This document shows, in pieces, positions 1 through 64,000 of a stretch of 64,000 bases of DNA. The stretch spans positions 496,001-560,000 of the forward strand of contig MU053216.1 of assembly GCA_013239625.1 (NCBI GenBank), written 5' to 3'. Numbering within the stretch: position 1 is the stretch's first letter; each line of letters starts with the position of its first letter. This DNA is from Lama guanicoe (taxonomy: Eukaryota). The position numbers were made by a program, and so were the translations under genes. The notes under the pieces were generated by a model, which saw only the letters and a list, made by a program, of their open reading frames with translations, was not told the origin of the DNA and did not search any database.

Positions 1-83
1 ATTCCCCGACTCAGCCCCTTCCCAGCTTTGGGCCAAGCGTGCAGCCTGCCCTCCCGGCGGGCATAGCAGTGACCAGTGCCGAC

Positions 84-1891
84 TCAGGGCAGCCCGTCCA
101 GGGGCGCGCTGTTCAGACAGTTGTAGAGATAGATGTACTGCTGCTGGGGGCAGACACCGCGAGGACACCGCGAGGGCACAGTGAGGGCACAGCAGGACAG
201 TCTCCCTGTGCCTTCACCTGAGAGCAGTGGTCGCCAATGCCACCTGGCGGCTGCTCCTATGGCGCTGCCCAGAGGCCCCCTGCAGCTGGAGCAGGACCTT
301 CCCTACCCTTCAACCCTTCCCAAGGCTGAGCCCCTGATCGCCTCTCATCAGAGTTGGGATCATGAGGCCACAGGCCTCTGACTGCTGCAAGGCCACGGTG
401 AAGACGTCCACGGTGCACTCAGCTCCTGCCTGCTGCAGCAGCTGGTCCATGGCCAGGAAGGTGCCCAGCTGGGCCGCACCCTTGCTGCAATTGGTCTTGA
501 GTTGGAGGGGGGACCTTAGGGGCAAGGAGGAGGGCCAGGTACCCAGGGAGATGGGAGAACCCAGCCTGGGCCTGGGGACCAGGGAGAGACGCTAGGCACG
601 GCCAGCCAACCCCAGGCCCCAGTAGGATGGGGGCAGATTCCTGAATGATGTCAGGCTGAGTGAGGAGGGGGGCTGTGTCCTTCTAAGCTGGGCTCAGTGG
701 GATGTGAGGCCCTCGGGGAGGCAGTGAGGGGTTCTGCCCACTCCCCCAGTCCCCGTCCAGCAGCACCTGGAGTGGCTGAGCAGCGTGCCTGGCTTCTCCG
801 CTTCCCGGGAGAAGCACTGGCCCACGGTGGCCAGGAAGGGCAGCAGCGTGGCAGCTGGGAGTTCCTGCCCTGGCTCCCCACGGGGAAGCTGCAGCCACTG
901 CACCGGCCTCTCCTTCCTGCTCCCACACTGGGGGCAAAGACCTTGGTGCTGGTGCCAGAAACCGGCTCAGGCCTGCCCTGCGGCCCCACCACCCCAAGCC
1001 CCGCGGCCTGACGCTCACGTGTGTGACGCTGAGGAGGGTGCAGGGCCAGCCTGCCACATTGCTCTCGGCCACCCAGTTCACGGTCACTGCACGCCCCGCG
1101 GTCACCCCTACCCACGATAGGGTGCCTCTCCATGGGCCAGAACTCCTGTGGCCGGGACCAGACACGGCTGCTCAGCCAGGTAACCCCTCCCCGCCCAGTC
1201 ACACCCCACCTCAACTCCTGAGACATCCCACCCCCTGTCCCCTGTCCCCCTCACCTTCTCCTGGACGTCCGGCGGGCACAGGGAGACCAGCACGCGGGCC
1301 CCGTGCTCCCACACCAGCTCCCACAGCTCCTCAGGCCCTCTCGGGCCAGTCAGCACCATGTGGTCGTGGCCAGAAGGCCCGCCCTGCAGAGCGCAGCTGG
1401 TCGGCCCCCCGGACTGAGGTTGTCCTCTGCCCATCTCAGCCCCAGGACCCCCAGATGACCCACCCAGGGAGCACAAACAGCCAGAGGGCACTGTCTTATG
1501 GGGAAGAGCCAGGCTTCGGGCATCTCGCCAAGGGGGCCCTCCTCCGCCGGGGGAACAGAATGGTCGTCTGAGGGACGAGGTGGGGCGTGAGGCTGCCACT
1601 GGTTTCCACCGGCCCAGGTCCCACCCACCTGCACGTCCCCTGAGTGCTCCTGCTCACAGCCAGGAGGGGTCGTAGCAGAGCCGACCTGGTCCTTGAGGGC
1701 CTGGAGCAGGAGCTGGGAGGGCAGAGCTGGTGAGGCTGGCAGGCCGCAGGGGTGCTGGCGGGAGGGCATGCCCCGCGATCACCCCCACTGGCCGGCAGCG
1801 CACCTTGTACTCCCCAGTGAAGCCAGCGTTGGTGTCAGCCGCCCTGAGAGTGCACGCCTGCACGAAGTTCCCCACGGGGATGGGCTGGGGC
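84..1891 (-). pseudogene. PTPRV: PTPRV D2 (pseudophosphatase) domain exons
   Basis: ELWELVWEHGARVLVSL, EFWPME, LLSHSSKGAAQLGTFLAMDQLLQQ and QQYIYLYNCL match rodent OST-PTP D2 as recalled. Two donors read AT and one exon is frameshifted. Confidence 0.85.
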
Positions 1892-2047
1892 CTGGGGGCC
1901 TCGCGGGCAGCACGGGTGCCACCTGAGGCTCCCCAGCTTCCTGTCTTCGCGGCCCTGCTGTGGACAGGAGTCGGCGGCCTGTTGGTGAGAGGGGTGGGCC
2001 CCAGGCCTCTGGCCCCGCCCAACAAGGGCTCCTGGCGCGGCTCGTAC

Positions 2048-5000
2048 CCAGAGGAGCTGGAGGGCCCTTCCAGGACCTTGCTCAGGAGGCAGCTGTGCAG
2101 GAAGACGTACTGGCTCTGGAGGAGGTGGGGAGAGGCCGTCCGCTGAGGGGCTGTGGCCCTGGGGGAAGATTTCCAGGCCCTAACCTGCCACACCCAGCGG
2201 GGCAGGGGAGGGGGCATCTGGGCGGAGACTTCCCACCTCCCCTTTGGCAGAAGGGGAGACAGAAGCCCTGGTGGTCAGGTGACTGAGCCCCTCCCCAGGG
2301 CCCTTTCCTGGCCCCTCCGAGCCTGTGGCCCAGCCGTCTACCCCCATCTCCTCCCAGGGTCCAGCTGCCCGGCCTGGCCAGCTGTGCCCTCACTGGGGTC
2401 TGGATCATGAGGGGCTGGTGCAGCCGCAGTGTGTATGCTGCGTGGAACACGTCCACTGTCTGCTCCTCCTCCAGCTGCCGCAAGAGCCTCAACAGGGCCA
2501 CGAAGGTGCCAGAGCGGCCCACGCCTGCGCTGTGGGACAGAGGCCCAGGGCGGTGAAGGGGAACCCTCCCCGGCCCCCGCACCCCGCTGCCCGCCCTCAC
2601 CTGCAGTGCACCAGGAGGGGCCCCGTGCCCTGGGCGGCCCTGGCCTGCTCCTGGACCAGAGCCACGAAGGCCAGCAGGGAGCTGGGGGTCTCGGGGACGC
2701 CGTGGTCGGGCCAGGTGGTAAACTGCAGCTGCTTCACCCTCCGTGCTGGTTGCTGGGCAGCCTGGGGATGGGGCAGCAGGGGGCTTCACTGTTTCTCCTC
2801 CCCTCCGAACCCAGGACCCCTGCAGCCCTCGCTCCCTTCATCAGAGCGAGGGCAGGCCGGGCCTCCCCACATCCAGAGCTGCCTTTGGGATGATCAGACA
2901 GAGGGCATACCACCCCCGGAGGTCACAGCCTGGGAAGGCGGATGGGGTGCAGGCGTCTGGGGTGAGGCGGGGGCCCCGAGCTGAGCGCGGGGCAGGGCAG
3001 AAACCTCCCCTGCTCAGCCCGCTCTGCCTTGGACTCGCTGTGACTTCAGGTGAACCCTCAGCCTGCCCTGTGCCTCCGGGCCCCTTCCCCAGCCACCAAC
3101 CTCCCCGGGAGGAAGGAAGCCAGGGGACCCAGGAGGTGAGGCCACCTCCCCCAAGGGTCTCCACTCAAATGCCCTGCCTCGCCCCACGGCACACACGTGC
3201 TGCAGCTGGAACTCCCACTTGGTCCACTCCTATTCCGGCTCCTCTGCCAGGAGGTGGACGATGATGTGCCCATGGGTGACGGGGGTGGGGTTGGCTGGCC
3301 AGTAGTGCTCACACAGCACCTACGGCCAGCAGGGGGGCGAGGGGTGAGTGTGAGCCCAGCTTCCTCCCTGCCACCCCTGCTTCATCAGCGCAGCCCTCTG
3401 CCTCCGTCACCCTGCTGAGACGCTGCTCTCTGTGCCACCTGTCCCAGAAGCCTCTCCCTGGACGGGCTCCAGCACCCTCACCCCAGGCCCCTCATGTGAC
3501 CCTTAGCGCTTCCAGGCAGCTGCCAGGCTGCTGTGCAAAGCTCACGGCCTTCCTGCAGGCCTGGCCTGGCTCACTGCCCAACCCGGGGGCTCAACAGGCC
3601 TGCCCCAGGGCCCCTCATGGAGCAGGCCTGGGCGTGTTTAAGGCGATGGTGTCCTCTCTCTGCCTCCCACCCTGGGGCCCTCCTCACCCCCATCGCCTCC
3701 AAATGCCTTTGCCTCCTGGGCTGGGGCGGGACAAGGCGGACACAAGGAGAGACAGCAGAGGCCGTGGACGCTGAGTCTGCCCAAGTCCCTGGTCCCTCTC
3801 CCTGCCCCATCCTGGAAGGCCTGGGGACACCCATCCATCTCCAACCTGACCCACCCTCCTGCCCCGGGCCAGTCCTGCAGGGAGAATCCGCCACCTGGCG
3901 TCCACTCCAGGAACTGCGGTGTGCTCACCCGCCCATTCTCCATGCCCACGGTCAGCATGATGATGATGTGGACCTGCTGCTCCCACACCAGCCGCCAGAA
4001 GTCCTCCAGGGTCTTCTTGAGGGGCCCCTGGGTGACAATGAATTCCTGCCGGTGGGTGTAGCCCTGTGAGGGGGGAGGAACACGTTAACTGGGGCCCCCA
4101 GACCCAGCTGTAAGTGTCCCACGTGTGAGCTTAGGGAGAGAGGACTCCGTGTACAGGCGCACATGTGTGCACACACATGAACACGCGTGCACTGACAACT
4201 TAAGCCAGGAGGGTGTCAGAGACAGCCCCACCGTGAAGGGACAATGACAAGGGACGGACGGGCCTGGAGCAGCCTCCCCAGGCCACCCTCTACACCACCC
4301 CTTCCCACAGCAACCACATGTCTCCTCCAGGTACACCCGAGTCCCCAATCCAGCACTCAGCTCCCCCTCCAGCCAGTCCCAGTCCCCTCTCCTGCCTCGT
4401 CCCCACCCCTCCCAACCCCTGGCTCTTCTCCGGCTTCCTTCCAGCTGCACCATCCACCCCTTTTTCCTCACTTCCAGGATTCAGGAAACCAATGCCCCCT
4501 CTACCAGGAAGTCTTCCTTGATTCCTGGGTCGACTAAACGTTTTCTTCTTCAGTGTGCTCTGAGCACTACACGTGTCCCTTATTACAGCGCTTGCCACCC
4601 CACGTGATGGATGTGACACATGCATACACACACGTCCTCTGAAGCTGGGAACATGAGTGGCCTGGCTCTGCCTCTGGTGGGCCCAGCACAGTGCCCGCAC
4701 AAGGCAGACCCTGAACACATGCCCGTCGTGTTGACCCAAAGAATCACAAGCTGGTGACCCTGGTTGATAGGAGCTGCCCCTACAGCAGGACAGTGTGTCC
4801 CGTGAGGACCCTGAGGGCGGCCCTACCGGGATGAAGCTGGCGTTGACATAGTCAGACTGGGGCTCTCCGTCCAGAGGGGCCAGCCTGACCCAGGAGTGGT
4901 CATCTGAGGACAGGAGAAGCGGTGTGCTCAGCCGGGCGCCTGCAGCCCCTCCCCGGGCCAAGCTCCAGCCCCGCCGCCCATGCCACCTGTACTCACAGGG

Positions 5001-5270
5001 CAGCACGTGTGGGTAGCGGTTCTTGGCAGCGTTGGCTGGGTGCTCGGCCTCCAGCCTGGGCAGCTCCTTGCCCACCTCCTTCAGCTCCTGCAAAGGTGGG
5101 GCCGAGGCAGACCCTTGTGGCCCCCATGCCAGCGAGGGGCAGTGCAGCATGGAGTCCAGGGCCGCGGAGGCCTTACCTCGAACTCCTGGAAGCAAGCCTG
5201 GTGGGCGTGGGCACTCTTGGCCTCATAGCTCTGCCGGAAGCTGTGGGCAGGGATGGGCCGGTGGGTCCGC
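2048..5270 (-). pseudogene. PTPRV: PTPRV D1 catalytic PTP domain exons (interrupted by TAG)
   Basis: Motifs KNRYPHVLPYDH, DYVNASFI, IVTQGP, DFWRLVWEQ, CEHYWP, WPDHGVP, VHCSAGVGRSG and IQTPSQY; in-frame TAG at 3232-3230. Confidence 0.9.
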
Positions 5271-5981
5271 CTGGGGAGAGGGAGGGAGTGGGCAGTGGCC
5301 TGGTGGGTACAGTCCTGCCCTGGGCTCTGGTGGGAGGTGGGCACAGTACCAGGGACCCCAGACCTGGCTGCACAGCCTGGCTACCTGGGCCCCAGCCCTG
5401 AAGTGAAGCCACGTAAAGGAGGTTGTCTGCACACAGCAGGGCCGCCAGCCACCCCGGCAGAAAGGTGGACAAGGGAACAGAGGGGGCAGGACAGACAGGA
5501 CCCCTACGCCCGGGGCCTGCGCACACGTGCTCACAGCGGGAGCTCCGTGTGAGGCCACCAGAAAGAGCAGGGATGACCAGAGGGTAGACGGCAGATCCGA
5601 TGTTGGAGAGAAAGAAGGAAAAGGCAGCGAATTGACCTGAAACCACCCAAGTGGTTAGCCGGGACAAGGTAAGGACGGAAGGCCGGGGGTCTGGAGTAGA
5701 GGCTGGAGGGCCCAGAAGAGCTGGCTGAGGAGGCTGTGCTGGCAGCTGACGCAGGACGTGGCTGGGGGGGTGAGGGGTGCGGTCCCTCAGGATACAGCGC
5801 CAGGCCAGGCGGGGCCGTGCGGCTCAGCTCCCGGTCCAGGGCGGGAGCCCACTCACCACAGGTTGTAAGCAGTCCGCTTCGGGGAACTCAGCTTCTTCTC
5901 CGCCCTGCAGAGGATGAGGGGCCATGGGAGACAGCCCGGGCAGCCTCCTACAGCCCCGCTGCCCCAGCCCCACCCACTCAC

Positions 5982-6108
5982 CTCTGCGCCTTCGCCCGCC
6001 TCCAGTACAGCAGGCCCAGCACCCCACAGAGGGAGAGGACGCAGCCGGCCACGATGCCCACCACTGCAGGAAGGGGCATGGCCGCCTGGGACACACTGGC
6101 CCGGGGCT
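5982..6108 (-). pseudogene. PTPRV: PTPRV transmembrane exon
   Basis: AG/GT-bounded 127-nt exon encoding EPRASVSQAAMPLPAVVGIVAGCVLSLCGVLGLLYWRRAKAQ: a hydrophobic span followed by basic stop-transfer residues. Confidence 0.85.
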
Positions 6109-6380
6109 CTGCGGGAGGCAAGGGGCGGGTGAACCGGGCGACCTCAACCCTTGCCAACCTCCCCTGGACCTGGGACCCTCAGGGTGGAGGGCGCAGCGAC
6201 AGCTCCCCATCCTGCGCAAGTCCCAGGTGCCAAACCGAGGCCAGAGACGGCTGCAGGGGGCCCGTCCTGGATGGGAACTGGGAGTGGCCAGCAGCACCCC
6301 TGCCCCAGCCCCTCCCGGACTCCCTCGAGGCAAAGAAGAGGGCAGGCCTGGCCCCCTGCCTCGTGGCGGGGCTTCTGGAG

Positions 6381-6686
6381 CTGTGCTGTCCAGGACAGTG
6401 GCCGCACGCCCCTTGTGACTACACAGCAGCTCCAAGGTAAGATTTGCTGTGAGTGTCAAATGCACACAGGGCGCCAACGACTTACTGACAAAAAAAGAGC
6501 GTAAAATACCTCATTAATCATTAAAAATGGGTTACATGTTGGTGTGTTATTTTTGATATCTTGGTTTAAATGAAGTGTTACTAAGATTAACTTCAACTGT
6601 TTATTTTTTAACGTAGCTACTGGGAATGTTATTTACATGCGTGGTCCCCACTTGCGGCTGGCCACCGTGTCCACCAGACAGCACTG
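6381..6686. mobile_element. MER33-like hAT-Charlie non-autonomous DNA transposon fossil
   Basis: AT-rich island in a GC-rich intron, with inverted termini ctgtgctgtcc...gacagcactg and degenerate 8-bp flanks ttctggag / ttccagaa. Internal sequence resembles recalled MER33. Confidence 0.7.
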
Positions 6687-9631
6687 TTCCAGAACCTCGG
6701 TGGCCAGGGGCAGCAGGCAGAGGGGGGCATTGCTGGAGGGAGCCAGATCCTGGCAGCAGCAAGCCGTCTCCTCGGTGCCTCCACCCATCCCAGCCCCTCA
6801 GCCCACCCCGGCCAGGGCTGCCACCAGGAGCACCCCCACCTGGCTCTGAGGCCCCAGCCCTGTTCTCCCGCCAGTGGCTGGGGATGAACCAACCCCCTCA
6901 GCACCAACCCCAACCCCCAGGACCCAGCCGGACACCAGCCAAGTGCCACCTACCTGAGAAGGCGGAGAAGGAGACGAGGGTCTCGGGAGGGCTGTGCTGG
7001 GTGAACGCCACGACACTGAACCTGGGGCAGAGGCGCAGGCCCTCCCGCTGGGGCAGAGGCGCAGGCAGCAGGCCCAGCCCTCCCAGGAGACAGGCATGAG
7101 CAGCAGGCACACAGACAGTGTTTCGCCCACACCTATTCGGGGCCCTGAGACTGCACAGCCAGCACCCCTGCGCCTCTTCCTGCCCTATTCTGAGAGCAAG
7201 AGGCCCTAGAAACAGCCACCTGAGTATCCTTGGCATCAAGACAGAATCCATCCCCTTGCTTTGCAGAGGAAAGAACCGTGGAAACAGGTGGGTGTACTCC
7301 TTTTTGCCTTGCCTACCAGGAAGCCCGATCAGAATGACTCTGCGGATGCTTCTGGAGCAGCACATGCTCTCTCTTTGCAACCCAGCCCAGCTCTTTGGTT
7401 GACAGAGGGCATAAACAACCCATAAATGCAACTGTAAAGTTCTCCTCCCATCAGCCTTGGGGTCCCCATCAGTATCCCAGCCTCACCCATACTGGGAACC
7501 TGGCTTGAGCTGCCCGTTACAGATGTCCTGGGTCCGGCTGCAGTCCTCCATCTCCACAGGCACCCTCCAGGAGGTCGGCACAGCCCAGGGCCCGGGGTGG
7601 AAGGGGTTGGCGAGCAGGATGGCCAAGTAGGAGTCGTGTCCTCCATAGCAGTGGTCGTACCACGTGTGGTTGACAGCCTCCCGGGGCGGCTGAGTCACTG
7701 GGACAGGGACCGGGACAGGGAAGGCAGAGAGGGCAGTGGGGCCATGGCCTCGCTCCCCAGCAGAGGGGCTTCCCTGTGTTTCCACGGTGCTCCCACCATT
7801 CATAACACATCAGCCCCATTGTCCAGAATGTTTGGAGCTGCTTCCTGCACCACGACTCACACCGGCCTCAGACATTTCATCCTGCCAAGGTCAGCGCCTG
7901 GACCCCTCACCCACCCCTGCTGGGCAGCAGCCAGGGTCATCCTCCCCCTCTTGTGCCCAGGACTCACGCGACATGTTGGTGGTGGCGATGATGCCATACC
8001 ACTGGATCTGCCCGTCATCCTTGCCAAACATGCCCCGTGTGATCATCACGCCCGTCCCCAAACCGGGCTCCAGCTGGGGCGCTGGGGCCAGCTCTGGGGG
8101 GGCGCCAGGCTAGGGAGGACAGGACAAGTGAGGCCCGACAGTAGCCTCCAAGGGCAGGGCCGCGCCTGCCACAGTGGCTGGCAGATGCCCTGAACCAGAA
8201 CTGGGACCCCTGGGCCAGGCTCCCAGGCGTGAGCCCACAGTGGGCAATCTGCGGAAGGCCAGGGGAAGGGGCTGGAGCTCAGCGGTGCGGATGAGGATGG
8301 AGGAAGACCAAGGGAGCGGGGCTCTGAGGCCGAGGAGGGAGCCTACCCTGGGCAGACGTGGCGCACACCAGGGTAACGGCCCGGCTGCACAGGCCATTGC
8401 TGCCCCGCACAGAGAGGCTGAGGCGGTAGGGAGTGGAGGGCTCCAGGCCAGATAGCAGCAGGGCATCCCCAGAGGTGTCGGTCTGGAAGACTGGTTGGGC
8501 ACTGCTCCCGGCTGCCAGCTGCTCTGCCACCACCAGGCAGGTGTCCACGGCCCCCGGGGGCACTGTCCAGGTCAGGGTCAGACGGGTGGCCTCGGGCCGG
8601 CACTGCACGTCCTCCACGGGGTCTGGCTCTGCAGGTTTGAGGGTTCTGTGTCATGTGGGAGTCAGCGTAGCCCCTGAGGGGCTCAAAATCAGCAGGCATG
8701 GGGGACCAGGCATTTCTGCACCTTGGATGTGGGCAGCGGCCATGTGGGGAAACAAGGTCTCCTCTGGACATGCCGCCCATCCAGAGGGAGGGGGCATTCC
8801 CAGGGCGGTGTGGGCGCAGTGCCCACCTGGACGAGCGGGGTTGGGATAGAATGGACAGCACTCGGGGCACTTTGTCCCCCCCCGACAGGCACCAACATAC
8901 CCACAGGCAGCACCACATGGTGGGTGGAGGCCTGGAGTGGCCCTGCCTGGCACAGCACCGACAGGAAGAGGTTGCGTCCAGGTGTGAGGTCCCTCAGGGC
9001 CAGGTGGGCTTGGCCCAGCACCAGGGGCTGCTCCCGGGAGAGGAGCCCAGCCTCGCAGAGCTGGGCGCGGCACACACCATGCCCCAGGGGGCCGCTGGCC
9101 CAGGCCAGGCTGACCACGGCACTGCCCACCTGCATCGACACAAGCAGCTCAACGGGCACCAGTGGGGCTGTGGGGAGGAGAGCGGTGGCCGCTGACCTCA
9201 CGTAGGACTCAGGGTGCAGGTGAGGAGAGGGACTGGGGGCGCTGCGGTGCCGCTGAAGGAAGGAGCAGAGGTCCCAGAGGAGGGCCTGCCCACCACCCCC
9301 ACCTCGGCCTTCCCCACTCCCACTCACAAGTCCAGCCCGAGGTGTTGGCCGCCGCCCCGCAGAGAGGCCCAGCTTGCGCGACGACCGCCACCTCATACTC
9401 AGTGCCTGGAGTGAGAGCTGAGAAGCTGGCGCTGTCCACCTGCGCCCCCACAGTGCTGGAGCCCACCCGGGTGCCTGCCTGGAACAGGGTCACCTGGTAG
9501 CCATCCCGGCCCCCGGGAGCGTGGACCCAGGATGTCCGGAGCTGGGTGGGGCCTTCACTGGTCACATTTACCACAGGAGGGGCGAGGGGGGCTGTGGGGA
9601 GAGCAGGGTATGTGGGGAGAGGAGCGAGATT

Positions 9632-9940
9632 TCAGGGGCTGAACTGTGTCCCCCCAAAATTCATGTTGACGTTCTGACCCCCAGAATGCGACTATATTTG
9701 GAGGTAAGGCCTTTAAAGGGGCTACTAAGGTAAAACGAGGCCGTCGGGTGGGCCCTGATCCAGGGAGATTAGGACCGACACACCCAGAGGGACTCGGGGC
9801 AGGCGGCCGTCCGCACGCCCCAGAGAGGCCTCAGGCAAAGCAGCCCTGTGACCCCTGGGTCTCAGACCCCTGCTCAGAGCAGTGAGGGTTCCAACGGTCT
9901 AAGCCCCCCACGTGGACTCGGTTCAGGCAGCTCCAGTGAC
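9632..9940 (+). mobile_element. MaLR solo LTR (MLT1A/B-like)
   Basis: ggggctgaactgtgtccccccaaaattcatgttga...tatttggaggtaaggcctttaaag...taaggtaaaacgagg...gtgggccctgatcca matches the recalled MLT1 5' signature. Confidence 0.75.
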
Positions 9941-11122
9941 CAAGGCAGGAGGAGAGAACGCAGACCAGACCTGGGCCCCACCCCCGCAAAGGGCCCCTGC
10001 TCCCCCACCCTTGACCCAGTCGCCAAGCACCGGCTCGGGTGACGAGTGAGAGGAGCTGCCTGCTGAGAAGCAGGCACCTGCCAGTTCCTCCTAGGCCGCG
10101 GGGCCCGAGCCCCCGCAGTGCCGACTGAGCGAGCAGTCACCCCGCCGCCGCTCGCGGACTGCAGGGAGGTCGGGGGCCGTGCAGCCCTGGGGACCCACTC
10201 TCCGTGTGGCCAGTAGGAAGGGCCCGGCAGGGGACACTCACGCGTCCAGCCGGAGGCGTTAGCGCCACTGCTCTCATCCAGTCCCTGCAGGGTAGCCAGC
10301 CACACCAGGAAGGCGGTGCCTGGGGGCAGCCGGGCCCAGGAAAAGCTTTGTGCCTCGGGGGCCAGAGTGTCCTGGCCCTCCAGGGCTGGGGGCCTCAGGC
10401 GGTAAAGCCGCAGGAGGAAGCCATCCCTGCCCCCCCCCCGGTGGGGGGCTCCAGGAAGCACTCAGGACAGGAGGCTGGGCAGCCAGACCCAGGCTCAAGT
10501 TGGCAGGAGGTGCAGGGACTGCAGGACAAGGGGGAGACAGATTTGGGACAACCCAGTCCCTGCCCCTCCTCCCCCACTGTCTGACCCCGCTCGGTGGTCT
10601 CCAAACACAGCAGCCACGGGACTTGGAGCCCACCCTCGTTTCCTCCCCAGGAAAACCTCTCAAAAGACACAGGGCTCCACCCTGACGCCTGCTCCTTGCC
10701 TCCTTCACAAACCATCAGCAACTTGAAGGCGTGACGTCTGATCCACATGGTCCCCAGCCACACCCAACCTGTGTCTCACACCCCTTAGGACCAGGGTCCC
10801 CAGCTCAGCCGACATTCAGCCCCTGCAAGCTCACTCCCTCCCTCTCTCACTCCCCCACCGAGGGCCTGGGTGCACACCTGCCCCCTCTGCCCAGTAAGGC
10901 CCCTCTGCCCACTCTGCTCAGACCCACCTGCTTCTCAGCTCTCTCTCTCCCTCTGGGAAAACATCCCTGACTTCCTAAGGTGGCCCCTCTCTGAACCCTA
11001 AAAGATTAGCCAGAATCACATAAAATTCCCCGTAGTCCTCGATTTTAACCCACGAGAAGAGAGTTTCACGCGGCTCAAGGAGACTGAACACGTTTACACT
11101 ATGACAGGAAAAGCAACGCGCA

Positions 11123-11287
11123 GGGGAGAGCAGAGCTCAGTGTGCAGAGCATGTGCTTAGCATGCGCCAGGGTCTGGGTTCAGTTCCCAGCACTCCATTT
11201 ACAAAAAGTAAAGTTAAATAAATAAGCTTGATTACATGCCCCCAAACAAAAAAGTCAAAAACTACTAAAAGCTGCACAAAAAAAATC
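11123..11287 (+). mobile_element. tRNA-Ala-derived SINE (camelid vic-1-like)
   Basis: ggggagag..agctcagtg (A box), gcttagcatgc, gggttcagttccc (B box), then an A-rich tail containing aattac..cccc-like sequence. Confidence 0.75.
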
Positions 11288-12769
11288 AATACGCGTAAAC
11301 CAACTGTTTGCTGGTCAGCCTTCCCCCGAGACCGCCTGGTTCACAATCTTTAGCTTCAGCACCTAAACCCACACCCAGGAAATGGGGCGCCGGTTACATA
11401 CTTACTGCAGGGATGGCCGTGTGGCTGGCCGCCCAGAGGGCAGGGGAGAGGGAGTGCTTGCAGACAGACTCGGGAAGGGCCCCCGTGGACAGATGCACGA
11501 CCAGACGGAGCACGTGGAGGGCACCGCCCCCGACCCTGCCACCGCTCAGGGTGGGCCTCCCGGAGCTGAAGCCGCAAACTCACGGGTGCAGGCGCCGGCC
11601 CTCTGGACGCTGGAGCTGAGGTTCCCCACCCAGGTCCACACAGACACGGTGTAGCAGGAGCCGGGCACTAGGCCCGTCAGCGTCAGGCTGGAGTGATCTG
11701 AGCCCACATCGACGAGACCACCTGGTGACCTCTGGCTGCCTTCCAAGTGCCAGCTGACCCTGTAGCCTTCCCGCTGCCCCGGTGCTGGGACCCAGCCAAT
11801 GGCCAGCTCAGAGGGGCTGCCCCTGCCAGTGACTTTCAGAGACTGGGGTTCCAGGGATCCTGGAGAGAGAAGCAGTTTGGTAAGGGGGGCATATGATGTC
11901 TGGGGCCCTGTGAAGCCCCTCCCTTTCCTCCTCAGCCCTCCCCCACCTAGGTCTCTACCTCCAAGGCGCAGCCTCCCAGCCCCAAGGCGGGCGACACAGT
12001 GCTGGCACCCACCTGTGTGGCCTGGGAGGCTCTGGGTGGTGTTCCCCAGAGAAGAGACCACGTCCGCCTGGTAGTGGCCCCCAGGCCCATGGAGGGTGCC
12101 CGGGGTGGCACCGGGTGGCACGGAGATGTTTCTGAGAAGGCCTGGGGCTCCCTCGGTGTAGAGCATGGTCTGGCTCCCAGGCCCCCCGCTGGTCTCCTGC
12201 CTGTCCCGGGGCAGCTCAGGGCCGTCACCTTGTCCAGGCTGGGCTGCAGAGTTGGGAGAGGACATGGTCCCTGGAGAGGGAGGATTCACCTGCCTCTTGG
12301 TGCAGGGCCCCGCCCTCCTCCACCCTAGCCCAGACTCACCCTCCAGCCAGGCACTGGCCTGGGCCCAGGCGTCATGGGGCCCGGCCAGAACCCTCAGCTC
12401 CAGAGTGTAGCGTCCGGCTGGCAGGGGTCCTGAGAACGTGGCATTAAGGGCCCTGGGGCCCAGAGTGATGGTCTTCTCCACTGGCCCACTCAGCCTGAGC
12501 AGGTAGCCATCCTGGGCCCCGGGCCCCGCCTCCCAGCTGGCACAGAGCCCTGGGGGCAGGGGCATGAGCAGCAGGTCCAGGGGGGCTGAGGGATCTGTGG
12601 GGAAGGGAGCAGGATGTGACCTGGGCACTGGTGAGAACAGTCCCACCCATATGCAGCTCCCCTCTGTGCTCAGGGCCAGGTCACACCCAGGTGGACACGG
12701 TAACAAATGATAACACATCGAGTGACCGAGTGTGCTGGTGCAAGATCCCACACTCCTCCCAACACCGCC

Positions 12770-13110
12770 ATTCTTGCCCCCTTTAAAGGTGCAGAGACCG
12801 AAGCTCAGAGAGGGTGAGCAATCTGTCCAGAGACCTACAGCCAGTGAGTGGCAGCAGTGGACTCAGAGCCCAGGCGGCCTGGCTCTCCACTCTTCACCAG
12901 CGCCAGACAGCGCTGCTCTGCACAGAAATGCAGCAGAGTCCCTGTGTGCTCAGCCCAGCCTGGACGCTTGTAAGTCTCAGGACCTGGTCCCTCTCTCTGA
13001 ACCTTGGTCCCCTCAACGTAGCAGGGGGATAACAAGACTTACATGGGGCTGTTTTGGAGGGTAAATGAGATGATGCACGGGGCTGGCACACGGAGGGTTC
13101 CAGTGACAGT
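12770..13110. mobile_element. Two degenerate MIR fragments in opposite orientations
   Basis: gcagagaccgaagctcagagagggtgagcaatctgtccagag (reverse core) and ctctctctgaaccttggtcccctcaacgtagcagggggataac...gagggtaaatgagatgatgca (forward core). Confidence 0.55.
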
Positions 13111-16100
13111 AACTGTCACCACGGACATCTCCTGCAGGAGCGCGCTCCCTCCGGGCCACACCCTTCCCTGCAGGGTCCTGGGCCCTCACCCCCCAGCTGT
13201 ACCCTGCCATGTCCCCCTTTTGCTTCAAGCACTCACAGGTCCACTCAGTGGCGTTGGGTCCCACTGTCTGAAGGGGCCCGGCAACAGCTGTGAGCATCAG
13301 CTTATAGGGGGTTCCCGGAGAGAGGTGAGCAAAGGTGTGACTGGAGACACCCCGTCTGATCCCTGCCATCAGGTTGGGGCCACCAAGGAGGTCTGTGAGG
13401 GCGAGATGCAGCCAGGCGGCGCCCCGAGAGCTGTTCCAGGAGGCCTGCAGGGCACTGGTGCCCAGGGCACGCAGCGCCAGCTGACCTGGAGCCTCGGGGG
13501 CTGGAGGGAGAGCCGTGGGCTCGGAGGAAGGGCCCGAACAGTGTCCCAGCAGCCAGAGCCCAGAGGCCGGCTGCGCTGGCACACAGCCCTGCACTGCCCC
13601 CTCCCAGACTGGCTGCCACCTGGGGCCTCGCCGAGTGCTGGCCTAACCTGTCCACTGGTGGGTGCTGGTCTTCGCCTGGAGGTTGGCAGCCCAGGTGGTA
13701 ACCTCCAAAAGGTAAGAGGTCGCTGAAACTGTAGGACAGGGTCCCCGGGGCCACGGAGATGTTATGAGCCACTGCCTGGGATTCCAGGTGGTAGAGGAGA
13801 AGCTGGTAGCCATCCTGCCCACCGGGGGCAGTGCCCCACGAGGCCTCCAGGCTGAACGGGCTCCCAGAGCTGCGGAGCCGCAGGGCCTGGACAGCGGACG
13901 GGGCTGCCCCGGAAGCAGAGGCACCACGTTCGGGGCCAGGGCATCGCCCCTGCTGCTAGTGCTCTGGACAGGCCACTGTGCCAGGCATGGTCCTCGGGCA
14001 CTTCGCCCTCCTTGGCACCCTGTCCCCCGACCCTCCAGGGTGTCCACATCAGTGCCCGCAGCCCCTCCCCTGCCTGCTGGCCAGGCACCTGTGTGGGCAG
14101 TGAGGACGACGGTGGTGTTCTGCCCGCAAGGGTGCAGGGCCGTCACTTCCAGCTGGTACTGACTTCCTGGCACCAGGTCCTGGAACTCAAAGCTGGACGC
14201 ACTGGTGTGGGTCTGGAGCTGCTGCCCTTCGGGGAAGCCCAGGGGGCTCAGCTGGGTTAGACGGAGTATGTGACTGGGACTGCCAGGCCCTGGGGCTGCC
14301 CAGCTCAGAGCGAGGCTGGCGGACGTCCCCTGGCCACTCACGTTCACGGTTGGAGGTGGTCCTGGGGAGAAGGGTGTGTTCAGACGCTCCCCACACACCC
14401 CTTCTGCCCTAAAGAAGGCGGGAAGGCAGGAAAGGCCAGAGCAGAGACAGGGTCTGGGTGGAGAAATGGCCCCGCCCTACTCCCCGCACCCCCAGCAGGG
14501 CTCCTACCTCTGCTCTTCCCGCCTGGACCCCCTTCAGGGAGGGACACTCGTCTTCTTGTGGGGAGGAGGTGGTGGGAGGCTATGGGCAGACGCTATGGGT
14601 CCAGCCAGGATCAGAGACGGCTGTCCTCTCATCTGGCACCCCAGACCTGGCCACGGGGCATCACGCAGGATACCCAAGATGCGGAGGCCGGCAGCTAGGG
14701 GCAGACCACTCTGTCCTCGTCTGGGCTGGGAGGGAGCACCGCTGCCTGAAGCAGACCAGCTGTGGGTCCACGGAGCAGCAGGGGGCCTGGAGGCCTGGGG
14801 AGCAGGGGGTCCCCTCACCTCCCCCACCTCCAGTGCCCACCTAACCTGCGCCAAGAAGCCTCCGAGCCAGAGGAGCGCAGCGAACAGGACCAGGGGCCTC
14901 ATCTTGATGGACAGATGGACAGACGTCTGCAAGGGAGAGCCGCAGGAGGAGCCAGTCCCTCAACCTGCCCCTTGCCCTGGGAGCTGGCAGGCAGGCAAGT
15001 GCGGCTGCGCTGCATCTCAGCAGGGGGCAGGCAGCCTCTCCACCCGGGGCCCTGACCCCACTGCGCCCAGCTTGGCAGGGCCTGGTGAAGGGGGCAGATC
15101 GCAGCTCCCAGGCTGCAGACCAGCTCACCTCTCACTCTGCACCCCCTCCACCCTCTGCCCGCAGGTGGCTTCCCAGGTAAGGACATGCCCTGTGCTGGGG
15201 GTGGGCACACACACAGAGGCAGCTAGCCCCCCAGCTCTCTGCCCCCGGGAGAGGAGGGCCGTCTGACTCTCAACACATGGAGATGGATGGGGCGTTTGTG
15301 TTCCTCTGGGATCAGATCCTGGTGACATTGCCTGGGGGCGCGCTGCTGGGTGCCTGTGTGGATGGACCAGCTGTACATGTGAGCCCCCTTCTGGGTACTC
15401 CTGAGGCCCCACGTGCTGATGGACACTGGAGCACGCCCTAGAGGCCTTGAGTCTCCGTGACTGTAGATCTAGAAAGGCATGTGGCTCCACACCCTCACAC
15501 CCCAGGGGAGGGATAGCCCAGCTGGCCGCAGTGTGAGGAGGGGCTGGACTGGAGCCTGGGACTCCCAGCTCCTCCCAGCAGAGACCGCATCCCACTCCCA
15601 GCCCCCAAGGACGCGTGCTCGCCACCCCCACCTCCCCCACCCAGACTAGCGGTGCCCACGGGCCCTGGCCCTCCTGCCCCCACCTGCTCAAAGGCCCAGA
15701 GCAGCCTTTCTGAGGCCTGGCCTAGAGGTCCCTCTAGCCTGGAGCCAATTACCTCCTGGAAATGCCCCCGCCCCGGCCCCCAGCTGTCACAGGAGGGGAC
15801 AGCAGAGGAAAGGAAAGAGCTCTGGGCCCTGGGGACTCAGGAAGTGAGGAGGGGGACACGCAGCAAACACGCAGGTACAGAAACCGAGCAGCGAGACGGC
15901 TTCTGCGGGAGCTGGTCTCCCTGGGGCCAGTGGGGCTGGGAGCACAGGCCTGCAGGGAACCTGCTTAGCCCCACTCCCACCCGGGGTCCTCCCGCTCCAT
16001 CAGGCCCCGAACCTCAGCGCGCCCGCTGGCCTCCGGACGGGGGCCTGGAAACTCGACCCTGCAGCCCCACCAAGTTTTCCAGGCTGCGTGTGTGTGTGCG

Positions 16101-19100
16101 CGAGTGTTCACGTACACGTGTGCTCCTTCAAATGAGGTGGGGGTGGGGGTAGCAACCAGGGAAACTGATGTGAAAGGTGGAGGCCTTGGTCTGGCCAAGA
16201 GGAGGGGGAAACACTCTGCCCTGGTCCCTCCTCCTTCCCACCTCACCTGGGGCACCTCGCGTGGCTCTTTCCGGCAGCGTCTGGAGAGCTGGGGTGGAAA
16301 CACCCTAATTCAGAATCCAAGTGGAAGAGACACAGCAAAACAGGGTTCTAGGTAAGGGGGTGGGGCTTCAGACCTGCCCCAAGAGTCTCCGCCGAAGAGG
16401 GCCCGTTGGGGGCACACAGACTCCACAGCCAGCCCCACGGACGGGCCCACAGAGGGCACCTGGCCACAGGGGCCAGCCCTGTCCGCCCCCAGCCAGCCTG
16501 GGGCAGCCTCGTGCTGGGCCTCTGGAGAGGCGGCAAGAAGATTCCGACAGATAAGAGGCGGCCTCCCAGCCCCAGCCTCTCCATTCAGCAACAAGTGCAC
16601 CACAAGGGCTGCGCCTCTTCCCCGGCCAGCCCGCCCACAGACAAACCCACATCCTCTGCCTAGAGAGCCCCTGAGTCCTCCCAAGGTCCCGGCACCTTGC
16701 TGATTCCTTCTGGAGAGAGCCGGGCAGGAGGCAGAGCCAGGCAGGGGACCTGTCCAGGCGTCCTGGCTCCAAATGCAAACCAGGCGCTGCCCAGCTCTCT
16801 CTTCCGGCCCCTCCTCTCCACTCCCCCTGCCTGGAGCCAGGCCTTGGGCACCCCCAACACTGGGGGAAGATAAGCTCCCAGCAGAGAAGGGCCAGTGGCT
16901 CCAGGCAGCCCCGCCTGCCACTCTCCCTCCCACACAGGGGAAGGTCACCAGGGAGGGGTCGGCCCAGGCCCCTCTGGCCAGGCTGTGGGAAGGCTGCAAG
17001 GGGCTGGGGGCAGTGGACTGGCCAGGTGATGGGTGTGCCCACAGCCGTGGCATGTGTGTGGACCAACAGTGTGTACGAGCACGCGTGAGTGTGAGGGTGC
17101 ACACAGCTATCTCAGGTGGATGTGCACGCGTGGGGGTCCGGGGACGTTGTCAGGGGGCAGACAAGAGGGCCCCTGGGGAGAAAGGCCATACTGGGGAACA
17201 GATGTCCACGTTGCTGGCCCTGGGCCTGGGAGAGAGGGAAGGACCCTCTTCTGTCATAAAACCTCCCTCCAGGGACCTGAACTCCAGCAAACTGGATCCC
17301 CCAGTACCAGGCTGGACTTACTCATCAGTCCTTCAGCCAGCGGAGAGAGAGGTATGGGAAAGTCCCCTTCACCAGCTGGCACCCAAATGGTGTCAGGGAA
17401 ACTGGGTCGGGTGGGGGCTGGGTATCTGGGCCGGCCCCCCCAGAGGAGGCTCCTGGGTGTGCCCAGTGGGTGCCCTAGCCTTCCTGCTGGCCCAGACCCA
17501 CTGCACACCTCCCCCAGCCCTTCTCAGCCCTCCCCTGCATGTGTCCTCCTTCCAGACCCCAGCTCTGTGTCCCTGCCTCCTCCACACAGCCAGGGACAAG
17601 CTGGGCCTGCAACGCTGGGCAGAAGCTGGCCTGGACTGGTCCAGGATTTGGGGGCTGTGTGTGGGAGGACCCAGGGTCCCAGGGCTTCTCCAGAGAGGAA
17701 CCAGAGAGGAAGAGGGCTGGACAACGGTTTGGGGTGGGGGAGCAGGATGTGCACAGGGTGCAGAACCCCCACAGCTGGCCCAGACCCCGAGATTCCTGCC
17801 TCAGGAACCGGGTAGGGCAGCCCCTTTGGCTCTGGGGCCGGCAGCAGCCTGGCCCACTCCCCCAGTGCTGCAGGAACAAGACTTGGGAATTTCGGGCACA
17901 CCTGCCCCTCCGAAGGGCTTCTGGCCCTGGGGACAAGGAGCTGAGGCTCACAGCCCTGGAACTGGGGAGGGACAGGAGGGGACAGTGTGCCCCAGGCAGC
18001 CCTCCTCCCGAAGGCCATCTGAGACATGGGACGTGGAGACCATGGTTCCTGCGCCCCGGCCCTCCCCTCCCCCAACAGCGGGCTTCTCCGCCGAGGCTAC
18101 CGCCTTCTGACCACTGCGGGAGAGGCTGTCATTGCAGCCCTGGGGAGGGAGGAACCTGGGGAGGAGCCGGAGCCCCAGGCAGGGGCAGAAGGTCGCCCAG
18201 GTCACAGCTGGCGACCCAGTGAGGGCTCAGTGCAGTCCTCCTGGCTTTCAGCCATTGCCGTGTCCTGAACCCAACCCTGGATGACAAGTCAGCAGCTGGA
18301 GTGACGAAGGCCTGAGAGCCATCCGGGCTGGCCCGCATCAGGAGCCAGGATGGCGTGGGGCTGGGGACACACTCTCGGGCCTCCAGTCCTTGCTTGCCCC
18401 AGCAGCCTGGATGGAGCAGAATCCACTGCAGAGAGGGCAGAGCGGGTGGCCCAGGCCGCCCAGCCAGTCCTGCCCTCCCTGAGCTTCAGGGGTGGTGCCC
18501 CCGAGCTCTGGTCACACACCTCCACAGGTGTCCAGGGGAGAGAGGCGGGCAGTAGGCAAGGTGACTATGCCCCCTCCACCCCCACCCCTGGCCCACCGCG
18601 TCCTGCTCCCCACCCAGCAGCTCAGCTCCAGCACCTCACATTGCCATGGCCCAGCCTTGGGAGGGGGAAGGAGTGTGCTCACTGCCAGCAGGGGCCAAGG
18701 AATGGGGGGCCCTGGGAGAACAGTGTGGGGAGGGCCGCGCCCGCTTCCTCCTCGCCACCCTGCGGTGTCCTCGCTTCCTGTTCTTGACACAGCAAGGCTC
18801 AGAGCGGGCGGCCCTCTTTCCAATCCCCTCCCGCCCCCCATGTGATCCCCAGGGCCCCACTGTCCCCTGATGGAAACACTGGAGGGGCTGGGGGCCGGTG
18901 GAGGCAGAGTTCACTGCCCACAGCCTCACCAGGCATGGCATCCCCATACCCCTGCCCCTCCTCCCCGTCTCAGCACCAGAGCAGCTGTGCCAGGCCTCCT
19001 CTCATGGGATCCCCCAGAGGAGCACAGGCGAGAGGAGGAGGGCCGTGGCTGGGGGGCGGCTCAGGAAGGAGCCAGGAGCAAGGGCCGGGCCGGGGGCCTG

Positions 19101-19741
19101 CAGAACCCAAGAGCGCCATCCTGCTCTCCGCATCAGCCCACCCCAGGGCCAGCAGAAGGCCGCCCCTCCCCATCGCCCCCTCTGCGGGCCCACCCCCTGC
19201 CTATTGCACCTCATTTCTTTCCTGCTGTCATCATTTGACGGCTGAATCAGAGATGGGGGCGTGAGGGGGGTGTGGGGAATGTCACCAGGTAAGAGATGAG
19301 CCGGCCGGGAGCACGCACCCGCCGGGCCGCTGGCCACCAGGAGGCCTGCGGGCGAGGCAGAGGCCAGGCAGAGAGGTCTTGGATTTGGGGGCCGGCCCCA
19401 GACCCCAGGCTCCAGATGCCCCAGCAGCAAAGGAGACCCGGGAGTCCCCTGGTGTGAGAGCCAGAGACCATCTACTCTCTGTAAGTCTCTGAGCAGATGG
19501 CAGGGTTCTGGGAGGAGGCCTAGAAGGGGCTGGGGCCAGGGGAAGGCCCTCAGCGCCTCTGACCAGCTGTCTCCACTGCATGCTTCCAGGGTGGCTGGCC
19601 TAGTGCAGACTAGAGGCAGCTTGGGGTCTGGGGACCACCTTCCAGCCTGGCCTAACATTCTCCATCGTGGAGCAAGGATGCTTGCCTCCCCTTTCCCCCA
19701 CCCCATCCCAAGTCTGCACCCACTTCTGCCTGGGCCTGGCC

Positions 19742-19751
19742 GGGAATTCCC
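19742..19751. promoter_or_regulatory. Palindromic NF-kB site upstream of PTPN7 exon 1
   Basis: GGGAATTCCC, a perfect GGGRNNYYCC match about 400 bp upstream of the non-coding first exon; ETS-like cggaaat at ~19805. Confidence 0.45.
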
Positions 19752-20146
19752 AAGGCTTGGAGGAGCTCAGGCTTCCAGGGTGAGGGGCTGAGGAGCAGAG
19801 AAACGGAAATCAGTTTCTGGACAAGGTCAGCAGGAGCAGGAGCACCTGGGCCTCTACGCAGGCCAGCCCGGAGCTGGGTCGGCTGAGCTCTGCCCAGCAA
19901 GCAGGCTGGACGTGGCGAGGACCCCAGGGAGAAGGGCTGCAGGAGGAACAGGGCTCAGGAGCTCAGGGATCGGGTCGGGGTGGTCAGAGACAGCCTGGCG
20001 CCTCGTCCATTCCCAGGGAGCTGGGCCTCGGGCCACGGCAGCGATGCTGGGACACTGCCTGCCAGCCCCCAGCAGGGCAGAGGCAGGAGGCACCGACCCC
20101 TGGTGGTGGCAGAACGCAGCTGGGTGTGCGTGGGTGGCAGTGAGGA

Positions 20147-20246
20147 GGGGCGGAGGGAGGAAGCTGGCTTCCTGAAGTCTTCTCAGCCCTCAAAGACAGA
20201 CAGACAGACAGCTGGCAAGAGGCACACGGGGGACACAGCTGCTTCA
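20147..20246 (+). promoter_or_regulatory. PTPN7: PTPN7 proximal promoter and non-coding exon 1
   Basis: GC box GGGGCGGAG (20147-20155), ETS cores ggaag/cttcctg, a gaca repeat, and a strong donor ca|GTAAGT at 20247; probable acceptor tcag| at 21215. Confidence 0.6.
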
Positions 20247-21260
20247 GTAAGTCCCTGAACCGGGGGTGGAGGGGTCCTGCGGGCCTGGGGTGGTGCAGAC
20301 CTGGGGAGACAGGAGGGCCCCTCTGAGGAGGATGTGCAAGAGGGCACCTGGGGTCACGGTGCCTGGATGGGGAGTGGGTGCTGAGCAGCCGATGTGCAGG
20401 AGGGGGCGGGCAGGGCTCCGCAGGGAGACCAGGGGCAGAGGAGCCCCGCCGGCCGCCCGCCGCGGAGAGTCTCTCTGCCTCCCCCACCTGCACACCCGCT
20501 CCTGCCCTCACCTTGGTCCCTGGGCTCAGCAACTCCAACACCCCCACCCCACCTCGGAAGCTGGGACCCTGGCTCTGGAAGATGGGGACTGTCCCCAGAG
20601 GAGGGGCCCCGCCACGTCCGCGCCCCAACTTGTGCCCCCAGCTGTTGCCTCCCCACGCGCTGTCGCTCAAGGGCTTGGTGAGGCCATTTCCTGTGACGGT
20701 TACAGAGGCGGGATGGGGGGATGGGCAGAGGAGGAAGGAAACACCCCAGCCTACCTCCCTGGACAGAGACCCCCAAAGCCAGCATGGCCCCGGGAGTGGG
20801 ATCGCCAGCAGTCAGGCCAGCAGCCTGCATGCCGGGCCCCCTGTGGCTCCAAGGCTCACGAGGCCACCACCTTCTTGTCCAGAGGAGGCCCACGTAGACC
20901 CAGAGGTGCCGTCTCAGCCGTGGCCCTTCCCTCATACAGACCTCGTCTGCTCCTCCCTCACTGTCGCCCCAGCTTAGGGCCCGAGCGGCCCCTCCCCCTC
21001 CGCCTCCTTCTGGATGCTTCCCCATCCTCACCCACAACCTCCACCCTTTATCTTGTCCAGACTGCCACGGCCCGGGGTCTCCTTGCAGAGATCCTGGCCT
21101 CCCCACAGTGAGAAAGCCACCACTTGCTGGGGAACAGAAGACACCCCAGTGCAAACAGAGGCGCCGCAGGGCAGAAGGCTGGCCTGGGCCTGGCAGCCTC
21201 CCTCTGGCCTGTCAGGCAGCCCGGAGGCCCAAGCTCATGGCTGAGTGAGCGTTCCCCAGC

Positions 21261-21332
21261 ATGGTCCAGGCCTGCGGGGGATGTCCCAGAGCACAGCTGC
21301 CAGTCTCACCTTCGCCTTGGGGGCAGCCATGA
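21261..21332 (+). other. 23-codon uORF overlapping the PTPN7 start codon (ATGA)
   Basis: agcATGg at 21261 reads [23 protein letters not shown] then TGA at 21330-21332. It starts 68 nt before the main ATG (21329), so it is out of frame. Confidence 0.8.
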
Positions 21333-24300
21333 CCCAGCCTCCACCCGACCAGGCACCACCCAAGAAGCACGTGCGGCTGCAGGAGAGGTGAGACCTTCTG
21401 TGGGGGTCCTTCCCAGCCCCCAGCCCTGCCCGCCCCCCCCCACTGCCTCTCCAGCCTGGAAAGGAAGCCAGATGTGCTCATTTGCATGCCCTTTACACAT
21501 CTGGGGCACCAAGTTTGTGCCTGGGCCCCAAACCCCAGGTCAGCTTGAGCAGCCCTGGCGTGGGGGCCTAGAAGGAGGGCCAGGAACGGGAGGTGGGGGC
21601 AGCCGGGCTCAGGGCTGCCTGCTCTGGTGCACATGGGATGGGGCATGGCGGGGCCCTGGGCCAAGGGGAGGACGAGGAGCGGCCTCCCGGGCCCAGAACA
21701 GCCAGAAGGCGGGCGCGAGGGGCTCACCGCCATCCGTGCTGCAGGCGGGGCTCCAACGTCTCTCTGACGCTGGACGTGCGGTCCCTGGGGGCCGTGGAGC
21801 CAGTCTGCTGCGTGAGCACGCCCCGCGAGGTCACCCTGCACTTCCTGCGCACAGCCGGGCACCCCCTCACCCGCTGGACCCTGCAGCACCAGCCGCCCAG
21901 CCCCAAGCAGCTGGAAGAGGAGTTCCTGGTAAGAACGTGGGGTCCCCTGGGAACCACTGCAGCCCCTGGCTTCACCCCATTATGGCCTGCGGGCCTGTGC
22001 CATTTGGGAGCCCTTAGGGAAGAGAGCTCTGGGGCTCCAGGAAAGAGCTCGCCCAGGCTCCCTCTTCCGCCCTCCACCCCATCCAGACCCATGTCTTGAG
22101 GCCAGGAAGGAGTGGCCAGGGCCCAGCTCTGCTAGGCCAGGTGGAGGGAGAGGAGGCTGGGAAGGGGTTGGCTGTTCACTCCTCCCTCCCCTGCCAGAAG
22201 ATCCCCTCAAACTTCGTCAGCCCTGAAGACCTGAATGTTCCTGGCCACGCCTCCAAGGACCGATACAAGACCATCTTGCCAAGTAAGAACTCCAGTAGGG
22301 GCTGGGGGCAGGGCGCAGTCCCTGGGGCCAGAGAAGTTCCGAAGGCAAGACACAAAGCCTCAGCCAGGGAGAGCTGCCTTCGTGGAGCCTCCTCTCTCGG
22401 CCGAGAAATACCCACAGCTGGACCTAGCCGGGGACAAAGGAGCAGCCACAACACCAGGATAAGAACAGGGCAGCACTGTGGCCAGCACTGCCCAGGAGGA
22501 CCCCAGGAAGTTGATCTATGGTGCTATGATCCACATTTTACACATGAGGAAACTGAGTCACAGAGAAGTTGAGTAACTTGCCCAAGGTCACACAGCCAGT
22601 TGAACCAAACCTTCTTCCCAGCTCAGGTTTGCAGGGGAAGAGGCCCCATCAGGATGGGCCTGCAGGAGAGGGCTCTGAGAATCCCGGGCGGAGGCAGGGC
22701 AGCGCTGGCGAGAGGACAGTGGCAAGACTGGAGCTGTGAGGGGTCGAGCCTGCAGGCTTGACACACCCAGGGTCAGATCCTCTTTTATTTCAGAGACAGG
22801 TGTGGGATCCTCCGGCCATGAGACCCAGGGAGACTCTCTCCCATCCAAGCAGCCTTATCTGGCTAACCCGCCTCCAGCAACCTCGTCTGGAGGCTGCAGC
22901 CCCCTGACTTGCCTGTTCTGATCTTCCCAGTGTCCTCGCCCTCTGCTGCCTGGGCTGATCAAGGGGCTGGACCCCAGGTACACTCTGTCCAGACCAGCTG
23001 GCCCTGGGGAGCCGGTCCCCTCTCCTTTCCCCCACAAACTAGCTTCATCCGGCTTAGACTTGGAGAAAGGCCTCCCCTTGGAAGAAAAGGCTAACATGCC
23101 CTGTGGCGGAATGAAGCCTGAGTCTGGGCCCAGGCGTGACTTTGGTTAAGTCGCTCATCTGAATCCCGTGGTCACCATCAGGACAAATTCTCCCTGCACA
23201 GCACCTCTCTCCCTGTTCCTCGTGGTCCAGCCCTCTTCCGCACCTCGCTATCTCCAGACTAGCATTCAGGGCTGCCCTCTCCTCGCTAGGCCGCCCCGCC
23301 CAGCACCACCCCGTTAACCTTCCCAGCTACTGCTTGGGTCACAGCACTCCACTGCTCAGGATCATTCTGTGGCTCCCTACTGTCTGCACATGAAATAATC
23401 CCACAGGCATCGGGCCAGCTGCTGTACACAGGGACCACGCAAGCCCGGCACACTCCTCTTCCCACCTTTGACCTGTGGCCCTGCTGCTTTTCATTTCCTA
23501 GACCCCCAGAGCCGCGTCTGTCTGGGCCGGGCACAGAGCCAGGAGGACGGGGACTACATCAACGCCAACTACATCCGGGTGAGTCACTGGCAGGGACGGG
23601 ATGGGGGGGCCGTGTCCCGAGACCCCCCAGGACGCTTCCCAGTGTGGCTGGAGGTTTGGGCTCCCTGTGTCTGGGCTCCAACCCCCCCGCTGCCATGGCC
23701 CGGGGCCGAGCCTCCAGGCCTCCAGGCCTCCAGGATGCCCCCTGGGAGCACAGAGCAGACATCAAATGATGCTGGAATTAGACCTCTGGTGCCCTATGTC
23801 CACCCTGTCAGCCTGCCCCTGCCAGCCTCTCAGCATGGAAGGCAGCACGGTCCAGCCCCCTTGACTCCCAGGTCTGCGCGGGAGCATGCGGCCGGCCCCT
23901 TCTCCCTCTCTCTCTCCCTCGCTGCTCCTCACGCGGCCCCTCCTTTGTGGAGGCAGAGGGCCACCAAGGTCGACTTACTCAGTCACAGGGAGCAGGTGGC
24001 CAGCAGAGGCGGGAGGCAGTGGGTGTGAGGGCAGTGCCCTCTGGCGGCTCAGAGTGGGTAGCACAACGGCCGGGTGCAGGGAGGCGACCAGCCCTCGCGC
24101 CTGGGGACACATGGTCGCCCATCTGCCTGTGGAAACCAGGTGAACGGGGGTCTGGATTTCACTGGCTCTGGAGGGTGGGGAGCTGAGGATTCTGAAGGGG
24201 AGAAGAAAAGGCTACATCTTGCTACTAAACATACAAAGTAACACGTAAGTGTGAAACTTCCACTCAACAAGTGTTGCCCTGCCTTCTCCGCACTTTGTAG

Positions 24301-27300
24301 ATGGCAGCGAGCGGGGGAGGGGACGGACGTCACAGAGGCCCTGGCCCTCAACACACTCTGCCGAGTGTCGCCCGCACCTCACACCCGCTAGAAACTGCCC
24401 CTGATTTGCAGGCAAGACGCTGGGGGCTGTCGGCAGCAGAACCAGGCTTTGAAGCCAGGTGCCCCTCACTCGGACACGCGGCTGCCGGTGTGCGCGTCTG
24501 TGCTCCTGTGCGTCCAGGGGCGCACGCTCCCCGACCTCAGCCTGACCCCAACCTGCAGCCCCTGGGCTCTGGCCTCACCGCCCACCTTCCTCCGTGCCTC
24601 TGCCGCAGGGCTACGGCGGGAAGGACAGGGCCTACATTGCGACCCAGGGCCCCATGCCCAACACCGTGTCGGACTTCTGGGAGATGGTATGGCAGGAGGA
24701 GGTGAAGCTCGTCATCATGCTCACTCGGCTCCGAGAGGGCAAGGAGGTAGGCGGCCAGGGCGCTGCCCCCAGTGAGCCCAGAAATGGCTGCACCCCGCCC
24801 CAATGCAGTCAGCCTTGCTCCGGGCAGCTCAGGACACCTGTACACCCCAAAATACACCACCTGGAGGCCAGCCACAGCTGCGGAGGCGGGGGCACTTTAT
24901 CTGCAGGTGTCAAGCTCTAGCTGGGGTGGACATGGTGGGGGACCCCATTCCCCTCTCTGCTGCCCTGGTCCCCACTCCAGCCCACAGACCCTCCCCCTCT
25001 GACTCCCAGATCCCTCCCTCCCAGAAATGTGTCCACTACTGGCCCACAGAAGAGGAAACCTACGGGCCCTTCCACATTTGCACCCAAGACGTGAGAGAGT
25101 GTTCAGAATACACTGTGCGGCAGCTCACTGTCCAGGTACCTCTCTGGTTCGCGGGGACGTCGGGACACCCCTTAGCCTCTGGGACCCGGGGCCGACCTCC
25201 ACTGAGAGTCAGGGGTTTGCTTGCCCAAACCTGCTGGAATTCACACCTGAAAGATGCCCTTGAGGCCCAGAGAAAGAGGGACAGGGATGCTGTCCTCAGG
25301 GAGCCTCTGATTCCGCGGGACAGTGCCAACAAGCCACATGGGCACCTGTGCCAAAGAGCCAGGAGGAGGGCGGGGGTGCTCCAGTGGTCAGTGGTTTGCA
25401 CAACAACGTGCAGAAGTGCCTAGAAGCTCGCCTATTACCGTGGAGTGTCTCCTACTCCTCAAAGCACTTCTCCATGGAGTCACTGTCCTCAGAGCATCAC
25501 TGTCCCCATTTTCAAGGTTAAGGACTCGAACTTGGGTCTCACCCTCCCCTCATACTGTTCCCTCCCCACGTTTCAGAGGAGGGAGTGGTCGAGCACCTTG
25601 GGCAGGACAAGGCTGGTTCTCTGCTCGGGGTCCATGGCTGCGCCGGGTCACTCAGCCCTGGCACCAGAGAAGGTGGACAGCGCCTTCGTCCTGTTCCCAG
25701 TTCTCATGCCTTGTCCCCTCCCAGTACCAGGAGGAGTGCCGGTCTGTGAAACACATCCTCTTCTCGGCCTGGCCTGACCACCAGACCCCAGAATCAGCTG
25801 GGCCCCTGCTGCGACTGGTGGCCGAGGTGGAGGACAGCCCAGAGACAGCGGCCAGCACGGGGCCCATCGTGGTCCACTGCAGGTACGTGTCCCCTCTGCG
25901 GCAGCCCTTCCCTCCCACTGGGCCTCTCCTAGGAAGGGTCTAGGCAGAGCGGGGCCGGGCAGGCCCAGTTCTCACCTGGACAGGAACCTCTAGGTCATTA
26001 AGCAGGCACTTCTCTCTTTCTTCCTGCTGCAGAACCTGGACACCCGGGCACAGTCCAGAGAAGCAGCTCCCATTAAGCTGGGGGAGGAGAGGGACATGGT
26101 GTCGGGACCTCATCTATTCATCTCCCACACATCTACTGAAAATCTCATTGCCAGGTGCAGTGTTAGGTGCTAAGGAGACAGCTGTGAACAAGGCAGGCTG
26201 GTGGGGAAGATGGCAGATAAACGAACAGGTGATGAGAGAATGATGTGGGTGTGGGGCACAGGACCAAGTCACCTAACTCAGATTTTGACGAGAGAAGGTC
26301 TTTCAGGAAAAGGGACCTCCAAGCCAAGCTAAGACCTGGAAGATGAATTAGCCGAGGGTAGTGGAGGGGAGCCTCCCAGGCAGGCAAAGCAGCACGTGCA
26401 AAGGTCCAGAGGTGCAGTTCAGAAACTGATGGGTTGCTGAGAGTGGAGTTAGAGAATGCAGGCCTGGGGGCCGTGGGGGGACAGGGATGAGAGACGAGGC
26501 TGGAAGGCAAGTGCAGGCCCACTGATGAGGGGGCTTGCGGGACTGGCCAAGAAGCCTGAATTTGCCATTTAAAAGAATACTTAAGCCACAAGCAAAAAAG
26601 TGGATTTGGGGGAGATGCAGGGGGCAGATTTAAAATAAGGAAAACATTTGGGAGTGCATACCCTAAACAGAAGGCAGAGCCCAGGGCACAGACAGAGCGT
26701 CTGGAACCTCTGCCCCACAGGGGACACCTGGACACAGTGAGGGGGTCAGGAGTGGCTCCCATCAGCCGTCCACATGGGAAGACTTCTCACGGGAGGGGAT
26801 CCTGAGAAGACTTTGGAATCAAGGGCAAGACAGACTGGAGGAGAGAGACTGGGCAGGACTGAGGGGGCCACGGGAGCATGAGCAGCTGTGAAGACGAGTG
26901 ACCACTAGGGAAGGGGCCCCATGTGGGCGCTGCCGGCTGGAAACCGCTATCTACCGCCCGTCAAAATGTCCCCAGGGACCGGAGGGTGACCTGGGGTAGG
27001 TCTAGAGTGGGGCTGTGAGGAGCGTGACCTCCTCCAACGCCAGGCTCAGCCTGTGCAGGTAGCACTACTTCCCCCCACGCCATGCCCGGATAGAGTGCCC
27101 TTGGTCCCTACCACCTTCTCTATAGTGTGGGGCCTGCTCCCGGCCTGCCCGGCCCCCTGTGACCTCCCCACCCTCCTCTGGCTACACCCAGTGCAGGGAT
27201 CGGCCGCACCGGCTGCTTCATCGCCACCCGAATTGGCTGCCAGCAGCTGAAGGCCCGAGGGGAGGTGGACATTCTGGGCATCGTGTGCCAACTGCGGCTG

Positions 27301-27666
27301 GACAGGTGGGTCCGTGCACGTCACCGGGACTGAGACACGAACAGGGGCACCGATGCCTCTCGGGGGCCGAGTACCCACAGGTGCGGCGGCACCTCCCGTG
27401 AGACAGGAAGGGCTCTTTTGCTTAAAGAGATGCTTCTTCTGCAGCTCACGGCCAGAAAGGCATCTCTACCTAGAACTTCAGCTCTCTGGGGGGCCTAGAG
27501 GTAGGCCCCTCCCATAGGATGCCGCCGCCTGAACAGACCCCTTGCTCACAGTCTGGGTGCCTCTCCCCACAGGGGGGGCATGATCCAGACGGCGGAGCAG
27601 TACCAGTTCCTGCACCACACCTTGGCCTTGTACGCTGCCCAGCTGCCGGAGGAGCCCAGCCCCTGA
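21329..27666 (+). CDS. PTPN7: Tyrosine-protein phosphatase non-receptor type 7 (HePTP), 339 aa, 9 coding exons
   Basis: Exons 21329-21387, 21745-21928, 22198-22282, 23502-23578, 24609-24746, 25025-25135, 25725-25882, 27192-27305, 27573-27666 (1020 nt, all GT-AG, phases consistent). [58 protein letters not shown], ending PEEPSP*. Confidence 0.97.
22500..22620 (-). mobile_element. MIR SINE fragment
   Basis: cattttacacatgaggaaactgagtcacagagaagttgagtaacttgcccaaggtcacacagc is the MIR core in reverse. Confidence 0.8.
26110..26580 (-). mobile_element. L2 LINE 3' fossil
   Basis: catctattcat...ccaggtgcagtgttaggtgctaaggagacagctgtgaacaag...gcacgtgcaaaggtccagagg is a typical antisense L2 3' end. Confidence 0.65.
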
Positions 27667-29152
27667 CCCCTGGTGCCCTCCCCAGCCCGGGGGGCTGCCC
27701 CCTCCCGCCAGGCCTGGAAAGATGGGTCTGGGGAAAGCAGGCCTCGTGACCTGGGGGACCCCTGGGGTGGGCATGGGAATGGGTGCCCCTCAGATGGGTG
27801 CCACTTCCTCCAAGGGCCCCAAGTGGACCCTTGGGGGACCCCCATGTCTCTCTGAGCCTAAAGCCAGGGGCTGACGCTTACACCAGAGCTGGAAAGAGGC
27901 CCAGGTGCCCTGGTCTCTGAAATGCCACATAAGCGCCAGCCTGTCCCGCCGAAATGGATGTCAAATGCTTTGCTGCCATCAGGAGAAAGCAGTCCAAGGG
28001 GCCCCCAGAAGCCGTGCCAGCTCCACACCCTCCCCAGGGCCAGCAAGAAAGGGACCCCAAGATCATCCTCCACCCATGCCCTGCCCAGCAACAGGCCAAG
28101 CGCCCAAGCTGGGGAAAGTCTGGTCCTCCTTGGTCAAGTCCTCAGCCTCCTCTCAGTGACTCTCTGCTTCCTCAGCCCACATCTGTGAGGCTGAACACCC
28201 CACAAAGAGAACAAGGACCCAGACTCCGCCGGGTCCACACATGTGTCCAGGGAGCAGACTACAGAGGTGAACCAGCCAGACAGTTGAAATCTCTGGAAGA
28301 TGGAAAGTGTGGGGACCCCTTGGAGGCCCAGATGGCGGCCCGCGCCTCCGTAACTGCCAGCCACCAGCTGCCAGCTCCTCCCTAGGGAGACCCTCTGCCT
28401 GCCTTCTGACCTCAGTGGGGGCTGCAAGTACCCAGGAAGCACACAGGAAACGGGATGAGGGAGCCGGAAGCTCGGCCTGATTACAGACAACCAGCCCGCC
28501 ACACCCTCCGCCCTGCAGAGCACGCAGGGACTGCGTGGCTATTTCAGGAACAACCTGGCTTAAAGCACCCTATGCAGACCCAGGGGCTCAGGCTGAACCA
28601 GGACCCCTCACATCTACCCAACCAGGCAAACTCTCTTCCGAGTCTCACATCAACACAATGTCCAGGGTTAGACCCATCTCAGGGCTGAACTCTGCTCCCC
28701 AGGGAGGCCTCCAAATCCTTGGTCCGCGAACCCAAGACAGGCTGCTACGGGGGAGGAGAGCAGCCTCCGGCTCTCCAGGCGCTGGGCCCTGGCACTGCCT
28801 TCGCGATGCCGGTCCTCCGTGGAACCCCCGGGAGCCGGACCCCAGACAGCAGCTGGGCCTCCAGCGCGGATGTCTCTTCCGAAGACCGTGCAGCGCTGGA
28901 GCTGAGGCTGATGTTCTTGGTGCTTCTGCTTGGCCTCCTTACTCCCACACAGGAACCTCCCCAGCCCTGTGAGAGGCACCCTGGGGCCCGTGGAGCTGGG
29001 CGCAGAGCCCTCAGGTGCCCAAGCCTGTCCTGAGCTCAGACCCTGCGGGACGAAAGGCACCACACAGGCCCACAGCACCCCCACCCTGGGTCCTGCTGCC
29101 CCGTCCCACTCCAGAGCTCAGGGAGCAGACCCGGAAAGACCCCAGGCGGGAA

Positions 29153-29158
29153 AATAAA
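29153..29158 (+). terminator. Probable PTPN7 polyadenylation signal
   Basis: First AATAAA seen downstream of the stop, giving a ~1.5 kb 3' UTR. Confidence 0.6.
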
Positions 29159-30327
29159 GGCTTGTCAGACGGCTGAGGCAGTCCTTCTTTCCATCGTCTT
29201 CCTTCTCGGGCCTCTGGAGCCCCTTTACAGCAATAGAGAGCGTAGGAATCCACAGAGCAGGAGCAGGCTGCGGGTCTTCATCCCAGACGTGCGCCTCTAC
29301 AGCGCTTCCAGGGACACATGAAACAGATGAGACTGGAGTCGCTTTGGGAAACAGGGCAAAGCATTCCTTGGGCGCTCCAGAGGGACTTAACAAACGGCAG
29401 GGATGAGAAAGACCACGGAACTTAACAACGTAACACCCCAGAATATTATGCTGGGCCAGGACTCTGGGATTCCTCCACTGTGGCAATTCGAGGTCATCTC
29501 GGGTGGGTCTTGTAGGTTGACATTGAAGGTTTCTGCACCTTTGACTAAAACAATAGACATGTGGGTGCAGATGAACGCCAAATGCTGAGGGGCACCCAGG
29601 GTGGGCTGGGGACTTCGGGGGTCAGCAGGTCCCCAGGTTACATCCTCCAGGGACGGGCATCTTGGCAGGCTCCTCACCTCGCACCATCAGCTCTCCCAAA
29701 GAAAACTGGCTTTTACCGAAGTGTTTTTTTTTGTTTGTTTGTTTGTGGCAAAACTCCTCACAGGCGATGTCCAGCGAGATTTTATTTGTTTAAGTATCAT
29801 GGTGACCCCCGTGAAGCTCCCTGTGAGCCAGAGGCTTCCTAAACAAGTGGCTTGGGTACCTTGGGGTCAACAAACCCTCACCTGGGCTGCTCTTCCCCGC
29901 TGGGTACCGTGTGAGAGGGCGGGCTCAGTGCCTGGAGATGCTCGGAGGCAAGAACTCAGGGAACAAAAGCCCTGTTCGCCCCTTCTCAGGCTCCTCATAG
30001 ACCTGCTCCGCGGGTCCTGGAAGCCCAGGAGCTACCCTCCTCCAGCCTCCTCCACCCGGGAAGTGTTCCTGCTCAGTGGGCCCTCACTCCCCGCCCCCCC
30101 CCACCCCCACCCCCGCCCCGGATAAAGGACGGGGCCGCCAATCAGGGCGCGGCAGCCCGCGAAGGGGAAAAATAAAATTGGAGCTCATCCCCCAATTGGC
30201 CCCCGCCGCGCCGCCCGCCCGGCCAGCCCCGTTGCCTGCGGGCGCCCCGCCCGGCGCCCCGCCGCCCGGCCCCGGGGCGAGGAGGAGCGCGCTTGGGGGC
30301 GAGCAGGGCCGGGCGGGCGGCGCGGGC

Positions 30328-30369
30328 GGAGGAGGAGGAGGAGGAGGACGACGACGACGACGACGACGA
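30328..30369 (+). repeat. Compound trinucleotide repeat (GGA)7(CGA)7
   Basis: Read directly from the sequence. Confidence 0.9.
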
Positions 30370-30559
30370 CCAAGAGGAGGAGGGCGCGCCGAGGCCACAC
30401 CCATTGGCGCGCCGATCCGGGCAGCGACTCGTCGGCCGCCGCGCGCGCTCCAGCCGAGCCTCCGCCCGCACCGAGCCCGGGGACGGGCCGCACCGGGGAG
30501 GGGCCGCTCCGGCCGCTGCGCGAGGGCACGAGGGGCGGCGGGGAGCCGGCACCGGGCAC

Positions 30560-30715
30560 NNNNNNNNNNNNNNNNNNNNNNNNNNNNNNNNNNNNNNNNN
30601 NNNNNNNNNNNNNNNNNNNNNNNNNNNNNNNNNNNNNNNNNNNNNNNNNNNNNNNNNNNNNNNNNNNNNNNNNNNNNNNNNNNNNNNNNNNNNNNNNNNN
30701 NNNNNNNNNNNNNNN
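30560..30715. other. Assembly gap (156 N) covering ARL8A coding exon 1
   Basis: The N run starts immediately after ...gccggcaccgggcac. Confidence 0.95.
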
Positions 30716-33700
30716 GGCGCGGGCCGGCCTGCCTTCCTTCCCCACTGCGCCCCGCGGGACGCCCGGGCCGAGATGGCACCGCCGGGCGCGGGGGCGGGGG
30801 ACGAGGGGACGTGGCTGGTACCCCGGGACCGGCGGCCCAGAGGGTGTCACGCGGCCGGAGGGACCGCCGCCCGCAGAGACAGGCGCCCCCGGCCCCCGCG
30901 CCCCGGCGCATGACGGGGCGAAAGTGCCGGGCCTGACGGCTCCGCGTGCGGAGGGTCGCGGGACGGGGCGCCGGCGCGGCCTGCAGAGGGTCCTGGGCCG
31001 GGCCAGCCCAGCCCCACCCCGGGGGCTTAACCCCTCCGTGACGGAAGAGGAAGCCCCGGCGCCGTTGAGGGGGAGGGGAGGTGGCCCCTTGTGGGGAGTG
31101 GAGTCAGCCGAGGCCCTTGGCTCCAGCCCAGGCTCCTCCTCCGCGGGAACCTCTCCCCGACCACACTAGCGGGGGTCCGGGAGGATGGCACCCTAAGGGG
31201 AGTTCCGAGTCCGCCTGGCTCGGAAGTTGCAGAGTGAGGTGCCCTGGACCCGAGGAGGAGCTGGAGGGGCGCTGCCTGCTCTGGGAACACGGGAGTGGCT
31301 CTGAGGGTTTTGGGTGGTCAGCACCAAGGCGGGCAGCGTAAGCCTTTCAGTGCCAGGGAGTGGTGGGGAAGGGGTTAAAATCTGCCTCAGATAAAGGGGA
31401 AGATGGGCTCTCTGGGTGTGTGAGCTGAGCTGAGTAATGGCTGCGGCCTGCGTTTCAGAGCGGGGCTGAGCTGGGCTGAGCTGGGCCTGTGGGCTGAGGA
31501 AGGCTTGGGCAGGGGCTGGGGTTGTCCAGCGACCCGGCCTGGCTCCCAGACTGGGGTTCTGCGAACTGCGGATTGGCCAGATACGAGATGGGTCAGCAGA
31601 GCAGTGTGACTGGCCAGCCTGGTGCCTCCCCTGTCCGTGTTTTGCCCACCTCAAAGAGAAGGGTGGCAGACGCTGGAGGGGCAGGGACCCAGTGTTTGAG
31701 CACTGGCTCCATTTCCCAAACATACCTGCCAGTGACCTCTGCTCCTTCCCTGCCCAGGGGTCCTGACCTTTCTCCTGCAGGGCAGGTGCTTCAGGCCCTG
31801 GCTGGGGCTTGTTGACACGATGGTTTCTGAGCCAGCATGCGCCCCCTGGCTCCCAGCTGCCCAGGCTCTGGCCCTCCAGTCAGAGACCCCTGGTTAGACC
31901 CGGCTGATCCTGCAGGCCTGGCTGGCTCAGCTTCAAGGCATCCAGACCTGGGCGATGTCTCTGGGGAGAGGCCAGGAGGAGCACCCGCTGCTGCACTATC
32001 TCACCCTGGGAGTCACCCTGGTCCCCAGCAAAGTTCTCCTTGCCCAGGGTTTACCAAAGCCACGCTCCTGGACAGGTGGCTTGGTGCCCTGGTCAGGAGG
32101 TCCCTCTGGATTAGCATTGTATCCAGAGAGTGAGATGCTCTGGCAGGTCAGGAGAATCCAAGAGTCACAATTCCACTGCCAGGGCCCGGGGTGTCTGAGG
32201 TCTCCAGGGAGGGGTCCCCCTGCCTGGCCACAGGTGCCCCTCTTGGACATTAAATTTGCCACCTTGTATCACACATCCTTAAAGTACAAGCTAAATTTTC
32301 CTAGAAAGAGGTTCCCAAGAACCACCTTCCCTCGTGGGCTGCAGTGGGAGTTCCAGCGTCAGGGTGAGGCCAGTGTTCTCAGCCTCTCTGGGCCACGGCC
32401 TCCCGCCCACCCCATGTATAATAGCAGTCGGGCTTTTCAGAAGGGAGCCAAGAGTCAGGACCTTGGGCTCTATCCCCATGCCCACCACTGACTTCCTCAG
32501 TCATCTCTGCCTCTTCATGTGGCCTCTGTTGGTCTCAGCTTTTTCCCCATTTGGCTTTTACTACTCACTAGTTGAGGCCTGACTGTAAACAGAAGTTGAG
32601 GCTCATGTGAGCTGGGAAGCCGCACACAGAGACTTCACAGGACTCCTCTGAGAACCCGAAACTCACCTCTGAGTTCTAAAAGTTTTCCTGCTAGAAAGAG
32701 TAGGTGTTTTGCCTGAGGGAAACAAGAGGACCATCTTCATATGTTTAAAAGTGTGGAAGACCAGCTTATGGAAGAACTATTCTTGGGGTGCCCGATGGGT
32801 AGACTTGGGGAGGAGCAGTGGAAGTTAAAGGAAGATGGGTTTTTGACTCACAGTAGAGCACTCTGACCCAGGAGGAAGGAGGCGGAGGAGATTCGAGTCT
32901 GAGGCCAGAGGTGGATACATGACTTCGAGGTTACTTTTGCCTTTAAACCAGGAGCCTGTGGGATCAGGCGGCGTTCCCGGGAAACGAAGCCATGACCGGT
33001 CCAGCTGAGCTCTGATTCAAAGCTGAGCGGGCAGCACTGGAGCCTGGCTCCCCGAAGGCCCTCCTGGCACCCCCTTTGCCCAGGTCTCGTCCTGCCAGGC
33101 TAGGCTGTTCACTTACGTGGGAGCCTGTGGATCCTACAGGTGCCTCTTGCTGAATCGAAACCATTTCCAAGCACCTTGTGGGCCCTGCTCACCTGCCTCG
33201 AGGAAGCCAAAACTGCCGTCCCCCATTTCACACAGGGAAACCCTGAGGCCCAGAGAGGTTCGAGTCTTGTCCAAGCTCCTCCACCGTGAGTGATAAGCAA
33301 GAACTGGGCTTCCTTCCTCTGACTCCACGGTCTTAATCAGCCCGGATAGGGTTGGCGAATGGGGATGGCGTGGGCTCGGGGCAGCAGGTGCCCCACCCAC
33401 CCGGCGCCCTGCTAGGGTGTGGAAATTAAACTGCTTGTCCCTCCGTAGCCAGAAGCCACGTGTCCTCCTTCAGGGCACTCCCTTTCCCACGCGCTTCCTC
33501 ACTGTTAGAGGCTCTTGGACGCTTTTGTAGACCTTTCCCCAGAGCCGCGTGCGCAGTCACGTGTACCTGTGTGCTTTCAGCCCGGCTGTGGCTCAGGGTT
33601 AGGAGCCTCGCCTGCCTCGTCCTGAGCCTTGGCCTTGGGTGTTGGGCTCTCACGTCCAAGGGCCACGGTGAAGGAACTTGGCTGACTCAGGAAGATGAGG

Positions 33701-36700
33701 GGGAACCCACCTCGTTCAGCGGAGACCTTGGGGGCCCCGTGCAGACTCTCGGGCTCTGAGTGAGGAGCCGTCATGCTCTGTGCCGTGGCTGATGGTCAGA
33801 GCCACTGACCTCTACCGGGCCCGAGGCAAACCATTCCTCCCACCTGGTGGAAGAAAGTGGTGGCAGAAGGAACAAGGCTGTCCCCCGGGTTCAAGGCTGA
33901 GAGGGCCCCAGCTCCTCCAGCCTGTGTCTGGGGTGGTGGGGGGCGGGGAGCAGGTGTGCTACACGTGAACGTGGAGGTGAGGAGGTGACCTTGAAGGGAG
34001 GTTGGTCTGGCCTTGTTTGAGGCCTGTGGCCAGTTTAGAACAATCTTAGAGACACTTTAGAGGGAGAAGTGAAAATTACTAGAATTTTGAAATGGGTCAT
34101 GGGAAATGGAATTGCAGTCAACTCCTAGTTACTGAGTAAACGTTCATGAAAGCTGCACGGACGTGGTTCCTCTCCCAGGGAGTGCTCAGTCTAGTGGGGA
34201 GACTCGTAAGTCAGCAGACAAGACGGTGGGGGCATCCTCCTACAAGTGGGGTTCAGTGCAGGAAAACCCAGAAATCGCTTGGTGTGCATTGCATTTGGGG
34301 CATGGCCTGATTTACCCCCCCCCCATTTTGATGTGAATATTACTACCAGTGTGCAAACGTGTGTACTTCCCTCGACGGTTCACCACGACCTCCTCAGGTC
34401 CCTTGCTGAGCCGGTGATTATTTTGCTCCATCGCTCCAGCAAAGGGGCTTCAGGTCCAGCAGAGATGTGGGTCAGGCGTCAGGAAGCGTTTTCTCCATCC
34501 AGGTTGAGAGGCCTCGAGACTGCCTGAGCAGGACGGGAGAGTCCAGCTGCGGGGTGGACACCAGGCTTGGTTACAGCCTGTCCGGCCTGAAAGCAAGGGA
34601 CACACAGGGGGTGCCGGGACCCCGAGAGCACCTGAGGGGCTCTGGCCTGGCCTGTGCCGTATCCTCGCAGCCTTCTGGTCTGTGGCTGTCTGGGCCGGCA
34701 CATCTGGGTCCTGGTGACTTTGCCCCTTTGCCGATTCTGACCCTCCTTCAGTCAGGACAGTTTAACGAGGACATGATCCCCACCGTGGGCTTCAACATGC
34801 GCAAGATCACCAAGGGGAATGTGACCATCAAGGTGAGTGTCCAGGAGCGGGACCCTGGATGCACGCACTTGCGTGTGCATGCGCGCATGTGTGTGTGCAC
34901 GTGCATGTGTGCTTGAGTGTGCGTGTGCATGCTTGCGTGTGCGTGTGTGTGTGTGTGTTTGTGTGTGTATATGCGTGTTGGGTGGGGCCGAGGGGCTGCG
35001 GGAGGCGCCTGAGGCCCTGGAGGAGAAGCTGAAGGAAAGCAGAGGCTTGGGTCCAACCAGGTAGTTGGAAGAAGAGAGCAGGAGACGTGAGGAGGCAGAG
35101 GGACCTGGAGAGAGGAGGAACCCCGGGCGGGGGTGGTGCAGGGCGCTTGGGAGCCATGGTGGGTTTGGATGCCTGCCTGCCGCTGAGACCGTCTCCCCTC
35201 CTCTTGCTCAGCTCTGGGACATCGGGGGACAGCCTCGCTTCCGCAGCATGTGGGAGCGCTACTGCCGAGGAGTGAGTGCCATCGTGTAAGTGTCCGGCAG
35301 GGCTGCAGGGACCTCTGGCACAGAACCAGATCGGGCACAGTCCTTGGCCTGTGGCTCACGGCCGCACACAGCTGCCTTTGCTTTGAGGGGCGCTCTGGGC
35401 ACCCACTGGCCAGTTTGAGAACCAGAGCATCAGCCCCCAGAAGGGCCTGTGTGTCCGCACCTGCCTGCCTCCCCCAGCCCAAGCTCACCCTCTCCCGAAT
35501 TTTGTGTGACTTGATGGTTCGTTCCCTTGCTTTTTATATTTTAGTTTATTGTTTTCAGCAGAGGTGCTGGGCTGGAACCCTGAGCCGCCCCCCCACCCCC
35601 TTGCTCTTTGAAAGCAGCTTTATCCTACGGACATGGGCCCAAACGAAGCATTGTTTAGTTTCCGTTGCTCTTAACCTGATTTTTGAACAGCGTCTTGATG
35701 CGGGGAGGTCTTCTGGGGCTTGCTTTGCCGTTCTCCCCTGCCTTACCTCGTCCTCCCATGGGAAGGAAGAGGGTCGCTGTGGGAAGGATGTGGGGGGCTT
35801 CCCCAGGGGCCCTTGGAGGCCGGGGCCGTGGCAGGCCCAGGGGCGCCTGCAGACCTCATTCCCATCGGCCTTGAGCCGCCTGGGTGGCCTGTGGCCCAGG
35901 GTGACCAGCCAGAGCAGTGTTTTCTCTTCCAAGCAGGAGCCCCTTCTCCCCTCATCTCTCAGCTGTGGTGTCAACGTGCTTGTCCCCACCCTGCTGTCCC
36001 CAGGTACATGGTGGACGCCGCTGACCAAGAGAAGATCGAGGCCTCCAAGAATGAGCTCCACAACCTGCTGGACAAGCCCCAGCTGCAGGGCATCCCGGTC
36101 AGCCCCCGGGGCGGGGGGGCCCTGGGGGAGGGCGCTTGCTGCAGAGTTGCGGGGGCAGATGTGGACCAGGCACTGTGGGGGGAGGCAACAGGACTGTGGA
36201 AGCCAGCCCCCTGGACAGCCTGGCCGGAGCTGCCCTGGAGCGAGCCCTTGTGTTCTCCCCCTGCAGGTCTTAGTCCTGGGTAACAAGCGAGACCTCCCAG
36301 GAGCCTTGGATGAGAAGGAGCTGATTGAGAAAATGTGAGCTTGGTGACTCCTCCCTGTCCTTCCTCCCCGCTCTCCAGACTCCCCAGGCTGGGCGCAGAG
36401 GGCTGGCTGCCGCTCTCAGCGTTTGCCGCACGGTGGCGGCAGAGCGCACCATCCCGAGCCTTGCCCCTCACACGGGCCTCCAGCGCAGGCTCCCACCTGC
36501 CCCAGGCCCCCTGGGTGGTTGCCGCCTAGGCAGACTCCTCTGGTTTCCCGCAGGAATCTGTCCGCCATCCAGGACCGAGAGATCTGCTGCTACTCCATCT
36601 CCTGCAAAGAGAAGGACAACATTGGTGCGTGGGTTTGGGGGCAGTGCTGCATTGAGGGGCATGGTGGGGGTGGGAGGGGAAAGCACTTGGATGCTTTGGA

Positions 36701-37068
36701 GCCCAGAGCTCTGTGGTTCTCCTGGGTTGGGACAGGCAGCAGGAGGCCCGGATTCTTAGCATCACCCCAGCTCTGCCATCATCTGGTGTGTGATCTTGGC
36801 CAGTCCTCCCTCCTTGGGGCTCACTCCCCACCCACTCGTGAGGTATCAAGGTCAGACCAGGTGATTCCAGGCCCCTTCCAGCTCCAAGGGACATGGTTTG
36901 TGGCTCCCGTGGCTCTGTCTCTTTCACAGCACCAGACACCCCCAGGGTTGACCCCAGCTGCAGTTCAGAAAGCCTGAGCCCCCTCCAGAAGCCCTGTAAC
37001 CTCCTCTCTCTCCCCCAGACATCACCCTACAGTGGCTTATCCAGCACTCAAAGTCACGGAGAAGCTGA
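30561..37068 (+). CDS. ARL8A: ADP-ribosylation factor-like GTPase 8A (186 aa expected; exon 1 hidden in gap)
   Basis: Visible exons 34752-34832, 35212-35285, 36004-36097, 36267-36334, 36554-36624, 37019-37068 encode [49 protein letters not shown] and ...[13 protein letters not shown]. They total 438 nt; adding a 123-nt exon 1 gives 187 codons. The start coordinate is inferred. Confidence 0.93.
34859..34977. repeat. Alternating purine-pyrimidine (TG/CG/CA) microsatellite in ARL8A intron 2
   Basis: gcgtgtgcatgcgcgcatgtgtgtgtgcacgtgcatgtgtg...gtgtgtgtgtgtgtgt; Z-DNA-prone composition. Confidence 0.8.
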
Positions 37069-37855
37069 GGCTGCTGCCTGCCCCCTCGGACCAGGGAGGC
37101 CGAGCTCCCGCCCCGCCCCCACCCCCCCAAGCCCACCCCTGGTACTCAGCCTGGGGAGGGGCCCTCTGGGGGGGTCCCAGAGTCCTGCTCTGCTGAGGTT
37201 TGAACTCCTGAGTGCTGCTCCCGTGCTTCCCTCTGCAACTCTTCTGTTGTTTTCCTGTGTGTACAGTATATATATGTATATATATTTTAATTTTTTAATT
37301 TAAGCAAAGACTAAAATCACCCATGTGATGCTGCAGGGGCCTGTCAGGGTCGGGGGGACGTCCGGAGACGGGGAGAGTGCTGCGGGCTTGGCTGGGGCAG
37401 GTTCAGGTCAGGACAGGCAAGGCTGCCCGGGGCAGGTGGCCGTCCCCCAGTCCCTGTCCCCGCAGTGCTTGACTGACAGGCCGACGGGAGCCTCTGGAGG
37501 CGCCCGCTCTGTCCTAGCCTCCGCGTGGCCGCCAGGCACGCCCAGGTGCCAGAGATCGCTGGCCGAAGGGGCAGGAGGCCAGCGTGCGAGGCCCCCCGGC
37601 AGCCCCCGGCTCCTGCCCCTCCCCGGGCCCCCACCTCCACGGGCCACCTCATTTTCTGTTCTCATTTTGCAGAGTTGCACACGGAGAGAACTCAGCACGG
37701 GGGGTTGGTTCTTTGGGTTTGTTTTTTGTTTGTTGGTTTAATTTAATGGTTTGTAAAGTGACTCTCTTCCTTTTTACACTTTCAGCTCATATTTAACCTC
37801 TGTTTGGAAAATGATTCTTGTAACTGTACTTTTTTTGCCTCCTAACAACAATGAG

Positions 37856-37861
37856 AATAAA
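37856..37861 (+). terminator. ARL8A polyadenylation signal
   Basis: AATAAA after a U-rich 3' UTR block, followed by a GT-rich downstream element (ttttgtgttgg). Confidence 0.75.
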
Positions 37862-40811
37862 TGACGGTTTTGTGTTGGGGGGTGCGTGGTGCGGGCTATT
37901 TCCGTGGGTGGCGTGGGACGACGGCCAGCCCGGGGACCCGGCCCCCCTGCCCCGGCGCACACAGCGGAGGGAGGCACGCGCTCACCCGGGCTCACAATGG
38001 CCCTTCACAGAGCTGCCCAGCGTGTGCTCCGGCTGCCCCCATCCCGCCGCCTCCTCTGGTCAGACTCCAAGCCAGCAGCTTAGCTGGGCCATGGTGGCAG
38101 GAGTGCGGGGCCACACCCATTTCCTCAGATTCTGGTCGGGGGTAAGGGCTCCACCTGCAGCCAGAGACGCTGGAGCCAGTGAACTGTTGGAGAGGGCGGG
38201 GGGCTTCCCCTCTGCAGCCTCTCTGTCGGTGTCTGGCTGCTGGTTTTGGGGAGAGGCCATACCCTCCCTCCTCTGCCCACCCCCTCCTCTCCCTGCCCAG
38301 ACTTAAAGCTGGTCCCTCTGGCTGCCTGCAGCTGCAGCCTCAGAGCCTTGCGGGCCCTGCTGCTCAGGGCCCTGCTGCTCAAATCCGGGGCCATCTTGAC
38401 CCAGTTTGACTGTAAGCCCCGCCCCCAGCTCCCCTCCGCCCCGCATGGAGCGGCCCTGCTGAAGGCCCATCGGCTCCCCCACCTCTGCAGGAGGGAGGCC
38501 GGACCCTCGGTCCTGGGAGCGGGGCCCACCCTGCTGGCTCCTGAGCTTCACCAGCCTTCCTTGGTGCTTCCTCCTAGTGGCACCTTCGGGCCCCAGGCGC
38601 AGGGAGAGAGGACCTGCCTGGAGAGGGCGTTTGCTCCCCACTGCCGCAAGTCTGGGGGAAAAGTGGATAGAGTCTGGCAGGTGGAGCTACCTGACTACAG
38701 GGCGCCTTCCAGTGCGTGCCCCCGGGCTGAGGAGCTTGGCGCTGGGGCCAGGCTGTCCCCTGGGTGCTCCTGGCTTCGAGGTGGTAGGGGACGCCGTGGC
38801 CTGGGGGGCTGGGGCAGGACTGACAGTCTCACTGATCCTGGGAGCAGGGCGGGCACCTTCAGGGCTGACCTGCCTTTCTCGTGCTGTGTCCTCTGATGAG
38901 AGCGAGGCCTGAGATGAGACAGGAGGAGCTGGTTACCGGCAAGCAGGTGTCCTGCCGCGGAGCCTGGTATCACAGACCGTGCATGTGCGTGTCCCGCTGC
39001 ACACGCACTGCCCGGGCCCAGCCTGCTCTGCGGTTCTGGAGAGTTAACTCCCGGGGTGGGGAGAAGGGGAAGGTGCCGGGCGTCGTGCCGGGTGCTGGAT
39101 GTATCGCCTCCTGTTCAGCGACTCCAGGCCCTGTGAGGGGTTATTCCACATTCTACCAATGGGGTCCAGTGGCCGGGTCCGTTGACCAGGGGGAGGCGAT
39201 TCTTGCTGCAAGTGCAGGGGTGGGGGTGGGGGTGGGGGGCTCAGTGGGTTGGTCCCTCCCCAGGGCTGGCATCAGGGTCTGAGAGCTGTCCCCTCAAGTC
39301 CAGCTCAAGGCCTCTGCTCACCACTGCCAGCCTGCCCCTCCACCCCAGGCCCGGGACCCCTAAGCGACAAGCGCTGCATTGTTCCCCCAGCTGGCCCGGC
39401 CAGCGGGACAGTGGCTCTTTCCCAAGGCCCGCTGGCCTGCTGACTGAATCTGCAAGCCCCTCGCGTTGCTGGGCCCTGGGCGGTGGTGGTGCCGGGCCTC
39501 GGAGCGCACATCTCCTCTCTTGGGCTCTGAGCCGGCCAACTAGCCGCCGGGAGAGGCAGGGCGTGCCCTTTGTGGCAGAGCCCCTGAGACAGGATGTAGA
39601 GGTGCCCCCGCCCCTCCTGTCAGCCTCCCATCCTCCGGCCTCGTGTCCCAACTTCACCCCGGCCCCCTCCTATGTCCGGTAGGAAGCTGCTGGTATGGCC
39701 AGGATTGGGGGGGTCGGGGAGAGGGAGTGTGGGGGGTGATGCAGAGGAAGACAAGCCCCTCTTCGGACCCCTCTCCAACTTGCTCCCCCCACCTGCCTCG
39801 TTTCTGCAGATGAAGCAGGCGGGTGGGGGGCTTCAGTCCCTGTGGCAGTAGGTCTGCCGAGAAACAAGGGGTGTCATTCCCAGCACAAAGAGTGCGTGCT
39901 CGCAGCGCCATCACCTAGCAACCGCCTCCCTCTTGGCGTCGCCCGTCCTGGGGGTGGGTGCCAGGGAGAGAGAACAAGGCCGTTAAGATCTCCAGGAGAG
40001 GGGGAAGGAGGCTTGGGGCGGGGCAGGCTGGGCGTGGGTGGGGTGGACAGAGGAGAATGGATCCAGGGCACCGGCGACTCCTGCGCCTCAGTGTCCCTGG
40101 CCCTGGGGACCCTCCTGCGACCCCACACAGGTGTTCTCGGCGGGGCTGGCAGTGGAAGTCACCGTGGGACCCAGGGCTGCACTTCAGACAGGAAGGGTGG
40201 GCTTGCGGGGCGGGGAGTGGTCAGTGGCCTAGGCCGAGGCATCCGTCTAACTGACCCTGTGCCAACTTCTCTGGCCCCAGATGGCGAAGGGGCCTCTGGA
40301 AAGGGCTGGAGGAGCAGCAAGAGGAACGAGTCTGCGGGGGCGTCGATGGAGCGCTGGCTGCCAGGAAGCGGGTGGGGTGGGGGCAGGCAAGGGGCAGGCA
40401 GCTGGGCCATCCGCAGGCCGAACAGTCTGTTCTAAGAAGCTGAACAAGAATGGCTCTCAGAGTCAGTGAGGCTGGAAGCCCCGGCCTCATGGAGGGAAGG
40501 CTGCTGGCTTCCCTCAAATGGGGGCTTTGTGGGGAAGGAGGAGCAGCGGCGGGGGCTCCAGTGGGGACAAGTTTGCAGCCTTTGGCTCCCCGGGGACGGC
40601 TGGGCTGAGGCCAGCATGAGGACGTGGTGCCCCAGCTCCCAGCCCTCCATCCACTCTGCCTCTCGAAAGCCACAGGCCTCGGGCTGGACCAGACACAGGC
40701 CACAGGCAGGGAAGGGCCAGAGGTGGCCAGGAGGGGAAGGCCCAGGTGCATCGGGCACTGCCAGAATGTGGCACAAGAAAGTCCTGGGGGCACAGGGGCG
40801 GATCTACCTAG

Positions 40812-40817
40812 TTTATT
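40812..40817 (-). terminator. GPR37L1 polyadenylation signal
   Basis: tttatt on the plus strand (AATAAA on minus), about 500 nt past the stop codon. Confidence 0.7.
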
Positions 40818-41320
40818 GTTTTCCAGGAAGGGCCTTCTGTGGGGGAGCACCCCGCAGGGGCTGGGGACGGGGCCACCGGGATACATCAAAGAAGGATGGA
40901 GAAGGAAATCCTCCCAGAGAAGGGATGGCGCCTGAGGAGATGTCCAGGGCTGGGATGGGTCCGGTCCGGAGGACAGCCCAGTCGCTGGCCTGCAAGAGCC
41001 TCGTCCAGGATGGGTGATGATGGGGCACAAGCCGGGCTCCAGATGGAGAGAGGGACTGGGGCTGGACCAGGCCAGGCTCTGCCCTCCGGCTGGGGGGTGC
41101 AGAGTTTCTGGGCAGCTCTAGGGACCGGAGGCACCACCGCCCACCAGTGAGAGGACGGGCGGGCAGGCCCCAGCGTGTCTGGGAAGGGGGCTCAGGGAGG
41201 GGGCTCCCACACACCTGGACCCCAGCAAGAGGCACCAAATCCATCTCTGTACAGAGGGACAGACAGAAAAGCAGGACCCGTGGGGACGGAGCTCCCTCCC
41301 GACCCCAGGCCATCCAGGCC

Positions 41321-44300
41321 TCAGCAGGGCGTGCCCAGGGCCAGGAGTGGCGGCGACTCCCTGGGCTTGTGGAAGTAGACGGGGGCAGACAGCTCCTCCG
41401 TCTTGAGCTTGCCGTCCGGGCCGGCGGCGGCTGCGGCCCCCCCACAGCCCTGGCAGCAGCAGCAGCAGCAGTCCAGGAAGGCACGGCCCAGTGGCCGGCA
41501 CACGCACAGGAGGAGCACGGGCGTGACGGCGGCCCTGAAGAAGGAGGAGAACTGGGTGACGAGGCCCAGGAGGTCCAGGGTCCGGCGGGTCAGCGCAGCT
41601 GACAGGTAGGCCGCCACGACGTTGCACACGTTCTCGGGGAGGGTGCAGAGAGCGTAGACGGCCGTCAGGCCCATGACGGTGCTGCTGAGCTGGCCCTCAC
41701 CCTGCTCCTGCCGGCCCGCCCGGCACTCAGGCCTCCTGCCCGGGGGGCCCCGCACCCGCCACGTCACCAGCTGGCAGGTGACCGTGAAGAGGACGGGCAG
41801 GCAGAAGTAGCAGCCAAAGGACCACCAGGTGCGAGCGTTCTGGTAGGTCATGACCAGCGAGTACAGGGACTCAGGCAGGCGGGCCGAGGGCTTCATGACG
41901 CACGAGTCCACCGTGCCCCCAGTGGGGCCTGGCTCCTGCACCAGATGCCACAGCAGGAGCTCGGGCACGGCCAGCGTCATGGAGCCCACCCAGATAACCG
42001 CCAGCTTGGCCAGGATGGATGGGCACGGTTCGACGAGCCTCGCCTTGGGCAGGGTGCTGGTGGCCACGTGGAAGCGGTCGATGCCCAGGGCACAGAGGCT
42101 GAAGGTGGTGACACCCAAGGAGGAGACCTGCGGGCAGGCATGGAGCAAGAGGCGAGGGCTCAGCCCCGGGCCTCTGAGGGGCCGGCTTCCAGCCCGGGGA
42201 GACCAAGAGCTGGTGGCAGGCGTGGGACAGACAGCGGTAACTCCACTGGGCAGGGAGCACTTCCCACCCACCTCCCGTCACCCTCAGGTCTCATGGCCCA
42301 CGTGTCACAGGACAACCTGCGCCCATGCAGGACCAGGGACGTGGCGGCAGCAGAGCTCAGGTCTCCACACAGGACGCCTCTCTTGCCACCTGCCTCCTCG
42401 CCTCTGGGGCCAGGGTGAGCGGCCTGGGTCCCACAAACCTCGTGCTCCCTGAGACTTTGGGAAACTGTCTCTGAGGACGAACACAGGTATGAATGGGGCG
42501 TCCTGGGTCCTCTGTCCCCTCACTGTCGACGTGCATGGAGCGAGCAGCCTGGGGGATGTGGGGGCACACTCATTCACACTCACACACACACACACGCGTG
42601 CTCACTCTCATACTTACGCTCTTACACTCATACTCACATCCACACACTTACACTCTCAGTCCCTCCTGCCCCGCCCGAGAAGCCCGGGGCCAGAGCCCTG
42701 CAGAGAAGCAGCCCCTCCAGGCCGGCCTGAGCCCACATGCTGGTCACGGAAGCCCACCTTGGGAGCAGAGGAGCACAGCAGCAGGGAAGGCAGCCAGAGA
42801 GAAGGAAGGCCTCCAGCTCAGGGGGCGTCCGGCCACGCCCAGAGCTTGTGCTCAGAACCCCGTCGGTCCAGGCTCTTCCCTCCCGGCCGGGGCGGCACAG
42901 GCCGCTGCGTATTAGCGCCGGCTGCCTCCGAGTGAGTGTGCTCTGTGGGAAACCCCCCCATCCTGGCAGGCTTGGGCAAGAACACCACTCTCTCCCACAT
43001 CTCAGGAAGTACCCACTCGTCACCCAGCTCTTCCCTGGCCCTCCGGGGGCCTCCGTTCAAAAGGGACGGGGGTCATGTTTTGTCCCTTGACGCCCACCCG
43101 TCACCAAGCTCCGTCAGCTCCTGGGTCACTCAGTCCTCCAGTCCGTGGAGGGGCCCGCCTCGGGGATATAGGTGACTGAGCCCCACCATCCGGCGGGGCT
43201 GGGCTCTCCTGGCCACCAGCCACACGCAGGCAAGTGCTCATACGTGTCTGCTCTCCCCTCCTGTTCTCAGACCTTTCCCAGGAAAAACCACCACAATCGA
43301 ATCACTCTAATTCAGAGCACTTGGTGACATCGCACATGCAATCCTTCAGAAGTCCGTTCAGCCCTGTGACGATCATCCCCAGTTCACAGGGGAGGAGGCG
43401 GAGGCTGAGCTGGTCGAGCGACTTGCTGAGGGCACTCAGCCGGTCAGGGGCAAAGCCCAGCTTCTGTCCAGTCTGCCCAGTTCCAAGGCCCCGGCCTGAC
43501 CTCCCGCAGCGCACCTGGGCTCTGAGCTTCCGAGGGCCAAGGCTGTCCCCAGCTGCAGGGACTTCCTTCAGGTGTGAGCACCTCTGGGCCCCAGTAGGTG
43601 GTCTCTCCGGGCTGGGAAGGGCGCAGACCACTGAGCCTGAGAGCTTGTTCGTCTGTGGACTCGTCCCTAGCCGCAGTGGCCGGGGACAGAGCCGGGACCA
43701 GGACTGCGTCCACGTGCCTCTTCCGAGTCCCCCCCACCCCACCGTGTCGCACAACACCCTCCACTCCAGGAGGAACGGCAGCCCCCGTGGGGCGGCCACA
43801 GTCACTCCAGCCCTCACTGTGACCCTCCACACAACCGAAATCTGCAAGGCTGCTCGTCTAATCCGTCCCTACACAGATGAGGCAGCCTTGCTGCACCTCG
43901 CACCAGTGCACACATTCTGGTCTTTTCTCATTCTTTTGCTTAAGCTGTCTCTTTGCAATCTACAGGTCCATCCACACCCATGCGCTCATCCCAGCAGGGA
44001 AGTTCCCCGCGGTGAGGGGAGTGGTCCACCTTGGAATAACAGAACAACACAGCTGCGAGTGTCACTTGGTCCACCTCTGGTCGGGAGCCAGGGAACTGGA
44101 GAGGAGCTGTGACCAGCCCAGTAAACCCCGTATGCCAGTGACGGGGCTGCCCCTAGGGCCCCCACCCGCAGCTCCGGCCCCCAGAGCCAGGTCTCCCCTT
44201 TCAGAGAGGATCGAGGAGGTGGCTGATGGTGACGCCAGCAACCATCACAGTGAGGAGCCATCCTTCCTTCCATGTTGGCATGCGGGGGAGTAGACACTGA

Positions 44301-45291
44301 CTTGACTGGAGGCTGGGGTGGGGGTCTCTAGGAAATTGGAATCTGCCTTCAGGCACTGCCCAGGGAGGCAGGAAATGAGGGGTGAAGAGGAGCCACAGAG
44401 GGAGAGGAAGGAGGCACACAAAGGACAGAGTGATTTCTTGGGTGGAAAGATGGAGGAGGGTTAAGGCGGGGCAGGGGACCATCAGAGAGGCTGCTCCTGG
44501 GCCTGGAACCCAGGGCCCTGCACACCTGGCTGCTGGTTACCTGAGAGCCACCAAGACCCTCACTGTATTTGCCCCCTGGCCTGATCTGCGGGAGAAGCCA
44601 GGCAGCCCCCAGGCCTCCGGGCCTGGCAGCACCCCTGGGCTGCAGGGGGACGCGCGCTCACCTCCAGGAAGGGCACGGCGCGGCAGGAGACGTCGCCCAG
44701 AAGCCTCTGCTTGGTGATCTCGTTGAAGATGACGACCGGGAGACAGAAGAAGAGGACCAGGAAGTCCCAGAGAGCCAGGCTGGCAAGGATGGAGTTCCAG
44801 GCGCTCTTCAAGTAGTAGCTGTGCCAGACGACGCACATGACGGACAGGCTGCCCACAACGCCCACGGCGAACAGCACCAGGGCGAGCAGCAGGACCGCGT
44901 AGGCACCGTAGGAGCCCTCGGTCACCGGGTACAGGGGGTTCTGGATCCGCAGTCGCCGGCCCGGCATCCCCACCGGGCTTCCCCGCGGCTCCAGCCCACC
45001 GCCCAGAGCGCCCCCGTCCCTGTCCGGGCGGGGGCTGGGGGCCACCCAGGGCTGGGAGGGCTGGGGGTCGGCGGGGGCGATGGGCCGCGGGTACTCCCCC
45101 CACTCCTCAGGCACATACTGCTGCGCCTTCTTGGCCTCCTCATCCTCAGTGCCTCTCCTGGGCCGGCTCTGCTGCTCCCAGGCCCCTGCCCTGGGCTCAT
45201 CCCAGGGCAGGGTGGCCCCCCTAGAGACTCTGCCCGGCCCCACAGCCAACGCCATGGCCAGGGAGACAGCCAGCGGCCACAGCCACCGCAT
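41321..45291 (-). CDS. GPR37L1: G protein-coupled receptor 37-like 1, 478 aa, 2 exons
   Basis: Exon 1 44662-45291 ([12 protein letters not shown]... to CRAVPFLE|GT) and exon 2 41321-42127 (AG|[19 protein letters not shown]...poly-Cys...LGTPC*); seven hydrophobic helices. Confidence 0.97.
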
Positions 45292-45964
45292 GGCCGGACA
45301 AGCGGGAGGCAGCTGCCCACGGAGAGATGTGGCAAGGACCCGAGCTCTGGGCTGACTCGAGACAGGCAGCTGGCCGGTCGGTCCGCCCCCAGTCAGGCGT
45401 CTGGCATCGCCAGCCTGCTCCAGCGGACCCGAGCAGCTCCCTCCCGCCTGGCCAGCTGGTCAGGGCCCTCTGCTGGACACAGAGAACTCTGCGCAGCCCC
45501 CCAGGACACCTTGTCAGGCCCCACGGGCGGCAGCACTGGGACCTGGCGCCCCAGAGGCCAGTTGCCCCAGGGAGCTGCCCCTGCCGAGAGGGGGCACAGC
45601 TGCAGGGGTCCCCTGGGGAGGAGGGCAGGGCTCCATCGCACCTCAGGAGGCAACTCCAGGGCAGCCCCACCACCCAAACTGCATCACCGCCACTTCCTGG
45701 CCCCGACGAGGCCCCGCCGTCGACAGCTCTGCAGGGGGTAGCCACTACCACCGTGTCTCTGATTAGAAAGGAGGTCGGTCACTGACCACAGACAAAGCCT
45801 GCCCGGGCTGGCCCGGCACCTGGATCTGACTCCTGACCTGACCCATCAACGTTCTCCGCAGGCGCGAGTCCACCTGCTCACCTGCTCACCACACAAACTC
45901 CCCCTGAGGACAGCGACAGTCAAAACCTGAAAACACCACGTTCCGATCCAGACACAAGACGCAC

Positions 45965-46450
45965 GGACATTCACAATAACAGAGACTTACTGAGCCCCTG
46001 CTGTGTTCTAGAGACAGAATGCAGAAATGTAACCACCAGGGAGACTTCGGTCCGGGTTGGGGGATAAATGTGTGTATAGGTAATTACAATTCAGTGGTGG
46101 GTGCTATGAAAGGCAAGGGGCCGGTCGCTGAGGGAGCCCAAAGTCGCCTAGAGGGATGTGGAAGGCCTCTCTGACTAGGAGACTTTCGAATGGACCTGTG
46201 AGTTCACTAGGCAGACAATGGGGAGGGAGGGGTGCTCTGGGCAGAAGAGGCAGCATGTGCAAAGGCACTGGGGTGTGAGGGCAGCGACATACCTGGAAGA
46301 CAGCAGGGAGAGTGTGGGGAGGGAGCATGGGAGTCTGGGGCGAGGAGCCTGGGGAGGTCAGCGGAGGAAGGGCCGGGAAGCACCCTGTACATCAGGCCAA
46401 GGAGTTTACACTTGTCCTGAAGGCAGTGGGCAGGGCTGCGGGCTGTGGAG
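45965..46450 (-). mobile_element. L2 LINE fossil
   Basis: cattcacaataacagagacttactgagcccctgctgtg...ggcagaagaggcagcatgtgcaaaggcactggggtgtgag...gccaaggagtttacacttgtcctga. Confidence 0.6.
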
Positions 46451-49400
46451 CAGAACACGACGTGAGCAGTTCTCTAGAAGGATCCCTGGTGCACAGCGGG
46501 GGCCACAGAAGTCTGGAGCTGGGGACACAGAGACAGAGGCACCTGTGGGGTGCAGCTGTCCAGAGGACGGCGAGGAGCAGAGTCCAGGAAAACTGAAGGT
46601 TCGGGTGCATGGAGGGACAGGTCATGGCTGAGCCCCAGGCCTGGGCGGACAGCTAGACCCTCCCCTGTGCAGGAAAGGTGAGTCAAATCTGGTGCAAGGT
46701 TGGGATAAAACCTCTGCCTTGTACACGTGAGGCCCTGTCCCAGCGAGCTGTTCAGGTGGAGCTGCAGGAGAGTCACCTGTGGTGCAGGAGAAGACAAGAG
46801 CAAACGCTGAGGTACAAGGTCAGAGGCGGGGTGGGTCAAGTTGCCAGAGAGCATGCAGAGCACTTGGGGGTGCAGGGTGAGGCCAAGGAGCCCCCACACT
46901 CGTGAAGAAAATGGAGCGAAGGTGTGGAAAGGCAGGTGGCCAAGCTCCCGTTCCTCCGAGGCCAGAAAAAGACGAAGGAAGCTGTCTGGGCGGCCAGAGT
47001 TGAAAGTCACTCACATAGTTGGTTGGCAAACACCAGCCAGGGCTCCCAGGAGCGGAACCAGCTGGGAAGTGACTTTCCTAGAAACCTGCTGACCAGAAAA
47101 GCACTGTCCTGCCCAGAGGCCCCACGTGCTGTGTGAGAGTCGGAACCCCAAGAGAGAAGGGGGGGAGAAAGAGGAAATGGTAAATCTCATGCACCCTCAG
47201 ACAAGGGAAGGGGAGCATCTTTGGCCTTTGAAACATCCTGCCTTTCTGGCTTCTTCTTGTTTGTTCTTTTTGTGGGGACAGGAGACACGGGGCTGCTGCA
47301 GGGCCGGGCTGCATGGGGTTCACAGTGTCACAGTGAAGACGCAGGGTCCTTCTGGGAGTCAGATCAGACGAGGACTCGACCGTCCCCTTCTCTGGCTGCC
47401 ACCCTGGCAGCCTCCACTGCAGAGGAAGGCTGGGCCTCCTACTTCCACCTCCCTGGCCTCAGGATGGGGCTGAGGAAGGATGGCAGGGTCTGCACAGGGT
47501 GCCCAGTCCTCATCCTGAGCGTCCTGGGGTCCATCTCCCGAAGATGCTTCCCGCATCCTGGACAGCTGCCCTGGGGCCTGCCTCAGAGCTGGTCGGATCC
47601 CTCTGCCTGCAGCTCCGGCACCGAGGCTGCTGTCCCTGAAACCCACCACCTGCCGTGTGGTGCTAAACACTCAACAGAAGCATCATACTTCATCTTTACT
47701 TTTTTACCCCAGCTCAGAGAGGTACAGTAACCTGCTTGAGGACACACAGCTGGGATCCAAATGCAGGTTTGTCCAACCCAAAAGCTGAGACTCTCAGCCA
47801 CTTCTCTGTGCAGCCTTACGGAAGTTTAACACAAGAAGGGGCCTGAAGAGGATGTACACTTATTTTCCAGAAATGGAAATTGCTTTCCAGAGAAGTTGAG
47901 CACCAAGGCCAGGCACCCGGCGATGCAGGGTCAACACCAGCACTCACAGATGGGGAGTGGAGAAATGGCCCCCCTCCGCTCCTGCCCGTGAATGTGCCCC
48001 TGTGGGTTGCACCTGATAAACTCTGAGCCCCGCCCAGAGGGGCACCCCCCTCTGCCCGGCCTGGGCTTCCTCGGTTCTTTACAGTGGTTGGGACGTCAGA
48101 GGCCACTAGGTGGAGCCAGACGTCCAGAGATGGACGTTCAGGGCCACCTTCACTCCATCAGCCCTAACCCAGCCCACCCTGCCCGAGCCTGGCCCACAGA
48201 CAACCTGCTGCTGCCTCTGCTGCTGTCGGAGGGAGGGACAGGGAGGAGGCAGGCCCCGGGGTGGGGGCCGACATGCGGGGATGTGGGGATGTACCTGCTG
48301 CTCCACTCCACCCCTCTCTCCTGAGGGCACCCAGCGTGGGTCCCCTCAGGGGTCCGCCTCCCAGGCAAAGTCTCCTCTCCTGGACCGACCTGGGTCAGCC
48401 TCCGACTCAGAGGCAAGCCAAGAAGAGGGCAAAGCCCCTTCCGCCCTTGGGAATGCCTCCAGGACCCCAGGGATTCCCCCACCCTCCTCCCTGGGGATTC
48501 CCCCCCACGCTGGCCCTGGGAAAGGTACTCAGGTAGCACAGGGCGGGACAGGTTGGGGCTGCCCCCGGCATTGAGTGGGGAGAGGGCTGGTGTGGGGGTG
48601 CCGCCCGAGGAAGTAGCTAAGAGCCGACATTTCCTCGAGAAAGTTCCACGAGCCGCACCATCCAGCGATGGAAACAGACGGTTGGGATTCGGCTCCTTCG
48701 GTGGCTCTGAGGCTTCCTGGCTGTGTGTACCCGGCTTTGGCCCAGCAGGGAACTGCTCTGCGCCTCATCTGTGGTGAGGGGCAGCAACAGCCTGCTCGTG
48801 AAGACCAAGTGGGCTGGCCTGTCAGTCGCTGGACCAGTGCCTGGGACTCAGGACGCAGAGGGGAGGGGGGCTGCTGCCAGGGTGACCCCTGACTCTCACC
48901 CCGGCCCCACGAGGCCGCTGCATTACCATCTTCGCTTCACGGATCTGGAGCTGAACACAGAGGCAGGAGGCAGCCAGAGGCAAGCAGGCTAACTCGAGAG
49001 GGCTCCTCCCCTGCCAGGGCTCGGTGCCTGCCGCTGGCACCAGGCCCGAGGGTGCCCACGGGGCCCCGCTGCACCAGTGAGCAACACGGGCATGACCTCT
49101 GCCCCTTGAGACTCACCTTCGGGGAGGGCGGCAGCCACTGGAAAAACCACGCCCCGAAGAGCGCAAGCATAGCCTGTGAGGAAAGACGTGGGAGGACGGG
49201 GCACGAGGTCCAGGGACCGCTCTGTCCGTTGCTTTCTCCTGGGGGAAGGTGGGGGTGTCAGCCTGGGCCTGAGGCCTCACAAGGGTGCCGTGGCAATGGA
49301 ATGGGCGTCGTGGGGACCGTTTACGAAGGGACGGCTTCGGCGGTCATGAGCGCCAGAGCGCCTCGGAGCGTGGTCCTTGGGTCCCCAGCCCCTGGGGGCC

Positions 49401-52400
49401 GAGCGGAGGGCCTGCGTCCGGGCCCCGCCGCAGACCGGCTCCATCAGACCCGACGGGACCGGCCTTCCAGGTTTCACGAAGCCCCCCAGAGGACGTGCAG
49501 GCGGGGTCCGGTCAGCACATCAGGTACCCCCGCTGCCTCCACGGATGGGATGGAGGGCGCTGCCCCTGTGGGGTCTTGGGGCCGAGCTGGTGGGAGGCTC
49601 CCAGACCACAGCCCCTCAACTCTGGGTAGCAGGGCCTGTCTCCCAGCAGCTCCCTCAGCACCTGGCCTTCAGGAGATGCTTAACACACGTGTGAAAGGAA
49701 AAATAACTCGGCAGAGGCACAAAACCGCTCACAGAGTCCCACCTGAGGGGTCCCCAGTGTGGGCAGATGCCCCCAGAAGCCCCTCCCCTGGGGTCTCACT
49801 GTCACAGCCGTGCCCTGGTTCCCCAGACTGTCATGCTCCAAACATGGCTCACCACCGCCCCCCTCCCGCCCCAGTCAGCCCAGCTGAGGCAAGGCTGGGA
49901 TGTTCCAGCATGCGGAGGGTCGGATGCCACCGTGATGTAAGCCGCGTACGAAGAACCAACAGCCTAGCGGGCGAGGTGTCATCCTGCCCCTGACGCCGGG
50001 GCTCCTCCGCTGAGCTCCGGCCAGCACCCAGCCCTGGGGCGCCCCAGGCACTGCTGTCTTCCAGCGGGGAAGGGAGGGCCTCCCACCTAAAGCCAGCACT
50101 CCAGGTCAGGGCCTCCCCGCAGGGACCCTCCAGGCCCAGCCAGCTGGCCCCGTCAAAAGGCTTATGGGATTCATAGTCTCTGTAGGGGGAGTAAGTCACG
50201 TAGGTGTTTATTTAACAAGTGCTTATTGACTCCTGTTATGCGCCAGACACACGACTTACTGCTAGTGACAACCAGCCGCCGTCTGAGCCCCTCACCGCTG
50301 ACAGGGAAGCCGCTGCCTCTCAGAGCAGCTCGCTCCAGTTTTAGACGGCTGTAAGGTGGGCGGTGCACCTTGTCAGAAATGTGAGTCCAGGAAAACCCAC
50401 TCACCCCCTGGCAGAGATAGGACACACCGAGGACCCAGGTGGGAGATGCAGTCAGCAGACGCAAAGTCAGCTCCAGAAGGAACAGGACCAGCCCCAGTGA
50501 CAGGTGGAGGCGCATGTGACCAGCAGGTCGGGACGCTTGAGGACAGCTGGACGGTGCTGGGCGTGTTAAAGAAGGCTTTCTACGCAGAAGTCTTAGAAGG
50601 GCTTCTCCCGGGGCAGAGTCTGGGGGCGGAGAGGGAGCTAGCTGGGCAAAGAGGAGGTGGAGCAGAAGTTCCAGGCAGGAAGGTGGCTGGCGGGGAGGAA
50701 AGGTGGCTTCTGGGAAGGATCAGTCCGCTGAGCGGAGCAGTGGTCACCAGGCTGGAGGAGGGAGCCTGGCTCCCGGAACTCAAGACCAGGCCCTGAGGAG
50801 CCGGGCAGGGGTGGGGCGAGGCTGGAGAAGCCTAGGAAACCCACGGAAGGCGCCCCTGCTTCTTCCCTCTGCCCCTTCCCAAGTGAGCCAGCCCCAGGGC
50901 GTCCGAGTCCCTGAACCTCTCCTGGCTCTCCACCTCGAGGGGCAGGAGGGCAGGCCGGAGGGCTCTGGAGTCTGGGACGTGGTCCTGGAGCCCTGGGATG
51001 GTGGGAGGGCCAGGATGAAACCCTAGGGGCTATGGCTGTGAGGGGGCCGACTACAGTGGCGGAGGGGACACTGCGGGAAGACACCCCCACTTCTTCTTGG
51101 GTGGTGACTGTCTGGGAGGTGAAGGGGGCTCTAGACAGAGCAGTCCCGGGGCCCTGCCCCGATGGCTGGCCCCCAGGTGCTGGTGCCGACCCCACCTCCC
51201 TCTGGCACCCCAACCCACAGCCCCAGGCGAGCAGATAATTCCTGGCCGGGTGCCCCAGCCATGTCCTTTCTGCTTTCCTGCCCTGATGTTCTGACACAAG
51301 CTGCCCACCAGGCTCAACACGAACGAATGTGGTTCGGAGCCAGGGAGGAGGCATGGCCTTGCCCGGGCAGCACCTGCCAGGCCGTGTCAGGGCACAGGCT
51401 GGGGTGCTGAAGGAGGGTGGTCGGACTTCCGCTCTGGGGTCCTTCTGAGCCCAAGAGCGGCTCCGACCTCCTCCCTCTCCCCAGGGTGAGCGGTTGTCCG
51501 GACGCAGCGGGAGGTTGGATGCGCCACGTCCTCGCTCTACGGCCCTGGGCAAGGTCTCCTGAGCTGACCCTCAGCTTTCCTGGCTGCAAGTGGGGTAATG
51601 GAACTCCCGCAAAGGCTCTTCTGAAAGTCACACTGCACAGCAAAGGGGCCTTCCAGACACAAAGCGGGCTCCTCACGAGGGTCTCCTTCCTCTTCCTTCA
51701 CACCTGCCTCAGCTCCTGGCCCCACAAGAGCCGTCCTCAGTGGCCCTGGACCCTTATGTTCATGCAGCGCAGCCCCCAAGCCCCCACCCTACATCGGGAG
51801 GCCCCAGGGCCTGTCATCCAGCCAGCCTGGCAATGGGCTCTGACTCAGAGCGCCCAGGGACCTCAGGCCACACGGCCAGGAGCCCAGCACGCGACGGGCC
51901 CTCCTAGTGTGACACGTTTACTCCAAGCCCACTTCAGTCATCGCCCAAATTGGGGCGAAGAGGTGGGGAGGGCGTCAGAGGACGGACAGAGCCTCCTGCT
52001 ACATCTCCTGTGGGAGGGACGGGGACTTGGGGAGCAAGTCCCAGAGGAGGCTGAACAGACTCAGAGCCCCCACCCCCGCTGGGTCTGTCCCACCCGGAAC
52101 TGCAGGGCCTGCCGGCTGCCCAAGCCCTTGGGTGGGATTGGCCTGTGGATGAGCAGATGGGCTTCTGGCCGAGCCTAGACCCCTCCCACCTCCGGCTGCC
52201 CCTGGTTGTAGGGGTCACATCTTGCCCACTTCTGATTCATCCTGGACTCACTCTTCTCTCCCGTCCAAATCAGCTCACAAGTTCTGCAGTCCGCAGGGCT
52301 CACCGGGCTAGGTCCTGCGGCCTCGGGAGCTGAGAGGGAGGCGTTTTGCTGAAGCCGCCCTACGTGAGGACAGACTGCAGGGAGGCGGGTGCCTGGCAGC

Positions 52401-53768
52401 ACCGGCCCCTGGCGTCCTGACACCTCCTGGGGGTTGAGGCTTTGGTCCTGCTGGGGCTGTGCAGGGCTTCAGCCAAGGCCAGGCCCGGGGTCAGCACTCG
52501 CAGCAACAGCACCCTGCGTCTGCAGGACGTGCGTGTCCACCTCCCGGGACCCCCCCAGGGTCGCCCGAGGCAGGTCTGGACGGCGGTCGTCTTCCTCGGG
52601 GGAGGCCCCTCCCCACGCAGCCCTGCTCCAGCACCCATGAGCCACCAGCAACCCTTGGGCTCAGCCCACTTCTGCGATGGCAGATCCCGGCCTCCCGGGC
52701 CTCGGCGTGTTCCAGGGCACAGTCCCTTCTCCGGGCCACCTAGGGGCACCTAGGACACCCTCCAGGGTGGCCCATGAGCCCAAGACTGACCGGGCTCCTG
52801 GAACTTAGGCAGGACGCCCTCATCAACACAGTGGGCCCCGCCCCCCTGGATGAGCCCCTCGCTGGCCCTGGCCCTCATCCGTAGGGTGGAGCTTTGCTGG
52901 AGGAGCTCGGACCCTTAAGGCCATGACTCCCAGGGAACTTCCGTGAGCACCACCTAGCTGATTTTTATTTGGCTTCGGTTTTGATTTTTGCCTATGATGA
53001 GGGAAATTTTTGGACCCCTGGGCCTAACAGTCCACAGAAAGCTGGAACTGGACGTTGCAATCTCCCGGACCCCCAGGGGCTGGGGGGAAGTGGAGCCGGC
53101 AGGGACCTTGGTGGAGGCAGGAAGGCGCACGCCTCCACCTGTGCAGGTGCCCGTGGCCAGGCCTGTGTGTCTCTGTGAACCACCCCAGCATGGAGCTGGC
53201 CACGGGCAGGCGTGTTTATATTTCTTTCTCGAGTGGTTGGGGCAGGGGTGTGGTCCAACAGATGGCTAGCCGGGTACAGGTGTGTCCAGCTGGAAGAGGC
53301 ACCCGGCCCGGGCCTCCAGATTGGCTGTCAGTGAGTCATGGCAGCTGGGCTCTCGGAGCGAAGTGAACAGGCCATCATGGAGTCAGGGTCATGCCCGGCC
53401 TTATCTTCAGGGCCTTCTCTGCCAGCCCAGACGGACAATGTCCCCGTATCAGCAGTGACGCGCGTAGGCGGCTGACTCCAGGTCAGTGGGACATGCCCTC
53501 TGGGTCGCCTTCCCAGCAGGCTGCGGATCACCTCAACCTCGCCACGCCCAACACCACAGCCCTCCCAGGGCCTGTGGCCCCCCCATGGGGGGGACAGGGG
53601 GGCCAGCTGGCTGGCCGACTGTAACCCAGCAAAGCCATCTAGGGGTCTTCTCAGTCCCTAAAGGCCCACCTGAACTGACCAGCAACATACAAATCTTAGT
53701 GGGTAACAGACATTCTAGAAACCAGCTCCAGACTCTGGGAAGGGCCCCCAGGGAGATGGCAGGGAGGT

Positions 53769-53782
53769 GTTGCCATGGTAAC
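53769..53782. promoter_or_regulatory. RFX X-box
   Basis: GTTGCCATGGTAAC, a 13/14 match to the palindromic X-box GTTGCCATGGCAAC. Confidence 0.55.
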
Positions 53783-55674
53783 TCGCAACCTTCGGAGGAT
53801 CCTGCAAGAAGGAGAGGCAGGAGCAAGGGACCCCAACCCCAGGTCTCTGGACACGTGGCCCATGGGATGCGTCCTGCCTCACAGTCCCAAGTCACAGGCA
53901 CCCACAGAGCTTTCCACCTCCCAGGCCCTTGGTGGGTGTGGCTTTGTGTCATTCCAGGAGGGTGGGCTCCATGCCTGTCCCAAGCCCCAGATAGACAGAG
54001 CAAGGCCTCCATGGAGACATGGGCTGCCCAAGGCCACAGGCAGGGGCCGGCAGCCAGCAGGAGCAGACACAGGGACATCTACCCTTCTTGCCTTGACAAA
54101 GCTCTCTCCCTGCCTGGCCACCCAAATGGCCGCAGCCCCCAGCCCTCCCTCGGGGGCCTGGGACCACTCTTGGGGATGGTGAGGACTGGCCTGACCACCT
54201 TGACTCAGACCTGCAACTTCTGAGAAGCTCCAAGCTTTCAAGAAACCACCACACGTTTCCCCATCTGTCTTCCCCCTTTGTCTGCCTACCTGAGCAGAAT
54301 ACAATTTTTGTGTCTGGGTGGGGGGGGGCATTGAGCTGGGGGGGCCCAGGCCAGCTCCCTGTGGCGGCCAGGCCATCGCCAGTACCCGAGACCCAGTCCC
54401 GCCTGCCAGGCGGGCACAGCAGCCATGTAGGGTGCCTGGGCAGAGCGCCAGAGGAAATTTTCCACCTGCCTGGCTTCGCTCTGTGGTCTGGAGCCTGGGC
54501 CTGGGGAGGGGCTGCCCCCACGGTACCTGGAGGAGAGCCGCCCCCAACACGCGGCCAACCCTCACCTCGTCCCATGACAGCCAGCAGTGTCGCTCTGTCC
54601 CCCTGAGAGAGGCAGGGGCTACTTGGCTCACCCGATGAGCAGATGGGGACACTGAGGCATCAGAGAGCAAGAGACCAAGGGCACAGGAGGAGGTGGTGGC
54701 CAGGCCAGGCCTCAGAGCCAGACTCACAACACAGTGTCCCTGACCACATCTCCCAGGCTCCCCAGAGCTCACCTCTCCCTGATCTCACTCCTCCACCCCA
54801 GGAGCCCAGGCCCCTCCCACACCCTGTCCTCCCTTCTTGGCACAAAGTTCGCGGGCTCTGTGTGTGTGTGTGTATGTGTGAGAGTGTGTGTGTGTCCCTG
54901 GCCGGGCTCTGCCTGGCTGCCTGGGGCTGAGGGTGGGGCCGAGGCTGCACCAGGACCCATGTGACGACTGAAACCAGGGATGGCCACCGAGGCCGGAAGG
55001 CTCCCTGGGAGAGACTAGAGGCAGAGGGCTGAGGACTCCGCTCTGGGTGGGGCGGGGGTGAAACCCAGGGCCTCTGGGAGGGCAGGGCTTCTGGCTTGCC
55101 CCTCAGATCTCTTGCCTTGCTGAGGAGGAGTCCAAGACCCCATCCCCGCCTTAGGCCACTTGCAGGGATGGGGTCAGACGTCACCCCGTGTTCCCAGGCT
55201 CAGAGCCTGGCATCTCTCCCTCCCACGGTGAGGTGACCCAGGTGCACCTGCTCCTGTGAGTAAACAGCAAAGGAAGGCCTGGGGCTGGGGCGGCCGAGGC
55301 TGAAACTGGGAGCCCGGGGCCCATGAGTCATGCTCTCGATGCGTGGCCACCAGGGAGGAGGGCAGGAGGGAGGATCCGGGCCACGACACAGGCGGGTCTG
55401 GGCCCCACGCTCCTCCCCTGGGACTCCTGAAAGTGTCCTCAGCAATGTCTCTTACAGCCTCTTCATCTCACTGAGTTAGGCTGCACCCTAGAGGCAGCCC
55501 AGAGAGGACAAGTGACTTGTCTGCACACACACAGCATGTTAGTGTCTCAGACTCCTGAGCTGTGGATTCAGATCCCAGAGTCGGGAACAGAGCTCCAGCA
55601 GGCTTGCCCTGCTCTGCCCAGTCCAACCCGCTGCCCACTGGGAGAGAGATTTGTAACTGCAACCTGGGATGGGG

Positions 55675-55777
55675 CCTGACGTCACCCAGGTGTCACTGCT
55701 CCATCCCCGGAAGCCCTTCCCGGTGGTGTGAAGTCACAGGGCTGGACCAGTTCTGCCGGGAAGAAAGTTCCACCCTG
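55675..55777 (+). repeat. Inverted, diverged copy of the CRE-containing module at 57565-57663
   Basis: cctgacgtcacccaggtgtcac...ggaagc...ggtgtgaagtcacagggctggaccag..gggaagaa...ccaccctg aligns with the reverse complement of 57565-57663; full CRE TGACGTCA at 55677-55684. Confidence 0.85.
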
Positions 55778-56219
55778 GGAGGCAGGGTGGACGACTGAGG
55801 GATCCGGGTCTAGGCTTGTGTTTGCACAAGATTGAGCTCCCCCGCGACTCCCCGTGGCCTCGGCGGTTCCCTGTCCTCCCTGCCCCGCTTCCCTCCCCCC
55901 CGACACCAGGCTCCTGGTGCTGGTCCTGTGGGTGACTGAGTCAGCTCTCTGGGGCCAGGTCACAAATACCACGAAGTGGAGCCTTCCCTGGCCATGCTGG
56001 TATTGGGGTCAGGAGGGAGGAATTTAGAGAATTCAGAGATTCGGGTCATCCTAGCAAAGCTCAGCCTGTCCCCTGGCTGAGCCCTGGGCTGGTGTCTGGC
56101 CTCACGGAGCCTCCGCTGGAAACACGTCCGTCCCCACGGGGCTGTCCTGACAGTTACAGGCAACGATCCGTGTTACTCCACCCGCGGCCTGGCTTGGGGC
56201 AACAGGGGCTCACGTTTTG

Positions 56220-56332
56220 TTTGGTCTTTGCTTTGTTTTTTGAGGGGGGTAATTAGGGCTATGTACTTAACAGAGGCATGGGGGACTGAACCCAGAGCCT
56301 TGTGCAAGCGGAGCATATGCTCTGCTCCCAAT
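56220..56332 (-). mobile_element. 5'-truncated tRNA-derived SINE (vic-1-like) with perfect 16-bp target-site duplication
   Basis: TSD aggggctcacgttttg at 56204-56219 and 56333-56348; the reverse strand reads gcatatgctccgcttgcacaaggctctgggttcagtcccc...ccctaattaccccc plus an A-rich tail. Confidence 0.85.
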
Positions 56333-56714
56333 AGGGGCTCACGTTTTGGAAGATCAAGGGCAAAGTATCCAGAGGCGGATGCTGCCATCAATGGGCCAAA
56401 TCCAGGAGAACCACCTCGAGCCCCTGCCTCGCATTTCCTCAGCAACCCCCTCTGACACCAGGGCCGGAGTGTCCTCTGCCCATCAAGACAGACGGAAGGA
56501 TGGGTGGACAGTCGGATGGACAAGGGGGACGCTGGGCCCCTCTCCCAGACGGGGAGTCGTGCTGGCAGCGAGCCTTCTGTTACCCCAAAACCACTGCCCC
56601 CCCGAGTCTCTTCCTCACCGTGAGCCTCACCCCCCCAACTCGGAGCCTGGAGGGCTGGCCGGCGGGCGGGGGCCTCCTGCCAGTGCACAGCACTCTGTCT
56701 CTGCTCCTCCGGGT

Positions 56715-56900
56715 TTCTGTTTTATTGGAGCAAAGTGCGATTACAACGTGCAGTGCTGTGTTGGCCTGTGTGCGCAGCACAGCGGCCCAGTCATACACGC
56801 TTGTGCGTTCCTTTTCGTATTCTTTTCTGTGACAGGTTATTACAAGGTACTGAGTACAGTTCCCTGTGCTGCACAGAAGGACCTTGCTCTTCACATCTGC
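56715..56900 (-). mobile_element. L1 3'-end fragment (artiodactyl-type)
   Basis: ttttattggagcaaagtgcgattacaa...caggttattacaaggtactgagtacagttccctgtgctgcacagaaggaccttg is an antisense L1 3' UTR signature. Confidence 0.7.
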
Positions 56901-57247
56901 TCTCTTTCTTGCTGTTTGTCACGGGCCTCACCCTACCATCCGTGCTCTCCTCTCCAATGAGATGTCAACTCCCCCGTTCCTCTCCTGTCTCCCAGTGTCT
57001 CTAAATCCCAGAGTCCAGGGCAGGGGGCTACCCCTAGAGTGAACGAGTGAGTCCCCAGTCCCAGGTGTCCAGGGGCAGAGACCCGAAGACCCTCCTCCCA
57101 CCCACATGCACATATGAACCCACGGGGCTGTGTGCACCCCTGGGACAGGGGCTCTGTTGCTCCACAGCGCCTGCTGGGATGGGGAGGCTCCCCTGCTCCA
57201 GGATACTCCACATGGCGGGGGAGAAGGGAGAGGGGGACTGAAAGTGC

Positions 57248-57261
57248 ATAACCATGGCAAC
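57248..57261. promoter_or_regulatory. RFX X-box-like site
   Basis: ATAACCATGGCAAC, with one perfect half-site, ~330 bp from the CRE array. Confidence 0.4.
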
Positions 57262-57589
57262 CATCCACCCTGGACCTCAAGGAGACGCAGCCAGGAACTC
57301 AGTGTATCCAGGAGTGTTACTCAGGCCCACAGGTGCCCAGCACTGGGCTAGGCCCCTGGGGAAGCAGAAATGGGGAGGCCAAGCAAGCAGACTGTGCTGG
57401 CAGTGACAGCCTGGGTGCGGGGACAAAGGAGCTGGGGGTCCTAGAGCCGGGAATCACCCAAATCTAGCCGCAGGGTATAGAGTGGGAGGGGCATCAGAGC
57501 CAGGACGGAAGGGGAGGTCGGTCTGGGCAGGGAGAGGAGTGTGGTTCGTGGCACAGAGAGGAGACAGGGTGGGATGTTCTTCCCAGAAA

Positions 57590-57832
57590 AGCTGGTCCAG
57601 CCCTGTGATGTCACACCCCAGGGCAGCGCTTCCTGGGACCCGTGACACCTGGCTGACGTCAGGGACACAGCAGAGCTGGTCCAGCCCTGTGATGTCACAC
57701 CCAGGGCAGGGCTTCCAGGGACCCGTGACACCTGGCTGACGTCAGGGACACAGCAGAGCTGGTCCAGCCCTGTGATGTCACACCCCAGGGCAGGGCTTCC
57801 TGGGACCTGTGACACCCGGCTGGCGTCAGGGA
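57590..57832 (+). repeat. Tandem repeat, ~84-bp unit x ~2.9, each unit carrying CRE and CRE-like sites
   Basis: Units start at 57590, 57674 and 57757 (agctggtccagccctgtgatgtcacac...). TGACGTCA at 57654-57661 and 57737-57744; TGGCGTCA in unit 3. Confidence 0.92.
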
Positions 57833-58592
57833 GGCAGAGCTCCAGGGAAATTCAGGGGCCTAGGGAGATGCTGTAGCTCATGGGGAGGGTGCAGGATTGC
57901 ACGTGTGCGTACTTCAAGTGAGTGAACGTTACTGTGAGGAACAGATTCTCCAGCGGTTGCTTTAAAAGAGGGGGCAGGGTAGGGAGCAGAAGAGACGGAA
58001 GGCCCCTGCTGAGGGGGGTAGGGGAGATGTGTGGGTGAGGTCCAGAGGTGTCTGCAGGTGGAGCGGGCTTTGTTTGGAAGGTCCCAGCTCCAGGTCAGTG
58101 TGGAGAACACTCAAGTCTCCTGTGTGATGCAAGTCACCATCGTGTTTCCCCAGACGACGACTCTTTCTCATCTTTACCACCGACGGTCATTCCCAGAGTT
58201 CTGGAAATCTCACGTTCTTCATCTGGAAATATGGGTCTTAATCCCTTCCCTGACAGCTATCGCAGGGTTCCTGTGAGGATGAAATCAGAAAACACATACA
58301 AAAGCGTTTCACTGCAGGGGCCTTAAATGAGTAAAGTGAGAGATGGTCCTAGAGCTCTGTCCATCCTCTGTCCTGCGTGGCTGGGTCCGTTACGGACTCC
58401 GTGAAGACAGGGACCTGGCGTAGACTTCTGTTTCAGTCGCTGGGGCAGTTCTCATCCCACAGAAGGTAAGACAGGCCTTGATGAGAGTCCTTTAAGATAA
58501 AGGTCTTAAACCCTGAGGACTCTTTTTGGCCGCATTTTCCACTTCTCTGGGCTGTTTGGCATGACGCTGCAGCTGCTGGTGCTGGGCGATAG

Positions 58593-60163
58593 TGTAAGGG
58601 AAGAAAAATACTTCTCCTACCCTCTTAGGTTCAGCTACTAGTCTCCACAAATTAAACTAGGAACAGACAGATTAACAGGAAAAAATGCATACAAGTTGTA
58701 TTTGACGTTATATTTTTATTTTTGTATGCATAAAGGTCTTCACAGAAAATAAATGAAGAGGGGAGGGGCCGGGGGTGTGCAGGTCTGAGCACATACTGGG
58801 AGTCAGGCTGGGAGTCAGGATGGGGGTCAGGCTGAGGGTCAGGCCTGCTGCAGGTTGGGGAGATCACAGAGGGCCTGGTACACGGACCCAAGGCAGCCCC
58901 ACAGCGTGGAGCCCAGCCTCCGGACGCTGGATATTGACACGTCTGAGAATGATTCAGAATTCGGAAAGATCCGAAAAGAGAGACACCACTCCTGGGTGGA
59001 CATAATAACCACATAATAACCATAATAACTACCGAATCACGAAGGGAAGATGAAGCTCTATCGTGGGAGCATTTGCACTTGGATGATAAGACTCGCTCTG
59101 TCTCAGAGGCAGTGGTGTCTTTGATGTGAGAGATGAGAGGACTGGGAGACTCTCATTTCCATGGAGAAGGGAGACAAGATCTCTCTTCCTGCGGGGACCG
59201 GCCTGCTCCAGCCTGGACGGGGAGCGCTGCGTGAAAGCTGTGCGGCCGCTGAGAACCAGCCCGGACCGTGCACGGCCGGCCTGCTGGCCACTTGGAGGCC
59301 CGGGGGCAGTTCGTGGGGGTTTGGGCGCAGACAGCACAGCGCTGCCCTAGGGCCCAGTGCGCCCCACCCTCCTCGCGAAGGTCCCAGGCGTGACAGCCGC
59401 AGAAAGCCTGTTGTGTTCTTTTTACGCTTTTGCGTCGTTGACGTGAGGCTGGGCGAGCGTTCCTTTGTGAGACTGTCTGGTCAGACACATTGTCACGGAA
59501 GGCGCTGTAACGCTGCTTTGTACGTGGGAGCAACTGTGGGCATCTGGGCAAATCCTTCCGTTTTCTGTGACTGGGGATCAGAGGTTCGGTGGCCCTGGTC
59601 AGCACACACCTTCGGCTCTAACCCACTGAGTTTTGTCTCAGCTGCCCCCTCTGGACCGGATTCTGGGACTCGAAGCCGATGCCAGGCGAGGTGGTGCCCA
59701 CCCTGTGAGCACAGTGCTGGCCGGAGAGAAGACGCCTTCCTCCCAGAGCCCGGGACAGCAGGGGGGCGTCCCGGGGATGCGCTGGCCCGTTAGAGGACAC
59801 GCACTGCGGCTTGTGCCGCTTTCTTGTGGAAAATAAAATCTCTGCATTGATTGAAAAGGAAGAAGTGAGGGCGCCGAGGAGGTTGGCTCGGGGGGCTTGC
59901 GCGCCGTTTTAACAAAGGACGGTCCGTCGTGGGGCAGTGAAGAGGCCGAGGTGAGGCGCCTGGCCCCCAGGGAGCCAGGGCGGACAGGAGGTGCAGCTGG
60001 GCGCTGTCTTCATCCCCCCTTCCCTTCCCGGTGCCTTCAAGGGGGACTTCCGCCCTGATTTTAGCATGGGGACAGGCAGAGAGCGCGCCTGTGTCTGCTT
60101 GCTCTCAGGTTTCTTCAGTAGAAAATAATCTTTGTGCCCACGCGGCGTGTTCTTGGCCCGTCA
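58593..60163 (-). mobile_element. Degenerate ERV1-class remnant: two LTR halves flanking an env-like fragment
   Basis: Bounded by TG...CA. LTR-like ends tgtaagggaagaaaaatac...agacagattaacagga and cttcagtagaaaataatctttgtgcc. The minus-strand peptide DLREEGGAHWALGQRCAV (~59330-59385) resembles the env TM GG..CX6CC region. Confidence 0.5.
58796..58843 (+). repeat. 12-bp tandem repeat x4 (ctgggagtcagg)
   Basis: ctgggagtcagg ctgggagtcagg atgggggtcagg ctgagggtcagg. Confidence 0.8.
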
Positions 60164-60479
60164 AAGTCTCGTGCTTGCCGGCACTTTCCACACACGGGGA
60201 CCGTTCTGGGTGTTTTCTCTGCCCCGACCCACCTCATCCTCAAAACATTTTCTTATTAGACGTACTTTATAATCACCCCACTTTACACGTGGGGTAACCA
60301 GGGATCAGAGACGTTACCAACTGGCCTACAACCCTCCCACAAGCCCCTCCGGAGTGAAGCCCACGTTCAGAGGCAGCCAGCCCGGCCGGGGGCCGCCCGC
60401 CCGCCGCGTCTGGTGGGCGGTCAGCCGTTCCCAGGGCCCTCTGTGCTCCTGGCGGCTCTGGGAGCCCTGGGTCTGCCGC

Positions 60480-60925
60480 TCCTGTGGTTGTAGCCGTCGG
60501 TGTTCGTCAGATTAGACATGAAAACAAGGGGGCTTCTAAAACGCCTTTGAATGAGCGCAATGACCCATCATATGTCACAGAACGACGTTTCTTAAAAGAC
60601 CTAAATTTTCCAAAACAACCAAGGCATTTCATTGGAAGAATGGCGTTGTGCTGCATTTTTGCCACATCTCTTTAGTCTCTGGCCTAAGAGACTACAGCTG
60701 GACTCAGCATTCAGTCTGCTGTGACGCGCCGTTTGGAGGGTATGGGTTAAACCCCGCCTCCCGGACTGAAGGAGAGAGGGGCGCTCTAACAGCCTCTACG
60801 CGTCGCTGTGGGTGTTCCTGACACCACGCCAAAACCCAGCAAGTGGGGTGTCTTAGCCGCTGGTCGCAGTGTGGAAGCTGAAACCAGGTCAGTGGGATTT
60901 TTGTTCTCTGTCACATTAAAACCTT
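60480..60925. mobile_element. Charlie1-like hAT DNA transposon fossil
   Basis: ttttccaaaacaa...tggcgttgtgctgcatttttgccacatctcttt...cagctgga...gcattcagtctgctgtgac...gtgtggaagctgaaacc...ctctgtcacattaaaa follows the recalled Charlie1 consensus. Confidence 0.65.
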
Positions 60926-60959
60926 TAACGTTAAAAACCCGCTGTCCTATTTTCCACTT

Positions 60960-61090
60960 AGTGGAACATTTTTGGGGTGATGGATATGTTCACTGTGTTG
61001 ACTGTGTTGTTAGTTTGGGGATGTACACAAATGTTAAAACTTACCAAACTGTGCAAGTTACATATGTGCGATTTATGGCATTCGATTATT
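60960..61090 (+). mobile_element. Old L1M 3' end
   Basis: tttggggtgatggatatgttcactg...aaaacttaccaaactgtgca...ttattactcaataaa. Confidence 0.75.
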
Positions 61091-61224
61091 ACTCAATAAA
61101 ATTGCTCAACAAAAACCACCCCCGAGCCAGGCTGCACTGCCCTATTCAGAAAAGCAGCACAGCGTGCGGGGGAAGTCCAGATCTGGGTCTGTCTGGCACT
61201 GCCGGGCGTATGAGCTTGGCCGTG

Positions 61225-61800
61225 CTCATTCATTCATTCACCTCACGTGCGTGGACCCTTCTCCTGCGCTACCAGGTGTTGACCTGAAGCTGCAGACCGG
61301 GTACGACCCTCACACCTGGAGCTTACAGTCTGGCTGAGGAGACTGGGTAATGACCAAACACCGAGAGGGGCAATTAACCCAGGGGGTTATGATCAGGGAG
61401 TGCTTCCTGGAAGAGGTACCCTCTGAGCTGACTACCCGCTCCCCCGCCCCCAGATGTAGGATGGGCGTTAACCAAAGACAGGGAGTTTTCCCAGCAGACG
61501 GAATATAACCACAGAAGCCCAGAGACGTGGAGAGGGGTTTGCAAGCCCTCAGGGGAGTAAGGACGGCAGGTGGGTGGGGGAAGAGGAGGCTGAGACAGGG
61601 CCACAGTCAGACTGTCCAGGCTCTGTCCTGAGGGCAGAGGAGAGCCTGGGAAGGGTTTGAGGTCAGAGTGCGGAAGCCAGAGGCTCCCTCTGCCCCGGGG
61701 CTGAGAGCAGATTAGAGGGGCTGGGGACTGGGCACAAGGCTGAGGGCTGGAGACCAGTTAGCAGGCCGTGGCAGGAGGGGCTGGGAGCTGAGTGGAAGAA
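61225..61800 (-). mobile_element. L2 LINE fossil
   Basis: ctcattcattcattca...cctggagcttacagtctgg...tcagggagtgcttcctggaagagg...gagggctggagaccagttag. Confidence 0.6.
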
Positions 61801-62190
61801 AGAGGTCACAACAGGCAAGGCGGCTTAAAATTGGGTTTAATTACAAAAATAACACACATTCTTAAAAGCAGAGCAACACTAAAGCATTTGAAGTGAAGCT
61901 AGAGGCCAACCCCAGGCCCCACGTAGACAAAGGTCCTGGGGAGCCAGTGCTGGCTGGTGTGGACGCGGCTTCCGAGCCCTGGGCAGCGGCCTGCGCGGGT
62001 GCAGCCAGAGGCAGCCTGGTTCTGGGGTGTGCTCCGGGGAGCTCTCTTCTGGAAGCTCGGTGGAGACTCTGTGTTTGTGGCCCCTCACAATTCGGGAGCC
62101 ACCTTATCCCTTAAAAAGTCCCCCTTCTGCATAAAATAGAGTGGAGTCTACTCTATTTTAAGTTAAGAACACATGAGATTTAAGGAGAAA

Positions 62191-62305
62191 GGGGAGGGAG
62201 GGTGTAGCACCTGCTCAGCATGCACAAGGTCCTGGGTTCAACCCCTGTTACTGCCATTAAAACAAATAAGTAACCCTAATTACCTCCCCTCATCAAAAAA
62301 CAAAT
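62191..62305 (+). mobile_element. tRNA-Ala-derived SINE (camelid vic-1-like)
   Basis: gggagggtgtagc...ctcagcatgcacaaggtcctgggttcaacccc...ccattaaaacaaataagtaaccctaattacctcccc plus an A tail. Confidence 0.8.
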
Positions 62306-63084
62306 ACATTTATTTTTTAACTATTTTTTTTAAAGTAAGCATGCAAACTAACAAAAATAAAGTTGGGAACAAAAAAATTTTTTAAGCTAATCAGGACAAG
62401 GCAGTGGGAAGGGCTTGGAGTGACAGGCCAGGCGTCTGAGCTGGACTTGGAGGGACCAGGGCAGAAAGCGGCTGATAGACCTGGGGACTGGAGGTTTCAA
62501 AACTGTGTGTGTGGGAGGGGGTCACGGGATGCCCGAATTCAAGATGTCAGTGGTGGGGTGGTTCCCAGTGATGACAAAGCACAGGGTGTGGCCATGGACC
62601 TGAGCAGCTGGCACAGTGGAGGGAGGACCTTTGGAGCCGAGGACAAGGAACACAGGTTATTGGACTGGCTGCGGTTTCTCCACAGTCTTTGAAATCACCC
62701 AAATAATGGCAGGATAGAGACCCCAGAGCAGGCCCCAAATCCATTAGAGTGAGGCAAGTGACCAGCAGGTGGTGGAGGGCAGGACAGTGGGCCCCTCCGC
62801 CCCCCACCTGCCCAGGTGCTGCGGAAGTGGGGTCATTGTTGCTGGAGGGGCCCAAGGAAGGGGGAGGATAGAGAGCTCGGAGATGAAGGAGTTCAGACGG
62901 GAATGGGAAGAGAGAGGGGAGGGAGGAGGCTCGGAACAGCAGGGGTGGGGCTGCAGGGAGGGAGTACAGGCCTGGGAGGGGGCAGTGCTGACGTGGGGGG
63001 CACCTCCCGGAGAGGGAGGGGATGGCTGGGCCTCTGGAGGAGAAGCAGTGCTGGCCAGGCCCAGGCTTTACAGGAATCCTAGAC

Positions 63085-63235
63085 TAGTGAGAGAGTCCCT
63101 TGACTGCTCTGGGACTCAGTTTTCTCACTTGTAAAGTGGGTGCAAGAGAACCCGACTTGCCTGGCTGTTGAGAATTTTAGAGATGAAGTTAAAACGAGGC
63201 ACTTGGCCCAGAGTCTGGCCCAAAGCTCGTTTTCA
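63085..63235 (+). mobile_element. MIR SINE fragment
   Basis: ctctgggactcagttttctcacttgtaaagtggg...gctgttgagaattttagagatga...gcacttggcccagagtctggc. Confidence 0.65.
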
Positions 63236-64000
63236 GGAAAAAGCAGCTGCTGTCATTTTCTTGTTACTAAGTCCCTTCCAGAGGGCGGACGTGCAGGTGA
63301 GGGTGTGGGGTAAGGCCTGGGGCTTGAGGGACCGAGGGGTCCGGCCCCTCATGTCCCTCCCCTTGCTTTTCCTCTGCCACCTCCACCGGCCTCCCAAGAC
63401 AGGTGGCCCTTGGCATCACATAGGCACCAGCTTCCTTTCCCTGAAACCAGACAGTCACCCATCCGCGACAGACAGGCCTCTGCTGGGTAGACCATGCCTC
63501 GCATCCCCGTGAGGCCCCCGCCCCGCTTCTCCCATCAGCATCCCCGACCCACTCCCCTCGCCTACTCCTGCCGTACCTCTCAGCCTGTGAAAGGCAAGCC
63601 TTGCCCCAGGCCCCTCGCCCCACCCCACCCCGCCCCCGCCCCAGGGCAGCAAAGGCAGGACCGTCTTCACCGAGGAGACCAGCTGGAGGGCCGAGGGCAC
63701 CGTGGGGAGCGGCCGGAGGAGAGCAGATCCAGCCGGGCATGGGCAGTGCAGCCCCTCTGCCTCCACCTGTCTTCACAGAGGGGTCTCTGCCCGCCCCGTC
63801 CGTCCCTCGCTCGCTCTCTTAAGTCCCATCCCACAGTTCCCATCTCTTTCTGAAAAGGGACAATGGACACGCAGGAGACCGTTTGATTTGGAAGCTTACT
63901 GGTATTACACACGCGTCCCAGTCCCCGCCCCGCCACTGCCTCCAAGCAGGAGTGATCCCAGCTCCCCCTGGAGCTGCAGGGACGAGGCCTTGGGCAGCCC

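Follow-up and report, generated by a model that had tools for sequence, protein, structure and literature searches.

The guanaco genome examined here, that of a South American camelid, very probably holds no working PTPRV. This gene, also known as OST-PTP or Esp, encodes a phosphatase of bone and testis that dampens the action of insulin in mice, and the Esp-null mouse was a founding experiment behind the model of bone as an endocrine organ. In the guanaco (Lama guanicoe), the single syntenic copy lies within a 64,000-nucleotide stretch of contig MU053216.1 (assembly GCA_013239625.1), hereafter the window, and is broken in that assembly at ten places. The prion and doppel proteins are identical to those of alpaca, which narrows the probable camelid of the first pass to a South American one and rules out Camelus as the source. 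There is little doubt that this is a gene predicted to be inactive, that its loss was likely a separate event from the one behind the human pseudogene, and that it dates to about 4–9 million years (My) ago by a crude clock.

The PTPRV locus

The gene occupies the minus strand from 14902 to 84, and the 33 coding exons that a first-pass annotation had recognised are all in place, from the ATG at 14902 to the TGA at 84:

84..14902, minus strand: PTPRV unitary pseudogene, 33 coding exons, raw spliced length 5163 nt
14846..14902, minus strand: exon 1, signal peptide, start ATG at 14902
8347..14361, minus strand: exons 3–12, fibronectin type III (FN3) ectodomain (Pfam fn3 on exons 3, 5, 10 and 12, the four FN3 exons tested)
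5982..8109, minus strand: exons 13–16, membrane-proximal segment and transmembrane helix (Pfam PTP_tm on exon 14; alignment)
2048..5270, minus strand: exons 18–25, catalytic D1 phosphatase domain (Pfam Y_phosphatase on exons 21, 23 and 24)
84..143, minus strand: exon 33, final coding exon, with the TGA stop as in orthologues
21745..27666, plus strand: PTPN7/HePTP neighbour, 8 exons, open and canonical (synteny and assembly-quality control)
41321..45291, minus strand: GPR37L1 neighbour, 2 exons, open 479-aa frame (synteny and assembly-quality control)

The exons span 99% of the read-through aligned to the pig protein P0002, and GT/AG is found at 60 of the 64 splice dinucleotides. The read-through is 76.8% identical to pig and 65.8% identical to Mus caroli. 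Both catalytic motifs are intact, as had been claimed: WPD lies at 2713-2705 on the minus strand, and HCSAGVGR is unbroken in sequence, its codons being divided by intron 23 as HCS / AGVGR. The domains (FN3 ectodomain, PTP_tm, transmembrane helix and PTP domain) and the top matches identify an orthologue of PTPRV, an R3 receptor PTP; 21 of the 24 protein-search matches are named PTPRV, two are unnamed and one is a fish PTPRB (30%). A tree from a quick search places the gene as a basal artiodactyl, with pig and ruminants (SH-aLRT 100). Exon 23 searched against the PDB gave no matches.

One flank of the locus holds PTPN7, ARL8A and GPR37L1, while an LGR6-like exon 1 stands about 8 kb away on the other, all four being names that we presume from the sequence. 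The arrangement agrees with the order LGR6 - PTPRV - PTPN7 - ARL8A - GPR37L1, which we take to be that of human, and synteny thus joins domains, matches and tree in bearing out the initial assignment to PTPRV. In a genome search, this locus is the only match to exon 3 DNA, to the exon 23 protein sequence and to an FN3 fragment from whale. A pig PTP fragment is 76-83% identical here and at most 67% identical at the remaining 33 of 37 genomic places. No intact second copy was found elsewhere in the assembly, which may be incomplete. Because the copy is single and syntenic, a dead duplicate of PTPRV is ruled out; the retained introns, the ten lesions and the single copy support describing it as a unitary pseudogene.

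Ten disabling lesions

The lesion frames were compared with 18 mammalian PTPRV models. The calls come from one assembly only, and the indel sizes are net values derived from orthologous proteins rather than orthologous DNA. At least eight lesions of varied kinds had been anticipated; ten are counted in the assembly, made up of five frameshifts, one nonsense codon and four dead splice sites:

14556..14557, minus strand: exon 2 acceptor reads AA
14528..14532, minus strand: exon 2 G5 run, 1 base missing, frameshift
13710..13711, minus strand (at 13711/13710): exon 4, net 14-nt deletion, where orthologues carry PGSEYALEV
12253..12254, minus strand: exon 7 acceptor without its G, possibly rescued by the in-frame AG at 12245-12244, 9 nt downstream
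10430..10439, minus strand: exon 9 G10 run, net +4; homopolymer, possibly an assembly slip
8096..8102, minus strand: exon 13 C7 run, net +1; homopolymer
3230..3232, minus strand: exon 22 nonsense TAG (codon 1284 of the read-through), preceding both WPD and the catalytic Cys
1498..1499, minus strand: exon 28 donor reads AT
1088..1112, minus strand: exon 30, three orthologue codons replaced by 25 nt, net +16
347..348, minus strand: exon 32 donor reads AT

Three of the ten fall in homopolymers and seven outside them. The junction between exons 27 and 28 may hide an eleventh, but was left uncounted because it can be read in frame with available GT/AG sites. Whereas PTPRV shows four kinds of lesion, the two neighbouring genes of the same GC-rich window show none, neither in the eight PTPN7 exons (961 nt) nor in the 479-aa GPR37L1-like frame.

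Constraint and the timing of the loss

Positions that are otherwise invariant offer a protein-level proxy for relaxed selection. The guanaco-window PTPRV has altered 21 of 408 such columns, where pig shows changes in 11 of 410 and oryx in 9 of 409, a modest, roughly twofold excess. Higher or similar scores in cattle (17/399), deer (37/407) and reindeer (25/392) are likely due to poor models. Private changes number 16, against 9 in pig and 6-8 in ruminants, and CpG transitions could account for 5 of the 16. The overall protein rate exceeds that of pig at the 5% level with one of four outgroups only, and is lower than that of ruminants.

A clock that uses a simple model of mutation with assumed rates gives point estimates of 4.0-9.4 My for the loss (range 2-16), in keeping with the first-pass view of a fairly recent event. 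The gene would have been drifting neutrally ever since. Could a single loss nevertheless predate the Camelini-Lamini split, in the common ancestor of all living camelids, and not belong to the llama-alpaca stem? The point estimates are younger than that split, which is placed at 11-25 million years ago (PMC4884201), yet the upper limit of 16 My overlaps its range. No camelid PTPRV protein occurs among the 24, 114 and 27 matches of the protein-collection searches, although the collection includes Camelus proteins; Camelus may therefore have lost the gene in the same event or in a separate one. Missing entries in a protein collection are, however, not a sequence comparison, and we regard a camelid-wide loss as quite possible though short of probable. 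Were it true, the date would change but not the independence from primates. Twelve short proteins considered as camelid PTPRV were set aside, being at most 90% identical to the window. The missing Camelus proteins are compatible with an older, camelid-wide loss barely within the limit of the clock.

Glucose physiology

Camelids handle glucose in an unusual way, secreting less insulin and being insulin resistant (PMC11436879), and in Esp-null mice glucose is low and insulin high (PMC3257050); one might ask whether the loss was adaptive and linked to camelid glucose physiology. This we consider unlikely: the camelid phenotype runs in the opposite direction, no obvious metabolic trait is common to the other lineages with broken-looking models, and the hormonal role of osteocalcin is in dispute. 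Indeed, the mouse osteocalcin hormone axis itself is disputed, two independent osteocalcin knockouts being without glucose phenotype. In the guanaco genome, osteocalcin is not among 13 Gla-domain matches, and 15 class C GPCR sites were found without GPRC6A being singled out among them.

Relaxed selection through redundancy is a simpler reading than a rewired axis. The loss would be tolerated because PTP1B and TC-PTP also act on the osteoblast insulin receptor, as has been proposed for humans (PMC8799702).

Consequences for the product

Broken at ten places, PTPRV is predicted to yield no active phosphatase. With the orthologous junctions its frame ends at codon 41, and with the most permissive alternative exon 1-2 splice it stops at codon 279; the further stop at codon 1284 precedes both the WPD loop and the catalytic cysteine. 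Transcripts, if any, would be substrates of nonsense-mediated decay, and skipping of exon 22 (123 nt, in frame) would delete 41 residues of the catalytic core. A word-share comparison covered 24 sequencing runs. Fourteen DNA runs with five organism labels gave 0.82-0.98, shares that cannot resolve single lesions; three reproductive-system RNA runs gave 0.24-0.27, where 0.36 is the maximum possible for a fully spliced transcript, and seven further rows gave 0.20 or less. None of these shares enters the argument as evidence.

The stretches left open (exons 14-21 and 23-27) and the two unaltered catalytic motifs might speak for a locus that still has a useful product, whether a protein shortened by truncation or exon skipping or a non-coding RNA with a function in reproductive tissue. 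We hold this to be very improbable, since the stops at codons 41/279 and 1284 part the open blocks from the motifs, unaltered motifs are expected at about 1% divergence, and invariant residues of the catalytic domain are altered (R1188W, R1289W and R1387Q). Least credible of all is a working gene in this species, with the lesions reflecting assembly errors or a private haplotype: the single assembly is fragmented (55,231 contigs), the GC content is 65% and three lesions lie in homopolymers, but seven do not, among them the 14-nt deletion, the net 16-nt insertion and the nonsense codon, while the neighbour genes are free of lesions, conserved residues are eroded and an alpaca PTPRV protein is absent from the searched collection.

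Probable independent and repeated loss

Full-length HCSAGVGR models, none containing X, exist for pig, oryx, musk deer, takin, cat, bear, elephant, loris and mouse; the lineages with full-length models between camelid and human are pig, ruminant, carnivore, loris and tree-shrew. Full-length PTPRV in pig, ruminants, carnivores, afrotheres and loris makes it likely, from these protein comparisons, that the camelid loss is separate from the human one. Several other models are fragmented or partly out of frame, namely those of gray whale (P0146, P0152, P0155), black rhino (P0113), Pteropus (P0076, P0098) and naked mole-rat (P0112), with altered motifs in whale (RPD, and no HCS), rhino (LPD) and Pteropus (WAD). 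As the whale, rhino, fruit-bat and colobus models look broken at other places than the camelid gene, they suggest repeated loss, and the camelid case is probably one among several in placental mammals. Of the convergence first proposed, independence from primates is supported, but this is probably not a lone convergence with humans. No claim is made for canids, fox and wild-dog models retaining HCSAGVGR while dog and raccoon-dog models diverge there.

We lean towards the view that PTPRV, far from being a rodent gene missing from humans alone, was inherited from ancestral mammals, that most orders have kept it, and that it has gone through at least four or five independent losses (anthropoids, South American camelids, whales, rhinoceros and fruit bats), with possibly two of them in camelids. 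These losses would form a natural Esp knockout panel whose camelid member is insulin-resistant, opposite to the mouse knockout. No report of a non-primate loss was found in the literature covered, and Ptprv is absent from the nine supplementary files of a mole-rat gene-loss paper (PMC8851862); subscription journals, bioRxiv supplements, mouse-referenced TOGA tables and RefSeq pseudogene records lay outside the search and may list one. PTPRV losses would escape screens based on human protein-coding genes. Unitary gene loss is ordinary as a phenomenon, and the camelid case comes without a demonstrated phenotype. Since ESP is a pseudogene in humans, doubt has been cast on what the Esp-null mouse means for people (PMC3257050). 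A second, recent loss in an insulin-resistant domestic animal, together with pig and ruminant relatives that keep the gene, allows a comparative test of the osteoblast insulin-signalling brake beyond mice, for which pig or sheep could serve as models with an intact gene and alpaca as a null resembling humans.

Comparison with known systems

Human PTPRVP, listed as a unitary pseudogene by Zhang et al. 2010 (PMC2864566), resembles the camelid gene in its orthologous locus, its introns and the lack of a working paralogous copy, but belongs to a separate lineage. For primates the comparison used a colobus protein model (P0097); this model is in frame at the exon 9, 13, 22 and 30 sites and retains the residues missing from camelid exon 4. 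The pig PTPRV-like protein (XP_020920200.1, P0002) and mouse Ptprv/Esp share with the camelid gene the same FN3-PTP_tm-transmembrane-D1-D2 layout and the same motifs, with open frames of about 1700 aa as against its ten lesions. For whale, rhino, Pteropus and mole-rat the evidence consists of automatic protein models, whereas for the camelid it is lesion-level DNA; the whale model reads across the exon 22 and exon 30 sites, both of which are broken in the camelid.

Structure and identity of the locus

PTPRV was defined by reading window positions 1-15100 in six frames and by tblastn with the pig protein, which together gave a minus-strand gene of 33 coding exons, 60 of their 64 splice dinucleotides being canonical.

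14902 to 84, minus strand: PTPRV, from ATG to TGA
8347, minus strand: end of exon 12
about 11120-11290: SINE in intron 8, tRNA-derived with an A-rich tail, which we take to resemble the camelid Vic-1 family

With an X placed at each break, the exons translate into a read-through of 1718 aa with unchanged WPD and HCSAGVGR motifs, and the top match among 53 models is the pig PTPRV-like protein P0002 (XP_020920200.1; 76.8% identity, 99% of the read-through length). Exon 3 alone retrieved 24 matches, 21 of them PTPRV-named (best 74%), Pfam hits to fn3, PTP_tm and Y_phosphatase follow one another as expected, and a quick-search tree of 23 sequences placed the read-through as sister to pig and ruminants (support 100).

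In this assembly, the locus is a unitary pseudogene. A dead duplicate is ruled out by the single PTPRV locus found in genome searches, by the other PTP matches (at most 67%), and by the neighbors, presumably PTPN7, ARL8A and GPR37L1 upstream and, downstream at a distance of about 8 kb, the first exon of an LGR6-like gene. The prion and doppel proteins of this genome are identical to Vicugna pacos records, Camelus doppel forming separate members of the cluster, which identifies the animal as a South American camelid. Elsewhere in the genome, a PRRG-type Gla exon occurs in a second, degenerate copy (L016, G000:C12520:19852015-19852125), which is near-identical to L008 and likely a processed pseudogene.

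Disabling lesions

The first-pass annotation counted at least eight lesions, correctly: comparison with orthologues yields 10, namely five frameshifts (sizes derived by protein comparison), one stop and four non-canonical splice sites.

Lesions of PTPRV, by comparison with orthologues
Exon 2: frameshift, -1
Exon 2: non-canonical acceptor
Exon 4: frameshift, -14
Exon 7: non-canonical acceptor, in-frame alternative present
Exon 9: frameshift, +4
Exon 13: frameshift, +1
Exon 22: stop, TAG
Exon 28: non-canonical donor
Exon 30: frameshift, +16
Exon 32: non-canonical donor

All were read from one assembly, and three of the 10 lie in homopolymer runs. The same window, at 60-68% GC, also holds eight exons of PTPN7 (961 nt) and both exons of GPR37L1 (479 aa), all of which have open frames and canonical splice junctions. 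Words from the locus occur in 14 DNA runs under five coded organism labels (shares 0.82-0.98), a measure too coarse for single lesions. The exon 27/28 junction (1712-1500), orthologue-like in length and poorly matched in sequence, is possibly a further lesion; a donor at 1628 is stronger but frame-shifting.

If splicing uses the orthologous junctions, the frame ends at codon 41. Another exon 1 donor (14846-14841, 5 nt downstream) together with a new AG at 14554 (1 nt into exon 2) would bring exons 1-3 into frame; with the sole in-frame alternative for exons 1-2, the exon 4 deletion leads to a stop at codon 279. For an internal start, the exon 22 stop (codon 1284) precedes both the catalytic Cys (1349) and WPD (1312). 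The gene is predicted to make no active enzyme, and transcripts would undergo NMD. Three RNA-seq runs labeled reproductive system hold 0.24-0.27 of the words sampled from 7400-14950 (ceiling 0.36 if fully spliced); transcription of the pseudogene may persist in that tissue, DNA carry-over being possible in these runs.

PTPRV in other mammals

Among the best-seeded candidates scored, a search with the pig sequence gave 114 proteins, of which 97 are named mammalian ones. Full-length models exist in pig, several ruminants, carnivores, eulipotyphlans, afrotheres, xenarthrans, rodents, lagomorphs, tree shrew and loris, and no protein above 900 aa contains an X. Camelids branch below pig and ruminants, both with full-length models, which argues that their loss is distinct from that of primates. 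Together with the loris model, this upholds the earlier proposal of an independent, non-primate loss, which we consider likely.

Among the best-seeded candidates, protein searches found no camelid, hippo, horse or microbat PTPRV. Whale PTPRV consists of three fragments only (gray whale P0146, P0152, P0155), with RPD in place of WPD and no HCS. Broken-looking models come from rhino (P0113, 55% identity), Pteropus (P0076 and P0098, WAD motif), colobus (HCSVGMSR and WPN) and naked mole-rat (P0112, 65% coverage); a second mole-rat model, P0142, is also fragmented or motif-damaged. Where readable, the whale and colobus models pass through the sites broken here. The whale, rhino, Pteropus and mole-rat models may mark further independent losses, and these automatic models, from the best-seeded candidates scored, tip the balance slightly toward repeated loss among mammals. 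Four canid models (P0058, P0074, P0084, P0086) are without exon 2-3 sequence, and the fox branch is long (0.34), possibly through relaxed selection or poor annotation.

Age of the loss

Of the columns that do not vary across 34 non-artiodactyl mammals, the read-through is changed in 21/408, pig in 11/410, oryx and takin in 9/409 each and musk deer in 13/409, the cattle, deer and reindeer models being higher than these four species; private changes number 16, against nine in pig. Taken together with one stop and three splice substitutions, these column and private changes put neutral divergence at 0.009-0.013 changes per site (95% range 0.004-0.023), or 4-9 My (2-16) at 1.4e-9 per year (PMC7331169) or an assumed 2.2e-9. 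In relative-rate tests the overall rate is not clearly raised, as expected of a recent loss. Given splits of Lama from Vicugna 2-3 Mya (PMC7331169) and of Old from New World camels 11-25 Mya (PMC4884201), the best fit is a loss on the llama-alpaca stem. PTPRV may instead have been lost once, camelid-wide, which would account for the missing Camelus proteins.

Physiology and known losses

Mouse OST-PTP dephosphorylates the osteoblast insulin receptor, PTP1B and TC-PTP acting similarly (PMC8799702). Redundancy with these two would therefore be the most probable explanation for why the gene could be lost. Esp-null mice are hypoglycaemic (PMC3257050), whereas camelids are insulin resistant with lower insulin secretion (PMC11436879); the loss therefore does not explain the camelid phenotype. 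The first-pass framing of a rewired axis is weakened by two newer osteocalcin knockouts, described without a glucose phenotype (PMC7255615 and PMC7255595).

No paper on PTPRV loss in camelids or other non-primates was found in the open-access literature, and genome-wide loss tables may already contain the camelid case. Judged from the genome sequence, the camelid loss is very likely real, well supported, apparently unreported, and, next to the human pseudogene already known (PMC2864566), a gene loss of a familiar kind.
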